In this document: positions 1-64,000 of the stretch, piece after piece
Layout of the letters: the number at the start of each line of letters is the position of its first letter
Position numbering within the stretch: the stretch's first letter is position 1
IMG/VR virus record: IMGVR_UViG_3300020581_000002
Coordinates: 3,247 to 67,246 of that record
Length of the DNA stretch: 64,000 bases
Reading direction: 5' to 3' (one strand)
DNA from: a virus
Notes under the pieces: model-generated
Told to the model about the DNA's origin: nothing
Databases searched by the model: none
What the model saw: the letters and a program-made list of their open reading frames with translations, nothing else
Translations under genes and position numbers: made by a program

Positions 1-744
1 GGGGTTGGTGCAGAGCAGGCCGGTAAGCGAGCCCGACGCGCCGATCGTGAACGTAATGGTGCCGAGGGTGATGCCCGTCACGAGGTTCGGATCGGTCGGG
101 TTCGGCAAACACACCGCGTTGAACGTCGTACCGGTGTAGCCGGCGCCCGGATTGGTGAAAGTGAAGCCGCTGACGGTCCCGCCCGAGATCGTCGCGTAAC
201 CCGACGCCGCGATGCCACCGACGCCGTTCGGGTTCGATCCCGCCGGCGGCGGCGAAGGAATCATCACGATCGGCGGCACACCATAGCCAGCACCCGCATT
301 AGCGGTCACGATCGTCGCCGTGTTCATTGACAACTGGCCACCAACAATCGGCTGCCACGTCGAACCGCCGCCGCCGGTCACCGCGACCGTGGTCGATGCT
401 TGCACGTAGCCCGAACCGGGCGCAATGATCACGCCCCACACCGGACAGCCAAGCCGGTTGGAGATGCGCAGGTTGAAGCCGTCACTCTTGACGTAATAGA
501 GCCCGTCATTCCACGCCGCGGCGGCAGCCATCACCCACACGCCGGTGACGGGGTCGAGGAACTCCAATGTGAGGTACGAGCCAAGCGATATCGCCCACGT
601 ACCCGCAGGGATCGGGATCTGGTCGCCGGCATTCAGCGTGATCTTGTTGCTCGGCGCATCCAGCGGAGCGTTTTGCAGCTCGCTGGGATACAAATTCTGC
701 GGCAACTGAAAGCCAAGGCCGGGACCTGACAGGGGAGCGGACAC
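1..744 (-). CDS. Virion structural protein (possible capsid decoration/minor head protein), truncated by window start
   Basis: Not in ORF track. GTG at 744 after AAGGAGG; open frame VSAPLSGPGLGFQLPQNLYP... with Gly/Thr-rich GSGY/GAGY repeats runs to base 1; directly downstream of the capsid gene. Confidence 0.7.
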   Translation of the reverse strand, partial: MSAPLSGPGLGFQLPQNLYPSELQNAPLDAPSNKITLNAGDQIPIPAGTWAISLGSYLTLEFLDPVTGVWVMAAAAAWNDGLYYVKSDGFNLRISNRLGCPVWGVIIAPGSGYVQASTTVAVTGGGGSTWQPIVGGQLSMNTATIVTANAGAGYGVPPIVMIPSPPPAGSNPNGVGGIAASGYATISGGTVSGFTFTNPGAGYTGTTFNAVCLPNPTDPNLVTGITLGTITFTIGASGSLTGLLCTNP

Positions 745-756
745 TGGCTAACCTCC

Positions 757-1809
757 TTAGAACGAAGCGCTGAGCGGGGACAGATTATAGCCCCAGAAAC
801 CCGAGCTGGACTTGGCCGACACGTAGTCGTAGCCAACCACCACGACGCCCTGCTGCCCGATCTGCCCGAGCGGCACCAGCGAGTAGAAGCCAGAGAAGTC
901 GAACGCGGCGTCCTCCGACAGGTACATCGCCGTGTACTTGACGTTGACCCCGAACACGTTGCCCTGCGGCACGAAGTGGTCGGCGAAAATCGGCACGCCC
1001 GACACAATGAGGTTCGGGAACGACGACCTGATCTCGATGTCCTTGCTGCCGGCCCCCGACATGCCGGGATAGACGACCTGCTGCTCGTTCCCGATAAAGT
1101 CCTTATTGAGCGTCGCGTAATCGCCAGGCGCCATGACCACGAAAGTCGGCGCTTCGCCACCCGCGTTATTCGTGACGTAGGCGAGCAGCGTGGACATGGT
1201 CGAACGGGTGAAGCCGATCGTGCCGAGGTTGAACGTGCCCGACCCGAGGTTGATGTACTGGCCCTTAAAGGCCGAATTGCCCGCAGCCGTGCGCGAGATG
1301 CCCCCGTAGGTCGGGAAGTTGGTCCCGTCGTCGAACGCATCCTGCATGCTGTTCGGAAACAGCGGGTTCGACGAGTTGTTCGTGAACGACAGCCGCGCCA
1401 TGTTCTGACGCGTCACCGCAAATACGTCGTTCATGCGCGCCTTGAGAAGACTGATCTCGCGATCGGTCGCCTGCAGCACCGTCTCGCCAAAGGGGAGCGG
1501 CACGGGCACGACCCAATAAGCGAGATTCCACTGGCCGTTTTGAACACCGGGCGTGATAACGGGACTGTTGAAGCCGCCGCCGTAGCCAGTAAATTGACCC
1601 TGTACCATGCTTTGTCCTTGCATTGGTACAGTAATCTGGTTGAGACCGCCGGCCGCACGCTGCGCGTTGCCGGTCATGTAAAAGAGGAAGGGGCTTCCAA
1701 AGTAAATTTGAACGAAAAGTCTGGGCACAAACGCCCTTCTCATAACAGCCGAAAGCTCGTTATAAAGGCTGCCCGCCGCTGGCGCGACGCCAATACCAGG
1801 AAGTGGCAA
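757..1809 (-). CDS. Major capsid protein (HK97 fold presumed)
   Basis: 350 aa; TTG start with AGGAGG; follows a scaffold-like gene; contains YGGISR and GVPIFADHFVP...VNVKY segments typical of phage capsids. Confidence 0.85.
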   Translation of the reverse strand: MPLPGIGVAPAAGSLYNELSAVMRRAFVPRLFVQIYFGSPFLFYMTGNAQRAAGGLNQITVPMQGQSMVQGQFTGYGGGFNSPVITPGVQNGQWNLAYWVVPVPLPFGETVLQATDREISLLKARMNDVFAVTRQNMARLSFTNNSSNPLFPNSMQDAFDDGTNFPTYGGISRTAAGNSAFKGQYINLGSGTFNLGTIGFTRSTMSTLLAYVTNNAGGEAPTFVVMAPGDYATLNKDFIGNEQQVVYPGMSGAGSKDIEIRSSFPNLIVSGVPIFADHFVPQGNVFGVNVKYTAMYLSEDAAFDFSGFYSLVPLGQIGQQGVVVVGYDYVSAKSSSGFWGYNLSPLSASF

Positions 1810-1823
1810 ACTAGCCTCCTACG

Positions 1824-2420
1824 TTAGCGTCGCGCTTGTCCGCGAATCTCGCTCAACGCTTCGCGCGCGAGCTTGTCCACCACGAGCGTTGACTGGCCCT
1901 GCGACTCGATGAGCTTCTTAAGGTCCACTTGGTCGTCAGCCGGCGGCGCGAGGAAATCCCACGGTCCCGAACTAGCGCTGGTCGCGACCGGCGTCTGCGG
2001 CGGATGCTCGCGAAGGAAGTGAGCCCAAGCAATCTTCGGCTTGGTGATACCCTCCTCCTCCATAATCTTGCGCACAGCTGCTTCGCCCTCAGCAAGCAGG
2101 CCGTGGTTCCGACGCAAATCTTCAAAGTCACGCTCGATGCCAGCACTCAGGTCAGAGAGCTTCTTCTCCTGCTCGCGCGCTGCCTTCTCGTCGGCGAGCT
2201 GCTTCTTCAGTTCCTCGACAGAGGTTTGGAGCGGCGCCACGCGCTGCTCAAGCGGATCAGGCTGATCCAGCTCGGGGATCTCGGCTTTGGGATCGAACGC
2301 CTTGTTGGCCTCAAGCAGCTTGCGCCGCGCGACGGGATTCTTCATCCACGCACCGATCTGCTCACGCAGCTTGCGGTTAGCGCGAACTTCCTCCTCGTCC
2401 ACTTCGATAAGCGCCATCAC
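1824..2420 (-). CDS. Capsid scaffolding protein
   Basis: 198 aa, charged coiled-coil, immediately upstream of the capsid gene. Confidence 0.65.
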   Translation of the reverse strand: MMALIEVDEEEVRANRKLREQIGAWMKNPVARRKLLEANKAFDPKAEIPELDQPDPLEQRVAPLQTSVEELKKQLADEKAAREQEKKLSDLSAGIERDFEDLRRNHGLLAEGEAAVRKIMEEEGITKPKIAWAHFLREHPPQTPVATSASSGPWDFLAPPADDQVDLKKLIESQGQSTLVVDKLAREALSEIRGQARR

Positions 2421-2596
2421 TTGGTTCCGATGCTGCTACCCGCGTTCGGGATGTGGGAGATGGTCATGGCGGGCGACGACGCCTGCGCCGGCAAGTGCGA
2501 CTTGCGTCCCTGAATGTCATCCGACTCCATATCGACGCGCACGATCTGCTCGTCCGACTTGGGGATCGACTTGGCGGAATTGTGAAAAAGGTCCAT
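2417..2596 (-). CDS. Small head-operon protein (59 aa, MDLFHNSAKSIPKS...)
   Basis: Read manually; ATG overlaps the upstream stop, TGA overlaps the scaffold start, AGGAG upstream. Confidence 0.6.
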   Translation of the reverse strand: MDLFHNSAKSIPKSDEQIVRVDMESDDIQGRKSHLPAQASSPAMTISHIPNAGSSIGTK

Positions 2597-2793
2597 TAGG
2601 ATCTCCTATGTAAGTCCTCAACAAAAGCTGCTTTCAGCCGAAGCGCATCAGCGCAATTAGCCCCATCATTTTTCGAAAGATGGATAGTCCGATTGCTAAT
2701 TCCACGACGCTCGATACGTGCAGCGAGCGCCAGCAACTCCTCAACTTCGTGTTGCGAAGGACGCGGCAACAAGACCTCTCCCTCAATAAGCAT
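2596..2793 (-). CDS. Hypothetical protein (MLIEGEVLLP...)
   Basis: ORF track 2596..2823 trimmed to the ATG at 2793; coupled to both neighbours. Confidence 0.5.
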   Translation of the reverse strand: MLIEGEVLLPRPSQHEVEELLALAARIERRGISNRTIHLSKNDGANCADALRLKAAFVEDLHRRS

Positions 2794-2956
2794 GACCCTT
2801 CCTCGGCCTCGCGACGTGTTCAACCGATCGGCCGGACAAATGCTGTTCGCCGGACAAGAGCGGTGTGCCGGGCAGCGTGTCCTCGCGCACCATGGCGGTC
2901 GCCGTGTTCTCGTACTTGGACGGCATCTCGTCCTTGCACTTGAAAATGTCGGTCAT
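2783..2956 (-). CDS. Small head-operon protein (57 aa, MTDIFKCKDEMPSK...)
   Basis: Read manually; ATGA overlap with the upstream gene. Confidence 0.55.
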   Translation of the reverse strand: MTDIFKCKDEMPSKYENTATAMVREDTLPGTPLLSGEQHLSGRSVEHVARPRKGHAY

Positions 2957-3330
2957 GCAGCCATCCCTTGCTGCCCAGCCTGCTGGCCCCCGGCGCCGCC
3001 CTGCTTGAGCGCCTGCATCTGCTGATTCGCCTGGGTAGCGCGCATCATGGTGTTCTCAGCCATGCTCTTCTGCCCAGCCGGCGTCACCGACCCAGGCGGC
3101 ACGTGCTTGGCGAGCGAGCCGAGCGCCTTGAGCACCGCGGCGCCCACCTCGGACGTGGCGCCGAGCATCGGGACGAGTTGCTGAAGCTGTTCGACGATCA
3201 TGCCAAGTTTCTGGAGTCCGGCGGCCTCGTACCCCTTATTGGGTGTCGGGCCCGTCGCCGACGACACGCCCATGGGGGGAGCTTGCGCTTGAGCGCCGCC
3301 GGGCATTCCAGCTTGCGGGGTGACGGGCAC
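2953..3330 (-). CDS. Hypothetical Gly/Gln/Met-rich head-module protein
   Basis: 125 aa ORF in the capsid operon. Confidence 0.7.
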   Translation of the reverse strand: MPVTPQAGMPGGAQAQAPPMGVSSATGPTPNKGYEAAGLQKLGMIVEQLQQLVPMLGATSEVGAAVLKALGSLAKHVPPGSVTPAGQKSMAENTMMRATQANQQMQALKQGGAGGQQAGQQGMAA

Positions 3331-3345
3331 TGTGTGGCAGCCTGT

Positions 3346-3390
3346 TTACTTGCGCCGGCCGCGTCGCCCACGCCGATTGTACGTCAGCAT
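3346..3390 (-). CDS. 14-aa Arg-rich micropeptide MLTYNRRGRRGRRK
   Basis: AGGAGAG shortly upstream of ATG, TAA stop; first ORF of the capsid operon. Confidence 0.5.
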   Translation of the reverse strand: MLTYNRRGRRGRRK

Positions 3391-3515
3391 AGTGACTCTC
3401 CTGGTTGCGCGTGGAACTATTCCCACGGTTACGCTCAAGAATCCTCGCTGCCCTTGTGAATCTCAATAGACTTTGTTATGGAAGTTCTAGGAGCTATCAG
3501 GACATCCTTGCGCGC

Positions 3516-3713
3516 ATGCCATCCATAGACCAATTCCTCGATGTCAGAGACTGCGCCAGGATACTCAAAATGAGCACGCGATTCGTCTATCTTGCACTGC
3601 GTTCAGGGCGAGGACCGCGCTACCAGCGTTGGGGAGGCGAAAGAGGCCGCTACCGGATACGCTACTCCGACCTGATGCGATGGGCGCAAAGACCAAACGG
3701 AAAGGAACGCTGA
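3516..3713 (+). CDS. HTH_17/excisionase-like DNA-binding protein
   Basis: FLDVRDCARILKMSTRFVY...GPRY...RIRYSDLMRW pattern; ATG at 3516. Confidence 0.75.
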   Translation: MPSIDQFLDVRDCARILKMSTRFVYLALRSGRGPRYQRWGGERGRYRIRYSDLMRWAQRPNGKER

Positions 3714-4063
3714 TGTACTGCCTCACCATCTGCTTCGGACCGGCGGCTACGACGTGGGCGCTGATGTTCAAAACGGAAGAAAAAGCGATCCAAGCACTGC
3801 AATTTGTCAACGAGCATGTGGACGGCAACTTCACTGACGATTTTGGTCAGACAATCGCGCTAAAAACATCCGAACTTCACGGCGTCATGCTCGAAGACCT
3901 CGGCCTCAGCAAGCTCGCTCACATCGAGCGCGCACTCCACCAGGCGCGCATGCAAGCCGAAGGGCAAAAAATGGCGCAGACCGACCCGGCGCTCATGCAC
4001 GCCGCGCGAGGACCGAACATCATCTCGCCGATGATGGGAGGCAATGGGAGATTTCCAACTTGA
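3713..4063 (+). CDS. Hypothetical protein (MYCLTICFG...)
   Basis: TGATG coupling to the HTH gene, AAGGA upstream. Confidence 0.7.
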   Translation: MYCLTICFGPAATTWALMFKTEEKAIQALQFVNEHVDGNFTDDFGQTIALKTSELHGVMLEDLGLSKLAHIERALHQARMQAEGQKMAQTDPALMHAARGPNIISPMMGGNGRFPT

Positions 4064-4157
4064 AAGAGAGGTGATGCCTTTTGAAGACCGGATGCCGACT
4101 CTGCCTAGTGGGCCTAGCCTTTTTCAGTGTACCAACGGTCCATGCCAGTTTTTACGA

Positions 4158-4183
4158 AGCCCCGATACGAAAGTATCGGGGCT
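4158..4183. terminator. Perfect 11-bp hairpin between convergent transcripts
   Basis: AGCCCCGATAC-GAAA-GTATCGGGGCT at the portal stop; no clear U tract. Confidence 0.45.
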
Positions 4184-5906
4184 AGTGCTTCCCTCCTCCC
4201 ACCTGCCGCAGCAACACCTTCTCGCCAACCTCGGGGTGCTCCTGCATGAGCTTCTGCATGAACTGCGCCTTCTCAGCCTTGCGCTCGCGCGCCGCGAGCT
4301 TGGCCGCCTCCTTGTTCGGGTAGTGCATGTTCTCGAGCACGTACTCGTCGTCCACGATCCCCGACTTGTGCGAAGCAAAAATAAGCTGCTCAGTCTCGCT
4401 CGCAAAGATCGGACTGGAGCTGTGACTATCCACCGTCACCCGCCAATCGTCAGGCAGCTCCGACAAGAGAAAGCGCGTCTCTTCACACGATTCAAACGTG
4501 TCGCCATTCGTCCAGTAGAACCGCCCATCCTTCGCCTCCATGATCGACAGCGTGAGATCGGCCGAATCGGCGCACTGCCGCTCCACTAAAAGAGAGCGAT
4601 CGCGCAGTGTCGGCGAAGCCGTCTTGACCAGCGTGTCGGCGTGCACGCCGGCCCGCACGCCAGGCTCGCCCTGCCCGCGCATGATCTCGGGAAACGACCC
4701 CAACTCGTTGATCTTTTGCTCAAGGTGCTGAATCATCGGCAACAGTTCGGACGGAAACTTGGGCGTCAAATCCTTGATGTCTGACCCTGCCCCTTGGTTC
4801 AAATAACCGGCGATCCGCGCCTGCGAGTACAACTCATCCGTCATCCCCGACTCACCAACGAACCCCAAAAACTTGTCTATCTGCTGCCCTATCAAACGTC
4901 GCGCGTCAGCGTACCACTCCGACAGCAAACCCTGCGGCTCAATCAAATCAGTCAGCTCGCTGCGCCCCCAAAACCAGTTCGTCACCTCGTTAGGCTGGAT
5001 TAGACGATAAGGCTGAAGCCGAGAATCCTTGATCAGCAAGTTCGCCCTAGCAAACCGCGGCGCGATGACGATGTCGGGATCGACTACGATGATAGTCGTG
5101 TAATCCTTCTCGTCCTGCACCCATAGCTCGTGGACCTTAACAACCGGCGCCATTACCTGCGGCCCCATGACCGCATAATTCGGATCGTTGCCAAGCTGTA
5201 CGATACCGCCCGGTGCCGGCTGCGTCGCCCCCTGAAGCCCAGTGTTTAGCTGCGACGCCGACAGAACCTGATGAAAGTAACTCGTCATATCCGACATCGA
5301 CGAACCGGTTGTCGCGTGCGCCTTGATGCGGTCGTAAAGCTTGTCCGCGTCCGGCATGTGCCAGATGCGCCGCCACACCTCGGCCAGCGTCATCACGGTC
5401 GTCTCGCACAGCGCGATCTGCTTATTGATGTCGTTCTCAGCCTCGTTGTAGACGCCGAATCGCCACGGCAACACGAGTTTCTGATAGTACCGCGGCGTCT
5501 CCTTCTCGCCCTCAACCTGCACAAACTGCTTGAGAATGGCAGCGCCGTACTTGAGCGCCTCGAACACGCCAAGACCGAACAGGAGGTCCGTGTTGCTACG
5601 ATCCCACTGGCGGGTCAGCACGCGCGCCGCCACCTTCGCCCGCTCCATCTCACGCTTGGGATAAAGGTTCTCGTAGTCCAAATCGAACTTAAGCTCCACG
5701 GGGCTGTAAAGATGCGCCGCCGACCGCTCCAGATGCTGGTGCATCATGTTGACGAGCGACTTGGTCCCGTCGTAACGCCCAGTTTCGGTGATTGCGTTGA
5801 GAAGCCGGCACTGCGCCTCGCGCGAAGCCGCACTCACGCGGCACTGCTCGATCGTCTCGTTGGCAAAAGCGAGCAGTGCGCGCTTCTCGGCGGGAACACG
5901 GAGCAT
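4182..5906 (-). CDS. Portal protein
   Basis: 574 aa downstream of the terminase; ALKYGAAILK, WFWGRSELTDLIEPQ, GSFPEIMRG segments resemble podovirus portals. Confidence 0.8.
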   Translation of the reverse strand: MLRVPAEKRALLAFANETIEQCRVSAASREAQCRLLNAITETGRYDGTKSLVNMMHQHLERSAAHLYSPVELKFDLDYENLYPKREMERAKVAARVLTRQWDRSNTDLLFGLGVFEALKYGAAILKQFVQVEGEKETPRYYQKLVLPWRFGVYNEAENDINKQIALCETTVMTLAEVWRRIWHMPDADKLYDRIKAHATTGSSMSDMTSYFHQVLSASQLNTGLQGATQPAPGGIVQLGNDPNYAVMGPQVMAPVVKVHELWVQDEKDYTTIIVVDPDIVIAPRFARANLLIKDSRLQPYRLIQPNEVTNWFWGRSELTDLIEPQGLLSEWYADARRLIGQQIDKFLGFVGESGMTDELYSQARIAGYLNQGAGSDIKDLTPKFPSELLPMIQHLEQKINELGSFPEIMRGQGEPGVRAGVHADTLVKTASPTLRDRSLLVERQCADSADLTLSIMEAKDGRFYWTNGDTFESCEETRFLLSELPDDWRVTVDSHSSSPIFASETEQLIFASHKSGIVDDEYVLENMHYPNKEAAKLAARERKAEKAQFMQKLMQEHPEVGEKVLLRQVGGGKH

Positions 5907-6460
5907 CAGACGCGCCGCCTATAACCAGGCTGCAACACCTCGTTAGCGGGCAAGTCGCCCACCTTATCCCACCCCATGCGCTCGGCGTGCGCACCACGCA
6001 GCGCAGTCTGCGTGCGCGCACCAGCATTGGGGAACGGACCGCCCGAGACATCGGTGCTGTACTCCAACCCCGCCGAGTAACCCACCTGCGCATTGGGATT
6101 GCGCGCACGGATCGCATCCATGTTCTTCGTAATAACGTTATGAACCACTGGCGCTGCCACATCGCCCTCGTGGCGCGTCGGCGCGAGGTCGGTGATCTTG
6201 AGCCCCGACATCTCGGAAACAGGGACGCCCGCCATCTCAGCCGCCATCTCGGCTCGCCGCTCCGACCCACGCTCCATATCGCGATAGACCTTGTCGCTCG
6301 CCGTCGTCGAGGCGTGGCGAATGAACGGTACGACTATGTCATCGTCGTCCCGATCGTGCCCCACATAGGCGCCACACAGCATGCAGTTCTTGGGCATCCC
6401 CTTACAGGGATCCCACGCGAACTTGCCGCGACAGTCAGGGCAGCGAAGACTGAATGCCAT
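5906..6460 (-). CDS. Zn-ribbon protein between terminase and portal
   Basis: CPDC...CMLC at the N-terminus. Confidence 0.7.
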   Translation of the reverse strand: MAFSLRCPDCRGKFAWDPCKGMPKNCMLCGAYVGHDRDDDDIVVPFIRHASTTASDKVYRDMERGSERRAEMAAEMAGVPVSEMSGLKITDLAPTRHEGDVAAPVVHNVITKNMDAIRARNPNAQVGYSAGLEYSTDVSGGPFPNAGARTQTALRGAHAERMGWDKVGDLPANEVLQPGYRRRV

Positions 6461-6558
6461 TTTAATGACTCCGGTGGCCCGCCGGCTAAACCAAGGTCAC
6501 CCAGGGCTCGATCTCTCCGTGTAGGTAGAGACCCGTAATCCTCAGCGGGCCGCCACAA

Positions 6559-8481
6559 TCATCTATAACGCCATGACAACCTCGCCGCCTCCGCCTGCTG
6601 GCGCACTCTTGCGCGCTGCTTCTCGGCGAAGAACGCCTCCAGCTTGTTCTTGTTGAACAATTGCAGAGCCCCCTGCATTGTCAAGGCCCGCCGCGCCGCC
6701 TCCGCCTCGCGCGTGAGCTTGCGCATGATCAGGTTCTTCCTGATCTCCTTCTGCCAATAATACACCATCAGGGCCGCAGAAACAGCCCGGTCGTCCTTCT
6801 TACCGCTCGGCGCCTCGATCGTGTCGCCGTCCTGCGCGAGCGTGCGCATCTCTTCGATGAGGTCGGTCGATCGCACGCGGAACAACCCCGAAATCACGTA
6901 GTCCCGCAAGTGGTTCATGTACATGACTTTGAGATTAGTGTTAGTCTTCATGTGCCAGTTCTGGCCCGCCGCCATCCCGTCCGGCCGTGTGTAGATGAAC
7001 GTGCGCACGTTGCGGAATATATTCTTAAGCCCCTTCTCCTCGATCTCCCGCGACTGGTAGCCATTGTCGATCTGGTGCCGCAAGCTCTTGATCTCGTTGA
7101 ACACCGTCTGACCCGGCCCGTTCAGCTCCAGCACATAGCGCACCTCAGCCTTCTCGGACCCACCATACCAGCCCATGATCGCCGCGAGCATCCACGCAAA
7201 CTGCTGCGGCGTCGGGTGCGGCGAAGCGAACTCGGCCACCTGATCGATGCCATCGGCGTAGCAACGCCCCACCTCGATCGAGGAGCGATCATTGTGCTCG
7301 TTTTCCCCGAACGCGGTATCGACGCCGAGACAATAGACGCCCTCGGGATCAGGCTCCTCCCACACCTTCATCTCGGTCAGCTTCACGGAGTTCGTCCGGT
7401 GCACCATCATCCGGGAAAACTCGTCGCCGGGCGTAAAGTGATAGCGATCGAAGCGGTCGGAGGCGGAGTAATGGTACTGCGCCGTGAGCTTGTCGGCTGG
7501 AATAAACTGCGAACCCGTGATCTGAAACGCCTCGTCCTCGGTCCACGGCTGCTCCTGGATGCGAGTCGTCGAACCCTCGTACTCGGTTGTCGTGTCGGAA
7601 TCCGTCTCATAGACAGCCGTCGGATCCATCTTGCGCCTGATCCAGGCAAGCTGCTCCTGCGTAATCTCGTGCCCGTACAACTCGCGTACCAGCCTGATCT
7701 TGGCGACCTCGCGCTCAGTTGGCACCTGCGCGCCATAGCGCAGGAAGTCGGGATCGTCGCGACCAATGCACTGGCTAGGCTTAGACCACCACCCGAGGAA
7801 CACGCAGCAACAATGCGCCTTGTCCCTACGCGCCTCCTCCCACATATCCTGCCACTTGTTGGGACCGCGCGCCGTCGATTCTTTGATATAAAGCCGGTCA
7901 GGGTTCACGTCCGACAGCGACTGCTCGAACGCCTCCAGACCCTCGTCGTTGTCGTAGGAACACAGCTCCGATAAAGTCGCGAAGGCAAGGCCAATCGACC
8001 GCCCCAGCGTACCCGACGACTTGGACTTCTTGACGCCGGCCGACTTGAACAAAATCTTAGAGTTGTTCTCCAGCGTCAGCCCCTCGCGGTTACCCTCGCC
8101 CGCCCCCTTGACGTGAGGAAACTTGATCGATTCAGGCAGGTCGCGGATCATCGCAACCAGCTCCTGGCGGGCATTCTCGCGGTTGGGAGCGGTGTCGAAC
8201 ACCAGCGCGCCAGCAAGCCCGCGGTGAATGCCCAACATGAAGACCGTGAGAGCACGGACGATAGTGGAAATGCCAAGCTGGCGGGACTTCAAGACAAAGA
8301 TGTGGTGAACGTCCCGCTCCAGCGCATCAAAAATCTCGGTAATGAGCTTGATCTGACCGTCGTAAAGGTTCTCGCCAAGACAGATGTGCCCATCGTCCTT
8401 AGAGTCGATGCTGCAGGCGTTGAGGAACTGGTAAAAGGCGGATTCTACAACGTCTCTTTTGCGCTTGGACCATCCTGGCAT
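6559..8481 (-). CDS. terL: Terminase large subunit
   Basis: VLKSRQLGIST Walker A, KESTARG coupling motif, YCLGVDTAFG and KKDDRAVSAAL nuclease motifs; start trimmed to MPGWSK. Confidence 0.92.
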   Translation of the reverse strand: MPGWSKRKRDVVESAFYQFLNACSIDSKDDGHICLGENLYDGQIKLITEIFDALERDVHHIFVLKSRQLGISTIVRALTVFMLGIHRGLAGALVFDTAPNRENARQELVAMIRDLPESIKFPHVKGAGEGNREGLTLENNSKILFKSAGVKKSKSSGTLGRSIGLAFATLSELCSYDNDEGLEAFEQSLSDVNPDRLYIKESTARGPNKWQDMWEEARRDKAHCCCVFLGWWSKPSQCIGRDDPDFLRYGAQVPTEREVAKIRLVRELYGHEITQEQLAWIRRKMDPTAVYETDSDTTTEYEGSTTRIQEQPWTEDEAFQITGSQFIPADKLTAQYHYSASDRFDRYHFTPGDEFSRMMVHRTNSVKLTEMKVWEEPDPEGVYCLGVDTAFGENEHNDRSSIEVGRCYADGIDQVAEFASPHPTPQQFAWMLAAIMGWYGGSEKAEVRYVLELNGPGQTVFNEIKSLRHQIDNGYQSREIEEKGLKNIFRNVRTFIYTRPDGMAAGQNWHMKTNTNLKVMYMNHLRDYVISGLFRVRSTDLIEEMRTLAQDGDTIEAPSGKKDDRAVSAALMVYYWQKEIRKNLIMRKLTREAEAARRALTMQGALQLFNKNKLEAFFAEKQRARVRQQAEAARLSWRYR

Positions 8482-8581
8482 CAGGCAATCATATAGACTA
8501 CCCACATCAAAGCAACAACAGTGGCTCCTATCCACCAGCCCCAAAAGAATCCTTCCGCCCACATCGGATCGATACGAATTT

Positions 8582-8851
8582 TCATCGCCTCAAAAACCCC
8601 GCCTGACTTTGCCGCTGCTGCGCATCAAGCACCTGCAACTCCGCGTCGCACTTAGCCTTGAGCATAAGCCAAAACGTCATCCCGTCCTGCCGCGCGTCGA
8701 GGATGACGGTCGCGATCGGGTTGCCGCAATCCTTCGGGGGCACCACGACGAACGCGCCGCCAAAGCCGGAGGCCACGTTGCGGTCGATCTCCTCGGCAAC
8801 GCGGAGAAAAAACTCCGCGTTGGAGGGAGGCTTGGGCTGCTCGTCAGCCAC
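8582..8851 (-). CDS. Hypothetical protein
   Basis: 89 aa ORF, co-oriented with neighbours. Confidence 0.65.
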   Translation of the reverse strand: MADEQPKPPSNAEFFLRVAEEIDRNVASGFGGAFVVVPPKDCGNPIATVILDARQDGMTFWLMLKAKCDAELQVLDAQQRQSQAGFLRR

Positions 8852-8854
8852 GAA

Positions 8855-9211
8855 CTAGGGACCGGGGCTAGCTGGCACGGGCTGCGAAACGTGCGTAGCG
8901 TCAGCCGTATCAAGCACGATGTTAGTCGGCGTCACGTCTTGCACAATGTCTACAACCAGCGTCACTATCTTCAAACCGGACGTATCAGACACAGTGACCG
9001 TGATCCCCGGCGATACCTGCACGAGCGGCGTGAGAACAATGGCGGGATTACCACCCTTGTCCGTCCCAACCGCAGCACCGAGGCTAGCCGGCTTACTGGA
9101 AGTTACCGAGAACACGTCCCCGGTCGGAACCGGCTCGGTTGTACCAGCCGTGTTCTGAGTCTTGATCGTGATGGTATCGATCTCGTCGTTCGGCAGCTCG
9201 TAGTTCGGCAT
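8855..9211 (-). CDS. Beta-rich (Ig-like) protein, possibly structural
   Basis: Thr/Val-rich; AAGGAAAG before MPNYEL; an alternative in-frame ATG lies at 9313. Confidence 0.6.
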   Translation of the reverse strand: MPNYELPNDEIDTITIKTQNTAGTTEPVPTGDVFSVTSSKPASLGAAVGTDKGGNPAIVLTPLVQVSPGITVTVSDTSGLKIVTLVVDIVQDVTPTNIVLDTADATHVSQPVPASPGP

Positions 9212-9322
9212 CAGCTTTCCTTTCTTGGTTTGACGCGTTGGCAATTCAAGCCCTATAACGGTAGGCTTGTGGTAAAACATGTACAGAGCTTCAACCAGTT
9301 GCTGAAAAGCCATGAACGCTTT

Positions 9323-9538
9323 TTACCTCACATAGCGGTGCGAATAAACGTTCTTGACCTGCGCATTGAGCGCCTGCCCCACCGACGGCGCGTTCGCGAT
9401 CTGCACAGCAAGCTCCTCGGCCACGCCCACGTAGGCGCTGACACGACCACTCTGCCACGTCACGAGAAGCTCGTTTGAGTCACTGTCGTAACCAACCTCG
9501 GCGACGTGGGAGGAATAGACCGGCTGGGTCCAGCTCAT
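9323..9538 (-). CDS. KTSC domain protein
   Basis: SSHVAEVGYD...LLVTWQSG..Y.GV...APSVG..LNAQVK..Y motif. Confidence 0.85.
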   Translation of the reverse strand: MSWTQPVYSSHVAEVGYDSDSNELLVTWQSGRVSAYVGVAEELAVQIANAPSVGQALNAQVKNVYSHRYVR

Positions 9539-9696
9539 TTGTCCTTCCTCTCCCAATGCCGACACCACCCGTGCGAGGAAATCCTGCCCTCGACGAGGGT
9601 GCACAAATCCGGCTTCCTGAACATGGAACAGCCCTCGCACTTATGCAGCGCCTTCGGGTTATCCTGATACTTGGCCTCGGTCTTGGTGATTTTCAT
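9535..9696 (-). CDS. High-potential iron-sulfur protein (HiPIP)-like, no signal peptide
   Basis: AKYQDNP...CEGCSMF....CTLVEGRISSHGWC..W matches the four-Cys HiPIP signature. Confidence 0.8.
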   Translation of the reverse strand: MKITKTEAKYQDNPKALHKCEGCSMFRKPDLCTLVEGRISSHGWCRHWERKDK

Positions 9697-10040
9697 CGCA
9701 CCATCCCGTGTTCCTTCGCCGCGTCCACCATGATCTGATGAACCAGAGGGAGCAGCACCTCGTCGGTGTCCTCGACGGTCTCGTCGGCAAAGAGGAGGAA
9801 GGGAATCTTGAGGAGCGGCCGGCGCGCGGGATCGTAGAACGGGTTGCCCTCCGGGACGCGCCACACCAGGACGCGCCTGCGGTCGCGGTTGTGGTCGCCC
9901 AGCGTCCTGAACTCAGCCTCCATCTCGTCCACGAGACCCACCGCGCGCTGGCGGTTCTTCGCGAACTCCTTCGCGGGCAAGCGAATGCGCGCCCGGCGAT
10001 CGGGATGATCGGCGAAGAACTGGGCGTCTTGATCAGTCAT
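9693..10040 (-). CDS. Hypothetical protein (MTDQDAQFFADHPDR...)
   Basis: ORF trimmed to the ATG with GGAG; ATGA overlaps on both sides. Confidence 0.65.
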   Translation of the reverse strand: MTDQDAQFFADHPDRRARIRLPAKEFAKNRQRAVGLVDEMEAEFRTLGDHNRDRRRVLVWRVPEGNPFYDPARRPLLKIPFLLFADETVEDTDEVLLPLVHQIMVDAAKEHGMVR

Positions 10041-10216
10041 ACCGCTCCCCGCACATACCATTCGTATTCTAATCTTTTTATCTCTCTTGCTGCCTCTTGA
10101 AAGAGATCGCGCCAATCGGCCGCAAGCTGATCGTAAGTGCGCGGGCTCAACGTGGCTTTAACGCGTTGGTCGCACTTGGCCGCCGCCGTCTCAAGCCGCA
10201 TCACGAGATCACTCAT
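10037..10216 (-). CDS. Hypothetical protein (MSDLVMRLE...AAREIKRL)
   Basis: GAGGAG RBS; paralog of the next upstream ORF. Confidence 0.6.
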   Translation of the reverse strand: MSDLVMRLETAAAKCDQRVKATLSPRTYDQLAADWRDLFQEAAREIKRLEYEWYVRGAV

Positions 10217-10430
10217 TGAACTTCTCCTCACGCTCTCGCGTCGCCTCCTGCAAAAGACCATAAACGTCTTGACACTCACGGTTCAATCTTTTTATTTCTC
10301 GCGCCGCCGCTTGCAGAAGAACGCGCACGGCGTCAGCCTGTATATAGTAAGTAGATGTCTTCGCGAAACCTTCGCTTTGTTTAGCGAACTGAGTCGCCAC
10401 CCTTTCAAGCTGCGTTACGAGATCGCCCAT
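10209..10430 (-). CDS. Hypothetical protein (MGDLVTQLE...AAREIKRL)
   Basis: GGAGG RBS; paralog of 10037..10216. Confidence 0.6.
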   Translation of the reverse strand: MGDLVTQLERVATQFAKQSEGFAKTSTYYIQADAVRVLLQAAAREIKRLNRECQDVYGLLQEATREREEKFNE

Positions 10431-11811
10431 TGAGCTTATCCTCCAACGCTGACGTTATTCCCTTGAACACGCTCGACCAGCTTTCGCCCTGGAGCTGCCT
10501 GAAAATACGATGCTTCGGCGTCCACAGCAGCTTTTCACCCGCGAGCCCGACTCGGTAGTCGCGGCCGCCCCACGAGTACGGTATCCAGCATTCCTTCCCT
10601 GCGAGCGCCGCGATGTGCCCGAGGGCTGACTCGCAGCATATCACAAGGTCAAGGTCACGCAGGAGAGACACTGTGTCCGCCACGTCGCTGATGTAGGGCG
10701 TGAGATCACGGATGAACCCAGCCGCCCCAGCGTCATGCATCTCCTTGCCCTTCTCATCCTTTTGAAGCGAGTAAAGCTGCACGCCCGGCACGCGCAGCAG
10801 CTCGAAGAACTGGGTCACCGGAATGTTGCGAAAGCGATCAATGTCGTTTGCAGGCGAGCCCGACCACGCAATGCCGACGTGCAGCTTCTTGTCCGGGACC
10901 TTCCAGGTACGCGGCATCCCAAAGACGGGCGCTTCTATGTGCTTCTGGTTGGTGACATCTTTGTTCGCCAGCCCGAGCGCATAGGGCAGGCTCACAAACG
11001 TCGTCCAGTAGTCGGCCGCCGGAAACGGCGCCGGCGCCGGGATCAGGTTAACGTTCGGCAAGTGCACAAAGGCGTGCGAAAAGAGCCGCAAGAGCGCCGG
11101 CTGGATGAAGAGATGAAGGTAGCGGGCCCGCTTCGCAGCGAGGCCGACGAAGCGCGCAAAGGACAGCGTGTCGCCCAACCCTTGGTCCGCCGCCACGAAC
11201 ACGGTCTTGCCCGGCTGGCCCGCCCAATTCTCGTAGGGAAACTTAAGGAACTGCGGCAAGCGCCATTCAAACCGGCGCTCGAAGTGCCTGAAACCGCGCT
11301 CGTAATCGCCGTTAAACAGGCAAGCAAACGCAACCGCAATCTCGCAGTTGGCGTTCTCGGGCGCGTCCTTAGGGCACAGCTCCCAGCACTTCTCAGCCGC
11401 CACCTGCATGTGAACGCTGTCGCAAAGGTGCGACCGGATCAGCGACATGTTGAGCCAGCCAAGAAAATGCGTATCGTCGAGCTTGAGCGCGGCATCGGTC
11501 GCGAGCAAAGCTTCGTCGGTACGCGCCAGCGAGTGCAGCCGCCAACCAAGGTTGACGAGGGCGCGCACTTTCTCGTCCTTCGTCATCTCGCACTGGAGAG
11601 CGAGCCGCCAGTTGGCAATCGCGGCCTCATAGTGGTTGAGGTTCGAGTTGTTGTTGCCGGCCTGAAAATGTCCCTCGTACCACGTCGGATCGGCGAGGCA
11701 GGCGGAAGAAAAAAGCTGGTAAGAAGTCGTGAGATGCCGCGGGTCGGTCGCGGTATTATGCGCTTCCACCGCTTGATTGTAGAACTTCACCGCCTCGCTG
11801 CGATTGCCCAT
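10405..11811 (-). CDS. TPR-repeat plus GT-B (GT9-like) glycosyltransferase
   Basis: N-terminal TPR-like helices; DQGLGDTLSFARF, VGIAWSGSP, LYSLQK, LDLVICCESALGHIAALAG motifs. Confidence 0.85.
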   Translation of the reverse strand: MGNRSEAVKFYNQAVEAHNTATDPRHLTTSYQLFSSACLADPTWYEGHFQAGNNNSNLNHYEAAIANWRLALQCEMTKDEKVRALVNLGWRLHSLARTDEALLATDAALKLDDTHFLGWLNMSLIRSHLCDSVHMQVAAEKCWELCPKDAPENANCEIAVAFACLFNGDYERGFRHFERRFEWRLPQFLKFPYENWAGQPGKTVFVAADQGLGDTLSFARFVGLAAKRARYLHLFIQPALLRLFSHAFVHLPNVNLIPAPAPFPAADYWTTFVSLPYALGLANKDVTNQKHIEAPVFGMPRTWKVPDKKLHVGIAWSGSPANDIDRFRNIPVTQFFELLRVPGVQLYSLQKDEKGKEMHDAGAAGFIRDLTPYISDVADTVSLLRDLDLVICCESALGHIAALAGKECWIPYSWGGRDYRVGLAGEKLLWTPKHRIFRQLQGESWSSVFKGITSALEDKLNGRSRNAA

Positions 11812-12499
11812 TCCTCAGCATCCTCCTAACCTGTGTCGCCTGCACCGGCTTCTCGCCACGCAGACGCACGCCCATCTCATTGAGGCGAGTTGCCACACGG
11901 TGCGGGCGCGCATGCAGCTCGCGCCATAACTTGGCAGTCAGACGAATAACCTCTTGCTCATCCTCGCGAGGCTCGAGCACCGCCTGCCTGCCCTCGCCTA
12001 CAACTTTAAAGCCGTAGGGCGCTTGCCCGCCGATGTGACCGCCGTTGCGCCGCTTGCCGGCGCGGCCCTCGATTGTGCGCTCGCTGATGCGCTCGCGCTC
12101 GAACTCGGCGACGAGGGCGAGCAAGCCAAAGAACAGCTTGGCGACCCCGTTCCCCGTCACCGGCTCGGCGCCCATGTCGATCAGGATCAGATCGATCCCT
12201 CGCTTCTTGAGCTGCTCGGCCGTGAGCATGGCGTCGGAGGCCGAGCGAAACAGCCGATCGAGCTTGTTCGCCACAATCACGTCTCCCGCCTTGGCGGCAG
12301 CGAGAAGCTCGGCGCCGGCAGGACGCAAGCCAAGCGAAATCGAGCCGCTGACACCCGCGTCCTCGTAATGGGCGAAGTCGTGCGCGGAGGCGCCGCGCAA
12401 CTGCGCAACCGCCCAGTTCTTGCGCCGCTGCTCGGCAAGCGAGGTCGCGCCGTCGGCGGCTTGCTCTGCTGTGCTCACGCGCGAATACGAGAGAATCAT
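11756..12499 (-). CDS. Serine recombinase (resolvase catalytic domain plus short recombinase-type tail)
   Basis: YSRVST, DAGVSG, KLDRLFRS, AEFERERISER, APYGF motifs. Confidence 0.92.
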   Translation of the reverse strand: MILSYSRVSTAEQAADGATSLAEQRRKNWAVAQLRGASAHDFAHYEDAGVSGSISLGLRPAGAELLAAAKAGDVIVANKLDRLFRSASDAMLTAEQLKKRGIDLILIDMGAEPVTGNGVAKLFFGLLALVAEFERERISERTIEGRAGKRRNGGHIGGQAPYGFKVVGEGRQAVLEPREDEQEVIRLTAKLWRELHARPHRVATRLNEMGVRLRGEKPVQATQVRRMLRNGQSQRGGEVLQSSGGSA

Positions 12500-12500
12500 C

Positions 12501-12764
12501 TCAGCACTCCATCAACGGAGGCAAGTACCTCACCGTAACCACGTAGGGCTTATCAGGAGGCGGCGAGAACTCAATCGTGTTAACGAATATAGCACACGCC
12601 CTTGGCCTGCCCGCTTCCAGATTGCGCTCCAACGCCAAGGGGTTTACAATCTGCAGCACGTATCTATGCAATTGGTTGTGCTTTTGATTACCCTCGATCC
12701 ACGCTGCCACCACCTGACTATAAGCTGGCAGCTTGTACTTGGTCTTTCCCTTACGTAGCTTCAT
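12501..12764 (-). CDS. Hypothetical protein
   Basis: 87 aa with GGAGGT RBS. Confidence 0.6.
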   Translation of the reverse strand: MKLRKGKTKYKLPAYSQVVAAWIEGNQKHNQLHRYVLQIVNPLALERNLEAGRPRACAIFVNTIEFSPPPDKPYVVTVRYLPPLMEC

Positions 12765-12777
12765 GACGCACCTCCCG

Positions 12778-12814
12778 TGTAGTCACCCTTACTACACGGA
12801 CGCCCTGGTGTCAA
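12778..12814 (-). promoter_or_regulatory. Sigma70-like promoter with TGTAGT-N7-ACTACA operator
   Basis: TTGACA-N17-TAAGGG on the minus strand; palindrome at 12778-12796. Confidence 0.55.
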
Positions 12815-13775
12815 GCCTCGCTCGCTTAATCGCACGCTGCACGCCCTCCGCGAGGAACACCTTCGGCCGATAAAACTGCCGCATCTTGGCGGTGTCGGCA
12901 ACACGCCAGAACACGCCTTCGGGCTTGGTCTTGTCCACAGTTACCTTCGCCTTCCGAGCCGCGTAGACCAGAGCTATACGCGCCAAGTCCAAAAACGAAG
13001 TTGGGTAGCCGCTCCCGATATTGAGCGCCTCTCCCGGCGCGAGCTTCCACGCCGTCTCCATGACGCAGTCCATCACGTCGTCAATGTGGACGAAGTCGCG
13101 CACCTGGTCACCCGAGCCCCACACTACTAGCGGGCCCTCGCCAGCAACGGCGCGCTTGATGATGCTGGGAAACGGGTAAGCGAGATCCTGGTCCTCGCCA
13201 TAACCCGAGAACGGACGATAGATAACAATGTCAACGCCACGCTCGACCGCGCGCTGAGCCAAGTACTCGCCGGCGAGCTTCGCCCAGCCGTAAGTTGCAT
13301 CAGGAACACCGATGCGATCGCCGTCAAGCGCCATCAGCGGCTCGCTGAGCGAACAATGAGATTCTCGCTGCTGGAACATCGTCGGATAGACGGCGGACGA
13401 AGAGAAGTAAACGATCTTCTGGCCTTTTTGCGGGTCGCGCGAAACCCAGCGGAAAAAGTCGGAATCAATCGCAAAGTTCTGCGCGATGGCGAGAGGAGAG
13501 CCCTCGATCTTCTCTCGCCCACCCACCACGGCCGCGCAGTGGATAATGAGATCAAATTTGGCAGCCGCATTGCTAGGCCAAACGAACCATTGCCGCGCAT
13601 CATTCTTAACGAACGTCAAATTGATCTCGTAGTTCGATTTGAACATCCACCTGTGAGGAGGAAGACCTGCGGACATATCGTCCACTCCCGTGACCTTCCA
13701 ACCGTCGTCGAGGAGACGCTTCGCGAAGTGGCGACCAACGAATCCTCCACAGCCTAAAATTAACGCGCGCTTCAT
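12792..13775 (-). CDS. NAD-dependent nucleotide-sugar epimerase/dehydratase (extended SDR)
   Basis: GCGGFVG, HCAA, SSSAVY, YGWAK, RPFSGYG, VWGSGDQVRDFVHIDD. Confidence 0.93.
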   Translation of the reverse strand: MKRALILGCGGFVGRHFAKRLLDDGWKVTGVDDMSAGLPPHRWMFKSNYEINLTFVKNDARQWFVWPSNAAAKFDLIIHCAAVVGGREKIEGSPLAIAQNFAIDSDFFRWVSRDPQKGQKIVYFSSSAVYPTMFQQRESHCSLSEPLMALDGDRIGVPDATYGWAKLAGEYLAQRAVERGVDIVIYRPFSGYGEDQDLAYPFPSIIKRAVAGEGPLVVWGSGDQVRDFVHIDDVMDCVMETAWKLAPGEALNIGSGYPTSFLDLARIALVYAARKAKVTVDKTKPEGVFWRVADTAKMRQFYRPKVFLAEGVQRAIKRARLDTRASV

Positions 13776-14512
13776 TCGCTCCCCTTCTTTTTTCTCATCC
13801 TGCGTCCCAACTTGTACAGCTTGCGCAACGCTACGGCGTCGTAGTGAGGCGAGTCGTCAATCGACGCGACTGCCGCTTTAGACGCGCGGTAACCCCACTC
13901 GTGCTCGTACACGTCGCCCCACAGATCGACCGTGCCGCTCACGACGATAGTACCATCCTGCTCGTAGTCCCTAATGTAAGAACAAGCGCGATGCCTGTTC
14001 TTGAACCCGTGCACCCCCTCGTCAATCTTATTGGGATCACCCTCCGCCGGCTTGCCCGGATGCCACGCGTAACTCGACATCGCAGCGCTATACAGCAGGC
14101 CATCGCGAAGCACCCAACAGCGATAGGCGACTACTTCGCCGGCTCTAATTCCGGCGTCTTCGATGGGCTGCGGCGACGGCGAGGAGACGGTATTGAAGGC
14201 TCCGCTGGCACCGATGGTCGCGACGGCAACGAATTGGGCGGAGGAGATACCGCCGGCTCCGGCGCCTGCACCGGGTGGCGCGTTGGCACCGCCACGAACT
14301 TTCGCAAGAGTTCTCCGATATAAGCCACGAGCAGCCTCCCATAATTTGACGACGTAGCGAGTGCGCCTCTTAAACGCGCGAATTAGCGGAGAGATGACTC
14401 TCTCCTGGAACAGTACCCTCTCGACCTCGCGATCAACAGCCTCGCCCTCTCCCCTCGACCGCAACAACTCGCCCAGATAGCGATCAGGGCGATCGAACAA
14501 GTTCCAATCCAT
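13772..14512 (-). CDS. Hypothetical phage protein
   Basis: C-terminal VVAYRCW...GVHGF...GTVDLWGDVYEHEWGYRA domain; ATG 2 nt after the upstream stop. Confidence 0.65.
   Translation of the reverse strand: MDWNLFDRPDRYLGELLRSRGEGEAVDREVERVLFQERVISPLIRAFKRRTRYVVKLWEAARGLYRRTLAKVRGGANAPPGAGAGAGGISSAQFVAVATIGASGAFNTVSSPSPQPIEDAGIRAGEVVAYRCWVLRDGLLYSAAMSSYAWHPGKPAEGDPNKIDEGVHGFKNRHRACSYIRDYEQDGTIVVSGTVDLWGDVYEHEWGYRASKAAVASIDDSPHYDAVALRKLYKLGRRMRKKKGSE
14131..14328 (-). CDS. Nested out-of-frame Pro-rich small protein (MAYIGELLRKFVAVP...)
   Basis: GGGAGG 6 nt before GTG; lies wholly inside 13772..14512. Confidence 0.5.
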   Translation of the reverse strand: MAYIGELLRKFVAVPTRHPVQAPEPAVSPPPNSLPSRPSVPAEPSIPSPRRRRSPSKTPELEPAK

Positions 14513-14514
14513 GA

Positions 14515-15789
14515 CTATACCGGCGGCAACTTGTGCCAGTCGAACCACCACTGCGGCGAGAACGGCTGCGGCTCGCGCGATCGAACGCCATAGAAAACCA
14601 TGCCAGGGGAAAGTGCCGTCAGCCGCACATCGCGATACGACACCTGCGCCGGAATGGGAAGCGAGACGAGATCGCGCGGCGGCAAGGTCGGACTAGCGAC
14701 GTAGCCGCTATGCGTGTCCTCGACGCGCAGAGAGCCGCCCTGCTTGCCACCGCTTGCGAACAGCTCAACGGGGCCGGAGAGGGGGATCGTCACCATTGGG
14801 CACCCTCCCAATAGACCGCTATCATTCTCGTCCACCATCCCTGCTCGCCACGCGAACGGCCCGAAGCCCTGGCTGAACTCCAAGCGCCAGTCGCCCTCGT
14901 AGCACGCGCCAATGCCCTCCAGCTGGTGGGCAAAGTACGTGAAGGTGCCGGAGGCGGGGTCATGCAGCATTGGCCCGAGCCCGCCGGCATCCTGCTCGCC
15001 CCGCCTGATCGCGGCCGTGCGCGCCGCGTAGGTCGCGAACGCCTCGTCGTTAGCTAGCTGTTCGACCGGCTGGCCGGCAATCTTCAACCCCTGCTCGGCC
15101 AGAGGGGGTTCCTGCCCAATCATCTCAACCGGCGAGGGAACGAGGGCGAGCGAAGCAAGGCCGTGAGAGGCGAGCACGCGGTCGTTCCCCCAATCTGCGC
15201 ACAGCATACTATCGTGACTGCGGAACGCCCACCAGCGTCCGATATCAAGGTTCGAGAGGCGAGCGAAGAGGCGGCGGTTCTCGGAGGTAAGCGACGTTCG
15301 CATGTGCGCGAGGGACAAGATCGCTGCCTCGCGCGTCAGTATCTGGGTTCCCCAGCCGAGATTGTGCATGACGGCGTAACCGTCTCGCTGAAAGAGAACG
15401 CGATCTTCGTAAGCTCGCGCCGACACGGCTCCCACTTCAAGACCATCCGCGGCTCCACGCTCGAAGAGAGCCATGGCTGGTCCAAACCAGTCGGGTTGCA
15501 AGAGTACATCGTTCTCAACAAGACCGACATGCGTCCAGTCTCCTCCCTTGAGCATCTGGGTCAGCGCGTAGGCGACCGCCGCATCGGGCCCGCCGCGCAC
15601 ATTGCCGTGCACGATGATGCCATGCCGCTCGCCGGCGCGCATCTGGACTTCGTGAGGAAAACGCTTGCCCTCCTCCGTCGCCGAACCATCGCACCACAGG
15701 ATGCTGGCGCCACAGCCGAGAAGCGGCTCGATCGTGCGGCGGGACAGCTCGATGTTGTCCTTGGTGAGGAAAGCAAGGCAGACTTTCAT
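14515..15789 (-). CDS. GT-A fold (GT2-like) glycosyltransferase with C-terminal beta domain
   Basis: CLAFLTKD, WCDGSAT, GLVENDV (DxD-like), VGAVS. Confidence 0.75.
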   Translation of the reverse strand: MKVCLAFLTKDNIELSRRTIEPLLGCGASILWCDGSATEEGKRFPHEVQMRAGERHGIIVHGNVRGGPDAAVAYALTQMLKGGDWTHVGLVENDVLLQPDWFGPAMALFERGAADGLEVGAVSARAYEDRVLFQRDGYAVMHNLGWGTQILTREAAILSLAHMRTSLTSENRRLFARLSNLDIGRWWAFRSHDSMLCADWGNDRVLASHGLASLALVPSPVEMIGQEPPLAEQGLKIAGQPVEQLANDEAFATYAARTAAIRRGEQDAGGLGPMLHDPASGTFTYFAHQLEGIGACYEGDWRLEFSQGFGPFAWRAGMVDENDSGLLGGCPMVTIPLSGPVELFASGGKQGGSLRVEDTHSGYVASPTLPPRDLVSLPIPAQVSYRDVRLTALSPGMVFYGVRSREPQPFSPQWWFDWHKLPPV

Positions 15790-16286
15790 GCTGTTGTTCT
15801 CGCAAACTCGCCGCGCAAACGAATCGCTGCCTGCGCGTAAGCGGCATGAGCAGCTTCTGCAGAATCAAAATAACCAAGTCCTACAAGACGACCTTTAATC
15901 TTAATACCCGCTTGCCACTTTCTACGCCCTTTAGCGTAAGTCACGCCTTTTAACGACGTGTATTTTTTATTTTTCATAGGCCGCGCATTATGCGCATTTT
16001 GGACACGAGTTGCTTCTCTCAAATTAGACCATCGATTGTTGTGTTTATTAGTGTCCTTGTGATCAATCTCGTTATCAGGCCAGCGCCCCGTCATATAAAG
16101 CCATGCTAAACGATGAGCCATATACACTTTTTGATCTAGTTTTATCGAAACGTATCTCCTAAAATTACCAGCGATTGCACCAACACGAACGTTTTTTCGG
16201 CGCGAAATCCACCTAAATAACCCGGTAACAGAGTCGTAGAACAACGCTTGTTTTAGTTGCGCTTGCGTCAGCGAAGTCTTTTTCAT
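15786..16286 (-). CDS. HNH-AP2 homing endonuclease
   Basis: YDSVTGLFRW, AHRLAWLYMTG, IDHKD...NNRWSNLREAT..QN, KGV...KWQA.I...LGYF...AAHAAY; AT-rich. Confidence 0.92.
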   Translation of the reverse strand: MKKTSLTQAQLKQALFYDSVTGLFRWISRRKNVRVGAIAGNFRRYVSIKLDQKVYMAHRLAWLYMTGRWPDNEIDHKDTNKHNNRWSNLREATRVQNAHNARPMKNKKYTSLKGVTYAKGRRKWQAGIKIKGRLVGLGYFDSAEAAHAAYAQAAIRLRGEFARTTA

Positions 16287-17356
16287 TACAATGCCTTTTT
16301 ACAATCAGATACCCAAGCAATAGCAAGTTCAACAATTCCCGTGGGCATCCAATAAAACTGTTGCAGTTCAGTATAAATCAACTGAACCATTGCTAGTAGC
16401 GGCGTGTCGCTTAGATGCAATTTACTAAGCCAATCAGCAAATTCTACTGTGTATTGCATTCCGAATAGTTCAGACTTCAAATCACTAACAAGATTATGTT
16501 CGTTTCTCTGTTGGAGCACAAAAGGACGACCGTAGTGAACAACCAATCCTTGCTCGCGCATAACTCTCTGCGCGATCAGCCCCGCCCATATGTCATCATA
16601 TCTTTGCCACTGCGGCACCATGAGGAAGCAGGGGGCAAGTGCACGCAAGAAAGCGACGTTCTGGGCGTTGAGCGGCGCCCACGTAGTGCGCGGGTCGGAG
16701 ACGACACCGGCGCGCAGCACCTCCGACACCTGGTGCACGGCCGGATGCCGCGACATGCGGTCAACAGCGGAGGTGTCGGGGTCACCCAGGACCGCGCCCT
16801 GCGCCACGCCGATACGCGCGTCAACGACGGGCTCGAAAGACAAGCAGGAAGGAAGCTGCTGCGGGAAGCCGCGCTGGCAGACGGGAGCGCCGGTAAGAGG
16901 AAATTGGAGCTGGCCGGGATCGAACCAGCCGCGACCGCTGACCTTTAACCCGCTCCACGCGCGATTCCACGTGATAGGCGGCGTGCTTGGATCGTCAAAA
17001 TAAACTTTGTCATCGAACATCTTAAAATAATTTATAAAATATGCAGCACCCATCGGGATGTTGTCGTCGTCCACACTGACGATCAGCTCGGCGCCCCACT
17101 TGAGCGCCTCGAGGAGCGCGATGTTGCGCCGCGCGATCGTATTCCAGCCGATGAGGGGGGAGCACTCCCAGCCCAACTCCTTCTGCCTGTCGGGCGAATA
17201 CGCTTCGCAGTCGGAGATGGATGCGCAAAAGTCGTAGGCGGCCTTGGGGGTCTTTTCGTCGCAAGCAACAAAAAAGCGAACGCTTGGGTCGAAGCGCCGG
17301 TAGAGCGCGAGAACGTGGGGGACATTGATTGTCGTGAGGATGAGAGCCGTCTTCAT
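16286..17356 (-). CDS. STELLO/RGP (GT75-related) glycosyltransferase-like protein
   Basis: TTINVP, ARRNIALLEA, VDDDN, RGFP, QG...GDPD..AVDR, PLNAQN, RYDDIW. Confidence 0.8.
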   Translation of the reverse strand: MKTALILTTINVPHVLALYRRFDPSVRFFVACDEKTPKAAYDFCASISDCEAYSPDRQKELGWECSPLIGWNTIARRNIALLEALKWGAELIVSVDDDNIPMGAAYFINYFKMFDDKVYFDDPSTPPITWNRAWSGLKVSGRGWFDPGQLQFPLTGAPVCQRGFPQQLPSCLSFEPVVDARIGVAQGAVLGDPDTSAVDRMSRHPAVHQVSEVLRAGVVSDPRTTWAPLNAQNVAFLRALAPCFLMVPQWQRYDDIWAGLIAQRVMREQGLVVHYGRPFVLQQRNEHNLVSDLKSELFGMQYTVEFADWLSKLHLSDTPLLAMVQLIYTELQQFYWMPTGIVELAIAWVSDCKKAL

Positions 17357-17547
17357 GGCGGACCAGGGTCTCGATCGATCAGATCAGGGGTGCGCTTTTT
17401 ACGCACTTGCGAGCGCCTCTCCCTCACCTCCCACTCGCGTAGAATCTGCGCGATCTTGAACGAGACGGCGCAGCCCTGCTCATTGGCCGCGCGCCTCACG
17501 CTTTGTAGAAGGTCAGGAGGGAGACGAACAGAGGTGGGTTTTTCCAA
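17353..17547 (-). CDS. Ribbon-helix-helix regulator
   Basis: KPTSVRLPPDLLQSVRRAANEQGCAVSFKIAQILREW; TTG start uncertain. Confidence 0.6.
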   Translation of the reverse strand: MEKPTSVRLPPDLLQSVRRAANEQGCAVSFKIAQILREWEVRERRSQVRKKRTPDLIDRDPGPP

Positions 17548-17568
17548 GCGAGACAGCGCGCAACTCCT

Positions 17569-17625
17569 AAAAAAGGCCGGGCGGCTGGCGTCACATACGG
17601 GGAGGATGTATGGCCGCCCGGCCCG
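17569..17625 (-). terminator. Hairpin plus U6 with an anti-SD loop (sRNA or attenuator)
   Basis: GGCCGGGCGGC/GCCGCCCGGCC stem, inner CATAC-ATCCTCCCC-GTATG, then TTTTTT. Confidence 0.55.
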
Positions 17626-17646
17626 CTCGCTTTTGGGGACGAGCGA

Positions 17647-17681
17647 TGTAGTCAATAGCACTACAGAGGGGGAGGCGTCAA
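17647..17681 (-). promoter_or_regulatory. Promoter with TGTAGT-N7-ACTACA operator
   Basis: TTGACG-N18-TATTGA; palindrome at 17647-17665. Confidence 0.55.
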
Positions 17682-18488
17682 GGACTCCTTGGCGAGGGCG
17701 CGGATGCGGGCGGCCACTCTGTGATCGCCAACTATTGCAGCGCACCGTTCGATCGTCGCGACCTCGATGGCGTCTCTGCGATCTTGTTCGCAGCAAATAA
17801 CAGTTTGCAGTCGATCTATTTCATCCTTCAGTTCCCGCACGCGGGCTTCGGCGGCATTCCTCTCTCCTTCAAGGGATAGGCGCAATGTCCTTTCTGTATC
17901 AGCGCGGGCTTCGGCGGCCTCGGCGCGCTGACCTAGTTCTGTAACGTCACCATTCAGTGCAGAAGCGGCATCATGCCAATCTTTTGCTTCTGCCGTCAGT
18001 CGTTCGATCTCCCGCGCCTGCTCTGCCACTTTTGCTTCGGCAGCCTCAGCGCGGGCTTCTGCATTACGAGCCGCTTGTTCGCTGGGATGCCATACCTCGT
18101 TTAGCCTCTCGATCTCCTGCGCCTGGGCTTGCCATTGCTCATTCAAGGCGCGATTGCCAGCCGTCTTGCGAGCCAAGTCTTCCTTTAGCCGCTTAATCTC
18201 CTGCGCCTGTGCATCGAAGGTTTCCATCAAAAACAATTCGGCAGCTTTCGCTTCAATGCCTGTACATAGGCCGCGTTGTTCTGCAAACCTACCAATGGCA
18301 TTGAGGCGCCCTAGCGGCGTTCCAGGGGTTTCATCGGCGATCTCCTGCGCCTGTGCGGCGAGGGCGACGGCGACATCATTGAGAATGAAAGCTGCTGACA
18401 ACGGCGGCTTATTGCTTAGCTTTGCTACTAGATGCAAATCAGCCGCCGCTTGCTTTACCCGCGCGATCAGTTCTGCGGTGCCGGTCAT
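17661..18488 (-). CDS. Coiled-coil repeat protein (Ead/Ea22-like)
   Basis: MTGTAELIAR start; repeated AQAQEIERL and AEAAEA units. Confidence 0.7.
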   Translation of the reverse strand: MTGTAELIARVKQAAADLHLVAKLSNKPPLSAAFILNDVAVALAAQAQEIADETPGTPLGRLNAIGRFAEQRGLCTGIEAKAAELFLMETFDAQAQEIKRLKEDLARKTAGNRALNEQWQAQAQEIERLNEVWHPSEQAARNAEARAEAAEAKVAEQAREIERLTAEAKDWHDAASALNGDVTELGQRAEAAEARADTERTLRLSLEGERNAAEARVRELKDEIDRLQTVICCEQDRRDAIEVATIERCAAIVGDHRVAARIRALAKESLTPPPL

Positions 18489-18736
18489 CCGTCTCTCCCG
18501 ATGAGAGCGTTTTGAAGCTTGCCGATTTTGGCGACGTGCCGGTCTATCGTTTGCGCGTCATCCTCAATGCGATTGCGGGCCGCCGTCAATGCAGTTTTAA
18601 GCCGTTCGATCTCCTGCGCCTGCGCAGCCACTTTGGCTTCGGCGGCCTCATATCTTCCCTGTCTTTGATCAGCGATGATCAATAGTTGGTGTTCTGCTTT
18701 CTTTAGCCGCGCGATCAATTCTGCAGTGCCGGTCAT
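18485..18736 (-). CDS. Short paralog of the same family
   Basis: MTGTAELIAR...EAAEAKVAAQAQEIERL. Confidence 0.7.
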   Translation of the reverse strand: MTGTAELIARLKKAEHQLLIIADQRQGRYEAAEAKVAAQAQEIERLKTALTAARNRIEDDAQTIDRHVAKIGKLQNALIGRDG

Positions 18737-19419
18737 CAGCTCGTCCCCCCATCGCTTCGCGCCGCTCCGCGATAAAAGCGCGGCCGCGCCAAGTTAAAGT
18801 CCTCCATGACCGCCGCCATGCGCTCCAAGTCAAGATCTCTGTCAGGAGCGAACTCGTAGCCGTCGAGCAGCGCGATCGCATCGCGATAAGCAGTAATCTG
18901 CGCGTCGATGGCGGCGAGCGGCTGCGCGGTGGAAGCGGCCTGCATTTTTAAAGCTTGGCGCAGCAGCGGGTTGGCGAAGCGCTTGGCCTTGAGTCGCGCT
19001 TCCACCTGTTCGAGCTTCATCCTGGCGCGCTCAATCGGGCGCTTGTTCGCTTCGAACTTGGAAATTTCCTTGGCGAAGACTTCGCGCGCGAGAACGACGA
19101 GGTTCACGGTGAGCGGGTCGGTGGCGCCGGAGCGCACGTGCTGCTCCACCACAGCAGCAAAGAAACCAACGCAGATCGATACCGCCTTGGAAAGAGAGTT
19201 GTCCACGGAGGACTCGTCGAAAGTGCCATCCTGGTCGAAGCGCGCGCGTTTCGCGGGATCGGCGAGGACGAGGTGCGCGCGGGAAAGACAAGAGAACGCC
19301 TCAGCGCTGCCGCCGGCATCGGGGTGGAGACGCTTGGCGCGAGAGCGGTAGGCTGCTCGCACGCTGGCGGTGGAAGCCGTCTTGTCCACGCCAAGGATCT
19401 GGTAGGGGTCAAAGGTCAT
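18736..19419 (-). CDS. J-domain (DnaJ-like) co-chaperone
   Basis: DPYQILGV...AYRSRAKRLHPDAGG...F..L..A..VL.DP.KRARFD; start trimmed to MTFDPY. Confidence 0.88.
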   Translation of the reverse strand: MTFDPYQILGVDKTASTASVRAAYRSRAKRLHPDAGGSAEAFSCLSRAHLVLADPAKRARFDQDGTFDESSVDNSLSKAVSICVGFFAAVVEQHVRSGATDPLTVNLVVLAREVFAKEISKFEANKRPIERARMKLEQVEARLKAKRFANPLLRQALKMQAASTAQPLAAIDAQITAYRDAIALLDGYEFAPDRDLDLERMAAVMEDFNLARPRFYRGAARSDGGTS

Positions 19420-19442
19420 GAAGGAGCTGATAGCACGGGGAA

Positions 19443-19461
19443 TGTAGTCGGGGCAACTACA
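19443..19461. promoter_or_regulatory. Third TGTAGT-N7-ACTACA operator
   Basis: TGTAGT CGGGGCA ACTACA just upstream of the J-domain gene. Confidence 0.55.
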
Positions 19462-20125
19462 ATTTTTCTTTCCACGCTTCCCCACTGATCCAGTCGGCAG
19501 GATAGTCTTCCAGTCGTCCGCGAGACCTACTCGGAAGCGTAAGCGCATCTTCCAACAGCCAGCCGCGCGCAAGCCTCTTTCGCACCATGCTATTTGAAAT
19601 TCCAACGCGCTCAGTGTAGTCCTTCAACAACACTAGCTGCCCGTCAATCACGACACGCAAAACACCAGATCGATTGCGAGACTGTTCCTTATCAGTCGCC
19701 CACCGACAATTATTCGGCTCGTAATTGCCGCGATAATTTGGGTAACGATCAACCGAATGCTCCGGCGACGGTCGCGGACCCATATCAGAAAGAAACTGTG
19801 AAAAACTCTTGCGCCACCGGGCACAAACGCGCACGCCCCGCTTGCCATAATATTTATATCCTACACTTTTTTTATTGTAACAACGTGCCAACATGTGTCG
19901 CCAAATTCGCTCTTCATCGGTCGCAACAAGCGGCAACATCATCGACTTAAAATAGTGCCCGATTCCACACGTCCTAATCGCGCCCGAATGCAGATGGACT
20001 CCTCTTATCACGCGTTCCTTACCACAATCACACTTGCAAAGCCACGCAGAATGCCGCCCAAAGTTAGGAGCACGCCGCAATACAGTGAGATTACCGAAAC
20101 GCCGATCCGCGAGATTGAGAGCCAT
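19457..20125 (-). CDS. HNH-type homing endonuclease
   Basis: RFGNLTV..WLCKCDCG, WRHMLARC..YYGKRGVRVCARW..F..FL.DMG, SVDR...GNYEPNNCRWAT. Confidence 0.88.
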   Translation of the reverse strand: MALNLADRRFGNLTVLRRAPNFGRHSAWLCKCDCGKERVIRGVHLHSGAIRTCGIGHYFKSMMLPLVATDEERIWRHMLARCYNKKSVGYKYYGKRGVRVCARWRKSFSQFLSDMGPRPSPEHSVDRYPNYRGNYEPNNCRWATDKEQSRNRSGVLRVVIDGQLVLLKDYTERVGISNSMVRKRLARGWLLEDALTLPSRSRGRLEDYPADWISGEAWKEKL

Positions 20126-20421
20126 AAAAACGTTGTGGCCTAAAAATACACAACAGTCAATCCACCAAATAGCTAATTATGGTCACTCTGTTAATTTTTT
20201 ATTTTTGGGAGAATTTGGGGCGGCGCGTAGGTTGGCGTGCCTAGTATCCTGGCTTCGAGAGGGCAGACGTGCGCGCATTTTACCGCGTGCACAACCACGA
20301 CCTGCATCCGCAAGTAGAAAGCATCATGTTACCCGCAATTAGCGATTTCAGCGCGTCGAGCGCTCACTGCCGTTTGATATCTCGTGATAGTTCGCGATAA
20401 TCGCAAAAACTTCCTCAACAA

Positions 20422-20434
20422 AATCAAGTAGTTA
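20422..20434 (+). promoter_or_regulatory. IHF consensus site
   Basis: AATCAAGTAGTTA is an exact match to WATCAANNNNTTR, in a long non-coding divergent region. Confidence 0.45.
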
Positions 20435-20500
20435 CAAGGCGCTTAGCTTTGCGGTGCCTTCGCACAGCCTTGTAAGGCCGTAAAGAATTGACGCGGCATT

Positions 20501-20944
20501 ATGTCGCAGCATGGTCGATTCCGCGTGCACGGGAGCGGGAACACGGGATACCGAATCGACATGCTGCGAGATTTGATCGCCGAGGCGCAAATTGAATGCG
20601 GGGAACATGGTCCTAAAAACCACGTTGCCCCCGTGTTCCGTGCGCCGGCTAGCCTCCCATTTGAACAAGCTGCACGGATCATAGCGCCATGGGTTAATTC
20701 GCCTGCCCCTGGCGCGCCTCGCTACCCCGGCATGAAGCGCTACCTAGTCGCGCTCTTTGACGGTCGAGCGCAGTACGGCGCTATCCAAGGCTGGCGCTTC
20801 GGGCGCCGCAATCCTCCCGACTGGGCGATCGACATGCTTGCGCAGCGACTAGAATTGGAAGCCTCGCAGCGCCTCGCCGCGGCCCGTCTGCTTCGCGAAT
20901 CAAAAAAGCCGGCCCCGAGCAGGACCGGCTTGGAAAAGCGATAG
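20501..20944 (+). CDS. Hypothetical protein
   Basis: 147 aa ORF filling the gap between minus-strand operons; start uncertain. Confidence 0.45.
   Translation: MSQHGRFRVHGSGNTGYRIDMLRDLIAEAQIECGEHGPKNHVAPVFRAPASLPFEQAARIIAPWVNSPAPGAPRYPGMKRYLVALFDGRAQYGAIQGWRFGRRNPPDWAIDMLAQRLELEASQRLAAARLLRESKKPAPSRTGLEKR
20902..20931 (-). terminator. Rho-independent terminator of the DUF932 operon
   Basis: AAGCCGG stem followed by a T tract on the minus strand. Confidence 0.55.
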
Positions 20945-20953
20945 GCGAGGCTG

Positions 20954-21193
20954 CTACACGCCGTGCAAAGCGCGCAATCGGTTCGAAAGCTCGTGCGCCG
21001 TGCGCTCGCGCTCCCCATCGAGCGTGTAGCGCAGCGAACCGTGCAAGTTCTCACGTATCGTCACCACGTGGCCGCGGGCGCGAAGCATCTCAACCACACC
21101 ACGCGGGTGCGGCGGCATGCGCCTTTCCACTGGGTCGCGCGTGCTGGGCAGCTGCCCTGCGATCGAATAGCCAAAATCAGAAGCGTGGTTCAT
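20954..21193 (-). CDS. Hypothetical early protein
   Basis: GGGAGG RBS; MNHASDFG... Confidence 0.6.
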   Translation of the reverse strand: MNHASDFGYSIAGQLPSTRDPVERRMPPHPRGVVEMLRARGHVVTIRENLHGSLRYTLDGERERTAHELSNRLRALHGV

Positions 21194-21195
21194 GT

Positions 21196-21390
21196 TCAAT
21201 CCTCCCATACGCCAATAAAATGCGAGACGTTCCCGTTTTCGATCCAAATCGCAACGCGCCCGAAGCTCGCCAGCATCCTTCCCGCCTTCTCCAGCGTGAC
21301 CGCCAGATTCCAGATGCAAACGTCTCGCGGACAAGGCAAGCGCGCAATTTCAAAGCCGTCACGCATGATTCGAAGCTTGTGCATGATCAA
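21196..21390 (-). CDS. Hypothetical early protein
   Basis: GGAGG RBS; overlaps the upstream stop. Confidence 0.55.
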   Translation of the reverse strand: MIMHKLRIMRDGFEIARLPCPRDVCIWNLAVTLEKAGRMLASFGRVAIWIENGNVSHFIGVWED

Positions 21391-21653
21391 TCCTCCCCAT
21401 AAGCGGACTCGATCCGCTCGCCAGTGTGATCACAGTACAGTTCCGAATCTTCCCAGTTTATGTCAACGCCATAGATGTGCCAGCCGCATCGCTTATCGTT
21501 CCACAAATGCGCTTGCACGATATTGCGCCACTCGGCGCGAACCGCCTTGAACGACAGCGCCGCGCCATCGCTCGTGACGAAATAGATCGGATATCCGCCC
21601 GGCCACGCGAATGGACCGGCCCGCAAGCGCCCTTTAATCTCCGCAAGTGTCAT
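21387..21653 (-). CDS. Hypothetical early protein (AWPGGYP motif)
   Basis: GGGAGG RBS; own promoter upstream. Confidence 0.7.
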   Translation of the reverse strand: MTLAEIKGRLRAGPFAWPGGYPIYFVTSDGAALSFKAVRAEWRNIVQAHLWNDKRCGWHIYGVDINWEDSELYCDHTGERIESAYGED

Positions 21654-21697
21654 GTAACCCTCCCAAAAAGGCCGGCCGCGACGTGCGACCGGCTTGT

Positions 21698-21726
21698 TAT
21701 GTACTCTCTAAACACTACAGCGTCAA
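21698..21726 (-). promoter_or_regulatory. Early promoter copy 1
   Basis: TTGACG-N17-TACATA; shares TTTAGAGAGTACATAA with copy 2. Confidence 0.65.
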
Positions 21727-22868
21727 GCGCCAACGCTCGACCTTAACGGCTGCTTTAAGATAGCCGACAAGTCCGCGTCGTCCGCAGTCTTGGCCCACAC
21801 GGCCTTAAGCAATTCCCCGTCGCTCATTTCGAACAGCGTCGCGACGGCCTTCTCTTTCATCGCCGCGCCAGAACCGAATTGAGCGCTAAGAAACCTGCCC
21901 TCGCCTGGTGAGCCTGTCGAACCACCGCCCCGCGTCGAGCGATCGTGGTCAACGTAGCGCGTCACGGCGTTCAGCGCCGCCCACATTGTCTCGGGTTCCG
22001 TGCCCTCGCGCACGGTCGCGGCATACGCCTGGCCAAGTTCCTGGAACTGATTCAGCTTGCGCGTCGAGATATCCTTTTTCTCCGCGTCGAATGGGATCTC
22101 CAGCACAGTCTTGAAAAACTTGGAAACCTGCTCGCGGCTGACGTGCTGCTTGGCCATGGCGTCTCCCATCGCCTTGTACTGGTCGAAACCTTGCGCGATG
22201 CACGCAAGCTCCTTGCCGACGCGCACAGCATCAAACCGCGTGTTGTGCCTGGTCTTGACCACGGCGCGCTTGTCGCTCCCCAATGCCGCGTCAAGCGTGT
22301 TGTTGCACACGACGCGCGTCACGGTCCCCTTGTTGATCGTGGCGCCGGTCGCGTCGAACGTCGTCGTCATGAGAAGCCGCGCAACATGCTTGTCGCCGGC
22401 CACATCCATCCCGCCATTGAACGTCGCGGTTGCCCAGATGATTTCGCCCTGCTTAAGGCTGCCCGCAACATCGATCTGAAAACGCTCGTCCACGCTGATG
22501 TACTGCTTGAACCAATCAAGCAACTCCGCCGGCTGGTGCGGCTGGTAACGATCCGTAGCCGTCCCAAGCACGTGGCCATTATCGGACCGCACGATGTGGC
22601 GCACGCCGTCCACCATCGCGAGGCGCATATAACCGCTTTCCGTGATCCCGGTCTTAACGTCGAAAGCCGTGCCCCCTGCGATACCTTCCGGCAAGTGCAC
22701 ATAAGCCGCCGCCTTGACCGCATGCCAGTCGAGCCCAGCTGCCTTTGCCCAATCCTCGACACTCATGCCTTCCTTCATCTCTTGGCCGAGCTTATGCCAC
22801 ACGTCATCCCTACTCCCTAAAAACGCGATGTTGGCGCGACCGTTCGTCATGTCGATGTTGTGTGCCAT
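21723..22868 (-). CDS. DUF932 family (phage/plasmid-like TIGR03299) protein
   Basis: MAHNI..., WHKLG, AGLDW, RSDNG.VLG...RY.PHQP, AGSLKQG, TRVVCNNTL, T.WAALNAVTRYVDH. Confidence 0.88.
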   Translation of the reverse strand: MAHNIDMTNGRANIAFLGSRDDVWHKLGQEMKEGMSVEDWAKAAGLDWHAVKAAAYVHLPEGIAGGTAFDVKTGITESGYMRLAMVDGVRHIVRSDNGHVLGTATDRYQPHQPAELLDWFKQYISVDERFQIDVAGSLKQGEIIWATATFNGGMDVAGDKHVARLLMTTTFDATGATINKGTVTRVVCNNTLDAALGSDKRAVVKTRHNTRFDAVRVGKELACIAQGFDQYKAMGDAMAKQHVSREQVSKFFKTVLEIPFDAEKKDISTRKLNQFQELGQAYAATVREGTEPETMWAALNAVTRYVDHDRSTRGGGSTGSPGEGRFLSAQFGSGAAMKEKAVATLFEMSDGELLKAVWAKTADDADLSAILKQPLRSSVGA

Positions 22869-22914
22869 GGTACTAATCTTCCCTTGCTAAGCGGCGCTGT
22901 CCGCCGCGACTGTT

Positions 22915-22943
22915 TATGTACTCTCTAAATTATTGGGTGTCAA
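22915..22943 (-). promoter_or_regulatory. Early promoter copy 2
   Basis: TTGACA-N17-TACATA. Confidence 0.7.
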
Positions 22944-22961
22944 GTACCGCCACAGAGGCAG

Positions 22962-23290
22962 CGCCTTACACGACCTTACACGTACCCTTACACGTGAGTA
23001 CAGAAAATTTATTCTTATTTTTCAATCGCCTTACACCACTTACACCACTTACACCTTCTTACTATAGGAGTATGGAATAGATAGAATAGGCGTATTTATA
23101 TAGTACATACATATAGAGAATCATAGAATCCATATGGGTATAGGGGAAAACGGTGTAATACGTGTAAGTGGTGTAAGACCTCAATCTTATCAATCGGTTA
23201 GCGCCTTACACGTGAGTACAGAGCGTAGAAAGTCAGCCGTAAGAGTTGTTACTTTTCAACTACTTAACACCTTCTCGCACGTGTAAGGTT
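22962..23290. repeat. Putative replication origin: CTTACAC/GTGTAAG iterons around an AT-rich core, with IHF sites
   Basis: CTTACAC at 22965, 22975, 22987, 23030, 23039, 23048, 23205; GTGTAA(G) at 23153, 23162, 23171, 23281; TATCAATCGGTTA at 23188; directly downstream of the primase-helicase. Confidence 0.75.
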
Positions 23291-23383
23291 TGATGTCTTG
23301 TTTATACGCTAAAGATTGCTTTAGGTTGAATATGTCTTGTGTTCTGCTGTGCGCAATTGTGTTGCCCGTCATTTGCGAGAACC

Positions 23384-25702
23384 TCAACCGGCTGGCCTTT
23401 GTACTTGCCGAACGGGACTATTGCCATTGTGTTTCTCCTTTGGAAACGGTTTCGTGTACCCTCGTATGGGCATTTCGTTGCGCCAAAAAACTTTTGGTCC
23501 TTGCCAGCCTAGCCGCCGCATCGTGTAGACAAGCCGTTTTGCTGACACATCGTTTTGCCGGTCGGCGCCCAGCACGTAGTCAAGAACATCGCGCGACGCT
23601 ACGCGCCATTCCTCGCCTTCTATTGTCACCATCGCGCGCGTTTCTAGTTCCGCAAGCTTGTCGTCCCACGGATCATAATCCAGCCGTTCGCTTTGCAACG
23701 CCCCTGCATCCGCCCACAGCGCCCGATCAAGCACAAGCGGGATTCCTTGCTCCTCGATCGTGCCGGCTTCCGCCCACAGTTGGTCGCGATCTCTTTTCAA
23801 CGCCTCCAAATCGATCCGCCCGCATTTGATGGGCCAGAACCTGCGATTGCCTGTTTGGCTCTTAAGATACGTCTCGTTGTTAGTCGTGGCGAAGAGCACG
23901 CATCGTCTCGGCCGATCCACTCTGGAACGCCCGTAGGCGGGCCGCGCCCTATCGTGCGTGCGGCTCGCAAAAGCCTTCATGCGCTCGACCTCGGCTCGCG
24001 TGTGGCCCGCCAGATCCGCGATCTCGTACAGCCACACGCCCGCCAGCGCCTCCTGGTGCTCCCGGTCGCCGAGCCCGAGCAATGTCTGGTCGCTGAACCA
24101 CTCGCCCGCGAGCAGGCGCACCGCCGAGCTTTTGAGCGTGCCCTCCGGGCCCTCCAGGACCGTGATCTGGTCGAACTTGCAGCCAGGCTCGCGTGCGCGG
24201 CGCACCGCGGCAACTAAAACCAATGGTCCAACGGCCCGGTTGAACGCCGTGTCGGCCGCCCCCAGGTAGACGCTCAGCCACCCCGCCAGCCTCGCCCGGC
24301 CGTCCCAGGTGAGCGAATCGAGATAGTCGAGCACCGGATCACGGCTCGCGGCAAGGCACTCCTGCACGGCCGCGTCATGCGTAGAAATCGTGCCAGGGTC
24401 GAAATGGTACGTCTGTTCAATCGCAACGCGCAGGATATGCACCGTGTTATCCGTCAGCTCGCCGGCCCAATCCTCAAGCGGGTGCCCCCCGATGGTGCAG
24501 CGATCACGAAACGCGTCGTGCGCGCACGTGACGCCCAGCCCACGGATCGCGAGGCGCGCGTTGCGGCACGTCGCGAGCGGCCTCCCCTGCCTGGTTACGT
24601 CGGGAAAAACAATGCTAGGTGCACTTGAAAAAATGGGTGCGGGAAGCGCCGCAACCCCGTTGACTTGTCCCAATTTTACGTCGTTAGTGCCGTGGTCCGT
24701 ATGCTCAGGGAGGGTTTTTAATCTTGATATGTTCTCGCTCGTCCATCCCTTCCGCTGCGCCTCCGCGAAAATGCGCGCGACAGTCGCCCTGGCTCCTTGA
24801 TAATTTTTCTCTTGGAACCCTCGCCACCGCTTTGCGAGGTCTGCCCGCCCGCGATACTCCCCGTTCCCTGCTCCCTTCCCCGCCGAAGTCTTGGACCACG
24901 CATCCCAGATTTCGAACCCTACATCCTGGCCATTCTGGTCCCAGTGGAGATCGCACAGCGCCATGCCAAAGGACGCCCAGGTCTGCCCGTCGATGTCGGC
25001 TGGTATGGCACTCAGCGCGAGGCGCAGGCGCGTCTCCGCCTCGGGCGACCATGATTGAGCCTCCGCCTCCTGAAGCGCTCTCAGCGCCCGCTGGGCGGTC
25101 GTGGCGGCCCCACCTGCGAGCAGTGGCAGGTGGGGCCCGTTGGCATGGGTTGAAGTTCTTTCAGCGGGCACCACCCCCTTTCCTCTCGATCGCCCCCATG
25201 GCCCGACCCACGCCGGCACCGCTACCACTGGTGAGTCCACAACAATTGTGTAGATAGTACCGTTCTCGTGGACGCACCCCGGCGCCAGAACGTAGCCGGT
25301 ACTGCCTCTTACGTCTAAATGTTCGCCCTTGACTTGGCTCGATGGTACATCAGTCCCAGCGTAATAAACGTGGTATCCGCCCGGCCGTCCAGTCTTGACG
25401 ACGAGCGTGCGCGGCAGTCCTGAGCACTGGCCGAAGGACCGCGCGACCGCTTTGAGCAGCGCTTGCCCCTCCGGACCGTCGAGGTCGAGCACCACCAAGC
25501 CTGAAGGCCCGGTCGCGATCCCCACATTGGCGTCGGGCGCCGCTTGCCCCCACGCTTCCACTTGCGCGCGATCAAGCGTCGCGTCCTTGAACCCGCGGCT
25601 GCCTTTGAACGGCAGCTTGGAGCGCGGCTGCAATGGAAAAACCCACCACCTGCGGGCGAGACATGGCAGGGCGATTTCAATAAATCGTGGCTGGCCTGGC
25701 AT
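23384..25702 (-). CDS. Prim-Pol primase/polymerase + PriCT-2-like + VirE (VapE) helicase
   Basis: VFPLQPRSKLP, ANVGIATG..GLVVLDLD, GGYHVYY, DVRG..GYVLAPG; W..FGMAL..WDAWS; PGCKFD..LEGPEGTLKSS, FATTN...TGNRRFWP. Confidence 0.9.
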   Translation of the reverse strand: MPGQPRFIEIALPCLARRWWVFPLQPRSKLPFKGSRGFKDATLDRAQVEAWGQAAPDANVGIATGPSGLVVLDLDGPEGQALLKAVARSFGQCSGLPRTLVVKTGRPGGYHVYYAGTDVPSSQVKGEHLDVRGSTGYVLAPGCVHENGTIYTIVVDSPVVAVPAWVGPWGRSRGKGVVPAERTSTHANGPHLPLLAGGAATTAQRALRALQEAEAQSWSPEAETRLRLALSAIPADIDGQTWASFGMALCDLHWDQNGQDVGFEIWDAWSKTSAGKGAGNGEYRGRADLAKRWRGFQEKNYQGARATVARIFAEAQRKGWTSENISRLKTLPEHTDHGTNDVKLGQVNGVAALPAPIFSSAPSIVFPDVTRQGRPLATCRNARLAIRGLGVTCAHDAFRDRCTIGGHPLEDWAGELTDNTVHILRVAIEQTYHFDPGTISTHDAAVQECLAASRDPVLDYLDSLTWDGRARLAGWLSVYLGAADTAFNRAVGPLVLVAAVRRAREPGCKFDQITVLEGPEGTLKSSAVRLLAGEWFSDQTLLGLGDREHQEALAGVWLYEIADLAGHTRAEVERMKAFASRTHDRARPAYGRSRVDRPRRCVLFATTNNETYLKSQTGNRRFWPIKCGRIDLEALKRDRDQLWAEAGTIEEQGIPLVLDRALWADAGALQSERLDYDPWDDKLAELETRAMVTIEGEEWRVASRDVLDYVLGADRQNDVSAKRLVYTMRRLGWQGPKVFWRNEMPIRGYTKPFPKEKHNGNSPVRQVQRPAG

Positions 25703-25775
25703 CCCCTTGCGCGCCTCTGCGGCTTCTGCTACGCAAGGTTCCGGTGCAATCCTCCCAGGACGTACCACCTTGCCT

Positions 25776-25814
25776 AAAGGCCCCACCGCATAGCCGCGCC
25801 GGTGGGGCCTTTTT
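25776..25814 (+). terminator. Terminator hairpin in the replicase leader (antisense orientation)
   Basis: AAAGGCCCCACCG/CGGTGGGGCCTTT then a T run. Confidence 0.6.
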
Positions 25815-25937
25815 CTTGGTCTGATGGTGCACCCTCGCCGCAATGTCGTCAACACGCGACGCCGCGCAATTTTATTGCTTTTTAAGAGCGACGCGGTAGC
25901 GATTGCGCTTTTTAATGCATTTTTAGCGCGCGAAGGC

Positions 25938-25967
25938 TTGACTTGCTAAAGCGCGTTAGTGTACTAG
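25938..25967 (+). promoter_or_regulatory. Rightward promoter of the replication operon
   Basis: TTGACT-N18-TACTAG before GGGAGG and the ATG at 25995. Confidence 0.45.
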
Positions 25968-25994
25968 CTAAATGTACTCGATGGGAGGGTTCGC

Positions 25995-26204
25995 ATGAGC
26001 CAATATCCACACGTCCGCGCTCAGTTTACCTGCGTGTGCTGCGGTGGCAGCAAGGATAGGGAATTGCTTCTTTGCTGGTCCTGTCACCATAAGCAGAAAC
26101 GGCAGAACGAAGGCGGCTACTCGCATCGCGTTGAGTCGCTGCTCGCTTCGCTCGAGACGCGCTTGCGGCTGCCCGCGGTCTCGCGCGCCTCGCACTATTC
26201 GTAA
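25995..26204 (+). CDS. Small Zn-finger protein
   Basis: CVCC...CWSC; GGGAGG RBS. Confidence 0.7.
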   Translation: MSQYPHVRAQFTCVCCGGSKDRELLLCWSCHHKQKRQNEGGYSHRVESLLASLETRLRLPAVSRASHYS

Positions 26205-26215
26205 ATGGAAGCCGC

Positions 26216-26470
26216 ATGACCGAGCACGAGCAGGCAAAACAGTGGCGCGAGCGTCGCGGGCTCTCCAAGGCCCGCCTCGCCGAGCTGACCGGCTACTCCT
26301 ACGAGTCGATCCACCACTTCGAGAAAGGGCTCACGCCGCCGCGAACGTGGCGGTCACGGACGGCCGCCAAGGTGAAACAGCGGGTAATCGACCCTTATGT
26401 GTGGCACAGATATAAGACTTGCTGCGCGGGGGTGGAGGCGAAGCTGGGTGGAACTGAGTTTAATTGGTAG
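26216..26470 (+). CDS. XRE/Cro-like HTH regulator
   Basis: WRERRGLSKARLAELTGYSYESIHHFEKG. Confidence 0.85.
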   Translation: MTEHEQAKQWRERRGLSKARLAELTGYSYESIHHFEKGLTPPRTWRSRTAAKVKQRVIDPYVWHRYKTCCAGVEAKLGGTEFNW

Positions 26471-26481
26471 GGAGTAATGTG

Positions 26482-26676
26482 ATGTTTTGGATGGCCGTTT
26501 ATTATCACATTGACACTCACAAAGCTGCGGATATTCCGCCGGTCACAAACCTCTCAAGAGAGGAATGCGACGCGCTTCGAACAAGCTCGGAGCTCTGGAA
26601 AAACAGCCTTTACCTAGTTTGCAAACCTCAGCAATCGCTGATCAAGACAAATAGAGGGGAGTATTTTCAATGGTAA
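26482..26676 (+). CDS. Hypothetical protein
   Basis: GGGAG RBS; ORF track 26464..26676 trimmed. Confidence 0.5.
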   Translation: MFWMAVYYHIDTHKAADIPPVTNLSREECDALRTSSELWKNSLYLVCKPQQSLIKTNRGEYFQW

Positions 26677-26849
26677 AAATAAGAGTTTGTTGGGATGAGC
26701 GCTATCCTGACTACATGATTGGGTCAGATACAGATACTAGCGGCGCGGAAATCGAGGTCACCGACGAAGAATTGGTGCTCATAAAACAAGCTGTCGAGTT
26801 ATACGAAAGAGCACAAAATATTTTAGCGCGGGCAGAGGAGCAGCCATGA
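26670..26849 (+). CDS. Hypothetical protein (59 aa, MVKIRVCWDERYPDY...)
   Basis: Read manually; GGGGAG RBS. Confidence 0.55.
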   Translation: MVKIRVCWDERYPDYMIGSDTDTSGAEIEVTDEELVLIKQAVELYERAQNILARAEEQP

Positions 26850-26941
26850 CCCATTGGCTCCTCTCTCACTTGCTTGCCGTCCTCGCCGCGGGACTGCTCG
26901 CCCGCGTCATCGTCTCGCTTGCGCCGGAGGAGAAACCGTGA
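26846..26941 (+). CDS. 31-aa single-TM peptide
   Basis: MTHWLLSHLLAVLAAGLLARVIVSLAPEEKP; GAGGAG RBS; ATGA coupling. Confidence 0.5.
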   Translation: MTHWLLSHLLAVLAAGLLARVIVSLAPEEKP

Positions 26942-27090
26942 GCTTCATCGACATGCCTAGCGACACCCTGGAAATCGTGATCGACGCGAGCGGCACCAAG
27001 GTTTGGATCAATGATAGCAAGGGGCAGTGCGTGGCGCGCTGGTATCGTATTAAAAACCTCGTTCTCAAAGACGAAAGAGATAGGCAATGA
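26938..27090 (+). CDS. Hypothetical protein
   Basis: GGAGGAG RBS; GTGA coupling. Confidence 0.5.
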   Translation: MSFIDMPSDTLEIVIDASGTKVWINDSKGQCVARWYRIKNLVLKDERDRQ

Positions 27091-27176
27091 ACTTCGCACG
27101 CGGAGTCGTTATTGCTCTTCTCATCGAAGCGGAAGCTGTCATCCTCGTCACTCTCGTTTGGCATTGGTTCGGATGA
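27087..27176 (+). CDS. 29-aa single-TM peptide
   Basis: MNFARGVVIALLIEAEAVILVTLVWHWFG; ATGA coupling at both ends. Confidence 0.45.
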   Translation: MNFARGVVIALLIEAEAVILVTLVWHWFG

Positions 27177-27508
27177 AAAACTCTCCCAACGGCTACGTCC
27201 GCACCAGGCAGTTCTGGCACACGCGCGTCATGTGTCCCCTCTGCCGGCAACCGATGCCCGAGATGCGTCTGGGCGTACGCTTCCCGCCCCTCAAGGCGGC
27301 AATCTTCGATCTGATAAAGCTTACGGGCGATCACGGCATGACGCAGCAAGAGATACAGGGCTCGTTCGAGCTGAGCTCGCTCTACACGGTGCGTGCGCAC
27401 GTCTGGGGCATCAACAAGCTGATCGAAGACACGGGCTGGAGGATCAGGGGCGGCACGAAGCGTGCGCCGGGGTATAGGTTAGTGAAGACAAAAGCAATGC
27501 ACGCATGA
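27173..27508 (+). CDS. CPLC motif plus winged-helix-like protein
   Basis: CPLC; IFDLI...TVRAHVWGINKLI...I.G....GYRL. Confidence 0.6.
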   Translation: MKNSPNGYVRTRQFWHTRVMCPLCRQPMPEMRLGVRFPPLKAAIFDLIKLTGDHGMTQQEIQGSFELSSLYTVRAHVWGINKLIEDTGWRIRGGTKRAPGYRLVKTKAMHA

Positions 27509-27684
27509 ACGATCATCCTGGCTGCATGGCGCCAGATGGCGCAGAACCATGTCCGCAATGCACGTTACTATTGACCCAGCGAGATGTACTACTCGCGGCA
27601 CTTACTAGTGTTAGAGATTGGGATGCGCTGCACGATGCGCTGCCCGATAGTCTTGCAGCGAAGATAAGCGCCGCAATACGATAG
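27505..27684 (+). CDS. Hypothetical protein (59 aa, MNDHPGCMAPDGAEPCPQC...)
   Basis: Read manually; ATGA coupling. Confidence 0.45.
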   Translation: MNDHPGCMAPDGAEPCPQCTLLLTQRDVLLAALTSVRDWDALHDALPDSLAAKISAAIR

Positions 27685-27697
27685 TAGGAGGTGGACC

Positions 27698-29594
27698 ATG
27701 CGCATAGTGGTCATAGACTTTTGAAAGTTTTTTCACCGGCGCCAAGGATGCGCGAGGCATTCCTTATAGCCTCACGCATCACTCGACCGAGAGCTACGTG
27801 CGTCACGAGTGGTTCGAGGCCCACGGTGCCGCAATTAAATGGTCCAAGGATACGCCTGCACGATGGTACGACGAGAGGCAGTTGCGGGAGGTGTTGAAGA
27901 GCAAGGACTGGTCGGATGTGTTTCTCCTTTCCCACCACGCGAATTTTGACCACCTCATACTATCTCACCACTACTCCGTGGCGCCTCGAATGTCCGGTTG
28001 CACGCTGTCCATGGCTCGGCTCCTGCTTGGCAATCATATCTCTGTCTCCCTCGATTCTGTCCGGCAGCAATTCGGTTTGCCCGTTAAGCGTACCCCGTAT
28101 CACCTTTTCAAGGGAAAGCGCTGGCGCGAGCTGAGCGATGAGATAAGGCAGCAGGTCGCTGACGGCGCTTGCGATGAGGCCGAATCGATCTGGACGCTAT
28201 TCGGGATACTCTCGAAACAGTTTCCGAGCGAAGAATATTCTGTCGTGGACACCACGATAAAAATGTTTACGCAGCCCGTGCTGCGCGCCGACACCGAGCT
28301 GCTTGCTGCCATTTGGGAGCGTGAGGAACGTGAAAAATCTAAGCGGCTTCTTGAACTGGGCGTTGCTGCTTCTGAGCTTCAGTCCAGCGATCGCTTTGCT
28401 GATTTGTTGCGAGCTGAGGGCATTGAACCTGAGACCAAAGAAGGACCGGAACGCAAGGACGGCTCGCGAGGAATAATCTACGCGTTCGCCAAGACCGACT
28501 ATTTCATGGAGGAATTGCTTGAGCACGAGAACCCGCGAGTTCGCGCCCTCGCCGAGGCTCGCATCGGCCAGAAGTCCACTCTCATGCAAACGCGCGCCGA
28601 GACGCTGGGCTGGATGGCAAGTCGGGGACCTCTGTGCGTTTATCTGCGCTACGCAGGCGCTCACACGACGAGATGGAGCGGAGGAGACAAGACGAACTTC
28701 CAGAACTTCAAGAAGCCCGATCCCGATCTCCCTCCAGACGAGAACCCAAATATCAGGGACGCGGTATTGGCGCCCGAGGGTTATGTCTTAATTAAGCCCG
28801 ACTGCTCGCAGATCGAATGCAGGCTGCTTAACTTTGTTGCCGGCCAGCACGACGTGATCGAGCGGTTCCGCAACGGCGAGGACCCTTACGTCAACGTCGC
28901 TTCGGCGTTCTATGGCTACCCCGTCAATAGGCTTGATCATCCGACCGAGCGCCAGTGCGGCAAGGTGCTTGAGTTGCAGGCAGGCTACGGCTCAGGCGGC
29001 GACAAGATCAGGCACACGCTGCGCGTCAAGACCAAAGGCAAGATATTGTTGATGCTGGAAGAAGGCATCAAGGCGCGCGACGCGTATCGCGACACTCATC
29101 CTGCGGTGGTCGATCTCTGGAAGCAAGGTGGCCGGATGCTGGCGCGTCTAGCCGGCGGGCCACCGACGACGTGGGGCCCGTGCGAGGTGCGCAACCATCG
29201 GATCGTTTTGCCCAATAAGACGGAACTTATCTACGACACTTTGGAATTTCACCGCCCCGAATCCGAGGAGGAAATCAAGACCGACTGGGATCGCGACGGT
29301 TGGTGGCGCTTGCGCACGCGGCGCGGCTGGACCAAGATGTACGGCGCGAAACTAGTGGAAAACCTGATCCAGGCCCTCGCGCGCGTTGTCGTGTCCCAGG
29401 CGATGATTCGCGTCGTGCAGATGGGTTACCGCGTGGTGAGCATGGAGCACGACTCGCTGTGGATTTTGATCCCGGAGCAGAATGCCAAAGAGCACGCCGA
29501 ACGCTGCCGGCTTGAGCTGTGCCGCGACGTGCCGTGGCTGCCGGGATTGCCGCTCGATGCGGAGGTGACGCTGGGAGAAAGGTATTCGAAATGA
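27698..29594 (+). CDS. Family A DNA polymerase with a +1 frameshift at 27719-27724
   Basis: AGGAGGT+ATG MRIVVIDF|ESFF (ExoI), HHANFD (ExoII), HTTRWSG, DCSQIECR (motif A), RQCGKVLELQAGYG (B), ENLIQA, EHDS (C). Confidence 0.9.
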
Positions 29595-29823
29595 GTGATC
29601 GGTGTCTTTGTTCCGATTTCGAGTTGCGTGGTCAGAACTATGAAATCTGGTCAGACTCTATGCATCCGAGCAATCAGTGTCTCATTGATCCGCGCAAGCA
29701 CGAAGTGGTAGACACTGATCACGCTTTTGATCCGCCGCTCTCTAACGATGAACTGCTAAGCATATATGACTACGGAAAAGGCTACTGACGCCCCCTCGTG
29801 GGTACGCTGGGAGAAAGGTATTC
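29568..29823 (+). repeat. 20-bp direct repeat of the polymerase 3' end
   Basis: ACGCTGGGAGAAAGGTATTC at 29568-29587 and 29804-29823. Confidence 0.85.
29591..29788 (+). CDS. Hypothetical protein between the direct repeats
   Basis: ATGA overlap with the polymerase stop. Confidence 0.55.
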   Translation: MSDRCLCSDFELRGQNYEIWSDSMHPSNQCLIDPRKHEVVDTDHAFDPPLSNDELLSIYDYGKGY

Positions 29824-29838
29824 TAAGTAGAGGACAAA

Positions 29839-30327
29839 ATGACTGACACCGCAGAGCTGATCGCGCGGCCGTGCCCGACGTGCGGCTACCAGATAGATCG
29901 TGTTGAGCGCCTTACCAACACGGTTGCCGCGCAGGCGCAGGAGATCGAGCGGAAGGAACTCAATCGGTTGCAGGCATGGGCGAGATGGGAAGTGTCACAG
30001 CGTCAGTGGGAGGCCGCCGAAGCCCGCGTGAGGGAGACAACGCAAGAATACAACGCGCTTATAGAAAGCGTGCGATCGCTGTGCAACGACGAAATTGAGA
30101 TCACGCCCGCGATGATCCGCGCGGGCGTCGAAGCTTTCAAGCCTTTTCTTTTTGAGTATTATCATATTTTTGATTCTGATCACCCGGAGATAGTTCGGGC
30201 GGTTTGGACGGCTATGTGTAAGGCAGTCAGTTATCAAGCTTTTGTTTCAAAGGCCGTCAAGACTTACCCGCAACCTTCCCTTCGACCACCCGGAGGCGCT
30301 CGTGAAGGCCAGGAAAATCCAACATGA
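29839..30327 (+). CDS. Mosaic member of the MTxTAELIAR family
   Basis: MTDTAELIAR, CPTC, AAQAQEIER, EAAEARVRE, ITPAMIRAG modules. Confidence 0.65.
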   Translation: MTDTAELIARPCPTCGYQIDRVERLTNTVAAQAQEIERKELNRLQAWARWEVSQRQWEAAEARVRETTQEYNALIESVRSLCNDEIEITPAMIRAGVEAFKPFLFEYYHIFDSDHPEIVRAVWTAMCKAVSYQAFVSKAVKTYPQPSLRPPGGAREGQENPT

Positions 30328-31028
30328 ACACGCTAGACGGCGTTCCCCCCTTCCTCGATCGCACGCGCCTCGTTGGCACGTACTCGATTCTCAATGCGTA
30401 TAAAAACTGCGCCCACCAGATGGCGCGACGCTATGTCATCAAGGACCAGCCTTTTATTGAAACGCCCGAGATGGCTTGGGGTAACAAAGTGCATTCCGCG
30501 ATGGAGCTGCGCGTGGGCGGCAAGAAGCCGCTGCCCGTTGATATGCAGCAGTGGGAACAGTTTTGCACGCCGTTCGACAATCACGAGGCGCAAGTCGAGC
30601 AGAAGCTGGGCGTCACATGGAACATGCGCCCCTGCGATTTCTGGGACAAAGAAGTTTGGTTCCGCGGCAAGATCGACGTGACGCTCGTGAACCGCAAAAC
30701 AGGCGAGATGTCCGCTTACATCGCGGACTGGAAAACTGGCGGCTCCAAGTACGAAGACCCGTTTGAGCTGGCGACCAACGCGGTCTTGCTCAAGGCGAAA
30801 TATTCGGGCTTGACAAAAATCTTTGGGTCATTTATCTGGCTCAAGGAGAATCGTGTTGGACAGCGTTTTGATCTGTCCGACGTGACTGCGACGTGGCAAG
30901 ATATAAAAAGACTGATAGATGAAATTGAGGAAAAAAAGAAAAGCGGACAGTGGGATAAGACCAAGAGCGGCTTATGCGGTTATTGTTCCGTTCGCGATTG
31001 CGAACATTGGTATGAGGCGCGAAAGTGA
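30324..31028 (+). CDS. PD-(D/E)XK exonuclease (RecB/Cas4-like, Cys cluster)
   Basis: YS.LNAYKNC, GNKVH, EQKL, RGKID, DWKTG, LCGYCSVRDC. Confidence 0.88.
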   Translation: MNTLDGVPPFLDRTRLVGTYSILNAYKNCAHQMARRYVIKDQPFIETPEMAWGNKVHSAMELRVGGKKPLPVDMQQWEQFCTPFDNHEAQVEQKLGVTWNMRPCDFWDKEVWFRGKIDVTLVNRKTGEMSAYIADWKTGGSKYEDPFELATNAVLLKAKYSGLTKIFGSFIWLKENRVGQRFDLSDVTATWQDIKRLIDEIEEKKKSGQWDKTKSGLCGYCSVRDCEHWYEARK

Positions 31029-31391
31029 AAGTTCCATTTTCTCTTGCGTATTTTGAAATCTCGTTTTAACTATGATCCGTTAACCGGTATCTGGACACGA
31101 GTCGGCAAAAACGGTTGGGGGCAAAGACGAAATAAAATAGGATACGTTACGTCAGATGGCTATTTACGAATAAATATTGACGGAAAACGTTATCTAGGTC
31201 ACGTCTTAGCGTGGTTTTACATGACGGGATGTTGGCCTAACAAGATCGTTGATCACAAAGATAATGTGCCGCAAAATATTAGATGGAATAATTTGCGGCT
31301 GGCTACGCGCTCACAAAACAGAACTAATTGCAAAATCGCATTCGTTGACGGCGGGACATCAGGAATTACCTACAACGGATCAAAAACGTAG
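31025..31391 (+). pseudogene. HNH endonuclease, apparently frameshifted near the start and lacking the AP2 tail
   Basis: YDPLTG, GHVLAWFYMTG, VDHKD...WNNLRLATRSQN; the GTG at 31025 needs +1 at TATTTTGAAA; ends soon after the HNH domain. Confidence 0.6.
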
Positions 31392-31420
31392 ACAGATTCG
31401 ATTGATTCTGCTAAGGAAAA

Positions 31421-31453
31421 GGCATCACCCGCATCGTTTCCGACACGGGTGAT
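31421..31453 (-). terminator. Terminator hairpin with GAAA tetraloop
   Basis: CATCACCCG/CGGGTGATG stem with G.U pairs on the minus strand, then CCTTTT. Confidence 0.55.
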
Positions 31454-31616
31454 GGGAGCCGAGGATCATAAGGTATGAGGGCCTCAGCCCTTACATCTTA
31501 TCTTAAGACGGCTTGCCACATGGGGTTCTCCTAACGCGGCTCGCGGGCCGCAAACTGGTGGCCTCGGTTGGCCAGAGGGTTCCTTTTCCAGGGATGGCCC
31601 TCTGACGGTGAAAAGG

Positions 31617-31686
31617 TGGAGGTAGTGGGACTCAAACCCACCGGCGGAACTTGATGAGGGTCCCCTCCGGCAAACCTGCTACCCCC
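31617..31686 (-). ncRNA. 70-nt atypical tRNA-like RNA
   Basis: Acceptor GGGGGTA/TACCTCC-A-CC(T) with G3.U70, T-arm GTGGG-TTTGAGT-CCCAC, GGGAC/GTTCC arm with central CAT; no proper D-stem. Confidence 0.55.
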
Positions 31687-31953
31687 TAGAACTTATGATG
31701 GCTCGGCTGTATCACCGGTCGGGCCATCATTGCGTTTGATCCTTTTGAACTTACCGCCAGATGTCTTACGCAGACATTGGAGGTAAACACATTCATTTAG
31801 GTTATTTTTCTTGTGCAAAAGTTGCGCATCTTGCTTATTGCAAAGCGGCGCATATCTATTTTGGCGAGTTTGCAAGAGTGTAAAAGTATGCCCGAATGGA
31901 CCATCCAAAAAATTCCACCCTATAAGCGCAACCGCTACCCGCGAGGACCGAGG

Positions 31954-32361
31954 ATGAAGACGCCGGAAGCAGTGGAGAAGGACGAGCTGAAGAATTATCT
32001 CGCCGGGATCGGCGCGTTCTACTTCCTCACCTTCGCTCCCGGCTTCGGCAAGTCGGGCCTGCCCGACATCGTGGCGTGCATTGCGAGAAGCAGTGAGAGG
32101 CCGAGTAGCGCCTTCATAGCGTGGCTGGATAGAAATAATCTTATGGGCATCGACGCGTTAAACAGCGCTTTCAACTGCGGTTACGCCACGGGTCAGCGCA
32201 GCGTCGGCGCATTCTGGGGGATCGAGGTCAAGCGCGAGGGCTTCGGACCGACTAAGATTCAAGAGGTACGAATGGAGGAAGTTAAGAGAGCGGGTGGCAT
32301 GACGGCGTGGGGAACGGCCGAGAAGGTGACAGGGGAGATCGAGGCGTGGAGAAAATCCTGA
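31954..32361 (+). CDS. VRR-NUC domain nuclease
   Basis: MKTPEAVEK...GFGKSGLPDIVAC...FWGIEVKR...PTKIQ...AGG, with an internal insertion. Confidence 0.85.
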   Translation: MKTPEAVEKDELKNYLAGIGAFYFLTFAPGFGKSGLPDIVACIARSSERPSSAFIAWLDRNNLMGIDALNSAFNCGYATGQRSVGAFWGIEVKREGFGPTKIQEVRMEEVKRAGGMTAWGTAEKVTGEIEAWRKS

Positions 32362-33527
32362 CGGGTGACTGTCGTGTGCTGCTCCGCGATCTCCCCGCCG
32401 AGTCGATTAACTGCGTGGTGACGAGCCCGCCCTATTGGGGTTTGCGGGATTATAAGATCGAACCGCTGCTGTGGGAAGACGGCTGGCGCGGTGTGCACGG
32501 ATTGGAACCAACAATTGAGCTTTACGTGCGCCACTCGATTGAGATTTTCCGCGAGATACGCCGCGTGTTGCGCTCTGATGGAACGCTTTGGCTTAATCTG
32601 GGTGACAGTTATGCAAGCGGCGGTCGCGGCGGCAACCCAACAGCCGATAGTTCCACCTTGCAAGGAACTTTATCGACGCAAGAAGCGTCTATGATACGCA
32701 GATCAATAAAGCCCCCCGACGGATTAAAACCAAAAGACCTGATTGGCGTTCCTTGGCGCGTTGCCTTTGCGCTCCAAGCTGACGGCTGGTACCTTCGCCA
32801 GGACATTATATGGCACAAGCCTAACCCTATGCCTGAGAGCGTTATTGATCGCTGCACCAAGGCGCACGAGTACCTATTTCTTTTTTCTAAAAGTGAACGC
32901 TACTATTTCGACGCTGAGGCGATTAAGGAACCTGCAGCGTGGAACTCGAAGCATACTAAGTTTCCCGACGGGTGGGACACAGGTACCGGCGGCCATGGCG
33001 CGTTCCATCGGGAAGGAAGAGAAAAGGGCAAGCGCGTGAACGGGGCGGCAAGCTGGAAAGGATCTGCGTTCGATGATCCGCGTGACTTGGAGGCGCATCC
33101 TGATACTGGTCGCGGTCCTCGTGCTGCCGGTAATAAGTCTCACAAGGGCGTGACTGAATACGAAGCTTCGGAAACCGAGGAGCATCGAACCAAGGTCGGG
33201 TTGATGAATATCGCCGAAACTGCCTACGAAACGCGCAACAAACGCTCTGTTTGGACCATTGCGAGCAAGCCATTCAAGGGCGCCCACTTCGCAACTTTCC
33301 CCCCCAAGCTTGTTGAGCCGTGCATCCTCGCCGGCTCGCCTCTCCACGGAATCGTGCTCGACCCATTTGCCGGCGCGGGAACGGTTGCCCTGGTAGCGCG
33401 TAATTTCGGCCGGCACTGCGTGCTGATGGAAATGAACCCTGAGTACGTGGTAATGGCCGAGCGGCGTCTTGCCGGTCTTCCCGTCGCGCCTCCCATTACC
33501 GAGCAGGCACATGCAGTTCTACCATGA
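32346..33527 (+). CDS. DNA amino-methyltransferase (N6_N4_Mtase, SPPY type, probably m4C)
   Basis: GDC, VVTSPPYWGLRDY, NLGDSY, IIWHKPNPMPES, HFATFP, LDPFAGAGT. Confidence 0.93.
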   Translation: MEKILTGDCRVLLRDLPAESINCVVTSPPYWGLRDYKIEPLLWEDGWRGVHGLEPTIELYVRHSIEIFREIRRVLRSDGTLWLNLGDSYASGGRGGNPTADSSTLQGTLSTQEASMIRRSIKPPDGLKPKDLIGVPWRVAFALQADGWYLRQDIIWHKPNPMPESVIDRCTKAHEYLFLFSKSERYYFDAEAIKEPAAWNSKHTKFPDGWDTGTGGHGAFHREGREKGKRVNGAASWKGSAFDDPRDLEAHPDTGRGPRAAGNKSHKGVTEYEASETEEHRTKVGLMNIAETAYETRNKRSVWTIASKPFKGAHFATFPPKLVEPCILAGSPLHGIVLDPFAGAGTVALVARNFGRHCVLMEMNPEYVVMAERRLAGLPVAPPITEQAHAVLP

Positions 33528-35127
33528 CGCCGCACGCAAACTTTTAATTTACGAGCGCCCCTCCCCGCTCGTCTCGCAGCACGTGCCCGAGGCCGTACAG
33601 GTCAACGGTCAATACGTCGCGGTGCCGCAGACGCTGCGCAACAGCCAGGTGCTGCGGTGGCTAGGGTATCCCGTGGCGCCAATCATGACCAACTACGATT
33701 GGCCGATCGGACCCGGCAAGGTGCCGGGAGCGCATCAGAAGCTCATGGCTAATTTCCAGCTCGTTCATCCCAAGTGCTTCAACCTCTCAGATCCCGGTAC
33801 GCAGAAAACGCTTCCCGCCCTGTGGGCCGCCGACTGGCTTATGAACCAGTTCCCGCCAGGCGAGTGCCGCTGCCTCATCGTGGGCCCGCTCAATGTGATC
33901 GAGACAGTGTGGGTAGACGAGATATGGTCGAACCTGCTTGGGCGGCGCACTTTCGAGGTGCTCTATGGCGACGAGCAGAAGCGACTGCGCCTCTTGGCGA
34001 AGAAACCAGACTTCGCGATCGTGAACATCGACGGCGTGGGGGTGGGGGCGCACACCTACCGCAGCGACCGCAAAATGCGCACCTCGGTACGGCTCGACGG
34101 CTTTTCGAAGGCACTAGCCGAGGACAAGAGCATAAAAATAATAATTGTGGACGAGGCCGACGGCTACGTCGATTCGCGCACAAAGCGTCATCACATCGCG
34201 CGCGAAATCTTCGGCTCGCGTCCCTATCTATGGATGATGACGGGTACACCCACGTCGCAACGCCCCAACGAGGCGTACGGAATAGCGAAGCTGGTTAACA
34301 ACGCCTTTGGCAAGTCGTACACCGGTTTTCGTGATGAAACCATGACCAAGATCGATCAGTTCAAGTGGGTCCCGAGGAAGGACGGTTACGAAAAGGCATT
34401 TCAGATTTTAACCCCCGCCGTGCGCTTCACGCTTGAGGAGATATGGCAGGACCGGCCTGCACTAAGTACAATTTTGCATGAGGTGGCGCTAACCGAGGAG
34501 CAGAAAAAAGCGGCGAGCGACCTCAAACGCACGCTTTTAATTCAACTGCAAGGCGGCAAGAAGCTGACGGTCGCTAACGAAGCGGTCGCGAGAGCGAAGC
34601 TCTTGCAGATTGTGCTCGGCGCCGTATACGATGACTTGCACAAAGTACATAAAATCGACGCCGAGCCGCGTTACCAGATGATTGAGGAGATAGTTGCGAA
34701 CGCAAAACACAAGGTTCTCATCTTTTGTCCCTTGACAAGCGTAGTCAACCTGCTGCATTATAGACTACAGAAGCGGTGGCGATGCGGGATCATCAATGGC
34801 CACGTGGCACCAAACGAGAGAATGGCGGTAATCAGGGCTTACCGCGACGAAGCGGACTTCAAAGTCATGGTGGTGGATGCGCAGAGCGTCAGCCACGGCA
34901 TTAATCAGTTCACGGTCGCGGACACGGTGGTATGGATGGTCCCGATCGACAAAACGCGGCTCTACATCCAAGGTAATAGAAGGGTTTACCGGCCGGGACA
35001 GAAGAACGACGTGACGGTGCATCGAATTACGGCGACGCCGCTGGAGAAGGAGATGTACCGGCGATTGGACACCAACACGAGCATGCAGGGCGCGCTCTTA
35101 AGCTGGATTAGGAGGGGAGAGATATGA
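33511..35127 (+). CDS. SNF2-family helicase
   Basis: LSDPGTQKT, VDEAD, MTGTP, HGIN...A, QGNRRVYRPGQK. Confidence 0.88.
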   Translation: MQFYHDAARKLLIYERPSPLVSQHVPEAVQVNGQYVAVPQTLRNSQVLRWLGYPVAPIMTNYDWPIGPGKVPGAHQKLMANFQLVHPKCFNLSDPGTQKTLPALWAADWLMNQFPPGECRCLIVGPLNVIETVWVDEIWSNLLGRRTFEVLYGDEQKRLRLLAKKPDFAIVNIDGVGVGAHTYRSDRKMRTSVRLDGFSKALAEDKSIKIIIVDEADGYVDSRTKRHHIAREIFGSRPYLWMMTGTPTSQRPNEAYGIAKLVNNAFGKSYTGFRDETMTKIDQFKWVPRKDGYEKAFQILTPAVRFTLEEIWQDRPALSTILHEVALTEEQKKAASDLKRTLLIQLQGGKKLTVANEAVARAKLLQIVLGAVYDDLHKVHKIDAEPRYQMIEEIVANAKHKVLIFCPLTSVVNLLHYRLQKRWRCGIINGHVAPNERMAVIRAYRDEADFKVMVVDAQSVSHGINQFTVADTVVWMVPIDKTRLYIQGNRRVYRPGQKNDVTVHRITATPLEKEMYRRLDTNTSMQGALLSWIRRGEI

Positions 35128-35258
35128 ACTGGCTGGCAGTTTTTGCGATCGGTCTATTTTTTGGCATTATTGCCGGCAGCAAAAATGGCCCTATTTTTCC
35201 ATGGGCATTACTAGCCGCGATAGTCGCAGGAACATTAGCCGCATTGGAGGTAATTTAA
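35124..35258 (+). CDS. 44-aa hydrophobic peptide
   Basis: MNWLAVFAIGLFFGIIAG...PWALLAAIVAGTLAALEVI; GGAG RBS. Confidence 0.5.
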   Translation: MNWLAVFAIGLFFGIIAGSKNGPIFPWALLAAIVAGTLAALEVI

Positions 35259-35726
35259 TTGAGCACCCAGTCCCTTCTCCATGTCGATGTTTCCGCTCTT
35301 GTCCAAGAGTGGAATCAGATCAAGGCGCATCTCGCCGAGCAGTCCAAAGCGTTTGCCGAGTTCTGTAAGCCTTATCGTGAGCGCCAAGACGCGATCGAGA
35401 ACGCAATTCACAAGTTTCTCAATGAAACCAACCAGCAAAGCGCGCGCACCGAGCACGGGACGGCCTACAAGTCGGTCAGCACGACGCCCAAAATCGAGGA
35501 CCGCAACGCCTACCTCGACTTTTGCCTTGACTCGTGGGACGAGGGCGGCAACGAGATGTTGCAACTAGGTGCCCCGCAGATCGACGCGTTCAAAAAATAC
35601 ATGGAGATGCGCGAAAAACAGCTTGAGGAAATGAAACAGAGGGGAGCGTTATCCAACGACTTGAGTGTCACGCCTCCCGGCACGTCGGTGTCATTCTTCG
35701 AGAAGGTCAACATAAGGAAATCGTGA
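35259..35726 (+). CDS. Hypothetical replication-module protein
   Basis: N-terminal coiled coil, SARTEHGTAYK, ends VNIRKS. Confidence 0.75.
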   Translation: MSTQSLLHVDVSALVQEWNQIKAHLAEQSKAFAEFCKPYRERQDAIENAIHKFLNETNQQSARTEHGTAYKSVSTTPKIEDRNAYLDFCLDSWDEGGNEMLQLGAPQIDAFKKYMEMREKQLEEMKQRGALSNDLSVTPPGTSVSFFEKVNIRKS

Positions 35727-35959
35727 TGAGCGCTATGAACATTAATGCGCTGGTGGATTCGCTCAAAAATAATGTCAACCTTGTTGGCGCCGACTTGCCT
35801 GCTAGTGAACGCCTGAACGCGCAATCACTGGCAGTTGTCGGGTTGGAGCTGCTGCGCCAGTTCCTTTTCGACGTGAACCGCTGCGCCGACGCACTGGAGG
35901 TGCTCGCAGACGCTTATAGAACATCCGTCGAGCACAACGAGAAAACCAAACATCGCTGA
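35723..35959 (+). CDS. Hypothetical protein
   Basis: 78 aa, AAGGA RBS. Confidence 0.6.
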   Translation: MMSAMNINALVDSLKNNVNLVGADLPASERLNAQSLAVVGLELLRQFLFDVNRCADALEVLADAYRTSVEHNEKTKHR

Positions 35960-35985
35960 CTGGTATTAAAGGAGAGTAAGAGCAA

Positions 35986-37116
35986 ATGGTCGATCACAAT
36001 CAACTGCCGGATTACATTCGCAACAAGCAGGGCAGTGCCCCCTCGCTCGCTTACAAAGCAATCGGGAACGTCGGCGCAGGCGCCGGGCCCTACCTGTCTA
36101 TCTTGGGCGACCGGTTCACCCTCGTGGACATTGCGGGCAACGAGCAGCCCATCCAGACGCTTTACATCGATGTCGTGATCGTAGATGTGAACGACCACAT
36201 GTCAAAGATGTACTACGAGACCAAGTACGACCCGAAAAATCCGACGCCGCCGGCTTGCTTCTCGGACAATGGAATTGCGCCCTCGACCGCGGCGGGCTGG
36301 CCGCAGTCGCCGACTTGCGCGTCGTGTCCTCAAAATGTGTGGGGCAGCAAGATCAGCGAGATGGGATCGAAGGTGAAGGCGTGCCGCGACGAACAAAAGA
36401 CCGCGATCGTCATTCCCGGCATGCCCAACAGCATGTTCCGGCTGACCATCCCGCCCAACTCTCTAAAAAACTGGCGGGCCTATGTCGCCAAGTTCCTCAA
36501 CGCCGGTTTCGACATGAGCGATGTCGTGACCAGGTTGTCGTTCGAGGGCGGCGGCGAGCGTGGCACCCTCGCATTTGCCCCGTCGCCGCAGGCATGGCTC
36601 GATGCCGCGACCCTCGCGGTACGCGACCAGGCCATCAAGACCAAGGCATCCGACATCATCGTGGGCCGCCTCGACCGGCCGCGACAGGCTGCGATTGCGC
36701 CTCCTGTTGGCATTCAAATGGGGGATCAATACGCGCCACTTCCTGTGCATCCTTTCCCTGCGGCCACTGCGGCGCCGCCGGCGGCGATCCCCTCCGCCGC
36801 GCCCCCCGCGCAGCATTGGGGCGCCCCTACCCCGCAGGCCACCCCTACAATGCCCGGACCGGCTGTTGCGCCTATTGCATCCCCCTCTGACCCGCCCGCG
36901 CGCCGCCGGCGCCGAACGAAGCAGGAGATGCAAGAAGCCAATGCGCAACAGCAACCCGCCGCGACCCCGGCAGCGGCGCCTCCCGCGCCGGGCCCCGGTC
37001 CGGTGCTGGCGCCGTTCCGCCCAGCTGCCAACTCCGGTCCGGCGTTCGGCATGCAGGAGGCGCCACCCCCGAACGCCGAGCTGCAAGCAAGTATCAACTC
37101 TATTTTTAGCTCCTAG
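35986..37116 (+). CDS. Putative ssDNA-binding/annealing protein with Pro/Ala-rich tail
   Basis: PACFS.NG...CASCPQNVWGS...KAC core; position in the replication block; function inferred. Confidence 0.6.
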   Translation: MVDHNQLPDYIRNKQGSAPSLAYKAIGNVGAGAGPYLSILGDRFTLVDIAGNEQPIQTLYIDVVIVDVNDHMSKMYYETKYDPKNPTPPACFSDNGIAPSTAAGWPQSPTCASCPQNVWGSKISEMGSKVKACRDEQKTAIVIPGMPNSMFRLTIPPNSLKNWRAYVAKFLNAGFDMSDVVTRLSFEGGGERGTLAFAPSPQAWLDAATLAVRDQAIKTKASDIIVGRLDRPRQAAIAPPVGIQMGDQYAPLPVHPFPAATAAPPAAIPSAAPPAQHWGAPTPQATPTMPGPAVAPIASPSDPPARRRRRTKQEMQEANAQQQPAATPAAAPPAPGPGPVLAPFRPAANSGPAFGMQEAPPPNAELQASINSIFSS

Positions 37117-37125
37117 GAGAAGCGC

Positions 37126-37365
37126 ATGATTGCTCGAGCATTGGCAATTTTCACGGTGCTCGCGCTTTCGACGTGCGCGGCGGCGGCGCAGCACCGGCAC
37201 CACGTTCACCATCGCGCGATTCCCGCCGACGCATTCGCGCAAGCTAAACCTGGTGCTGTGCCTATTCTTGTCAAGCCTGAGGTCGAGAGTATCCCACTAC
37301 CGCGCCAGCGTCCCTTTGATCTGATTTGGTACGACCGTGTCACATCCGTCATTGGAGGAAGATAA
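37126..37365 (+). CDS. Small exported protein
   Basis: MIARALAIFTVLALSTCAAAA signal, then HRHHVHH. Confidence 0.6.
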   Translation: MIARALAIFTVLALSTCAAAAQHRHHVHHRAIPADAFAQAKPGAVPILVKPEVESIPLPRQRPFDLIWYDRVTSVIGGR

Positions 37366-37791
37366 ATGACCAGAGCAAATGGAGCGCCCGAGTTCCTGCG
37401 CCGTAACGCCGCGACCGACCTCGGCAAACCGGATTACGCCGTGGACCTCGACGAGCCAAGGGCCGAGCCGCAGCTCGGGCCAGATGACTATGGCGGAGCA
37501 GGTCGCCGAAACGCTAGACAGCGCAGCGCTGACGCGGTCAATTTGTCCCGTTTACAAGAAGCGATCGGCGACGTGGCGGCCAGCAACGTCAGGGCGGCAA
37601 AGACCTGGGAGGACAAGGTGCCCCTCGACGACATCGCCGAACGAATGTCACGGCTGACATATGGCGAACTGGTCGAGTTCGCCGAGGGACTCGTCAAGGT
37701 CCAGGACTACAAGGCGACTGACGATCCGTCCCTATTAGCTTCTTTTTTGTGGAAGTGGTGCGTTAATATCCAACAAGAGGTGAAAAAATGA
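37366..37791 (+). CDS. Hypothetical protein
   Basis: GGAGG RBS; 141 aa. Confidence 0.65.
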   Translation: MTRANGAPEFLRRNAATDLGKPDYAVDLDEPRAEPQLGPDDYGGAGRRNARQRSADAVNLSRLQEAIGDVAASNVRAAKTWEDKVPLDDIAERMSRLTYGELVEFAEGLVKVQDYKATDDPSLLASFLWKWCVNIQQEVKK

Positions 37792-37815
37792 GACCAGTCT
37801 TTTTCGTTTATATCT

Positions 37816-38502
37816 TCAATGGTGCAGCATAATGGCGACGGCTCCGATGGCACCGATGATTGTCACTGCAGCCACGACAATGGCGATGAGCAATGAGCTG
37901 GATGATAGTGTTTCCGTTCTGTGTATCGTTGCACCCTGCAACCTGGATTCAAGAGCTGTAATCCGATCTTTCTGATCGTTGACCAGCTCTTTCAACGCAA
38001 TGTTTTTCTCATCTGAACTCTTGCTGACGGTGTCAATGCGCTTGCCCTGCTCCGTGATCTGATCTTTGAATCCTGTTTCGGTCTTATTGATCGCTTTATC
38101 GGCTGAGGCGAACGCTGCGTCGATAGCCTTGGTCGCGTCACCTCTCGATGTTTCCGATCTAGTATCCCGCTCGGCAAACTGAATCTTGATGTTGTCAAAG
38201 CGCTGGTCGTAGACCTTGAATTTCTCGTCTACGTTAAGCGACTGTTGCTTGATGCTATAAAGCAAATTGGCAGGGAATCGATCCACTGTTTTTTCAAGAT
38301 GATCAATCCGAACGTTCATATATTCGCGGTCCCCCTTCAGCTGCCGTTCGACGATTTCACGAGTAAAGTTGACGAGAATTTCCGCCAGCTCGCGAGAACC
38401 TGTGATCTCGCGCAAGAGCGCAGTCGTCGTCAGAACGGTCGGATCGGGGTTAGGCGTCGAAAGTTCCCGCGACTTGGTCTCAGAGTCAGAACGATCAGCC
38501 AT
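37816..38502 (-). CDS. Coiled-coil protein with C-terminal TM helix (lysis region)
   Basis: Ends LLIAIVVAAVTIIGAIGAVAIML. Confidence 0.7.
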   Translation of the reverse strand: MADRSDSETKSRELSTPNPDPTVLTTTALLREITGSRELAEILVNFTREIVERQLKGDREYMNVRIDHLEKTVDRFPANLLYSIKQQSLNVDEKFKVYDQRFDNIKIQFAERDTRSETSRGDATKAIDAAFASADKAINKTETGFKDQITEQGKRIDTVSKSSDEKNIALKELVNDQKDRITALESRLQGATIHRTETLSSSSLLIAIVVAAVTIIGAIGAVAIMLHH

Positions 38503-38590
38503 GAAGTCACCCTTGCGCTTGAGCTACGCAAGTCGCACGTCCTTGCTCCTTGACGGTACCATTTAGCTACCGTCTAGCAAAGATGCTATT

Positions 38591-38809
38591 TCAACGCGGC
38601 GGAAACAACGTGATGTTGCCAAGCACCGGCCACAATAGCCTGACGAGGATCAGGATCGCGACCAATATGAAAATGACACCGAGGATCGTGAGCACCATGT
38701 GCGGCAAAGCAAAGCCAAGCGCACCGAGCACCCAGATAATCAGATAGTAGCAAAGCGCGACGACGCAGAGATAGATCAGCGCGCGGATGACGGCTTCGAA
38801 CAGTCCCAT
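38591..38809 (-). CDS. Two-TM membrane protein (holin candidate)
   Basis: MGLFEAVIRALIYLCVVALCYYLIIWVL...ILGVIFILVAILILVRLL. Confidence 0.65.
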   Translation of the reverse strand: MGLFEAVIRALIYLCVVALCYYLIIWVLGALGFALPHMVLTILGVIFILVAILILVRLLWPVLGNITLFPPR

Positions 38810-38820
38810 GGCTTTTCCCT

Positions 38821-38913
38821 TCAGGACAGAGCCCAGATCGCGAACGCTAGCACGAAAGCGCCAAGCAATACCATCATAGCGATTATCGCGAGGACCATCC
38901 ACTCGCCTCTCAT
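38821..38913 (-). CDS. 30-aa TM peptide
   Basis: MRGEWMVLAIIAMMVLLGAFVLAFAIWALS; ATGA coupling. Confidence 0.45.
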   Translation of the reverse strand: MRGEWMVLAIIAMMVLLGAFVLAFAIWALS

Positions 38914-39104
38914 GGCTTTTGCCCCTTGGTCGCGTTCCGCCTCGGCGGACGGTGGTTTGCCCCGCCGGCGGTCGCTTCCAACGGGATAAATCGCCGCCCC
39001 AGGTCGCGGATGCCGTCGCGAATCAGCGGCCAGTGCTCGGACACATTATCCGGCCTGATCTCATCCAGAGTTCGAAGCAAATCCTCAAACGTCCGCCGCG
39101 GCAT
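38910..39104 (-). CDS. Hypothetical protein
   Basis: 64 aa ORF in the operon. Confidence 0.5.
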   Translation of the reverse strand: MPRRTFEDLLRTLDEIRPDNVSEHWPLIRDGIRDLGRRFIPLEATAGGANHRPPRRNATKGQKP

Positions 39105-39112
39105 AGCCTAAC

Positions 39113-39325
39113 TCAATGTACAATGGTAACGGGCCAGTAGAAATGACCCAGCAAGATGCCGAGGAACAGGCCAAACAATCCAATACTTAGTGGCCACTTG
39201 CTCCCGACGTGGGCCATCGTCTCGGATAACGTCCACTGGCGATCCTGATGATTAATTGCGTACCGTTCGAAAACGGCAAACAAGCCGACCGCGACTGCCA
39301 GCCAAACGATCCACAGCCATGCCAC
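39113..39325 (-). CDS. Two-TM membrane protein
   Basis: WLWIVWLAVAVGLFAVFE..A...WTLS...GILLGHF. Confidence 0.7.
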   Translation of the reverse strand: MAWLWIVWLAVAVGLFAVFERYAINHQDRQWTLSETMAHVGSKWPLSIGLFGLFLGILLGHFYWPVTIVH

Positions 39326-39337
39326 AGGAAATAGGTC

Positions 39338-39661
39338 CTAGCCAAGCGATTTGATCAGCGCCTCGACCTTGGTCCAAGTCTCGTCGCCAACGATGCCGTC
39401 CACCTCAAGTTCGTGCGCCGTCTGAAACGCCCGCACGCGGTCCTCTGTCGCCTGCGAGTAGGCCAGCATCGTCTGCACCTGGGCGACCGCGGCGACGGGG
39501 TCCTGGTGCGCCGCGATCGTCGCCATGATGCGCATGAGGTCGGGCCCGGCGCCAGCCGCGAAGCTCATGGCGGCGTTGAGGCCGCCGAGCCGCTCGACGA
39601 TATCCTCGATCTCGCCGCGGTTCGAGAACAGGACATCGAAGAAAGCGCCAACGCTGGTCAT
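39338..39661 (-). CDS. Peptidoglycan-binding domain protein
   Basis: TEDRVRAFQTAHELEVDGIVGDETW (PG_binding_1 pattern). Confidence 0.85.
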   Translation of the reverse strand: MTSVGAFFDVLFSNRGEIEDIVERLGGLNAAMSFAAGAGPDLMRIMATIAAHQDPVAAVAQVQTMLAYSQATEDRVRAFQTAHELEVDGIVGDETWTKVEALIKSLG

Positions 39662-39664
39662 TTT

Positions 39665-39892
39665 TTAAGAGGGTTGTACTGGCATCGGCACCGGGATCGA
39701 CAATGGCTTAGCGGTTTCTGACAATGCTGGAGCGGCCGTACCTCCGGCAGTGTTGTGATCAAACCAAGCTTGAAAGGCGCTTTCGACCGTATGCGCGGCA
39801 TCGGATGCCATGATTTGCTGGATGGCTTCGACAACCTTCGGGAGCGACGCCGAAGCCTGCATGATGATCTGGAACATCGTAAACGGGTTCAT
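39665..39892 (-). CDS. Hypothetical protein
   Basis: AAAGGA RBS; 75 aa. Confidence 0.6.
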   Translation of the reverse strand: MNPFTMFQIIMQASASLPKVVEAIQQIMASDAAHTVESAFQAWFDHNTAGGTAAPALSETAKPLSIPVPMPVQPS

Positions 39893-39950
39893 TTTTAGGT
39901 CCTTTCATGCGCGGTCCCGCCGCGCGCGGTTTATCTATTTGTAGCCGTCC

Positions 39951-40118
39951 CTATCTTCCAGCGGTGCCGTAGTCTGCACGTCGATCGTTGCTTGGACAAC
40001 GCTTGATCACAGTGACCTCACCAGACCCAAATTGCGCAATTGTTTGTTCGGCCATTTCTCTGATCGACTTCTCGAAAGCCTTGCAAGCCTCTATGTCGCG
40101 TAGGATTTCACAGCTCAT
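39951..40118 (-). CDS. Hypothetical protein (55 aa, MSCEILRDIEAC...)
   Basis: Read manually; AGGAGG RBS. Confidence 0.5.
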   Translation of the reverse strand: MSCEILRDIEACKAFEKSIREMAEQTIAQFGSGEVTVIKRCPSNDRRADYGTAGR

Positions 40119-40138
40119 TTTTGTCCTCCTGATTAAAG

Positions 40139-41317
40139 CTAGATCACCTTGGGCTCAGTGGAAGCTGGCCACCAGTAGCCAAGCAGCCCCATGGTGGAGC
40201 CGGATATCGGGATGGATTCGATCATCACTTGATCATTTTCATTGCCCCCCAGGACATTGATGCGCCCAGTCGCAGCATCGCCGACATAGAAACCGACGTG
40301 GCCTTCAGTGCCAGATTGCGATCCGCGCCAAAACACGGCGAGACAGCCCAGCCGCGGCGTGTCGATCTTGGTAAAGGCTGGAGAGGTCGTAAAGCTGCGC
40401 GCCATTGCGTTAATGCCTGTGAGCGTGATGCCGGCCTTGCGCAACATCGCCCCGGCAAAGATCGCGCACCACGGCTCGCCATCAGCCCCGTAGCCGGCGA
40501 GATCCACGTATTTCTGAATGCCGTGGTTGTCAGGCAGCTCGTGAAAGCCGATCTCTGCGCGCGCGAGGGTGAGCCATGAAGGTTCGCCTGCCACGCCGGC
40601 AGGGACCGTCGCAGCGGGTGCGCTCAAGCCCTCGAATGCCCAATCAACCTTGCCCTTGCCGTCGATGCCTACGGCACGCGCGGCTGTGGGCGTCAGGTCG
40701 ATGCCGGCCAGGTTGGTGTGACGGCCACCCATGTCGGTGCCGGTCTCGGCTTGGGGCCGTCCGCCGGTCTGCCAATAGGGATCGTGCGTGTTCCAAGGGC
40801 CGACATCGACGATATCGCAGACAGCATCGCCCTTCGGCCCCCACACATGGACCCGCGGCCGCGTGCCTGGGAAACGATAGGGCAGGGCGACACCCATCTC
40901 GGTGTCGTTGATGATGTGGTTGTCGTAGGCGCTGGTATTGGGGTCGGAGGCGCCACCGAATTCCGTGGCCGTGATGCCGGTCTGGCGCGTCGTGGCTGGT
41001 TCAGGGATAGGTTTCGGTGTTGGGAACGGCTGCGGAACGCTCACCGGCGGACTCGGCGCAGGCACGACAGGAACTTGCGGGAGCTGTCCGGCGATCAGTG
41101 CGTCCTTTGCACGACTCCCTGCGCTCGATCCAAGCTCATAGCCCAGCGCCCAGCAGAACCCGGCTGTCAGAACGCCGAACACGCCCCCGGTCAGCGTCAG
41201 GGCTACGTCGCCGGAAACGTCAGGCTTGATCCAACCAGTGAGCAGCAGGTAGCCGAAAACCAGATAGCCAAAGATAACAAGGAATGAAACGATCGCTGTG
41301 CGGGTCCGGTCGCTCAT
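40139..41317 (-). CDS. Endolysin: two N-terminal TM helices + DPBB-like domain + TIGR02594/CHAP-like peptidase
   Basis: TM helices ending ALGYELGSSAGS; VDVGPWNT...GIDLTP; PWCAIF...GHVGF...VLGGN.NDQV. Confidence 0.8.
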   Translation of the reverse strand: MSDRTRTAIVSFLVIFGYLVFGYLLLTGWIKPDVSGDVALTLTGGVFGVLTAGFCWALGYELGSSAGSRAKDALIAGQLPQVPVVPAPSPPVSVPQPFPTPKPIPEPATTRQTGITATEFGGASDPNTSAYDNHIINDTEMGVALPYRFPGTRPRVHVWGPKGDAVCDIVDVGPWNTHDPYWQTGGRPQAETGTDMGGRHTNLAGIDLTPTAARAVGIDGKGKVDWAFEGLSAPAATVPAGVAGEPSWLTLARAEIGFHELPDNHGIQKYVDLAGYGADGEPWCAIFAGAMLRKAGITLTGINAMARSFTTSPAFTKIDTPRLGCLAVFWRGSQSGTEGHVGFYVGDAATGRINVLGGNENDQVMIESIPISGSTMGLLGYWWPASTEPKVI

Positions 41318-41323
41318 TCCTTT

Positions 41324-42715
41324 TTATGCTCCTATGCAAATCCAGGACGCTGTCGTCGCTGCCGCGCTCACGAACCCTATAGTCAAGGTAGTCGCAGTTA
41401 CAGTCATGTTGGTGGTTACGGGAGCAGCAACAGTGCAAAACGGTATGTTTGCAAACGCGGTGCCAAAATTGAACGAGCAAGTGCTGGCATTGCTGGTAAA
41501 TGTCGCGCGTCCAGCAAAATCAGTCGCTCCTGTTCCAAGCGCGAATCCCGCGCAGGTGTTTACGACGGGCACGCTTGTGGAGACGCTAGAGAGATGTCCA
41601 TTATTGTCAAACACGAGCGATTGGTTGTTAAGACCGGCAGCGTTGCTTGTGCTAATTTGCACTTTGGTCGGGACGTTGCTCCCGCTCGGCGCCGCGGAGA
41701 CGCTCGCCTGTATCTGTGCCGCATTGCGCTGAGCGGCGTTCGAGAAGCCGCTGAAATTGACGATGCCGAGCACATCGCTGTTGAGAACCGCGCCGCCGCT
41801 ACGGGATTTTTGAAGATTGTAGGAAGCAGCTGACGCATCGGAAGTCGTATTCTGGTTGACGTGCGCTGGAGTGGCAGTCACGCTTGAGGCGCACGAGACC
41901 GTGTTGTTCGCGTCGATCGTGCAACCGCTCACGGTTGGGGCGCCACCAGCGCCTCCGCCCAACATGACTGCGTTTGCGGTAAGCGCGCCCGACGATGCTA
42001 GCGTGTTAGCGGAGTTGAAATAGGGAACGCCCCCGCTGGTGCCACCCGTGAGTCCTGTACCGCCGAAACCAACGGCAATGGCGGTTCCTTGCCATACGCC
42101 GGTCCCGATCGTCCCAACGGTCGTGATGTTTCCCTGCACCGCCGCGGGGAGCGTGGACGAGATCGACGGCACGCCTCCGGCCGACGTAACGAGCGCGCCA
42201 TTGTTGGCAGTCGCGAGTCCCGACACCACTGCGCCGCTCGCGGCGTACCACGCAAGCTGGTTAATCGTACCGATGTTGACGCCATTGGTGTTGCCACAGT
42301 CCTTGAGGTCCCCGGTAGTGTCTGAGAAGCACGCGAAGTCGTTGATGGTGACAGGGAGGCCGGTAGTGATAGGCAATCCCTGCGTCACACCATTGAGAGT
42401 CCAGGTGAAACCGCCGGTCGCGCCGCCGAAATTATCAAGCGCGAAACCGCCGCCGGTTCCGGTGACGTTGAAACAGAGGCGGTTGTAGGGACCCGAAAAG
42501 AACCCGCTGAACTGGCATATGCCGAAGCCGCTCGCGGTCGCGTTGAGGCTCGTTGGATTGGCGCCCGCGGGATCGGGCCCGCCATCACCGATGACACCCG
42601 TTGTGATCCACTTGGTGACGTGACCCGGCGTGACGTTGCCACTCTGCCGAACTTGCTGCGCGCTCGCGGGGAGAGAGGCGAGGAGAGCGGCTAGAATCGC
42701 AAGGATTTTTTTCAT
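41324..42715 (-). CDS. Tail-fibre-like protein with signal peptide
   Basis: MKKILAILAALLASLPASA|QQ; GTIGTGVWQGTAIAVGFGGTG fibre motif. Confidence 0.75.
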   Translation of the reverse strand: MKKILAILAALLASLPASAQQVRQSGNVTPGHVTKWITTGVIGDGGPDPAGANPTSLNATASGFGICQFSGFFSGPYNRLCFNVTGTGGGFALDNFGGATGGFTWTLNGVTQGLPITTGLPVTINDFACFSDTTGDLKDCGNTNGVNIGTINQLAWYAASGAVVSGLATANNGALVTSAGGVPSISSTLPAAVQGNITTVGTIGTGVWQGTAIAVGFGGTGLTGGTSGGVPYFNSANTLASSGALTANAVMLGGGAGGAPTVSGCTIDANNTVSCASSVTATPAHVNQNTTSDASAASYNLQKSRSGGAVLNSDVLGIVNFSGFSNAAQRNAAQIQASVSAAPSGSNVPTKVQISTSNAAGLNNQSLVFDNNGHLSSVSTSVPVVNTCAGFALGTGATDFAGRATFTSNASTCSFNFGTAFANIPFCTVAAPVTTNMTVTATTLTIGFVSAAATTASWICIGA

Positions 42716-42783
42716 GGAAGCCTCTTTTACGCTACCCAAAACTCGTTTACAACTCGCTGGCTAGCAAACAGGAGAACAAGCGC

Positions 42784-43302
42784 ATGCCTTCCACCTTAGA
42801 GGATTTCGTAGACAATTTGGAGAAAAGCCCAAGCTCCGTCGAGATGAACCGCCGCTTCGACGTGTTCGTGGACGCCATGCGCGATGTGCGGCAGCGACTG
42901 GAAAACCTCGAGCTGGCGCACATCAAGAGCGGAGTCCAGGTGGCGGCGCATGAAACGAAGCTCGTTGACAACGGCGCCGTTATCGCAGCACTGGAGCGCG
43001 ATCGGACCGATCTCAAGAAGCGCCAGGACGCCATAGAGAGCAAACCGCTTGCTCACGATGACCGGCTCGACGAGCTGGAAGCGCGAGTGCGCATAACGGA
43101 AGGTGCCATTGGGGCACTTGGCGGCAAGATCGATAAACCGCCGGCAAAAACGGAAGCGCATCCAATCGCTCCTGTCGCCCAGGCGCGACCCGGAAAAGTC
43201 GAAGCGCCTTCAACTGCTCCTGCTCCGGCAAAACCGTGGTTTGGGGCCCAGAGCAAAGAGCATGAGACCCCGCCCCCGATGGGTGCTCCGGTACCAGCTT
43301 AA
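42784..43302 (+). CDS. Coiled-coil protein opposite to the tail operon
   Basis: AGGAG RBS; 172 aa with Pro/Ala tail. Confidence 0.7.
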   Translation: MPSTLEDFVDNLEKSPSSVEMNRRFDVFVDAMRDVRQRLENLELAHIKSGVQVAAHETKLVDNGAVIAALERDRTDLKKRQDAIESKPLAHDDRLDELEARVRITEGAIGALGGKIDKPPAKTEAHPIAPVAQARPGKVEAPSTAPAPAKPWFGAQSKEHETPPPMGAPVPA

Positions 43303-43787
43303 GACAGGTCAATACCCACGAGGTAGATATCCGCCGTCGCCGCGACGGGCTGAGCCGTCGTAAGCGCGAACCAAATATTGAGCAGCCCGCCGATCGTCCC
43401 GAGGTTCGCGGACGAGAACCGCGTGCCGCTCCCGAACGCCGCGAGCGTGGCGTTAAGCAGCGCGTTGGCGGTCGTGAGCGCCGAGTATGCCTGCGCAGCT
43501 GCCACGATCGGCGTGCCTGCCTTCGCTGCCTGCGGGTAGAACCCGCCCACGGCTGTCGTCAAATTGAGCGAGGCGTTCGTCACTATGATCCCGGTAAGCG
43601 CAAAGGCCGTCACGCGCTGCGGGATCGCGATCGGCTGGTCACTGGTCGTGTTGAAGTTGGCGCCGCGTAGCGAGGCGAGAACGCGCTGAGCTGCGAGCGC
43701 TGCGCCGCCGTCACCGATGACGCCTGGCGCGACCCACACAGGCAGATGCCCTGGAGTAATGTTGCCGCTTTGCTGGACAAAACCCAT
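43299..43787 (-). CDS. Virion/tail protein (QSGNITPGH module, no signal peptide)
   Basis: N-terminus matches the mature N-terminus of 41324..42715. Confidence 0.7.
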   Translation of the reverse strand: MGFVQQSGNITPGHLPVWVAPGVIGDGGAALAAQRVLASLRGANFNTTSDQPIAIPQRVTAFALTGIIVTNASLNLTTAVGGFYPQAAKAGTPIVAAAQAYSALTTANALLNATLAAFGSGTRFSSANLGTIGGLLNIWFALTTAQPVAATADIYLVGIDLS

Positions 43788-43790
43788 CGG

Positions 43791-44891
43791 CTACACCACG
43801 ACCATGGTACTGTCATCGGGACCAAAGACTCGCACGCGCCTAATGCTCAATGGCCAGTCGCCGCCACCCGGTTGGTTGCCGCAAGTGATGTAAAGCGAAT
43901 AGCCCAAGTAGTCGGGAGTGTTGGTCACATTCTCGATTGAGGAGAACGTGCCAGCCGGCGCTTCCGGTGGGTAGCTCGGCGGCGTCGTGCGCGAGAACGT
44001 CAAGCGATTCGGCGCGAACTCTTTGTCATCAAAATAGCGCTCCATGAACCCCGTGCCACCTCCGGTAACGGTGTCGATGAGCAAGTGGCCGACCGTGTGC
44101 AGGTCCGTACCATCGAATTTCGGATTGCCAAGGTCGGCGAACGTCGGTTGCGGGAACTGTCCACTCTGCAGAGGTGGATATGTAGTGACACCCTTTGAAA
44201 AATCCCCACAGTTGAAACCGATCGACCCGTTCTGTCCGGCCTCGACGGGAAGGCCGGCGAACCGCGTTTGTGGGAAAAACTCCAAGAAATCGATTTCCGT
44301 GCCTAGAATACCATTCCACCAATCGACACCCCAAAAAGCAGGAAAGCCCGCGCCGCCGCGCGCGAGGTGCTGGTCGAACGTGAACTGAAAATCAATGTAC
44401 CAAGGCGGACGGAAGAAACGACCGTGATTATTGGCTCTAAGCACCGCCATGTTTGCGGCGCTAGCATTCCCCAATGAGCCAGGGAACCAATTGCTGGCCA
44501 GCGTTGGCTGGTTATTTTGATAGTACGCGCCGGGTCGCGCCTGGGCGATCCGAAGGATGCCGTTGCTGACCGACAACGCGCTCGCAGGAATGTTCGGGAT
44601 CAGGCCATAAGCAGGGTTTTCTCCCGGCTGCCCAATGTAGCTGTTGGCAACCCACCAGTCCGTTGTCGCGGTCGAGGTGTTGGCGTTGTTGATGTCGATG
44701 CGCGACAGGTCGGTGAATGGACCAGACTGAAACACAAGTTTCGGCAGGCCGTGGGCAACCGCCTGCAGTGGAGGCGTCGCATCGAGCGCGACTTGCATGG
44801 GGTCGAGGATCGCTTTCAGCGCGTCATCTGACGCGCCGATGCTTGTTCGTATCTGCTGCAAGGCTGCAAGCGTGGCAGGTTGGATGCTCAT
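43791..44891 (-). CDS. GH16-like glycoside hydrolase domain protein
   Basis: FPAFW and EIDFLE (ExDxxE) motifs, HTVG, IRRVRVF; GGAGGT RBS. Confidence 0.7.
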   Translation of the reverse strand: MSIQPATLAALQQIRTSIGASDDALKAILDPMQVALDATPPLQAVAHGLPKLVFQSGPFTDLSRIDINNANTSTATTDWWVANSYIGQPGENPAYGLIPNIPASALSVSNGILRIAQARPGAYYQNNQPTLASNWFPGSLGNASAANMAVLRANNHGRFFRPPWYIDFQFTFDQHLARGGAGFPAFWGVDWWNGILGTEIDFLEFFPQTRFAGLPVEAGQNGSIGFNCGDFSKGVTTYPPLQSGQFPQPTFADLGNPKFDGTDLHTVGHLLIDTVTGGGTGFMERYFDDKEFAPNRLTFSRTTPPSYPPEAPAGTFSSIENVTNTPDYLGYSLYITCGNQPGGGDWPLSIRRVRVFGPDDSTMVVV

Positions 44892-44904
44892 GGTGAGCAC
44901 CTCC

Positions 44905-47349
44905 CTACGCGGTTACAGGAGGGGCATTGCCGGGCGACGAGTTCCAGCCTGACGCAGTCGAGACGTACCAATTGCCCTGGTTGTTCTTGGTCCACACGAT
45001 GCCGGTTTTGTCGATCGTGAGCGAGGCACCGCTTCCATTGGCGAACGGCACGTTGTCCCGGAGAATGACGAAGCCGTAGGGAGCCGTAGCGCCAAGCGAC
45101 CAGACGTGGCCCGCAGCATCCGTTATGGTCGCACCGCCTACAGGCGTCGTGCCACTGATCGTAGTCCCAGGAGGAGACGTAGTTCCCGGAGGGAGTCCCG
45201 CTGCGTTGGCGAGGATTGCAGCGAACTGCGTCAAGGCGCTCTGGATTTGCCCGTAAACGCTTTGTAGCTGCGCGAGCGTCGTCGGGTCTATGATGGCGGC
45301 CATGTTGATCCCCTTGATGTGGATGCCCGTCTTGCAGTTCTCGATTGTAACACGAGCGAACCTGACATCGGTAGCCCCAGCCGGCAAATCGACTAGCAGC
45401 GTCGGATGCGTAGCGCGCGACTGCGCCAACGCGGCGCGTATCTGGTCATCAGTCGCCACCACGGCGTCTGCGATGGGCGTCGAGCCGTTGGTCGTACCGT
45501 AGAGGCGGTTCTCCAGCGTCCCAGCCCCCGCAGCGTATGGGACCGTAGTGAACGCCGACAGGAAGCTGCATCCACCCACAAAGCTAGCGTTGTTGGCGCT
45601 GCCGCCCAACGTCGTACTCAAGACCGTAGCGGAACCGGAGACAGCAACAGCCCCGGCTGATTGCATGTTGTGGACGCAACCTTCGACCGTCACTTCGCCT
45701 TCACCCATCACCGACACCAGGACCGGATTGATAGCGCCGCCTGTAGGCGTGTCGTTCCACATGTCACGCACGACGACGTTTGCGCTGTCGGCCAACACGT
45801 TAGTCACGTTGAGGTCGGCAGAGCCGGCGAGCATCGCCATCAGTGATGCAACGCCACCTTCAATCTGGGCGCCAACGGCGCAATTTTCAAAGTTGAAATC
45901 CCGCAACTCGACGAGCGCGAAGTTCACACCATCGACGAAGATGCCAGCGGCGCTCGCTGCGATGAAGATCGGCTCTTGCAAGAGGACGCGGCCAGAAAAT
46001 GCGTCCTCAATCGTTATCGCCGTATCAGCGGCATTCTTGACGTGCAAGCCGCTCAACGTGACGCGTGATCGCCCTTGAATGTCGATGCCGATCCCCGGCG
46101 TGTTACCGCAGTCGATGATCGTATTCGGCCACCCATCGCCGATGATCTGTACATCGCACACCGGCACCGTGATCGGCTTGCGCAGCGCGAGCGTGCCGAC
46201 CGGGATGTGCACGACTGGCTTGCTGCCATTGAGCGCGGCGGCTTGCGTGATAGCGGCTTGGAGCGCGGTGCCGTCGTCCGTGATCGGCACTTCGAAGACC
46301 TGACGGCTCGTCAACAGGGGCGTAGGCGGCAACACCGGCATCAATGGCAACGTCAGCGAGGGCACAACCACATCATCGACAGAGCGCAACCGACTGGCCG
46401 TCGGCGATACCGTGTATTTGTTGCCGACAGAGATGATGTCGCCGCCGTTGGACGAGGTCACGGTGACGGGGCCGGCAATCGTGCTATCCGTGATCAGCAG
46501 CGGACCGCCATTGCCCATGTAGATGCCGCTGTCGGCAACGCAGTTCTGCATGCGAATTTGAGCGGCGTTTGTGTAATAGAAAACCGCATTGAGAAACTGC
46601 CGCGAGCCCTGCGAATAGCAATCACGAAAATTGAAATTTCCGGTGTTGCCAATTTGGATATCAGCAAATGTCGAACCGAGGAATTGGCAGCCATAGGCGT
46701 GGAACATGCCCGCGCCGTCCGCAATATTGTCCTGGGCGCTGTTGCTTAGCGATGTTCGGCAATTCACAAACTCACAGAACCAGAACCACCAATCGAGGCA
46801 GTTGAAATTGCGCAGTAGGACGCCGTTTTTGAGCCCGAGGAACTTGCAGCGCAGAACCGAACTCTCGGCCTCGCCGATACCTGCTTCTCCAGCCCTTATG
46901 CCTATCGAGGCGTTCTGAAAAATAAGATCCGCGTACTCGTTGCCAGTACCAAACTGACGCGGTGGTCCGCCAACGAGCGCATTCTGATCCACCAAAATGG
47001 TCGTATTGCGGCTCCCGTCCAGGGTCAGCCGACCAAGTCGCCCGTAGGCGCAACCGTCAAGATGCAGCAACGTACCGTCTGCAGCACCGCCCCACTTGAT
47101 GGTCGTCGTCGCGGGATCGGCCCCGATTATACCCGCCCCGAGACCACCGAGCAGCGTGACGGTCTGTGTGACGAGATACGTCCCGGCTGGAATGAACAGA
47201 TTGCGCGGTCTGCCAGTTGCCGTGAGATCGCTCACCGCCGCCTGCAAGGCGGCCGTATCGTCGAATATGCCATCGCCCTTGGCGCCGTAGTCACGCTTGA
47301 GGTTAGACCAACTGGCGAAAGGACCGAAGAACTTTTCCTGCGCACCCAT
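44905..47349 (-). CDS. Tailspike/depolymerase with two pectate-lyase-like beta-helix units
   Basis: DYGAKGDGIFDDTAALQAA...FIPAGTY and DDGTALQAAI...HIPVGT. Confidence 0.85.
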   Translation of the reverse strand: MGAQEKFFGPFASWSNLKRDYGAKGDGIFDDTAALQAAVSDLTATGRPRNLFIPAGTYLVTQTVTLLGGLGAGIIGADPATTTIKWGGAADGTLLHLDGCAYGRLGRLTLDGSRNTTILVDQNALVGGPPRQFGTGNEYADLIFQNASIGIRAGEAGIGEAESSVLRCKFLGLKNGVLLRNFNCLDWWFWFCEFVNCRTSLSNSAQDNIADGAGMFHAYGCQFLGSTFADIQIGNTGNFNFRDCYSQGSRQFLNAVFYYTNAAQIRMQNCVADSGIYMGNGGPLLITDSTIAGPVTVTSSNGGDIISVGNKYTVSPTASRLRSVDDVVVPSLTLPLMPVLPPTPLLTSRQVFEVPITDDGTALQAAITQAAALNGSKPVVHIPVGTLALRKPITVPVCDVQIIGDGWPNTIIDCGNTPGIGIDIQGRSRVTLSGLHVKNAADTAITIEDAFSGRVLLQEPIFIAASAAGIFVDGVNFALVELRDFNFENCAVGAQIEGGVASLMAMLAGSADLNVTNVLADSANVVVRDMWNDTPTGGAINPVLVSVMGEGEVTVEGCVHNMQSAGAVAVSGSATVLSTTLGGSANNASFVGGCSFLSAFTTVPYAAGAGTLENRLYGTTNGSTPIADAVVATDDQIRAALAQSRATHPTLLVDLPAGATDVRFARVTIENCKTGIHIKGINMAAIIDPTTLAQLQSVYGQIQSALTQFAAILANAAGLPPGTTSPPGTTISGTTPVGGATITDAAGHVWSLGATAPYGFVILRDNVPFANGSGASLTIDKTGIVWTKNNQGNWYVSTASGWNSSPGNAPPVTA

Positions 47350-48851
47350 TAATTTTGCACCAGCTTGTCAGTCAAAAGCGTTTGCCATACCTGAATGTTT
47401 TTGACATGCATGGGCCAATTTCCAGCTGTCGTTCCGACATTGCATGCCGCCGTCGTAAACGAAGCTGTGCAACCGCTGCTTATAATCAGAATGAATCCAT
47501 TGCTACTATCTGCTTGTGTAAATGCCCCATCATAAGGGTTCATTGTGCAAGTTGCTTGTTTGCCACTTCCTTTGGCGAAATAGGTGCAGTTATTAGCATT
47601 GGTTGCGATCATCAACGATGACGCCACGGCTCCTCGGTTGAAGCTCAGAGCATAGACGCCAACCTTACCTGGAGTGCCGCTGGTTTGCGATGCGACCGTT
47701 GTCGCCGCTGTCGTGGAGTTGCCGTTTCCTATGTAGCTACCAGTAGCAATCGACCCAGTAGACAGCATTTGCGTCACATGAAGCGTCACGCCGTCGCTAT
47801 CGATTGAACCCGTAAAGACTGCATTACCGGGGCAGGTATCTGCGTCTACCAGATAGCCGTAAAACCCTACTCCGTTGTTTTTTGCCGGGGGCACCCACAA
47901 CTGATCAAAAGTGTGAAACGTATTACCATCTAAAACCGGATTGCATTCCGTCGAGCGCAGCGGCGGCGTGCCAAAGTAGTCCGAAAAAATCGAACCGCCC
48001 GAGCATGAGGCGCCGCAGAGATTATCGTGGAGGAAGTTGTTGAGCAACACGCTGCCATTGTTCGAGAAGCAGTCGCAATTATCGGTTTCGATAAAATTAG
48101 AACCAGGTGTCGTTCCGGGCCACGAAGTTAACCACCACGCAGGCCATCTCCAAGGCGAACCAGCTATGCCGTTCGGAGCCTTGGTCTCATCGAATGAAAC
48201 GTACGCGCGCGCGTAAAGACCATTCTTGAAACTAATACCCCGATAAGTTTCCGGTACACCCGAAGGCACATTCAGCGAGGTCCATGTGCTTATGCCGTAA
48301 TTGCTATCGCCCTGTGAAACATTAGTTAGTGTCAACCCGGTAACTGGATCAACCGATAAAGTGTTGGTAGCTTGAATGATCGAAGCCATGAACTCACAAC
48401 TAGCGAGCGTCTGCGCGGGACTAACCGTATATGTCCCCGTTCCGCCGGAACCTGCCGTAATAGTCGTCCCTATTGACGGAGCGCACCCTCCGGCTCCGAC
48501 ACCAGGACTCAATGTCATTCCAACTTTGAGTACCGCAGAAGACACAGCCGTTACTGTCATCGTGCCGGTGTTGGCAATCGAGGCAGTCAAATCTACACGA
48601 GTCAAACCCTGAGTACGCCAATTAAATCCAGCAGCATTAGTAGCGCCAAGATCTATCGTCGCAAGCGACGTCATCGGATCAAAAAATGTGCACGTATTAA
48701 ATCCAAAAGCACCAGCTGTACTCGGAATTGGGTCAGTACAACCTTGTGAAGAACCGCTTGAAAAAACTTGAAATATAGCAAATCCTGCCATCGCTAATTT
48801 AGCGATCAATAGAATACCAATAATTGATAATGCAATTAGAGAACGACGCAT
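47349..48851 (-). CDS. Signal-peptide, Cys-rich GH16-like protein
   Basis: MRRSLIALSIIGILLIAKLAMA; WPAWW, IETDNCD, FHTF, VKNIQVW; two inserted tail-type modules. Confidence 0.7.
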   Translation of the reverse strand: MRRSLIALSIIGILLIAKLAMAGFAIFQVFSSGSSQGCTDPIPSTAGAFGFNTCTFFDPMTSLATIDLGATNAAGFNWRTQGLTRVDLTASIANTGTMTVTAVSSAVLKVGMTLSPGVGAGGCAPSIGTTITAGSGGTGTYTVSPAQTLASCEFMASIIQATNTLSVDPVTGLTLTNVSQGDSNYGISTWTSLNVPSGVPETYRGISFKNGLYARAYVSFDETKAPNGIAGSPWRWPAWWLTSWPGTTPGSNFIETDNCDCFSNNGSVLLNNFLHDNLCGASCSGGSIFSDYFGTPPLRSTECNPVLDGNTFHTFDQLWVPPAKNNGVGFYGYLVDADTCPGNAVFTGSIDSDGVTLHVTQMLSTGSIATGSYIGNGNSTTAATTVASQTSGTPGKVGVYALSFNRGAVASSLMIATNANNCTYFAKGSGKQATCTMNPYDGAFTQADSSNGFILIISSGCTASFTTAACNVGTTAGNWPMHVKNIQVWQTLLTDKLVQN

Positions 48852-48861
48852 TAATCACCTA

Positions 48862-49773
48862 TTAGCTAGTTGGGCAAGAGCCATGAACTGTCATAAAATA
48901 AGTACAAAGACGACCTTCAAGGTTTGTAACATCAGTAGATGATAAACTGCCTCCGATAGTGATTGCACCAAGCTGTAAAATACTCCCGAAATTCACCGTT
49001 GATCCGGCAACACGCTGAGCAAGGATGGCAACGTTACCATTGAGAACGGCAGCAGACGATTCTGTGCTATCGCCGACGTCGGATGCATTCTTGTAATGTT
49101 GAACTGCACCAGCACCAGAACGATTAACTACATAATGTCCGATGCTGTCAGCATTCAATATCCCTGTAGCGTTTGTTGCGGAATTAGCATCACCGTAAAA
49201 GTTGCCATCATTGTATTTCGGAAACAGTCTCGTGGAATTAGTTGCCGCCAACACAAGACCCATAACCGTACCGCCCGATGCGCCGCTTGTCGCATTTGTG
49301 AAACTCCATGCCGATATGTGCGAAGAATTCTGCGTGAAATGCGGTGAAGTTGCAGTGGAAGGATTGAAACCCGTATCGATATAGATCGTTGTGCTGGCAT
49401 CGACACCGCTCCATCCATTATTTGCAGAAAAACAAGCAGTAGCCCCAGCGCAACCTGTTGAAACATTGCCGTTTGCGGTTCCATTAAAAGTGCCAGGATT
49501 GATAGCATTGACGAGAGAATTTGCACTAGAATTGATGGCAAAAATATAAAGCACATCAAGCTTGGCAAACACGCCATCGGTCACGAGCCCGCAGATCAGT
49601 GTCGTAATCGCCGCGGAGTTCTGACCGCTGTCGAGCATACCGTTATACGTAGTCGCTTGAGAGCAGCCGCCGCCTCCTGCCGAGGCCGAAACGAGCGGCA
49701 GCCAGCCAGCAGCGCGAACAGCGACAGCAGCAAGTACAAAGAAGACACCAATGACGGCGGCGAGCCGTTTCAT
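48862..49773 (-). CDS. Signal-peptide beta-sandwich (LamG/ConA-like) tail-module protein
   Basis: MKRLAAVIGVFFVLAAVAVRA; GVFAKLDVLYIFA, YIDTGFNPS, ITIGGSLS. Confidence 0.7.
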   Translation of the reverse strand: MKRLAAVIGVFFVLAAVAVRAAGWLPLVSASAGGGGCSQATTYNGMLDSGQNSAAITTLICGLVTDGVFAKLDVLYIFAINSSANSLVNAINPGTFNGTANGNVSTGCAGATACFSANNGWSGVDASTTIYIDTGFNPSTATSPHFTQNSSHISAWSFTNATSGASGGTVMGLVLAATNSTRLFPKYNDGNFYGDANSATNATGILNADSIGHYVVNRSGAGAVQHYKNASDVGDSTESSAAVLNGNVAILAQRVAGSTVNFGSILQLGAITIGGSLSSTDVTNLEGRLCTYFMTVHGSCPTS

Positions 49774-50030
49774 GGCTTCTTTTCCTCCCCGGCATTTTCC
49801 TTCGTTTTCTCGGCCGCATCGCGCTCGGCCTTCAACGCCTCGGGTAGCTTGACCTTCGCAAGATCACAAAAGTCCTGGAACCTCATGCGAAAGCCGTAAA
49901 GAGCCGCTTCACAGAGCAGCGGAATGATCGTCGCTTGATCGGCAAGCGTCAGCGGAATGTTGACCGTGGACTGCTGAGCGCCGGCACAAGATGGCGTAAG
50001 CAGAGTCAGAATGACTAAAATTCTTCGCAT
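49770..50030 (-). CDS. Small signal-peptide protein
   Basis: MRRILVILTLLTPSCAGA|QQ; GAGGT RBS. Confidence 0.65.
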   Translation of the reverse strand: MRRILVILTLLTPSCAGAQQSTVNIPLTLADQATIIPLLCEAALYGFRMRFQDFCDLAKVKLPEALKAERDAAEKTKENAGEEKKP

Positions 50031-50038
50031 ACCTTACC

Positions 50039-50383
50039 TCAATTCGGCGCGATCGGCACATAGGGCACGGCGTTCTGTAGAACCTGCAATTGAAACGCGT
50101 TGACTTGCCCCACGAACGTATCCCGCAAAGTTCCGGCCCAATAATTGAGAACTTGCGCAGTCGTGCACGTTCCGTTGATGCTGGTATTGCAGCCGGATTG
50201 GAAGACCTGCACGATATTGGTTTGCAACGTGTTAGGCTTAGCCGTTCCCGCATCAGTGAAAGTCCGCGAACAGCCTGCCATACAAAGACCAGCAGGCGTT
50301 GTAAGCGTGATCGTGATCGTGTCAGCAGCGGCCGGCAGGGAAAGGCAGGCGAGTAACGAAGCGAGCAAGAGTTGTTTCTTCAT
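50039..50383 (-). CDS. Small signal-peptide protein
   Basis: MKKQLLLASLLACLSLPAAA|DT. Confidence 0.7.
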   Translation of the reverse strand: MKKQLLLASLLACLSLPAAADTITITLTTPAGLCMAGCSRTFTDAGTAKPNTLQTNIVQVFQSGCNTSINGTCTTAQVLNYWAGTLRDTFVGQVNAFQLQVLQNAVPYVPIAPN

Positions 50384-50387
50384 GTGA

Positions 50388-51842
50388 TCAGTCCGTTTTC
50401 CATGAGGTTCCATCACAGTAGACCGAGGCGTGCGTGGTTCCGCCACTAACATAGGCGGTTAGAAACGTTGGCGTCAAAGCGTCGGAAACAGCGCCGCGGG
50501 ACCCTTCTGCGGCGCCATTGCATGTTGGCAACGCTGTACCGGCAGCGCTATAGATCAATGTATGTTGAAGTAGATTGGCGACCGTCACTTTTTGTGTACT
50601 ATCAACAGTTAGACCCGTCGTTCCTGAGTTGACCGATGTTCCAGTACTGCCAGCCGGCGCAGTTTGCACAACGAACGAACCGCCAGCGCCAGTTCCCTTT
50701 CCTGGACTGACAAGTAATGTAAAATTCTTGCCAGCCTGATCAGCCGTACCGCCTGCTAATGCTCCCTGCGTGCGAAAAATTTGCGCGACGATAGCTGCAT
50801 TCGTATCAACATCCACAGCACCTTGCTGTAAACTACCATTAGCAGGAGAATCTAGCTGCGTGCCACCATTGCGAAGTTGAATAGTTGCAGTATTATTACT
50901 CAAAGCAAAATTTCCGGTGCCAGTATATGAACCGGCACTAATATTACCAACAACAATATTTCCGCTAAAGGTATGAACACCGGCACCTGTTATACTATAA
51001 TCATATCTTAATGTTCCACCTACAGACAATCCTATTTTACCTGCCGCTGTAACATACCACCCCGTATTATTCTCAAAATTATTCATTGCAAGCGACGGAG
51101 CCGCTGCCGAACCAGCCCCATTCACTGCAATCGAATCAGAGCCAAGCGCCCAAGCTTTAGTAAGCGTGACATTGGTTCCAGCTACTGGAACCTTAATATA
51201 TGCCCCATAATAATTCGTGAACGTCGTCGCATTCGATGCGGCAACGGTATTGCCGCCGAAAATATCTGTATAAGCATTCGCAACTGTACCGCTTGATGTG
51301 GTATCTGTCATCGTCGCCGTAACGTTCGCGTAACGAATGCCAGCCGTTGTCCACGCTGCTGCGGAGATATTACCGCTCAAGCCGAAACTGCCACCTGCGA
51401 CAGTGGTCTTTCCATTAAGCGTAGCCGTCCCGGATGTACACAGCACATCCGAACCTATGGTGCAGCCACCGATCGCAACCGAGGTCGCAGTCGCAACACC
51501 GAGAACAGGTGTAATCAGCGTCGGCGAGGTCTGCATCACCGCGACCGTGCCGGTGCCGGTCAGCGTATATTCTCCAAGCACTCCCGCATTGTCATAGAGA
51601 ATGCGCGTCGTCGTCCCGCTCGTGATCGTGCTGGTTCCAACAGTGAGCCCACCGCCACTGCCACATGCGCCGGAGCCCACAGTACCGCTACTGATCGTGA
51701 GGCATTGGCCGTTTGACCCGCCCGTAACAGGCGTCGTATTGACGACAATCGTTGTCTGCGCCGAAGCCGTTATAGTCTGCGGGTAGGCAGGCGACAACGC
51801 GAAAAGTAGGCCAAAAAGAACACCAGCCAAGGTTCGTCGCAT
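50388..51842 (-). CDS. Tail-fibre-like protein with signal peptide
   Basis: MRRTLAGVLFGLLFALSPAYP|QT; TGTGTVAVMQTSPTLITPVLGVATATS motif; C-terminal LPTC...VSDA...VYCDGTSW. Confidence 0.75.
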   Translation of the reverse strand: MRRTLAGVLFGLLFALSPAYPQTITASAQTTIVVNTTPVTGGSNGQCLTISSGTVGSGACGSGGGLTVGTSTITSGTTTRILYDNAGVLGEYTLTGTGTVAVMQTSPTLITPVLGVATATSVAIGGCTIGSDVLCTSGTATLNGKTTVAGGSFGLSGNISAAAWTTAGIRYANVTATMTDTTSSGTVANAYTDIFGGNTVAASNATTFTNYYGAYIKVPVAGTNVTLTKAWALGSDSIAVNGAGSAAAPSLAMNNFENNTGWYVTAAGKIGLSVGGTLRYDYSITGAGVHTFSGNIVVGNISAGSYTGTGNFALSNNTATIQLRNGGTQLDSPANGSLQQGAVDVDTNAAIVAQIFRTQGALAGGTADQAGKNFTLLVSPGKGTGAGGSFVVQTAPAGSTGTSVNSGTTGLTVDSTQKVTVANLLQHTLIYSAAGTALPTCNGAAEGSRGAVSDALTPTFLTAYVSGGTTHASVYCDGTSWKTD

Positions 51843-53197
51843 CACATCACCATGCCATGAATAAAGCCCGTAGTCGCAAGCGTCAACGTCGCGCAAGTCG
51901 TGGAAGAAATTGCCGCAGTAATCCCTACCGAATAAACAGCAGGCGGTCCGCCAGCATAATTAACCGATCCAAAACCGCCGGCTGAAATCGGAATACATTC
52001 GACCATATTGCCAGATGCAACACCTGCCGTAGTTGATCCATTACTCGGTGCAGAGGTCGAATTGAACACCATCAACCAGCAAGCCGCCGAACATTCAGCG
52101 TAGACACTATAAAGATTGCCGGCCGCATTTTTAAGAACAAGTGATGACGCTGCCGAACCACCAACGACCGGTGTTATGCCAACCAATGCCGAAGATGACG
52201 GAGCAGGACCAACAAATGGAACAGCGTTCGCCGCAGCAGCAGGACCAAGCGTGATAATGCCTGGACTATCCGGCCGGAGATCGACCACAAGCGCCGTATT
52301 AGTTGCCGTAACCGGAGCAGTGTTTACTGCAACTTGACCTGTCGTAGTTGCAGTACCACCAAAAGCTGCAACATTAACTGGAATATTAGATTGATTACTC
52401 GCAACTACAACTGGCGACGAATTCGCCATCGTCGCTTGACCATTAACGTTCGCATTCGTGACATCGACATTGAGCGCGTTCGATGTCGATGCAATCACGT
52501 TGCCCGCGCCGTCTACAATCTGGGATTTTTGCGAAGCGTTCGTCTGGTTGGCAGAAGTCGCGAGCGTCGAGGTATTGAGATTGGTCCCAGCATTTGCGGT
52601 AACGGTAGGCGTATTTGTTATAAAAGCATTGACGCCCGGCACAAGAACCGCCCCCGGCGACGTGCCGTAATTCGCCATCGCGCCGAGGGTGCCGCCAGCC
52701 CAGGTCGTTATCGCCGACGATCCTCCGCCGCCTCCGCCACCACCGCCGGAACCCGTAGCGAGTCCCGTTCCGCCCGAAAGAACCACGAGGTTAGAAACCG
52801 TCCCCGTCTGGTCGATACAAGCGATATTGGTGTTGGCCCCAACCGTGTAGGAAAAAAACCCTCCTGGCGCTATCTGGTCTTCGTTTGCAACCGCCGTCGC
52901 GCCGAGCGTGCAAGAAACCGCTGTCGTCCCGGTGTTGTAAGCGACAACAACAATTCCGGCCGGCAACGCGGTCGTCGCCGAAGATCCGGTAGCGGTCAGC
53001 GTCGCGTAGGCGCCTCCTGGCGCGAAGCCGCCCACTGTGGCGCTAACCGTGGCGGTGACAGGCAAAGGGTTAGACGCCGAGACAGGGGGGCAGTTATTAA
53101 CCCCTAGCGTCACACACGGACGCACAATAGCTTGCGCCGACCCCTCGACATAACTTAGTAAAAGCAGGGCGATGGCAAGCCCGAGTTTGCGGAGCAT
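51842..53197 (-). CDS. Tail-module protein with signal peptide
   Basis: MLRKLGLAIALLLLSYVEGSA|QA; GQATMANSSPVVVASNQ motif; C-terminal VLKNAAGNLYS beta domain. Confidence 0.75.
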   Translation of the reverse strand: MLRKLGLAIALLLLSYVEGSAQAIVRPCVTLGVNNCPPVSASNPLPVTATVSATVGGFAPGGAYATLTATGSSATTALPAGIVVVAYNTGTTAVSCTLGATAVANEDQIAPGGFFSYTVGANTNIACIDQTGTVSNLVVLSGGTGLATGSGGGGGGGGGSSAITTWAGGTLGAMANYGTSPGAVLVPGVNAFITNTPTVTANAGTNLNTSTLATSANQTNASQKSQIVDGAGNVIASTSNALNVDVTNANVNGQATMANSSPVVVASNQSNIPVNVAAFGGTATTTGQVAVNTAPVTATNTALVVDLRPDSPGIITLGPAAAANAVPFVGPAPSSSALVGITPVVGGSAASSLVLKNAAGNLYSVYAECSAACWLMVFNSTSAPSNGSTTAGVASGNMVECIPISAGGFGSVNYAGGPPAVYSVGITAAISSTTCATLTLATTGFIHGMVM

Positions 53198-53199
53198 AG

Positions 53200-53430
53200 C
53201 TATTTTTCCTCTTTTTCCTCGCTCGACTTTGTTGGAGGAATGAGTTGGGTATTCGCCTGCGAGATCAGTTTTTGCAATAAGGGGTTAACCTCGTTCCACG
53301 GCGCCTCGCCAAGTTTTTTTATGATCTGGTTGGCTTCAGAAAGCGTTATGGTCCACGTAACATTGCGCTCTTGCGCCAAGACTCCCGCGGGCAGTAACAG
53401 CAATATCGCGATAAACGTGCGCCACATCAT
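53200..53430 (-). CDS. Small signal-peptide protein
   Basis: MMWRTFIAILLLLPAGVLA|QE; LGEAPWNEVNPLLQKLISQ. Confidence 0.65.
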   Translation of the reverse strand: MMWRTFIAILLLLPAGVLAQERNVTWTITLSEANQIIKKLGEAPWNEVNPLLQKLISQANTQLIPPTKSSEEKEEK

Positions 53431-53681
53431 CGCTTTCTCACAATCCAGTTGGCCGCAAGCACAAACAGCGCGTAAATCGAAAGCGAGGTGATCTGGTAGG
53501 CATTCGGATCGGGCACCGACCACCACAGCCACCACGCGCCGAACACAGTGAATAGACAAAAAAGGTCGGCAGCAGCCACGAGAGCGCGCTGAGAGAGGGC
53601 GCGCAGTGCCAGCATCACGCCGGCGACGGCCGCCGGCTCGGCGTCACCCTCTTCAACTATCTCGAACTTTCGCTCGGCCAT
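53427..53681 (-). CDS. Two-TM membrane protein
   Basis: ALRALSQRA...FCLFTVFGAWWLWW..PDP..YQ...YALFVL. Confidence 0.7.
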   Translation of the reverse strand: MAERKFEIVEEGDAEPAAVAGVMLALRALSQRALVAAADLFCLFTVFGAWWLWWSVPDPNAYQITSLSIYALFVLAANWIVRKR

Positions 53682-53898
53682 TACCCACTTCCTCTACTTG
53701 CGCCGCGAAGTCCTCGAAGGTCGGCGTATCGTCCCGCTCGGGCGTCTTGCTACGATTCTTGCTCACTATAGCAAGATACGCCGCCAAAGTCTTGAGCGCG
53801 TCCACCTTCTCGCCAAAGCGAGGGGCGCCCTTGCCCGACTTGACCGCCTCGGTCGCGACGTGGGCGGCAAGGGTGCTGATATCGTCGTCTATGCTCAC
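53653..53898 (-). CDS. Hypothetical protein
   Basis: GGAG RBS; 81 aa. Confidence 0.6.
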   Translation of the reverse strand: MSIDDDISTLAAHVATEAVKSGKGAPRFGEKVDALKTLAAYLAIVSKNRSKTPERDDTPTFEDFAAQVEEVGNGRAKVRDS

Positions 53899-54041
53899 TT
53901 AGGCGACTCCAATTTCTGATCGGCATCAAGTCGCAAAACGCCTAAATTTACTAGTGTATCTACAAATTCTGCTGCACGAAGGCGCGACCATTTGGAAGCC
54001 ACGCCGTCACACACTATCTTGATCGCTTGTTCTCTGGTCAT
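53895..54041 (-). CDS. Hypothetical protein (48 aa, MTREQAIKIVCD...)
   Basis: Read manually; GGAGGG upstream; GTGA overlap. Confidence 0.5.
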   Translation of the reverse strand: MTREQAIKIVCDGVASKWSRLRAAEFVDTLVNLGVLRLDADQKLESPK

Positions 54042-54042
54042 T

Positions 54043-57000
54043 TTACTCGATTCCCTCCAACGCGGGTTCTTGCGCCTGCTCTAGCCCCTCGCCCACCCCC
54101 GCCCCAACAGCGCCACCGCGCTGGAGCGCCTTTTGCACTTGTTGGCGCACTATCTCGCGTGCCGCGGGATCACCATCCAGTCCTTTCTGCACCCAGCGCA
54201 AGAAAGCGGGCGATGTCGCGAGCTTGCGCACGAAACCGTAATAGCCGCCGAGCATCGCGCGCCCGACTGCATCTGCGCCAGGGACAACCTTGGTGGGCGC
54301 TGTCAACAACTGCGCAATTGCGCCGCCGCGCCCCAGGATCGATGCCCACGGATGCTCCACCTTGGACACTGCTGCCATCGACTTGGCGGTGCCCTGCGTG
54401 CCCCTGGTTGACATCAGGAAATCCATCTCCCTGGCGAGCTGCTGCATCTGGTCGAGCGTCACGCCGGGGAACATGACCCGCTGCACCTCGGGCGATATCT
54501 TAGCGAGCCGGGCACCGGGCTCAAGCGTCCCCTGGAGGATGCGCTGCGCATACACCTGTCGGAGCATCTCGAACTCAGGTGAGTCCTCGCCGAACCGCGC
54601 GGCGGCGGCGAGGATCAAATCTTCCGAACCGAGGATGCGATCAACCGCCTCAGCGGCGCCCGTCGTGGGTTTGAGCAGGAACCCGAACGGACCGGCCAGC
54701 CGCTTGGCGCGCAACTCGGCCGACTCCTTCTTCGCTGCCGCCTCGATCCCACCCATCTCGCGCTTGAGCGTCCCCAAAGGGTCCTGCTTGGCGACCGCCT
54801 TGGCGGCGTCACCCGCCGCCCGCGCACGGGCGATTATCTCGGTCACGGTGTCGCCCGGCCGCACCGGTATCTCCAGGCGCCCGCCCAGCATCTCGATGCG
54901 CCGCGCCTGCTCGATGAGCTTCGCCGACGCCTCGCGCCCGTGTACCGCCTCCAGCATATCACCGGAAGCATTACGATGCCGCTCCAACACCTGTCGAGCA
55001 AAGGCGCGACCGTCGATCTGGTCTGGAACTAGAGTCTTACTAGCGTTCAACATGGCTTGTACGTCGGCCGCCTTGACGCCCGCCCACAGGTTGGGACCCA
55101 CCAGACGCGCAACCGTCCTGGTGAGGTCCGAGCGTCCCTCCCTGACGAGCGTGTCGAACAGGTTCTTGGGATCGGCCGGCATGCCTGACTCAAGCCCGCT
55201 TACCACCGCCTGGATATGCTTGTCGGTCAGCGGCCTGATGGCATCGCGGTAGAAATCATCCGCCGCCCGCAGCGCGCGCGCCGCCTCCTGCAACTCCGGC
55301 ACCGCGCCGGGATCGTTGAGAATCTCATCCACCCGGTTGGCAAAGAACTTGAAGGTGCCCTGCTTCACGTCGGGCGTGAGATCGAGATGATTGTAGTTGG
55401 CACGCAGCACAGAGCGCAGATTGTGCAGCTGCCCAAACGTAGGCGTCGCGGGCTCCTTCTCCCACTCGCCGGTCGGCACGCCATGCTCATCTAGCTTCTG
55501 GACGCCCGCGAGGTCGCGAATCTGCTTGACGATCGAGGGGTAGCGGTTCTCGAACCCTTCCGGCAGCTCGGCCAGGAACTGCGCGGCGCGCTCAGGGAGC
55601 CCCGCCATTTCAGGCAAGTGCTCGCCCGCAAGCGCATCAGCCTCGTTGTACATCTTGCGCGCACGTGCCTGGATACCTTGCTTTACCGCCTTGAGCTTCT
55701 CGCCCACCATCTGCCACAAATCACCGGAGTTGCCCCCTGCCTTGGACACCTTGACGGCACCGTCAATGTCCTGTTGGATGTCCCGAAACCCTGCATCAAT
55801 CAGGTTTTCAGCGGCTTTTCGTGCCGCGACCTCGGCTTGTCGCAACCCCTCAACGCGCACGCTGTGCTCGCCCACCTGACCCACAGCCCTGCCGAGCGCA
55901 GCGCCTACCTCGCCCTCCCGCCTCGCCGCATGCTCCGCCGCGAGACGCGCGTCCTGCTCGGCAGCAACCGCCCGCGCGTGAGCAAGAATTGCCGTGCCGG
56001 CACGCTCCGTGGACACCGCCTCGGTCGGGCCCGCTACCTCGTGCTCCGGCACGCCCAGCTCGCCCAGGATACCACGCTTGGAGCGCTCGTAATGTTCCTC
56101 CGCGGACTGTAAAAGCGGCTTTTGCGTGTGAAGTGCCGGGTCGAACACCTCAACCACGTTCTGGATGTGCGGCGCCTCTTTGGCCCATCCTGACGGCGGC
56201 ACCAACACGCCCTTATCGGCGAGCCCGACCGCCATATTCAATCCTTCGGGGTCGGCACCAATAAATTGTGCCACCGCGCCAGGCAGTCCCAACTTGGCGC
56301 CACGCATCCGGGGCAGCACGGAAGCAACACCGCGCCCCACCGCGGTCCCGGCGCCCGCCATCACGCCCGAAGTGCCCAGCTCCATTGCCTCCTCGCCCGC
56401 GGAACGATCGTAGACCCCCGCGAGCGCCATGATCGCGTCGTTAAACCCCTGGCCCACCGCGCCGCCCACTGCCGCGCCACCAACCGCTCCCGGCAGGCCG
56501 CTCACGAGACCGCCGCCGATCTCGCCCACAACCGCGCCCACGGTCGGAAAAGCACCGCCCACCGCTGCTGCGCCGGCCGCCTTCCAATTCTCGGCGAGCG
56601 ACTCGTGCTCCTCCGACGGCCCTCTGGGACGACGGCGCGTGCCGTTCCGCTCCTGGACATAGAGGCCCTTCGGATCGTTCCTGATCTCAGCGCCGGGATA
56701 ACCGCGCTCCAAAGCGCGACGCTGTTCCCGCTCGTTGACCGCCATGTTGAACAGTGAATGAGTCGTGAAATCCACGCTCTCATAGCGCGGCTTGGTGCGC
56801 AGATTGCCGCGCGGATCGAGGAAGTCGGCGCCCTCGGGCACTGCTTCATAAGAATCTTCATCCGCGACCGACCACGGCTTGGTTCGGGTATTGCCCTGCG
56901 GATCAAGGAAGTCGGTACCAGGAGAAAGGGCGTCGTACTCCTGCTGGGACGCTACCTTCGGAGGCGGCGCCTTGTAGGCAATATCGGGCCGGTCCCGCAT

Positions 57001-57087
57001 CGGTGCGCGGGGCTCGGCTGCAAGCCCGCGCTCCTTGAGAAGAGAGCGCTCGGCATCGAGCTGCGAGGAATACGCGTCACTCATCAC
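54043..57087 (-). CDS. Large internal virion (ejection) protein
   Basis: 1014 aa, Ala/Arg/Glu-rich helical, Gly-rich hydrophobic segment; podovirus position. Confidence 0.7.
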   Translation of the reverse strand: MMSDAYSSQLDAERSLLKERGLAAEPRAPMRDRPDIAYKAPPPKVASQQEYDALSPGTDFLDPQGNTRTKPWSVADEDSYEAVPEGADFLDPRGNLRTKPRYESVDFTTHSLFNMAVNEREQRRALERGYPGAEIRNDPKGLYVQERNGTRRRPRGPSEEHESLAENWKAAGAAAVGGAFPTVGAVVGEIGGGLVSGLPGAVGGAAVGGAVGQGFNDAIMALAGVYDRSAGEEAMELGTSGVMAGAGTAVGRGVASVLPRMRGAKLGLPGAVAQFIGADPEGLNMAVGLADKGVLVPPSGWAKEAPHIQNVVEVFDPALHTQKPLLQSAEEHYERSKRGILGELGVPEHEVAGPTEAVSTERAGTAILAHARAVAAEQDARLAAEHAARREGEVGAALGRAVGQVGEHSVRVEGLRQAEVAARKAAENLIDAGFRDIQQDIDGAVKVSKAGGNSGDLWQMVGEKLKAVKQGIQARARKMYNEADALAGEHLPEMAGLPERAAQFLAELPEGFENRYPSIVKQIRDLAGVQKLDEHGVPTGEWEKEPATPTFGQLHNLRSVLRANYNHLDLTPDVKQGTFKFFANRVDEILNDPGAVPELQEAARALRAADDFYRDAIRPLTDKHIQAVVSGLESGMPADPKNLFDTLVREGRSDLTRTVARLVGPNLWAGVKAADVQAMLNASKTLVPDQIDGRAFARQVLERHRNASGDMLEAVHGREASAKLIEQARRIEMLGGRLEIPVRPGDTVTEIIARARAAGDAAKAVAKQDPLGTLKREMGGIEAAAKKESAELRAKRLAGPFGFLLKPTTGAAEAVDRILGSEDLILAAAARFGEDSPEFEMLRQVYAQRILQGTLEPGARLAKISPEVQRVMFPGVTLDQMQQLAREMDFLMSTRGTQGTAKSMAAVSKVEHPWASILGRGGAIAQLLTAPTKVVPGADAVGRAMLGGYYGFVRKLATSPAFLRWVQKGLDGDPAAREIVRQQVQKALQRGGAVGAGVGEGLEQAQEPALEGIE

Positions 57088-60000
57088 TGGTAGTCCGCGA
57101 GGCGCGCTTGCGCTTCGGCTTCAAGCCGGGAGGAAGCTCCTCGTCCTCATCCCTCACCAGCTCGGGCAGCGTTTGCTTCGGCGAAGCGGCTCTCTTGCGG
57201 GGCGTGCGAGCGGACGCGACAAGCCCCTTGGAACGTGCGGTGGGCGGCACCGTGCGCCCCGGCACTGGTATCTTGGTCGAGGTGACTGCCGGCGGCAAGC
57301 CCTCCAGGATGCTTGACGGCAGGCGGCTGCCGTATTCCGACGGGTTGGTCAGATTCTCCCAACCCTGCTTCTGAGCCTCGGCGCCGCGCGGCAGCACCGT
57401 CGCATCATAAGCGTTGGGAACCACAAAGGAAGCGTCGAATGGCAACGTGGCAGCCGCCGCGATGGTCACCGGGCTATGCCCCTTGTCAGCCAGGGTCTTG
57501 AGAATCTCAGCGTGCTCCTTGTTGTACTCCTTGAGCGTGTTGACGAGAGGCGTCGCCGCGGTCTTGTCACCAGCTGCTAGCGCCTTTTCGGCTTTTTCGG
57601 CAGTCTCTTCCCACTTTTTTATGTACTTGTTGGCAGCGGACGCCTGCCGCAGCTTCACGGCGTAGGGGATCGCCGCAGAGAGCGAGGTCCCAATCCACGG
57701 GAGCATAGAGTTGAGAACGGGATAACGGTCGCGGAAAGCCGCGGTGCGCGCCTTGTATTCCGCCGCTTCCTTCTCATCGGCCTGGTGCTTGCGCTCAGCC
57801 TTGTCAGCCCAAAACTTAGTGCGCTGCTCAGCATTAAAACCACGGTAAAGAGCACGCTCGTCCTCCGGCAGGCTCGAAACCTCGGCCTCGAGCTTGGTCC
57901 TGGCCTCCTCGTCGTGCTTAGCACGTTCTTCCTTCTCGCGCCCCTCCCTTTCCTGTTCGGCCTGTCGCTCGCGCGTCTCCTTCTCGGTCTGAGCGCGGCG
58001 CTCACCCGCCTCCTTGGCGAACGACTGGAGCAAAGCCGGCCGATCGGCGCGCGGGCTTCGGCGCAAAATTTCCTTCTGCTCCGCCGTCAACCCCTCGTCG
58101 CCCGCCTCAGCCCTTGATGCTGCGAGCGTCGTGCCCGCCCCTGCACCGGCGCCGAGCAACGTCGTCATGAGCTGCCGCACCATCGGTCGTGCAAGCGGCA
58201 TCCCGGCACGCACTGCGGCGCCGCCAACCGGTATAGCCGCCGACATAGCGTGGGCGCCTGCCTCCGATGGATTGTCTGCCTGAATAGATTCCTGAGCGCT
58301 CAGAGCCGCGCCCACGGGCGTGAGATCAAGCGCCGAGATGCCGCTGCCGCCGACACCAGTCGTACCAATGCCGGACGACCCAATCGTCTCGCGTGCCATC
58401 TGACGCGTGTGGTAAGACGCGCTATCGGGCAATATAAAGTTGGCAAGCCGATCACGCCACGTCGGCTCGTAGGCGCGCAATTCCGCATTCTGCGAGGAAA
58501 TGGGCTGCGAAAAAAACCCGCCTGCCTCGCCGGCACGTTCTGACTGGGCGGGAGGAAGCTCCTCCGCCTGAGCCGTCCCTACTGGATTGAAAAACGACGC
58601 GATTTTACCAAAAGAAGACTCGTTGGAAGACCTCTTATCCGCCGGCGTCTTGATGGGTGCCGCGTCCCACGGCATCTTCTCGTCGCCAGTCCCGCCAGCA
58701 GGAACTGTTTCACGTGGAGCACGAGGAGCGCCCGCGTCGCGAGGATCGAACACGCCCTCATAGCGACGCGTTGATTGCTCGCGCATCGTCCTAAACAGTT
58801 CCTGAAGGCGCAGGAGGCGCTTGGCGGTGTTCGCTGTGGTGTCGCCAGCGTTGAGACCAGGGATGATCCGTGCGATCTCGGCTTCTTCGGCCGCCAGTGG
58901 GCGTCCTTTCGATTCGTTGAGAAGCCGTGGACCCCACTCGCGCAACTCGGAAATGTAGCTCGCGAACTGCGCCCGATCGGTCGCATTCGACCCGAACACG
59001 TTACCCACTACCTCCGCAGGGCGCGTGATCCGCCCGCCGAGGCCAGCAAGCGCATTGTGCTTCTTGAGCAGCGCCTCGACCTTATCGATCGTTTGATCCG
59101 ACAACTGGAGTCGCTCGATCTGTCCCGCGAGATCGTCCTTGGTCTTGCCCGATATTGCCGCACCCTCAGTCTTAAGCTGCCGCGACACGTCTTCACGAAT
59201 GCGGGCGATGTCCTCCTGGCTCTTGCCTTCCAGCTCACCGCTCTGGCGTTTCTCCTCCATGATCTTGCGTACCGCGTCAGCGCGCTGGCGCTCGTCGGTG
59301 AGGTTGACATTGCCCCCGCCGCCCGCTCCACCAAGATACGGTCGCGTCAGCGCCTCAGTGATCTCCTTGTTCTTGGCAATTAGCTCATCGGCCGTCGGCA
59401 GCCGCCCCTTGCCCTTGATGGTTTCAGCCGCGAACTGGCCCAGCGCTTGTGCGCGCGGGTCGCCCGGCTTCATGTGAAGAAAAAACGCGTTGTTGAACGC
59501 GTCGAGCAGCGCCTGCCCCCTCTGAGTCGGGTCTTGAATGTGCTCCTCAATCGTCTTGGCGTCGCGCTCGAACACCAGCTTCTGGAGTCCGCGCCCCGTC
59601 ATCTCCTGCACGGCCTGCCCGGTCTTGTTGATCGCGTCGGCGCGCTTCTCCATCGCCTCGTACAGCTCGGGGAACATGCCGTGCTCGATGAGCACCATCT
59701 CCTTGCTCATCCCGAACTGAGCTGCCACCATGCGCGCTTTTGCCGCACCCGCCGCCATATCCGTGTCCATCAGACGCAACGCATCGCCCAAGCGCTCGTG
59801 CTCAAGCTGATGGCGCTTGAAAGTGAGGTCGGTGTTCTCCTTCCACGCGTCATGAGCGTGGTTATACGCCTCCTCGTCGCCAGCCCTGACTGCGTTCATA
59901 GCGGCAGCCGAGGCGTTAAGGGCATTCTCCATCGGGGCGCGCGTGAACGCGCTCGCGAGCATCCCGAACACGCTGCCAAGCGAGCCGAACGCCTGAATCG

Positions 60001-60325
60001 GATCGGTCTGGTACTTCTTGCTCTCGGCGCCCGCGTCCCACTTCTGAAACTCGCCGGGCCCGACACCCTCCGCTTCGTACTGGTGCTCGATCCGCGCGCG
60101 ATCGCGTTCCATGCGCGCCTCGGTCTGCGCATCCACGTCGAGCAAGTGCTTGAACGTGCCGCGCTGAGCCTGCGTGTAATCTTCCTTCAATCCCGGCGGC
60201 AAACCGTCGTCGTCAGAAACTGGTAAAGCTCCGCCCGTACCGCCAAGCGGGATGCGCGCACCCGTCATGTTTTGCGGTTGCTTGCCATCCAAAAGGTCGT
60301 TGCCAACAAAGGCAGAATCAGTCAT
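57077..60325 (-). CDS. Large internal virion (ejection) protein
   Basis: 1082 aa, helical; second of three consecutive ejection-type genes. Confidence 0.7.
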   Translation of the reverse strand: MTDSAFVGNDLLDGKQPQNMTGARIPLGGTGGALPVSDDDGLPPGLKEDYTQAQRGTFKHLLDVDAQTEARMERDRARIEHQYEAEGVGPGEFQKWDAGAESKKYQTDPIQAFGSLGSVFGMLASAFTRAPMENALNASAAAMNAVRAGDEEAYNHAHDAWKENTDLTFKRHQLEHERLGDALRLMDTDMAAGAAKARMVAAQFGMSKEMVLIEHGMFPELYEAMEKRADAINKTGQAVQEMTGRGLQKLVFERDAKTIEEHIQDPTQRGQALLDAFNNAFFLHMKPGDPRAQALGQFAAETIKGKGRLPTADELIAKNKEITEALTRPYLGGAGGGGNVNLTDERQRADAVRKIMEEKRQSGELEGKSQEDIARIREDVSRQLKTEGAAISGKTKDDLAGQIERLQLSDQTIDKVEALLKKHNALAGLGGRITRPAEVVGNVFGSNATDRAQFASYISELREWGPRLLNESKGRPLAAEEAEIARIIPGLNAGDTTANTAKRLLRLQELFRTMREQSTRRYEGVFDPRDAGAPRAPRETVPAGGTGDEKMPWDAAPIKTPADKRSSNESSFGKIASFFNPVGTAQAEELPPAQSERAGEAGGFFSQPISSQNAELRAYEPTWRDRLANFILPDSASYHTRQMARETIGSSGIGTTGVGGSGISALDLTPVGAALSAQESIQADNPSEAGAHAMSAAIPVGGAAVRAGMPLARPMVRQLMTTLLGAGAGAGTTLAASRAEAGDEGLTAEQKEILRRSPRADRPALLQSFAKEAGERRAQTEKETRERQAEQEREGREKEERAKHDEEARTKLEAEVSSLPEDERALYRGFNAEQRTKFWADKAERKHQADEKEAAEYKARTAAFRDRYPVLNSMLPWIGTSLSAAIPYAVKLRQASAANKYIKKWEETAEKAEKALAAGDKTAATPLVNTLKEYNKEHAEILKTLADKGHSPVTIAAAATLPFDASFVVPNAYDATVLPRGAEAQKQGWENLTNPSEYGSRLPSSILEGLPPAVTSTKIPVPGRTVPPTARSKGLVASARTPRKRAASPKQTLPELVRDEDEELPPGLKPKRKRASRTTSDE

Positions 60326-60326
60326 T

Positions 60327-61280
60327 TCACGCCGCCATCCTCGTCATCGGCCCCGATAGCGCGCCCGCGAAGTTAGCGATGGCCTTACCCATGCTCGCAG
60401 TCTGCTGCTGGTCAATCTGCATTAGTTTATCGAGTATCTGGCTCGATAACTGCACCTCGTTCGCACCAGCCTGGAACAACTGCTCGCCCTCCTGCGCCAC
60501 CGCAATCAACGCGTTGCGGTCAGCCGACGCCAAGTCCTGCGCCAACGCGCTGTTCTGCGTCGGATCGGTCGAGAGCCCGTTGCGAGCCGCGTTGGCGATA
60601 ATCTGCGCTTTGGCAGCCTGGGTCGCGCGATCAACCGCCGCCTGCAACCCCGCCGGCAAGGTGCCGGTCTGCAGGTAGCTCATAAACTGCTGCCCCTGAG
60701 CGCTAAGCTGGTTCGCCTGCCCCTGGAGCTGATTCTGCTCGGGCAATTTCTTCTGCCCTTGCATCATATTATAGATGAGCCCGCCGGTACCGGCAGCGAC
60801 GCCCAGCGGGTTCTTGAGAATCTGATTACCGATTGCGCCAGGAATCCCCTCAACACCACCGATCAGCTTGCTGATGAAGCTATCGCCCCCACCCGTCGCG
60901 GCGCCAAGATCGAGACCGGGCGTACCGGGGCGAGGAATTGGCAGCGGCACATCGCCCGACGCAGCGTCGGCAAAAGAAAGCACGTTGCCTCCACCCCCAC
61001 CACTCCCGATCAGATCAGTAATCGCACCACCGGCATCACCAGCCGCAGCTCCCCCCTCCGCCGCGAAGGGCAACGCACCACCAGCAGCTTCGGCTCCGCC
61101 AAAACCAAGCGCACTACCCGCCCCAGCGGCCAACCCAGGCAAGGCAGCAAGCGCAAAAGGCGCCGCGACCGCTGCGGTTCCTTCCAGCGTCTGCGCCAAC
61201 TCATTCGGCCGGAACATGCCGCTGATATCATTGCCGAGATTCGAGGTCTTGCCTTCAAACAAATCGCTAAAAAAAGAGAT
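60327..61280 (-). CDS. Gly/Ala/Gln-rich ejection (pilot) protein, probable ATC start
   Basis: AGGAGG 5 nt before ATC TCT TTT TTT AGC GAT; in frame with ORF 60327..61262. Confidence 0.65.
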   Translation of the reverse strand: MSFFSDLFEGKTSNLGNDISGMFRPNELAQTLEGTAAVAAPFALAALPGLAAGAGSALGFGGAEAAGGALPFAAEGGAAAGDAGGAITDLIGSGGGGGNVLSFADAASGDVPLPIPRPGTPGLDLGAATGGGDSFISKLIGGVEGIPGAIGNQILKNPLGVAAGTGGLIYNMMQGQKKLPEQNQLQGQANQLSAQGQQFMSYLQTGTLPAGLQAAVDRATQAAKAQIIANAARNGLSTDPTQNSALAQDLASADRNALIAVAQEGEQLFQAGANEVQLSSQILDKLMQIDQQQTASMGKAIANFAGALSGPMTRMAA

Positions 61281-61292
61281 GGCAGCCTCCTA

Positions 61293-61754
61293 TCATAACC
61301 TCGCAAACACAACCTGCCGCGTGAACAGCCGCCCCATGCGCTCCTTGATCATGTCGTGCGGCACATCGCTCATGGCCTCAACCATCACAGCATCGACGCC
61401 CTGGTTCTTTCCCCACCTCACAAACTCGTCGTAGAAAGCGACGGCCTCGCGATCGTGCCCCTCCTTAACGAACACGAACATCTCCTGCACAACGGGCTTC
61501 ATCTCAAGCGGGTGCGCGCGCGTTACCGTCGCAAGCGCCACACCGTGCTCCTGGTAGAGAAACAAAAACTCGTTCGAGTAGATGATCCCGCGCAGCCAGC
61601 CCGCGAGATCGCGCGCGGTGCGATGCGGATACGCCTTGAGCAGGCGATCCGTGATCCAACCCCCGTGGCGGTCGAGATCAGGCACCTCGAACCGGCGCAT
61701 CGCAATTTGCTCTCGCACCACCTCGCGCTTTGCAATTTCAGCTGTTACGGCCAT
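61293..61754 (-). CDS. GNAT-like protein of the podovirus tail module
   Basis: MRRFEVPDL...VQEMFVFV...FVRWGKNQG; sits between tail-tube and ejection genes. Confidence 0.6.
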   Translation of the reverse strand: MAVTAEIAKREVVREQIAMRRFEVPDLDRHGGWITDRLLKAYPHRTARDLAGWLRGIIYSNEFLFLYQEHGVALATVTRAHPLEMKPVVQEMFVFVKEGHDREAVAFYDEFVRWGKNQGVDAVMVEAMSDVPHDMIKERMGRLFTRQVVFARL

Positions 61755-61761
61755 ACGCGCC

Positions 61762-61914
61762 TCATTGTCCCAATATAAACTTCGCTTGCCGCATGTACGC
61801 AGCCTGCACTTGCGCCGGCTGTGCCGCACATACCGACTGCTGATCCGCCGGTTTTGCCAACGCGATATTGTTTTCCAGGATGCAAAGCATCAACGCTAGT
61901 TGCACTACCGTCAT
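61762..61914 (-). CDS. Hypothetical protein (50 aa, MTVVQLALMLC...)
   Basis: Read manually; GAGGG RBS. Confidence 0.4.
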   Translation of the reverse strand: MTVVQLALMLCILENNIALAKPADQQSVCAAQPAQVQAAYMRQAKFILGQ

Positions 61915-61923
61915 TTCCAACCC

Positions 61924-62259
61924 TCACAAATTAAGAAGCGTCCTCGCCCTGTCGTGGTTGTCGCCGTTGTCATTCATCCAGCGTATCACGTCCTGCGGGT
62001 CGCGCCAATCGATCGAGAGCAGGTCATACCCCTGGATGCCAAGAGCATTGTTCATCTGGTCGTGCATCGCCTGGTGACGATAAAGCCACGAGGAATCGTC
62101 GCGCCGGAACGGGTCAAGCACGTACTCGACGACCCTGATTCCCAGCGTCTGCAAGACCACCCGGTCGATGTCGCGATGGTCGGCGGCGTGCGCGAATGAC
62201 CAGCGAGTAAAATCATCCTCCGTCCACCCCTCCTCGGTGAGCTGGTCAATGTTAGGCAT
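61924..62259 (-). CDS. His-rich hypothetical protein
   Basis: WSFAHAADH...WLYRHQAMH...W...N...H. Confidence 0.7.
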   Translation of the reverse strand: MPNIDQLTEEGWTEDDFTRWSFAHAADHRDIDRVVLQTLGIRVVEYVLDPFRRDDSSWLYRHQAMHDQMNNALGIQGYDLLSIDWRDPQDVIRWMNDNGDNHDRARTLLNL

Positions 62260-64000
62260 CAGCCACGATACCCCACCACGTCCTCGCCCAGCATAATCGA
62301 CACCAACGACGCATCCGCCGCGTTAGTCTTCCACGTCATCCCGGTCAGCTCGCCCACCTGCCCCACCGCTTGCGGCGGCACCACAAAATAACCAGTCGCG
62401 GCCGGACCGGCAATCGTGTAGGTCACCGAATTAGCCGGTGCCTGCTGGTCCACGATCGCAGTCAGATTAGGAGAAACAACGCTATCGTACTTGGCAAGAC
62501 CCCACAGGCGCGTCGCGGCTTTCTTGAACAAGAAACCACCGGGCGCCTCCCACAATTTGGTCTGTACCGTCTTCTGGAAGCCCGCCGAGGGAACCGCGAA
62601 CAGCGGCTTGATCGTGATGCCGTCAGTTCCATAGGTCGTGATCTGCGACTGGATTTCCTGATGCTTCACGTAGATCAGCATCATACTTTGCTGCGACGCG
62701 AACCACTCCTTCTCGTGGTAAAGAAACAGCTTGTTGACGGTCGCGCCCGACACCGGATCCACGATCGCCGCCAGCACCACAATCGCCTTCTTGGAACCGA
62801 AGATCGTCGCCTGCGCAGCCGACGGCTGCATGCCAAAGTTGTAGCCGTTCGCCAGCGTCGCAACCGTGTTCCACACGCCATCCAGCTCGTGGCTGATCTT
62901 CTCGACGTTGCCGCCACGAATAACGTGCACGCCAAAGGCGTTCGCAAACAGCACGTCGCGCCCAAAACTTTCTACCGACGCCGGGAACGGCGTGCCGGTC
63001 TGCGTGTCGGCATTGAGGTTCGAGAAGGTCGTGGTCGGCGGCGTCCCCGTCGTCTGCACACCGCTGATGTAATTGACCGATGAGTCGCCGATCGCCCACA
63101 AGTAAGCGTTCGCCTGGATGAACTTGGAGTAATTGACGCGCAAGACCGAGTCGGCCGACGTGGTGTTGCCCCCACCATCCGAGGTCGCGAAGTCAGTGAG
63201 TGAACCGGGAGCGCTCCAGTAATAGGTCGCCCCATTCGCGACCCACGCATGCCCCTGGTAGATCTCGACCGTCGTCCCCTGGATCGCAAAAGGCATGAGC
63301 GAGATAGTTGCGGTTGCCTGGACCGCTGCGTCATTTATCGCAAGCGTAGGAGGCGTATTGGTACCATAAAGACCGGCCCCGACAATAGTTACGCCTGTAA
63401 TGACGCCGCCGGAGATCACCGGCTGCAACGTCGCCTGCGCAACCGGCGAGCCACCGCCCGACGCCGTGATCTTGGTCGAGGGCGAGTAGCCCGTACCAGT
63501 CGGCGTCCCGGTGACGCTACTGACATAAAATCCTGCACCGTTATCCGTGACCGTCACAGTTGGTGGCGTAGAAGACGTGTATTCGTTATGTCCACTAAAA
63601 CCGTTAGGAACAGGAACCGCACCTGTTATAATACCTCCCACTATCGTCAACTGTACAGCAGGAACGCTTCCTGGGTTATTAAAGGGATTTCCGCCAGAGA
63701 GAGAAGCCGTGGTATTACTGCTGTATCCACTCCCGCCGTTGTTCACCGTAATGCTACTAACAAAGAAAATACCGCCGCCACGGGCTGTCATAACAGCCGT
63801 CAACACGGCGCCAGACCCACCCGCTTGATGACTTAGCACCGCCGTGAGAGACGCTCCAGTGCCAGTCGAAGCTCCTCCAGTCAGCGTGAGCGTCGGCGTA
63901 TCGCCAGCAATATATCCAGTTCCCGGATTGAGCACCGTGATGCCGGTAACCTGCCCATTGCTGACAGTCGCCGCGAATGTCGCCCCCGTACCATGACCGC
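62259..64000 (-). CDS. Tail tubular/nozzle protein (P22 gp10-like by position), 5' end outside the window
   Basis: Frame extends upstream of the called start toward the window edge; GSGY/GTGY repeats, then YWSAPGS..DF, beta-propeller-like strands, VQTKLW. Confidence 0.7.
   Translation of the reverse strand, partial: GHGTGATFAATVSNGQVTGITVLNPGTGYIAGDTPTLTLTGGASTGTGASLTAVLSHQAGGSGAVLTAVMTARGGGIFFVSSITVNNGGSGYSSNTTASLSGGNPFNNPGSVPAVQLTIVGGIITGAVPVPNGFSGHNEYTSSTPPTVTVTDNGAGFYVSSVTGTPTGTGYSPSTKITASGGGSPVAQATLQPVISGGVITGVTIVGAGLYGTNTPPTLAINDAAVQATATISLMPFAIQGTTVEIYQGHAWVANGATYYWSAPGSLTDFATSDGGGNTTSADSVLRVNYSKFIQANAYLWAIGDSSVNYISGVQTTGTPPTTTFSNLNADTQTGTPFPASVESFGRDVLFANAFGVHVIRGGNVEKISHELDGVWNTVATLANGYNFGMQPSAAQATIFGSKKAIVVLAAIVDPVSGATVNKLFLYHEKEWFASQQSMMLIYVKHQEIQSQITTYGTDGITIKPLFAVPSAGFQKTVQTKLWEAPGGFLFKKAATRLWGLAKYDSVVSPNLTAIVDQQAPANSVTYTIAGPAATGYFVVPPQAVGQVGELTGMTWKTNAADASLVSIMLGEDVVGYRG

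Follow-up and report, generated by a model that had tools for sequence, protein, structure and literature searches.

The tRNA-like element and its detection

Does a 70-nt, tRNA-shaped sequence in the genome of a soil phage represent a decaying tRNA, a relative of tmRNA or an RNA of another kind? The element lies on the minus strand of the analysed window (a stretch of 64,000 nt), and a sequence-only reading had credited it with an alanine identity pair, a CAU triplet in its loop and no D stem. It comprises, with the two nucleotides that follow it:

31617..31686, minus strand: tRNA-like domain (from sequence, fold, score of the family covariance model R1 and family covariation)
31615..31616, minus strand: encoded CC 3' of the discriminator (21 of the 27 aligned family members have ACC right after the acceptor stem)

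The 70-base element was confirmed at 31686..31617, together with the architecture ascribed to it: a 7-bp acceptor stem (GGGGGUA/UACCUCC, pairs 1-7/66-72) with G3 opposite U70, a discriminator A at 31617, and a T arm (GUGGG-UUUGAGU-CCCAC) whose 5-bp stem abuts the acceptor stem and carries a 7-nt loop, as in a canonical tRNA. The D stem is absent, the D-loop-like strand being the 9-nt, GG-containing GCAGGUUUG. A capped helix, CCGG(AG)GGGAC-CCUCAUCAA-GUUCC(G)CCGG, takes the place of the stacked D and anticodon stems; its loop counts 9 nt, or 7 nt if C.A closes it, position 37 then being C, and lacks the U33 and purine 37 combination of a tRNA-type anticodon loop. The discriminator is followed by CC and then by U, so that CCA is not encoded; position 31614 is U in the window vs. 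C in the soil copies, a variant present in RNA and DNA contigs. The predicted minimum free energy fold of the 73-mer gives the same structure as that read by eye, with an unremarkable energy (z = -0.73; 41 of 200 shuffles fold equally well).

ARAGORN with default settings found no gene in the window, nor in the whole 67,246-bp genome. At the 80% threshold it called a tRNA-Met(cat) at the element, in a shifted and poorer register, with 64 calls of this kind across the phage genome. No Rfam model matched the window at its gathering score, and at E<=10 the sole match was tRNA-Sec (17.2 bits, E=2); the cloverleaf with D stem of a canonical tRNA (RF00005) is thus not seen by the detectors. The homologues described below are likewise missed by default ARAGORN and by RF00005/Rfam at gathering score. 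Only the family model R1 recognised the window element, at 80.1 bits and as its sole strong match in the window, the second one (16905-16956) being weak (18.6 bits, E=0.15).

A descriptor combining a TTNRANN loop with a 5-bp T stem set directly against a 7-bp acceptor matched twice in the genome. In 200 dinucleotide shuffles the average was 0.245 matches, with at least one match in 22% of them, so that the single sequence alone is not beyond chance. The reality of the element rests therefore on its homologues and their covariation, not on single-sequence statistics.

Among phages, blastn of 701 nt against GenBank phages gave no match, and the 70-mer gave partial matches only (E>=2). Vibrio phage helene shares an exact 18-mer with the element but has no T arm (R1 18.8 bits). 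An exact 24-mer had no match in IMG/VR, where a degenerate 17-base pattern matched twice, both times by chance (R1 18.9 and 15.4 bits), none of the two being a true member.

Homologues and covariation

The 20-mer at the 5' end of the element matched 20 metagenome contigs, and the full architecture was found in 17; the matches in L016, L027 and L023, which miss the T arm and score 22-23 bits, were set aside as unrelated. The degenerate 17-base pattern retrieved at least 120 genome stretches, of which at least 13 have a perfect 7-bp acceptor and 5-bp T stem. An alignment was built from 27 copies, originating from metagenomes and from bacterial genomes of several phyla. In this alignment, 93.0% of the cells are paired vs. 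79.6% in shuffles, the covariation score is 0.367 vs. 0.110 (none of 500 shuffles reaching either value), and controls in slid registers are 33-58% paired. The acceptor and T stems (99.5% and 99.3% paired cells, respectively) both covary, with changes on both sides in all five T-stem pairs and in acceptor pairs 5-7.

G3.U70 is the main identity element for AlaRS. This pair, which the sequence-only reading had noted in the window element, is found in all 27 aligned members and, along with A73, in five out of five further members which were retrieved without any fixed motif of the tRNA-like part and whose D-like strand differs. U70 is never swapped for the more stable C (32/32 members), while the neighbouring pairs vary freely. 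The discriminator is A in 26/27 members, and the window element carries the alanine identity set of tmRNA type (G3.U70 and A73). Further downstream, the base following ACC is variable (A6/T5/C5/G5 among the 21 ACC members), and a terminal A is encoded in only 6/27 members.

The T loop is of the UUC type, with 7 nt, in 20/27 members; in the subfamily of the window its third position is U, not C. As for the CAU triplet, it stands in the window and in its subfamily, where six copies read CCCUCAUCAAG, but not as a family-wide anticodon, other members having UAC, AAC or UAU there. The central loop is C-U-NNN-C-A within a conserved CCCU.A.CAAG, of which only the triplet varies, its middle A being invariant; the distant members L097, L103 and L143 have unrelated central loops.

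R1 gave one match per genome in all five host genomes and did not pick up their tRNA-Ala genes. The census, based on motif-anchored scans and 300 sampled genomes, yielded two positives out of 150 genomes in each of two alphaproteobacterial samples, a sporadic occurrence which fits mobile DNA. As a whole, the aligned and further members delineate a separate family of predicted RNAs, with at least 32 loci in several bacterial phyla and one complete phage; the family is absent from Rfam 15, and no description was found in literature searches.

Judged from its genes, the neighbourhood of the family is mobile DNA of soil bacteria. The neighbours are IS1-/IS1595-type transposase genes, tRNA genes, recombinases and a small unnamed gene, here called gene X. 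The adjoining transposases are assigned by Pfam to IS1 in L018, L024, L105 and L128, and are of the IS1595 type in L017 and L095. Upstream of the element there is either the stop codon of gene X, at a distance of 0-12 nt, or a promoter followed by a hairpin; directly downstream come tRNAs, transposase leaders or the mini-ORF unit described below. None of six gene X copies belongs to a Pfam family; the atlas places gene X with hypothetical clusters only (0.89), the leads to HARE-HTH and to the winged helix of RNase R being weak (0.81). Carriage of the RNA by a multicopy IS was discarded, the IS1-like gene being single- or low-copy and the RNA single-copy.

The downstream RNA unit

The tRNA-like domain is the 5' head of a predicted RNA unit of about 270 nt on the minus strand, extending from 31686 to about 31417. 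Downstream of the head, this unit contains:

31571..31606, minus strand: hairpin GUCAGAGGG...CCCUCUGGC (from sequence and the fold of a 401-nt region)
31528..31532, minus strand: Shine-Dalgarno AGGAG, 6 nt before the AUG
31498..31521, minus strand: mini-ORF AUG UGG CAA GCC GUC UUA AGA UAA (MWQAVLR*)
31476..31493, minus strand: stem-loop of 7 pairs just 3' of the mini-ORF (inverted-repeat scan of the plus strand; minus-strand fold)
31417..31454, minus strand: intrinsic-terminator-like hairpin, 14 pairs spanning 31454-31423, then CCUUUUCC

The element had been said to have no coding part, a view that the conserved Shine-Dalgarno (SD) and 7-codon mini-ORF, 96 nt downstream of the discriminator on the same strand, contradict. 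Behind an SD, AUGUGGCAAG is invariant in 11 loci and is followed by rare codons; in ten of the 11 family mini-ORFs, codons of the set UUA/UUG/AGA/AUA stand side by side as a pair. UUA ranks second and AGA third in rarity among the sense codons of the phage's own ORFs. The sequence of the first hairpin recurs in L011 and L173. The 401-nt region folds better than its shuffles on the minus (z = -4.99) and plus (z = -3.95) strands, and its G.U pairs and U tract agree with the minus strand; no promoter-like site was found on that strand in a scan of the window.

The place of the head before the mini-ORF module is taken, in L173, by a tRNA of ordinary appearance (tRNA-Arg(cct) according to ARAGORN), and this suggests a generic tRNA-shaped 5' module. 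The mini-ORF module also gave four pattern matches in other viral contigs, accompanied by a tRNA-like head in one case and by a tRNA in another. A pairing of 8-9 bp between the D-like strand GGUUUGCC and the mini-ORF GGCAAGCC, noticed in pattern-selected members, was dropped, because in L175 the D-like strand differs while the mini-ORF sequence is kept, without covariation.

Insertion in the phage genome

Three nested features describe how the RNA unit sits in the phage genome:

31029..31887, no strand: whole insertion, consisting of the HNH gene, the RNA block and 112 nt (alignment with L004 and L005)
31335..31775, no strand: captured block, about 440 bp (blastn to L011; left junction 31335)
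31044..31391, plus strand: HNH endonuclease gene, HNH_3 (Pfam 6.3e-15; PHROG 99, 8.7e-33)

The insertion separates a PD-(D/E)XK exonuclease gene from the gene that follows, the true start of which is the ATG at 31888. In the phage's two closest relatives, whose flanking-gene proteins are 87-92% identical to those of the phage, the site is either empty (L004) or occupied by a different insert of about 100 bp (L005), and the noncoding part had no blastn match in the loci or whole records of these two relatives. An HNH gene at a site that is empty in a relative corresponds to a free-standing HNH homing endonuclease. Two relatives of this gene, in L008 (49% identity) and L009 (42%), have no similar RNA alongside. 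A group I intron was rejected: the HNH ORF has just 15 nt upstream of it, the insertion is intergenic and Rfam gave no match.

The captured block is 78% identical to the metagenome contig L011 over 445 aligned columns and contains, besides the RNA unit, what is left of the 3' ends of two flanking genes, both truncated. One of these pieces encodes the C-terminus of gene X (identity 19/26, E=3e-9). The other has been fused to the HNH ORF, whose last 18 codons come from the block and match the C-terminus of an XRE-type ORF of L011. No part of the RNA unit is missing between G1 and the terminator, everything else of the donor locus being cut. What the phage acquired is a fragment of about 440 bp that brings the RNA alone and is linked to an HNH endonuclease gene. 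A soil copy that lies in a non-phage context matches the block with at least 99% identity, which dates the acquisition as very recent. No match to an integrase or to smpB was found in the phage genome. The phage copy may be silent, for its upstream gene is truncated and the minus strand shows no promoter-like site in the window.

Contigs in soil RNA libraries

Contigs of about 255 nt spanning the head and the mini-ORF come from three soil RNA libraries, each of a different study (31436-31690, 31436-31688 and 31436-31671; X1 identity 254/255), RNA libraries making up 21 of the 24 runs listed with matches, although such libraries can contain DNA. In these three RNA runs the contigs stop inside the terminator hairpin, at 31436, where the DNA contig continues through; contigs cannot show RNA ends or levels, and the stop hints only weakly at an RNA 3' end. 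In two runs the contigs start 2-4 nt from G1. All of them run through the 3' end of the head, and none shows a free CCA end. The absence of cover to the left of 31436 and to the right of 31690 in the three RNA runs carries no evidential weight. This phage is probably not the source of the RNA-library contigs, given that the near-identical (at least 99%) copy in soil DNA is flanked by non-phage sequence.

Possible functions of the RNA unit

The tRNA-like domain is, on the strength of its covariation, a genuine and conserved domain with predicted alanine identity, which resembles the tRNA-like domain (TLD) of tmRNA without being a member of the tmRNA family. What the unit does is most likely to tamper with translation, as far as its sequence can tell. 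More specifically, we give about even odds (a probability of roughly 0.5) to a small RNA in which the alanine-identity head and a CreT-like rare-codon module jointly interfere with translation. RNase P would cut the transcript at G1, the head providing a stable and defined 5' end. Its 3' end would then be freed and completed to CCA, allowing charging by AlaRS through G3.U70, and the charged head, having no usable anticodon, would act as the TLD of tmRNA does, engaging EF-Tu and ribosome rescue. The mini-ORF, in the manner of CreT, would load ribosomes on consecutive rare codons and tie up rare tRNAs and ribosomes. The decoy for anticodon nucleases, SmpB or EF-Tu suggested by the sequence-only reading is a conjectural role. 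A more elaborate version, which we consider unlikely, would make the head and the mini-ORF two halves of a new mobile-element RNA acting on stalled ribosomes: the mini-ORF would park ribosomes and rare tRNAs on UUA, AGA or AUA pairs, and the alanine-charged, anticodon-less head of the same transcript would compete with tmRNA there or replace it, as an outside-in tmRNA relative by which transposons and phages would throttle or exploit host translation.

The same head could instead be a cis-acting module for processing or stability, with RNase P, perhaps along with further tRNA enzymes, cutting a polycistronic mobile-element transcript and separating the upstream gene from the downstream RNA, which would be left with a structured, protected 5' end and with no aminoacylation. 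The location of the element between gene X (or a promoter and hairpin) and tRNAs, leaders or mini-ORFs would suit such a role, as would its replacement by a real tRNA in L173 and the RNA-library contigs that start near G1 and pass the 3' end, although contigs cannot show RNA ends or levels. CC disfavours cutting by RNase Z, and it is CC, not the following A, that is conserved behind the discriminator. RNase P, however, needs neither G3.U70 nor A73, yet U70 is kept in 32 out of 32 members, and we hold this explanation to be rather unlikely. Somewhat less doubtful is the idea that, in the phage, the block is inert passenger DNA, co-captured with the HNH homing-endonuclease cassette by illegitimate recombination, irrespective of any role of the family in bacteria. 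The block is indeed absent from both close relatives, both donor flanking genes are cut short, one of them in fusion with the HNH ORF, the identity to the soil copy with non-phage flanks is at least 99%, no minus-strand promoter-like site was found and neither IMG/VR pattern match was a true member. On the other hand, the RNA unit alone has stayed intact while everything around it was cut, and its mini-ORF module recurs in other viral contigs (four pattern matches).

A true tmRNA without coding sequence, i.e. a TLD-only ssrA as in mycobacteriophage DS6A, which would bind SmpB and block or divert trans-translation, has the same architecture (GGGG, G3.U70, A73, no D stem, a helix followed by the T arm, about 70 nt), and the sequence-only reading was right about this likeness in architecture. 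Membership, for its part, did not hold: RF00023 recognises the DS6A form (43.2 bits) but does not match the window element at E<=10, and on member L143 it gives 24.5 bits for a cut-off of 47, ordinary tRNAs scoring 30-43 bits in the same search. Nor is there a tag frame between the two halves, which are joined by a 9-nt loop only. The host genomes have normal tmRNAs with acceptor and D-analog sequences different from those of the family, which also speaks against a recent origin from the host's own tmRNA, and the UCGAC...GGAC-type motifs of these tmRNAs are absent from the element, leaving SmpB binding without sequence support. A permuted or two-piece tmRNA was rejected as well, the halves being in standard order and the permuted calls of low-threshold ARAGORN being artefacts. 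Such a tmRNA is improbable here. Far less credit still can be given to a working D-arm-less alanine tRNA that would use the central loop as anticodon and insert alanine at non-alanine codons. AlaRS ignores anticodons, only the loop triplet varies within CCCU.A.CAAG, and the central arm (4-5 bp, internal loop, 5 bp) is roughly as long as a D stem stacked on an anticodon stem. However, a pyrimidine occupies the place of purine 37, the closing C.A is unpaired, the D arm is missing, the invariant middle A resembles a motif and not a free anticodon, and distant members have unrelated loops. Finally, a decayed tRNA-Met/Ile2, an att remnant or a chance fold is hardly credible and, at the level of sequence, refuted: the tRNA-Met(cat) call at lowered threshold and the ordinary single-sequence statistics are set against 64 such calls in the genome, compensatory substitutions at every T-stem pair and three acceptor pairs in members from several phyla, the replacement of CAU in other members, the presence of both acceptor strands, which an att copy would not have, and a phage without integrase match. 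In favour of the TLD-only form, a molecule resembling that of DS6A strongly inhibited tmRNA in E. coli according to PMC4131195 and PMC11915505; against it, the 2025 tmRNA census counts nine unique "standard, no CDS" sequences only.

Should the interfering small RNA be charged and active, it would be a compact RNA tool of mobile elements and phages aimed at ribosome stalling and rescue; even as a processing module only, the element would add a new structured RNA class to genome annotation.

Comparison with known systems

To our knowledge, non-decoding tRNA-like domains with alanine identity are known almost solely from tmRNA. With tRNA-Ala and alanine minihelices, the element shares G1-C72, G2-C71, G3.U70, A73 and the 5-bp T stem; it differs from tRNA-Ala by the absence of a D stem and of a tRNA-type anticodon loop. 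Elements of the mascRNA type and tRNA punctuation are tRNA-like processing signals at RNA junctions, and the element similarly stands, tRNA-shaped, between functional RNAs of one transcript; such signals need no aminoacylation identity, whereas the alanine set is invariant here. As for the insertion, it resembles free-standing phage HNH cassettes in having an HNH_3 gene between conserved genes and being absent from close relatives, but, unlike other cassettes, it holds 441 bp of foreign RNA-coding DNA and its endonuclease ORF ends in borrowed codons.

The closest tmRNA counterpart is the TLD-only form of mycobacteriophage DS6A, reported, along with plastid and jakobid mitochondrial tmRNAs of roughly 65 bp devoid of coding sequence, in PMC4131195 and PMC11915505, and located here at 28478-28560 of JN698994. 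Both are phage-borne, measure about 70-83 nt, start with GGGG, possess G3.U70, A73 and a T arm, and have, in place of the D stem and anticodon, a loop-capped helix between the two halves. They are nevertheless told apart by the covariance models, R1 scoring DS6A just 20.4 bits, and by the D-analog, GCAGGUUUG here vs. the ..GGU.GUCGAC type in DS6A, with no GCAC/GGAC before the T stem in the present element. The mini-ORF is another difference: it lies outside and 3' of the domain, with its own SD and AUG, unlike the tag frame of tmRNA, and the family is found mainly in bacterial mobile DNA next to transposases.

CreT, the mini-ORF RNA toxin of CreTA modules, sequesters tRNA and, as described in PMC8501985, consists of an SD, an AUG, two minor codons and a stem-loop. 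The present module has the same design: a strong SD (AGGAG-N6-AUG), few codons including two consecutive minor ones (UUA AGA), a stop and stable stem-loops downstream (31493-31476; terminator hairpin 31454-31423). The minor codons AGA and AUA are those of CreT, the family using UUA/UUG as well. Differences from the CreT thus described are the four conserved leading codons (MWQA/V) before the rare pair and the fusion of the module behind a tRNA-like domain; the likeness is one of module design, the CreTA system further comprising a CRISPR-like CreA antitoxin, Cascade repression and growth arrest. Taken as predicted, the head follows the same logic as the TLD of tmRNA, in a separate family and often joined to a CreT-style mini-ORF.

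Conservation of the tRNA-like domain

The tRNA-like domain (minus strand, 31686..31617) reads as the sequence-only reading had described it: an acceptor GGGGGUA paired with UACCUCC, with U70 opposite G3, a discriminator A followed by CCU, a T arm GUGGG-UUUGAGU-CCCAC, a central arm CCGG(AG)GGGAC-CCUCAUCAA-GUUCC(G)CCGG, and no D stem. The predicted fold recovers this structure, with an ordinary energy (z=-0.73). ARAGORN at default settings, proposed earlier as a check, and Rfam were both silent at the element, and no model of Rfam 15 reaches it; when its threshold is lowered, ARAGORN reports the element as tRNA-Met(cat) with a worse register, one of 64 such calls genome-wide. A descriptor consisting of a 7-bp acceptor, an abutting 5-bp T stem and a TTNRANN loop matched twice in the genome vs. 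0.245 expected, the other match (22217-22293, minus strand, where long ORFs run) being probably due to chance. On its own, the element sequence could be of chance origin.

Exact matches to the opening 20-mer of the element occur in 20 metagenome contigs, 17 of which carry the full 67-71-nt architecture; the remaining three (L016, L027 and L023) have only the 20-mer in common with it. A 17-base degenerate pattern occurred in at least 120 stretches of representative genomes: among the matches listed, the acceptor and T stem are perfect in 13; a less strict filter admits 4 more, which look like chance matches, and the other 103 fail. The hosts of the 13 perfect matches are Alphaproteobacteria (including Hyphomicrobiales, Rhizobiaceae and Stellaceae), Myxococcota, Planctomycetota, Solirubrobacterales, Iamia, Chitinophagaceae and one unclassified genome. 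Twenty-seven sequences were aligned (the window plus 14 loci from metagenomes and 12 from genomes), leaving out L015, which has a degenerate 3' end, the three 20-mer-only loci, and L026, L029 and L105, duplicates of L013, L018 and L022, respectively.

When the acceptor/P2/T-arm structure was tested against 500 shuffles, the proportion of paired cells was 93.0% vs. 79.6% and the covariation score 0.367 vs. 0.110, neither observed value being reached by any shuffle (0/500); a control with partners slid by 1-3 columns gave 33-58% pairing. Two-sided changes were found in all five T-stem pairs and in acceptor pairs 5-7, and covariation, proposed earlier as a check in related phages, is present among the 27 aligned sequences. 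As for the central helix, its firm pairs are the three outer ones only. The search patterns dictated positions 1-4 and 8-20, whose invariance in this set is uninformative; they put no constraint on the U70 partner, the 3' strand or the T arm.

G3.U70, which the sequence-only reading had singled out as an alanine identity pair, occurs in 27/27 aligned sequences and in all of five further members, whose detection imposed no motif on the tRNA-like part; they were found with R1, a covariance model, and with a pattern for the mini-ORF, a short frame (7 codons in the window) located 3' of the domain. Two of these (L165, L166) come from 2/150 sampled genomes of a class, two (L176, L177) from 2/150 of an order and one (L175) from a viral contig. 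A73 is likewise kept in 5/5, and their D-like strands differ: GUAUGGCUA, GCAUAGUG, GAGGGCUGG, GCAGGUUCG and GCAGAUUAG. R1 found exactly one copy per genome in 5/5 host genomes, one strong copy in the window (elsewhere, a weak 18.6-bit match, E=0.15) and no copy in the phage relatives. The discriminator is A in 26/27 aligned members, ACC follows the acceptor in 21/27 (next base A6/T5/C5/G5), and the T loop opens with UUC in 20/27 and with UUU in the window's subfamily. At 31614, the plus-strand base is A in the phage and G in every soil contig, RNA or DNA (C in the RNA sense); the tail is therefore ACCC in the soil copies and ACCU in the phage. We conclude that the element is a conserved, structured tRNA-like domain with an alanine identity set, and that it is the 5' portion of a longer unit, also conserved, carried by mobile DNA.

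The CAU loop noted earlier holds for six members (the window, L011, L120, L095, L176 and L177), which share CCCUCAUCAAG, but not for the others, whose loops are CCCUUACCAAG, CCCUAACCAAG or CCCUUAUAAG, or are unrelated in distant members. The loop (window 31651-31661) reads C-C-C-U-N-A-N-C-A-A-G, only the two N varying (CAU, UAC, AAC, UAU), i.e. C-U-NNN-C-A with variation confined to the triplet. It resembles an anticodon loop except for a pyrimidine at position 37, and in length the central arm roughly equals stacked D and anticodon stems. The purine-37 rule is failed and, judging from its sequence, the loop is not a general anticodon.

Neighbourhood of the family members

Upstream of the family members are found a sigma-70-like promoter (read by eye, e.g. 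TTGACC-17-TATAAT in L018) followed by a long A-tract/U-tract hairpin, the stop codon of gene X, a small gene of 150-200 aa for which a Pfam search returned no family in 6/6 copies, or a tRNA (L109). Downstream contexts include a conserved ~230-nt leader and then an IS1-family transposase gene (Pfam in L018, L024, L105 and L128; tblastn support in L064, L084 and L128; by sequence reading only in L021 and L166), IS1595-family transposase genes (Pfam in L017 and L095; N-terminal sequence as read in L011 and L025), real tRNAs at 5-12 nt (L012, L013, L026), a convergent small gene, putatively ribbon-helix-helix-like by reading (L084, L086, L109), a plain terminator (L143), and the mini-ORF unit. 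In four genomes, the copy number of the IS1-like gene is one or low. The literature searched describes neither such a family nor a tRNA-like RNA next to IS1 or IS1595 transposases.

The leader of L018, L022, L024, L064 and L105 contains GGAUUGCCCC twice, the latter copy directly adjoining the start codon, with a partly complementary GGGACAAUUCC between the two; this arrangement looks like an alternative-pairing translational switch. Odd tRNAs stand beside some members (L013 1408-1491, L026 214-297, L022 1187-1283, L173 3775-3871), among them an 84-85-nt form with a long variable arm but a UUG anticodon (Gln by ARAGORN), one with a 4-base anticodon call (ttgg) and a 97-nt long-arm form, Arg(cct). 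In L166, a second tRNA-shaped sequence (1572-1650) lies right after the divergent element, ahead of the leader and the gene for the IS1-like transposase; gene X is upstream, and the order gene X, tRNA-like RNA, transposase thus recurs in a distant member.

Insertion site and origin of the phage copy

The window covers bases 3247-67246 of the virus record, which has direct terminal repeats and is judged complete (67,246 bp). Its closest GenBank polymerases are those of Rhizobium phages (31.6% identity), and neither integrase nor SmpB profiles matched the phage genome. The genes around the element are:

27798-29594, plus strand, family A DNA polymerase gene
30324-31028, plus strand, PD-(D/E)XK exonuclease gene
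31044-31391, plus strand, HNH_3 endonuclease gene
listed from GTG 31813 (true start ATG 31888), plus strand, 182-aa ORF after the HNH_3 gene
32307-33527, plus strand, N6/N4 DNA methylase gene
33469-35127, plus strand, SNF2 helicase gene

In the relatives L002/L005 and L003/L004 (67 kb each), the flanking genes are 87-92% identical at the protein level, and the exonuclease gene nearly adjoins an MPEW-starting gene (gap of ~10 or ~100 bp); the window thus has ~860 extra bases (31029-31887), namely the HNH gene and 496 noncoding bases, the latter being absent from both relatives' loci and whole records. By this comparison, 31029-31887 is an insertion. Since the relatives show the MPEW start, ATG 31888 is the real start of the 182-aa gene; GTG 31813 in the ORF list is an artefact, the extension 31813-31887 lying within inserted DNA. 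At the equivalent intergenic site, L005 (IMGVR_UViG_3300021559_000009, 4720-4790) has a different insert of ~100 bp, opening with a short Cys-rich, zinc-ribbon-like frame (read by eye), and the site looks like an insertion hotspot.

The block 31335-31775 matches the metagenome contig L011 at 78%. It includes the final 18 codons of a convergent XRE-type ORF, now the tail of the HNH ORF, and the last 26 codons of gene X (19/26 identical, E=3e-9); the gene upstream of the phage RNA copy is truncated and no promoter-like site was found on the minus strand of the window, so that the phage copy may be silent. The HNH ORF tail (31335-31391) reads ..AFVDGGTSGITYNGSKT, and the L011 ORF (315-551) ends with IDFVDGKTSGITYRGSKT. 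A DNA contig from sequencing run X18 departs from the window exactly at 31335, the recombination junction, and its next 18 bases match L011 at 17/18. Because this contig continues as L011 beyond 31335, a copy at least 99% identical exists in soil DNA with a bacterial-type, not phage, flank. Acquisition of the block by the phage is recent, and that other carrier, rather than the phage, is probably the source of the RNA-library contigs.

The RNA unit and its mini-ORF

Past the tRNA-like head, the unit consists of:

31532-31528, minus strand, Shine-Dalgarno sequence
31521-31498, minus strand, mini-ORF
31493-31476, minus strand, 7-bp hairpin
31454-31423, minus strand, 14-bp terminator hairpin and U tract

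The 401-nt region folds far better than its shuffles (z=-4.99). In seven loci aligned from head to terminator, the sole invariant block past the head is AUGUGGCAAG.C behind the Shine-Dalgarno sequence, and a scan for it gave four more viral contigs. The 11 mini-ORFs encode MWQ(A/V), then one or two codons, followed in 10/11 by two consecutive codons from UUA/UUG/AGA/AUA; in the phage's 35 long ORFs, UUA and AGA rank second and third for rarity among sense codons. A stop occurs within two codons after the rare pair in 8/10; reading goes on for 7, 5 and 29 further codons in L015, L174 and L011, and L128 has a single AGA, then a stop. Because the module follows gene X and a head in L175, follows a 97-nt tRNA (ARAGORN, Arg(cct)) in L173 and has no detected head in L174, head and mini-ORF are separable modules, often travelling together.

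Twenty-four runs were listed with part of 31400-31800, 21 of them soil metatranscriptomes from different studies, a ratio which is no measure of abundance, as the listing reserves places for RNA. Contigs from three RNA runs (X1, X2, X8) and one probable DNA run were compared with the window. The whole RNA contigs span 31436-31690 (255 nt), 31436-31688 and 31436-31671, respectively, with one difference each (31614), also present in the DNA run. All three stop at 31436 without a loose end, whereas the DNA contig continues through 31335-31467, weakly hinting at an RNA end within the terminator. Contigs give neither strand, ends nor levels, and RNA libraries may contain DNA. At 90-95% likeness, shorter contigs match just two stretches, 31501-31539 (Shine-Dalgarno and mini-ORF) and 31615-31646 (T arm), the conserved cores of relatives.

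Relation to tmRNA and to known systems

The likeness to a tmRNA tRNA-like domain (TLD) suggested from the sequence holds for the architecture but not for membership: the tmRNA model RF00023 has no match in the window at E<=10, and scores 24.5 bits on member L143, below its scores for tRNAs. As a control, the TLD-only tmRNA of mycobacteriophage DS6A was located at JN698994 28478-28560 (L170), between gp33 and the DNA pol III gene, with 43.2 bits on RF00023 (gathering score 47) and 20.4 bits on R1; the GenBank record JN698994 carries no annotation for it. Because RF00023 misses the element yet gives the DS6A form 43.2 bits, the element is not a tmRNA member by the one sequence test available. 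The host genomes have ordinary tmRNA genes of their own elsewhere (4/5 above the RF00023 cut-off, 4/5 above that of RF01849), whose acceptor stems, like their GG(Y/A)U(Y)(Y)GAC motifs, do not resemble the element's GGUUUGCC. In G006, the genome of L084, two 67-68-nt sub-threshold RF00023 matches (C1:4185957-4186023 and 4191579-4191646; 22.5 and 24 bits) are located at a distance of 7-12 kb from the genuine tmRNA gene (4178743-4179111) and could be further tRNA-like/TLD-like elements or island-end fragments. Hudson et al. 2014 (PMC4131195) describe the DS6A form and report strong inhibition of tmRNA by a similar molecule, perhaps via SmpB titration. In the census of Nawrocki et al. 2025 (PMC11915505), the "standard, no CDS" class has nine unique sequences, and plastid forms of ~65 bp are described.

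A tmRNA-type role, to which the shared architecture points, has against it the negative model test, the absence of the SmpB-contact motif and the RNA contigs, which bridge the 3' end of the domain and leave a free 3' end unsupported. Were the element a mere processing signal, G3.U70 in 32/32 members and a near-constant A73 (26/27 and 5/5) would be hard to account for while neighbouring pairs drift. As a tRNA-like domain with an alanine identity set, the head may be released through RNase P processing of the transcript and alanylated after completion of its 3' end, and it would act on translation jointly with the CreT-like mini-ORF. CreT RNA toxins are reported (PMC8501985) to combine a strong Shine-Dalgarno sequence, an AUG, two consecutive minor AGA/AUA codons and an essential downstream stem-loop; the window unit has the same design, with a Shine-Dalgarno sequence, an AUG, a rare-codon pair and a downstream stem-loop.

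Follow-up and report, generated by a model that had tools for sequence, protein, structure and literature searches.

Tail-fibre-like proteins carrying predicted export signals and paired cysteines in a complete 67-kb phage genome

Fibrous adhesins with a conserved base and a variable tip have been described both on bacterial cell surfaces and on phage particles. The MAT (mosaic adhesive trimeric) fibres of Bdellovibrio bacteriovorus (e.g. Bd2439, Bd1334, Bd2133 and Bd3182; Caulton et al. 2024, PMC10769870) combine a signal peptide, a conserved domain of about 130 aa and a variable tip, and are displayed on a Gram-negative cell surface. Their tips come in versions with and without a terminal S74 domain, with TNF-like or sandwich folds and disulfides. 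Classical Caudoviricetes tail fibres and tailspikes, such as the T5 L-shaped fibre pb1 and the K1F endosialidase with its S74 chaperone, likewise join a conserved N-terminal particle-binding part to variable tips, but they are not known to carry signal peptides, have few and unpaired cysteines, and assemble in the cytoplasm. Phage proteins using the host Sec pathway do exist: the coat proteins pIII and pVIII of filamentous phages, the T4 antiholin RI with a cleavable signal peptide (PMC8385771), secreted and SAR endolysins, and spanins. Finally, the Ena endospore appendages of Bacillus (PDB 7a02, 8pdz) are disulfide-linked jelly-roll pili.

We analysed a 64,000-nt window (positions 3,247 to 67,246 of the IMG/VR record IMGVR_UViG_3300020581_000002) from a complete, circular, soil-type tailed phage genome of 67 kb with T7-like gene order, encoding a major head protein, a DNA polymerase and a primase-helicase. 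A preliminary description of this sequence had proposed that eight virion-type proteins encoded between 41324 and 53430, several with tail-fibre motifs, begin with Sec signal peptides and, in seven cases, have even numbers of mature cysteines. The observation itself is confirmed. The eight proteins (A to H) and their neighbours are listed in Table 1.

Table 1. Genes of the locus and its surroundings (positions within the 64,000-nt window; cysteine counts of A to H refer to the mature region)
Feature	Position	Strand	Length (aa)	Cys	Description
Lysin	40139..41317	-	392		TM-anchored lysin or tail lysozyme (CHAP-like; PF05257 below cut-off, phrog_1259 1e-25); start of the lysis region downstream of A
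A	41324..42715	-	463	10	Signal-peptide fibre; conserved ~120-aa beta-rich N-domain with 4 conserved Cys, variable fibre and tip
Mini-fibre	43299..43787	-	162	0	Signal-less; N-terminal 28-residue motif equals the first residues of mature A
369-aa protein	43791..44900	-	369	2	Signal-less; no family hit
Tailspike	44905..47349	-	814	14	Signal-less; pectate-lyase-type beta-helix (PF12708 1e-18, PF13229; tail spike/fibre PHROGs); start overlaps the stop of B by 1 nt
B	47349..48851	-	500	14	Signal peptide or signal anchor; weakly related to the 369-aa protein (26% over 161 aa, E 0.002)
C	48862..49773	-	303	6	Signal-peptide protein (phrog_26223, 6e-12)
D	49770..50030	-	86	2	Signal-peptide protein, paralogue of H; possible periplasmic assembly factor (inferred only)
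E	50039..50383	-	114	4	Signal-peptide protein
F	50388..51842	-	484	6	Signal-peptide fibre-type protein
G	51842..53197	-	451	8	Signal-peptide protein; N-terminal Cys loop, jelly-roll domain, Gly-rich linker, low-confidence fibre-like middle, TNF/C1q-like C-terminal sandwich (predicted)
H	53200..53430	-	76	0	Signal-peptide protein, K/E-rich C-terminus; paralogue of D (BLASTP 28% over 75 aa, E 4e-5); start overlaps the stop of TM84
TM84	53427..53681	-	84		Conserved membrane protein preceding the signal-peptide genes in all relatives
Giant proteins (two)	54043..60325	-	1014 and 1082	0	In the position of T7 internal core proteins; mark the late virion operon just upstream

Each of the eight ORFs begins with one to three K/R residues, an uncharged hydrophobic core of 8-18 residues and a small-x-small site. 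The predicted sites from A to H are ASA/QQ, AMA/GF, VRA/AG, AGA/QQ, AAA/DT, ASA/QT, AQA/IV and VLA/QE (slashes mark the predicted cleavage). All eight N-termini fit a Sec/signal peptidase I signal (basic n-region, h-region of 7-15 residues, small residues at -3 and -1) by a heuristic of our own, used in place of SignalP. As a control, this heuristic flags 253 of 390 family N-termini, but only 1 of 390 internal windows and 22 of 390 shuffled N-termini. A clear Shine-Dalgarno-like sequence lies upstream of six of the eight starts, those of E and H being weaker. In a GC3-filtered, and therefore approximate, gene list, 1 of 53 ORFs outside the cluster (the TM-anchored lysin) scored as signal-like at its own start, against 8 of 11 genes within 41324-53430 (Fisher p of about 5e-7, computed with 1 of 50 for the rest). 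A twin-arginine signal has an S/T-R-R-x-F-L-K motif, a long n-region and a weakly hydrophobic h-region; judged from the sequence alone, B, D and F start with MRR, but the signals here are short (18-28 aa) and strongly hydrophobic.

The mature cysteine counts agree exactly with those given in the preliminary description. This places C15 of D and C13 of E inside the signal peptide. In close homologues the former is a Tyr and the latter sits elsewhere, so that neither is a lipobox cysteine. Three corrections are nevertheless required. First, the mini-fibre, presented as a signal-less and cysteine-free contrast, was a selective control: the signal-less tailspike and 369-aa protein both contain cysteines, and the 14 of the tailspike show that cysteine richness alone is not specific to exported proteins here. 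Second, only A, F and G, and more weakly B and C, exhibit fibre-type evidence; the small proteins D, E and H exhibit none, so that "eight virion-type proteins" overstates the case. Third, the hydrophobic stretch of B is long (about 27 residues with one K) and could be a signal anchor. The N-terminal segments might be membrane anchors, or segments inserting into virion or host membranes, rather than cleaved Sec signals, the fibres remaining tethered to the cytoplasmic face or inner membrane until assembly. A few G homologues also have anchor-like N-termini that our heuristic did not flag. We consider this reading very unlikely, since the other seven proteins have a short h-region, a small-x-small site and Gln, Asp or Ala at +1, typical of signal peptidase I substrates, and since cysteine parity tracks the signal and the mature end matches the Met-proximal end of signal-less forms, as described below.

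Conservation of the signals in homologues, which had been set beforehand as a test, was then examined. Among the best-scoring homologues of A, F and G, a signal is present, by the same heuristic, in 90 of 150, 58 of 120 and 111 of 120 cases, respectively, and is kept across very divergent homologues while its sequence drifts. Signal-bearing homologues of A comprise 80 with even, 7 with odd and 3 with zero cysteines; the corresponding numbers are 54, 3 and 1 of 58 for F, and 110, 0 and 1 of 111 for G. Signal-less homologues are near random (even to odd, 31:22, 18:27 and 8:1), and parity is near-perfect only in the signal-bearing ones. These counts come from related sequences and are not independent. 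Cysteine columns also co-occur, for example columns 96 and 127 of G (both in 35 sequences, one only in 0, neither in 3) and columns 129 and 140 of A (both in 17, one only in 1, neither in 9). At the level of loci, signal-bearing genes with mostly even cysteine counts follow the TM84 homologue in relatives whose 1014-aa protein matches at only 48-54% identity. G-like genes directly follow it in the related loci L004, L005, L007 and L016, and the homologue of E in locus L002 keeps the signal with a different sequence. A natural control is provided by a related phage (L021), where the A-type N-terminal domain occurs on an ordinary tailspike-type protein without a signal, with no upstream in-frame signal, and with non-cysteine residues in all four cysteine columns. 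The predicted cleavage site leaves 3-10 residues before the QSGxVTPGH motif, the same distance as from Met1 in the signal-less forms.

Several features point to a fibre nature. A and G have conserved N-terminal modules joined to variable C-terminal tips, the classic build of virion fibres, and are encoded in the late tail operon. Some homologues of F and A end in a Peptidase_S74 domain (PF13884), although this domain gave no Pfam hit in A, B, C, F or G, nor in any of the window's own proteins. The AF2 model of A (pLDDT 77) matches the Bdellovibrio MAT fibre tips Bd2439 and Bd1334 best (Foldseek E 2e-5 to 8e-3) and, more weakly, the T5 L-shaped tail fibre (E 0.05, TMt 0.32). The C-terminal part of C recurs at the end of a 702-aa signal-bearing protein in the relative G001 (61.8 kb, 96% complete by CheckV). 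This relative has no signal-less fibre candidate above 200 aa: its four candidates of 387-758 aa all carry signals and 6-16 cysteines. The A N-domain is nearly absent from 185,579 species genomes (2 MAG contigs) but lies on 13 viral contigs, most of them 53-67 kb. No cultured relative was found, the only hit in cultured phages being to 40 residues of a Bradyrhizobium phage protein.

We therefore interpret the locus as the receptor-binding module of a tailed phage with T7-like gene order, most of whose fibres are made as Sec pre-proteins. Comparison of the sequences shows that the proteins carry conserved, cleavable-type signal peptides, that cysteines are gained and lost in pairs only when a signal is present, and that A and G have the modular build described above. 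Export, folding and disulfide formation in the periplasm are inferred from these patterns, and as an inference are well supported. What follows is inferred with less support: the capsid, tail, tailspike and mini-fibre would assemble in the cytoplasm, and the exported, disulfide-hardened fibres would dock by their N-terminal anchors only once holin lesions or lysis mix the two compartments. D, H and perhaps E may help periplasmic assembly, which is speculative. The pay-off would be disulfide-stabilised adhesins of extracellular grade for a harsh soil or peat setting. We assign this reading a probability of roughly 0.45. The interpretation in the preliminary description, namely that the proteins are exported and oxidatively folded and then either join the virion at lysis or form a host-surface or free-standing appendage, is thus partly supported: its first step is strongly supported by comparison, whereas for the second the sequence evidence only leans towards virion fibres, without showing where the proteins end up. 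No mechanism is known by which periplasmic proteins join cytoplasmic tailed particles, and dilution at lysis would make it inefficient.

Alternatively, the fibres may be exported but never bound to the virion, acting on the envelope of the infected cell or being released, in the manner of MAT fibres. They could mask or destroy receptors (for superinfection exclusion, or to keep progeny off debris), strip surface glycans, or make infected cells stick to their neighbours. The signal-less tailspike, 369-aa protein and mini-fibre could serve as a full receptor-binding set, the tailspike and mini-fibre being in this view the real virion receptor binders; a trimeric receptor binder of 160 aa is feasible, as in the lactococcal phage TP901-1. 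The mini-fibre is conserved in distant relatives (53% identity, as much as core genes), where it lies just upstream of the signal-bearing fibre, as a dedicated virion receptor binder for a conserved receptor might be. The G family, being almost always signal-bearing, may simply be a secreted protein family. This reading has the MAT precedent and the match of the A model to MAT tips in its favour, and requires no new assembly step. Against it are the signal-less anchor domain on the tailspike-type protein of L021, the extreme N-terminal motif shared by mature A and the mini-fibre, the near absence of the family from cellular genomes, and the heavy investment of four to eight late-operon genes (over 10% of the genome) in an accessory role. 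We consider it less likely than docking on the virion, though possible.

The codon usage of the block suggests a further possibility. B to H have a GC3 of 0.43-0.63 (0.43-0.52 for B, C, F and G) against 0.68-0.79 elsewhere, which would fit a recently imported accessory cassette, perhaps of cell-surface adhesins, MAT-like conversion genes changing the surface behaviour of the host and unrelated to phage adsorption. A resolvase-type recombinase is present, so a temperate lifestyle is possible. However, the genes are translationally coupled inside the late operon, with start and stop codons overlapping at TM84 and at the tailspike, and signal-bearing fibres are a constant of the whole phage group, including members where they are the only fibres. 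No integration site or lysogeny module was encountered, in an analysis not specifically directed at them. We regard this conversion scenario as very unlikely.

If docking on the virion is correct, a broader and slightly more tentative reading is that a widespread group of soil phages builds its virion in two compartments, with head, tail and a cysteine-free stub fibre made in the cytoplasm, and variable receptor-binding fibres, perhaps with small helpers, Sec-exported, disulfide-bonded in the periplasm and clipped on only after the holin opens the inner membrane. Signal-bearing forms made up about half to nine-tenths of the best-scoring homologue clusters of three fibre families, and this would then be a common but overlooked assembly route, and the likely evolutionary source or sink of cell-surface fibres such as the MATs. 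Tailed-phage morphogenesis is taught as a purely cytoplasmic process. Fibres that must pass through Sec and the Dsb system would make Sec, LepB and DsbA phage host factors and possible resistance points, add a timing step to assembly, and explain how environmental phages obtain such disulfide-stabilised adhesins. Annotation would be affected too: a signal peptide is commonly read as evidence against a structural role, so that such fibres may be mislabelled in viromes. If the proteins instead act on the host envelope, they would represent a large and unrecognised class of late phage envelope-remodelling adhesins. A literature search found no report of this arrangement, although the MAT-like proteins listed in Supplementary Tables 3-4 of PMC10769870 might already include viral ones.

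Compared with the described systems, the locus resembles each in part. Its N-terminal Cys-containing peptide and jelly-roll domain give G weak fold matches to the Ena appendages (Foldseek E 0.02, 27% identity over 91 columns; Z 7.1), but these scores lie in the range of generic jelly-rolls, G also has a long fibre region and a TNF-like tip, and there is no evidence that it polymerises. Inovirus coat proteins are true virion proteins that use Sec and assemble outside the cytoplasm, but inoviruses extrude through the envelope and have no cytoplasmic capsid; the other Sec-exported phage proteins are lysis regulators, not structural fibres. With classical tail fibres and tailspikes the locus shares the conserved N-terminal module and variable C-terminal part, the position after the internal core proteins, the S74 domains of some homologues and the T5 fibre fold match, while differing in its signal peptides and paired cysteines. 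The closest architecture is that of the Bdellovibrio MAT fibres, on the basis of the domain order of A and the fold of its modelled tip, with a weak alignment of the N-domain of G to the Bd2133 tip (Z 5.7), and this may form a concrete evolutionary bridge between phage fibres and secreted bacterial fibre adhesins. MATs are chromosomal genes of a predatory bacterium displayed on its own surface, whereas the genes described here lie in the late tail operon of a phage.

The record, a single contig of 67,246 bases of which the window covers 64,000, has identical first and last 127 bases, so that it is a circularly closed assembly of about 67.1 kb. It is a phage, encoding a family A DNA polymerase, a primase-helicase, a helicase, a major head protein and a tailspike, together with a lysis region that contains a TM-anchored CHAP-like lysin and a PG-binding protein. 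No tRNA genes were found. On the minus strand the late genes run in a T7-like order: first a tail protein of roughly 766 aa that crosses the circular junction, next two Cys-free giant proteins of 1082 and 1014 aa, then two small proteins (81 aa and the membrane protein TM84), then the genes for the eight signal-peptide proteins (here A to H, in order of increasing start position) and their neighbours, and finally the lysis genes. A membrane-containing (PRD1/PM2-like) virion was considered and rejected, because of the match of the 350-aa protein to a major-head-protein PHROG and because of the T7-like gene order. The features are listed in the table.

Features of the phage genome and of two related loci (positions are those of the window unless a locus is named)
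Position	Strand	Feature	Evidence or remark
757-1809		Major head protein (350 aa)	phrog_9953, 2.4e-8, near full length
11756-17356	-	Resolvase-type serine recombinase; NAD-dependent sugar epimerase-like gene; glycosyltransferase-like gene	PF00239, 9e-30; phrog_540, 4e-53; PF03214 RGP, 5e-8
21723-22868	-	DUF932 protein among the early and replication genes	1e-39
23384-25855		Primase-helicase
27798-29594		Family A DNA polymerase
33469-35127		Helicase
42784-43302	+	172-aa coiled-coil ORF in the gap between A and the 162-aa gene, on the opposite strand; may be a real inserted gene	Weak DUF7310 hit, 1.2e-5, below cut-off
44905-47349		Pectate-lyase-type tailspike	PF12708, 1e-18
47349-53430	-	Signal-peptide block (B to H)	Deviant GC3
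49770-50030	-	D, small signal-peptide protein	Paralogue of H; K/E-rich tail; just upstream of C
53200-53430	-	H, small signal-peptide protein	Paralogue of D; K/E-rich tail; just upstream of G
62259-63935	-	ORF listed as 558 aa	Runs across the circular junction to about 766 aa
63874-64000		End of the contig	Identical to the first 127 bases of the contig
L006:18951-19757		~250-aa signal-peptide protein of a relative, next to the lysis genes	Mature end starts ADMPVKAPP
L007:21082-21834		~250-aa signal-peptide protein of a relative, next to the lysis genes	Mature end starts ADMPVKAPP

The observation made in the preliminary description was confirmed: all eight ORFs that it named start with K/R residues, an uncharged hydrophobic core and a small-x-small site, and six of them are preceded by a clear Shine-Dalgarno-like sequence. 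The Cys counts of the predicted mature proteins (A to H) are 10, 14, 6, 2, 4, 6, 8 and 0, as had been stated. D and E each have a further Cys inside the signal, but this residue is not conserved in close homologues, which led us to reject a lipoprotein reading of both. Outside the cluster only the TM-anchored lysin scored signal-like at its own start, that is 1 of 53 ORFs of an approximate gene list, against 8 of 11 in the cluster (Fisher p of about 5e-7, computed with 1 of 50 for the rest). The heuristic that we used to call signals is crude but specific, as it flagged 253 of 390 family N-termini, 1 of 390 internal windows and 22 of 390 shuffled N-termini. Two corrections are needed. The contrast drawn in the preliminary description with a signal-less, Cys-free 162-aa protein was selective, since the signal-less tailspike has 14 Cys and the signal-less 369-aa protein has 2. 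Its interpretation of all eight as virion-type proteins is only partly supported, since there is no evidence of this for D, E and H. The placement of D and H resembles that of fibre chaperone genes.

Pfam and PHROGs searches with the eight proteins returned a single family, phrog_26223 for C. Searches of the PDB sequences with phmmer found nothing meaningful for A, B, F or G, and a tblastn search of 50,697 cultured phage records found nothing for A and a 40-residue hit in a Bradyrhizobium phage for F. The ESM Atlas gave only unnamed viral clusters, and a lead to Mtd_N at 0.80 is at chance level. An "EIDFLE" motif in the 369-aa protein resembles GH16 but has no Pfam support, and we make no claim on it. 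The signal-peptide proteins of the related loci L006 and L007 are porin-like and had the appearance of Rhizobiales outer-membrane proteins, but they gave no Pfam hit, and an argument on the host based on them was abandoned.

A search with the 1014-aa protein recovered seven IMG/VR loci. In the distant ones (48-54% identity) the genes after the TM84 homologue again encode signal-bearing proteins, most of them with even Cys counts and with quite different signal sequences. A profile of the N-terminus of A found 13 viral contigs, most of them of 53-67 kb, and only two MAG contigs among 185,579 species genomes; so this is a phage family trait and not a host gene. In two of the related loci, L012 and L014, the module shrinks to four elements: the TM84 homologue, a signal-less mini-fibre of about 160 aa, one signal-bearing fibre of 726-758 aa with 10-16 Cys, and the lysis genes. 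We rebuilt the whole 61.8-kb genome behind L014 (96% complete according to CheckV). Its four fibre candidates (387, 505, 702 and 758 aa) all carry signals and 6-16 Cys, three of them share modules with A, C and G, and no signal-less fibre-like protein above 200 aa exists in this genome.

The coupling between signal and Cys parity extends over the families. An exhaustive HMMER search with A found 2,290 cluster representatives at E-values up to 1e-3. Of the best 150, 90 are signal-bearing, with a median of 10 Cys (80 even, 7 odd and 3 zero), while the 60 signal-less ones run 31 even, 22 odd and 7 zero. For F (the best 120 of 713), 58 are signal-bearing, with 54 even, 3 odd and 1 zero, and the signal-less ones run 18, 27 and 17. 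For G (the best 120 of 640), 111 are signal-bearing, of which 110 have even counts and the remaining one has zero. Cys columns appear and disappear together, for example the G columns 96-127 (both present in 35, one only in 0, neither in 3). These sequences are related, and binomial p-values computed on them overstate their independence; even so, parity is kept while the counts range from 2 to 22. Other N-terminal fibre motifs also occur directly after signal peptides in the wider family of A (among others in the representatives P0141, P0149, P0162, P0179 and P0247), examples being QQFFDxNGNPL, NHxxPxGGGPGF and ATTAFVQ. Signal-bearing versions therefore exist for several fibre-anchor types, not one.

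The related contig L021 provides a natural control. It encodes two proteins with the N-domain of A but with no signal and no in-frame upstream extension; in both, all four Cys columns hold other residues, and one of them continues into a tailspike-like region. The signal-less 162-aa protein of the window, the mini-fibre, starts with the same motif four residues after Met1, and it is 53% identical in the distant relative. So the predicted cleavage recreates the N-terminus that signal-less fibres have naturally. This argues that the signal is removed and that the domain does the same job, anchoring a fibre, in both forms. The alternative that the hydrophobic segments are uncleaved membrane anchors appears very unlikely.

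An AF2 model of A, built with 60 homologues, reached a pLDDT of 77. The model of G (pLDDT 67.5) shows two confident sandwich domains joined by a low-confidence stretch, as is usual for a fibre modelled as a monomer, and its matches are to generic jelly-roll, Ena, PirA and TNF/C1q-like folds with Z up to 8.2. An Ena-like polymer for G was accordingly not retained, its scores being only those of generic jelly-rolls. Complex predictions with three copies of the mini-fibre and three copies of A residues 20-145 returned a score of 0.00 without an answer and are used neither way. Some homologues of F and A end in Peptidase_S74, the tail-fibre chaperone, whereas the window's own proteins do not.

What the comparisons establish is the conservation of the predicted signals in relatives and the association of even Cys counts with them; Sec export, disulfide bonding and the final location of the proteins are inferred from these sequence data. 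The inference that the proteins are Sec-exported and disulfide-bonded is well supported. Our best guess for their fate, with a probability of about 0.45, is that they are the variable receptor-binding fibres of the phage and would dock through conserved N-terminal anchors after the holin or lysis mixes the compartments. In support of this are the L021 control, the shared N-terminal motif, the relative whose only large fibres are signal-bearing, and the translational coupling inside the late operon. The main rival, which we consider less likely, is that they stay with the host envelope or are released, in the manner of the Bdellovibrio MAT fibres, for receptor masking, glycan stripping or adhesion, while the tailspike and the mini-fibre serve the virion. 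An imported cassette of surface adhesins is a remote possibility, prompted by base composition: B, C, F and G have GC3 of 0.43-0.52 and D, E and H of 0.62-0.63, against 0.68-0.79 for A, the tailspike, the head and the core genes, so that the signal-peptide block looks compositionally foreign or under a different regime. The recombinase of this phage could be an integrase or an invertase, and the epimerase-like and glycosyltransferase-like genes beside it may mean glycan or DNA modification.

Tail fibres and MAT fibres are both already described; what differs here is the presence of predicted Sec signals on the tail-fibre-like proteins of a tailed phage. Full-text literature searches, including PMC3556154, PMC9144972 and PMC13266070, gave no report of Sec-signal tail fibres in tailed phages, within a collection that misses most subscription journals. 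The pattern is strong, widespread and directly testable. The closest known system is that of Bdellovibrio, for which 21 MAT fibres have been described (PMC10769870). Their overall architecture matches that of the family of A, with homology of the N-domains only a possibility, but in a cell rather than a phage. This precedent shows that a Gram-negative cell can export fibres of this build and display them on its surface, and it also makes the reading in which the phage proteins remain with the host envelope a credible one.
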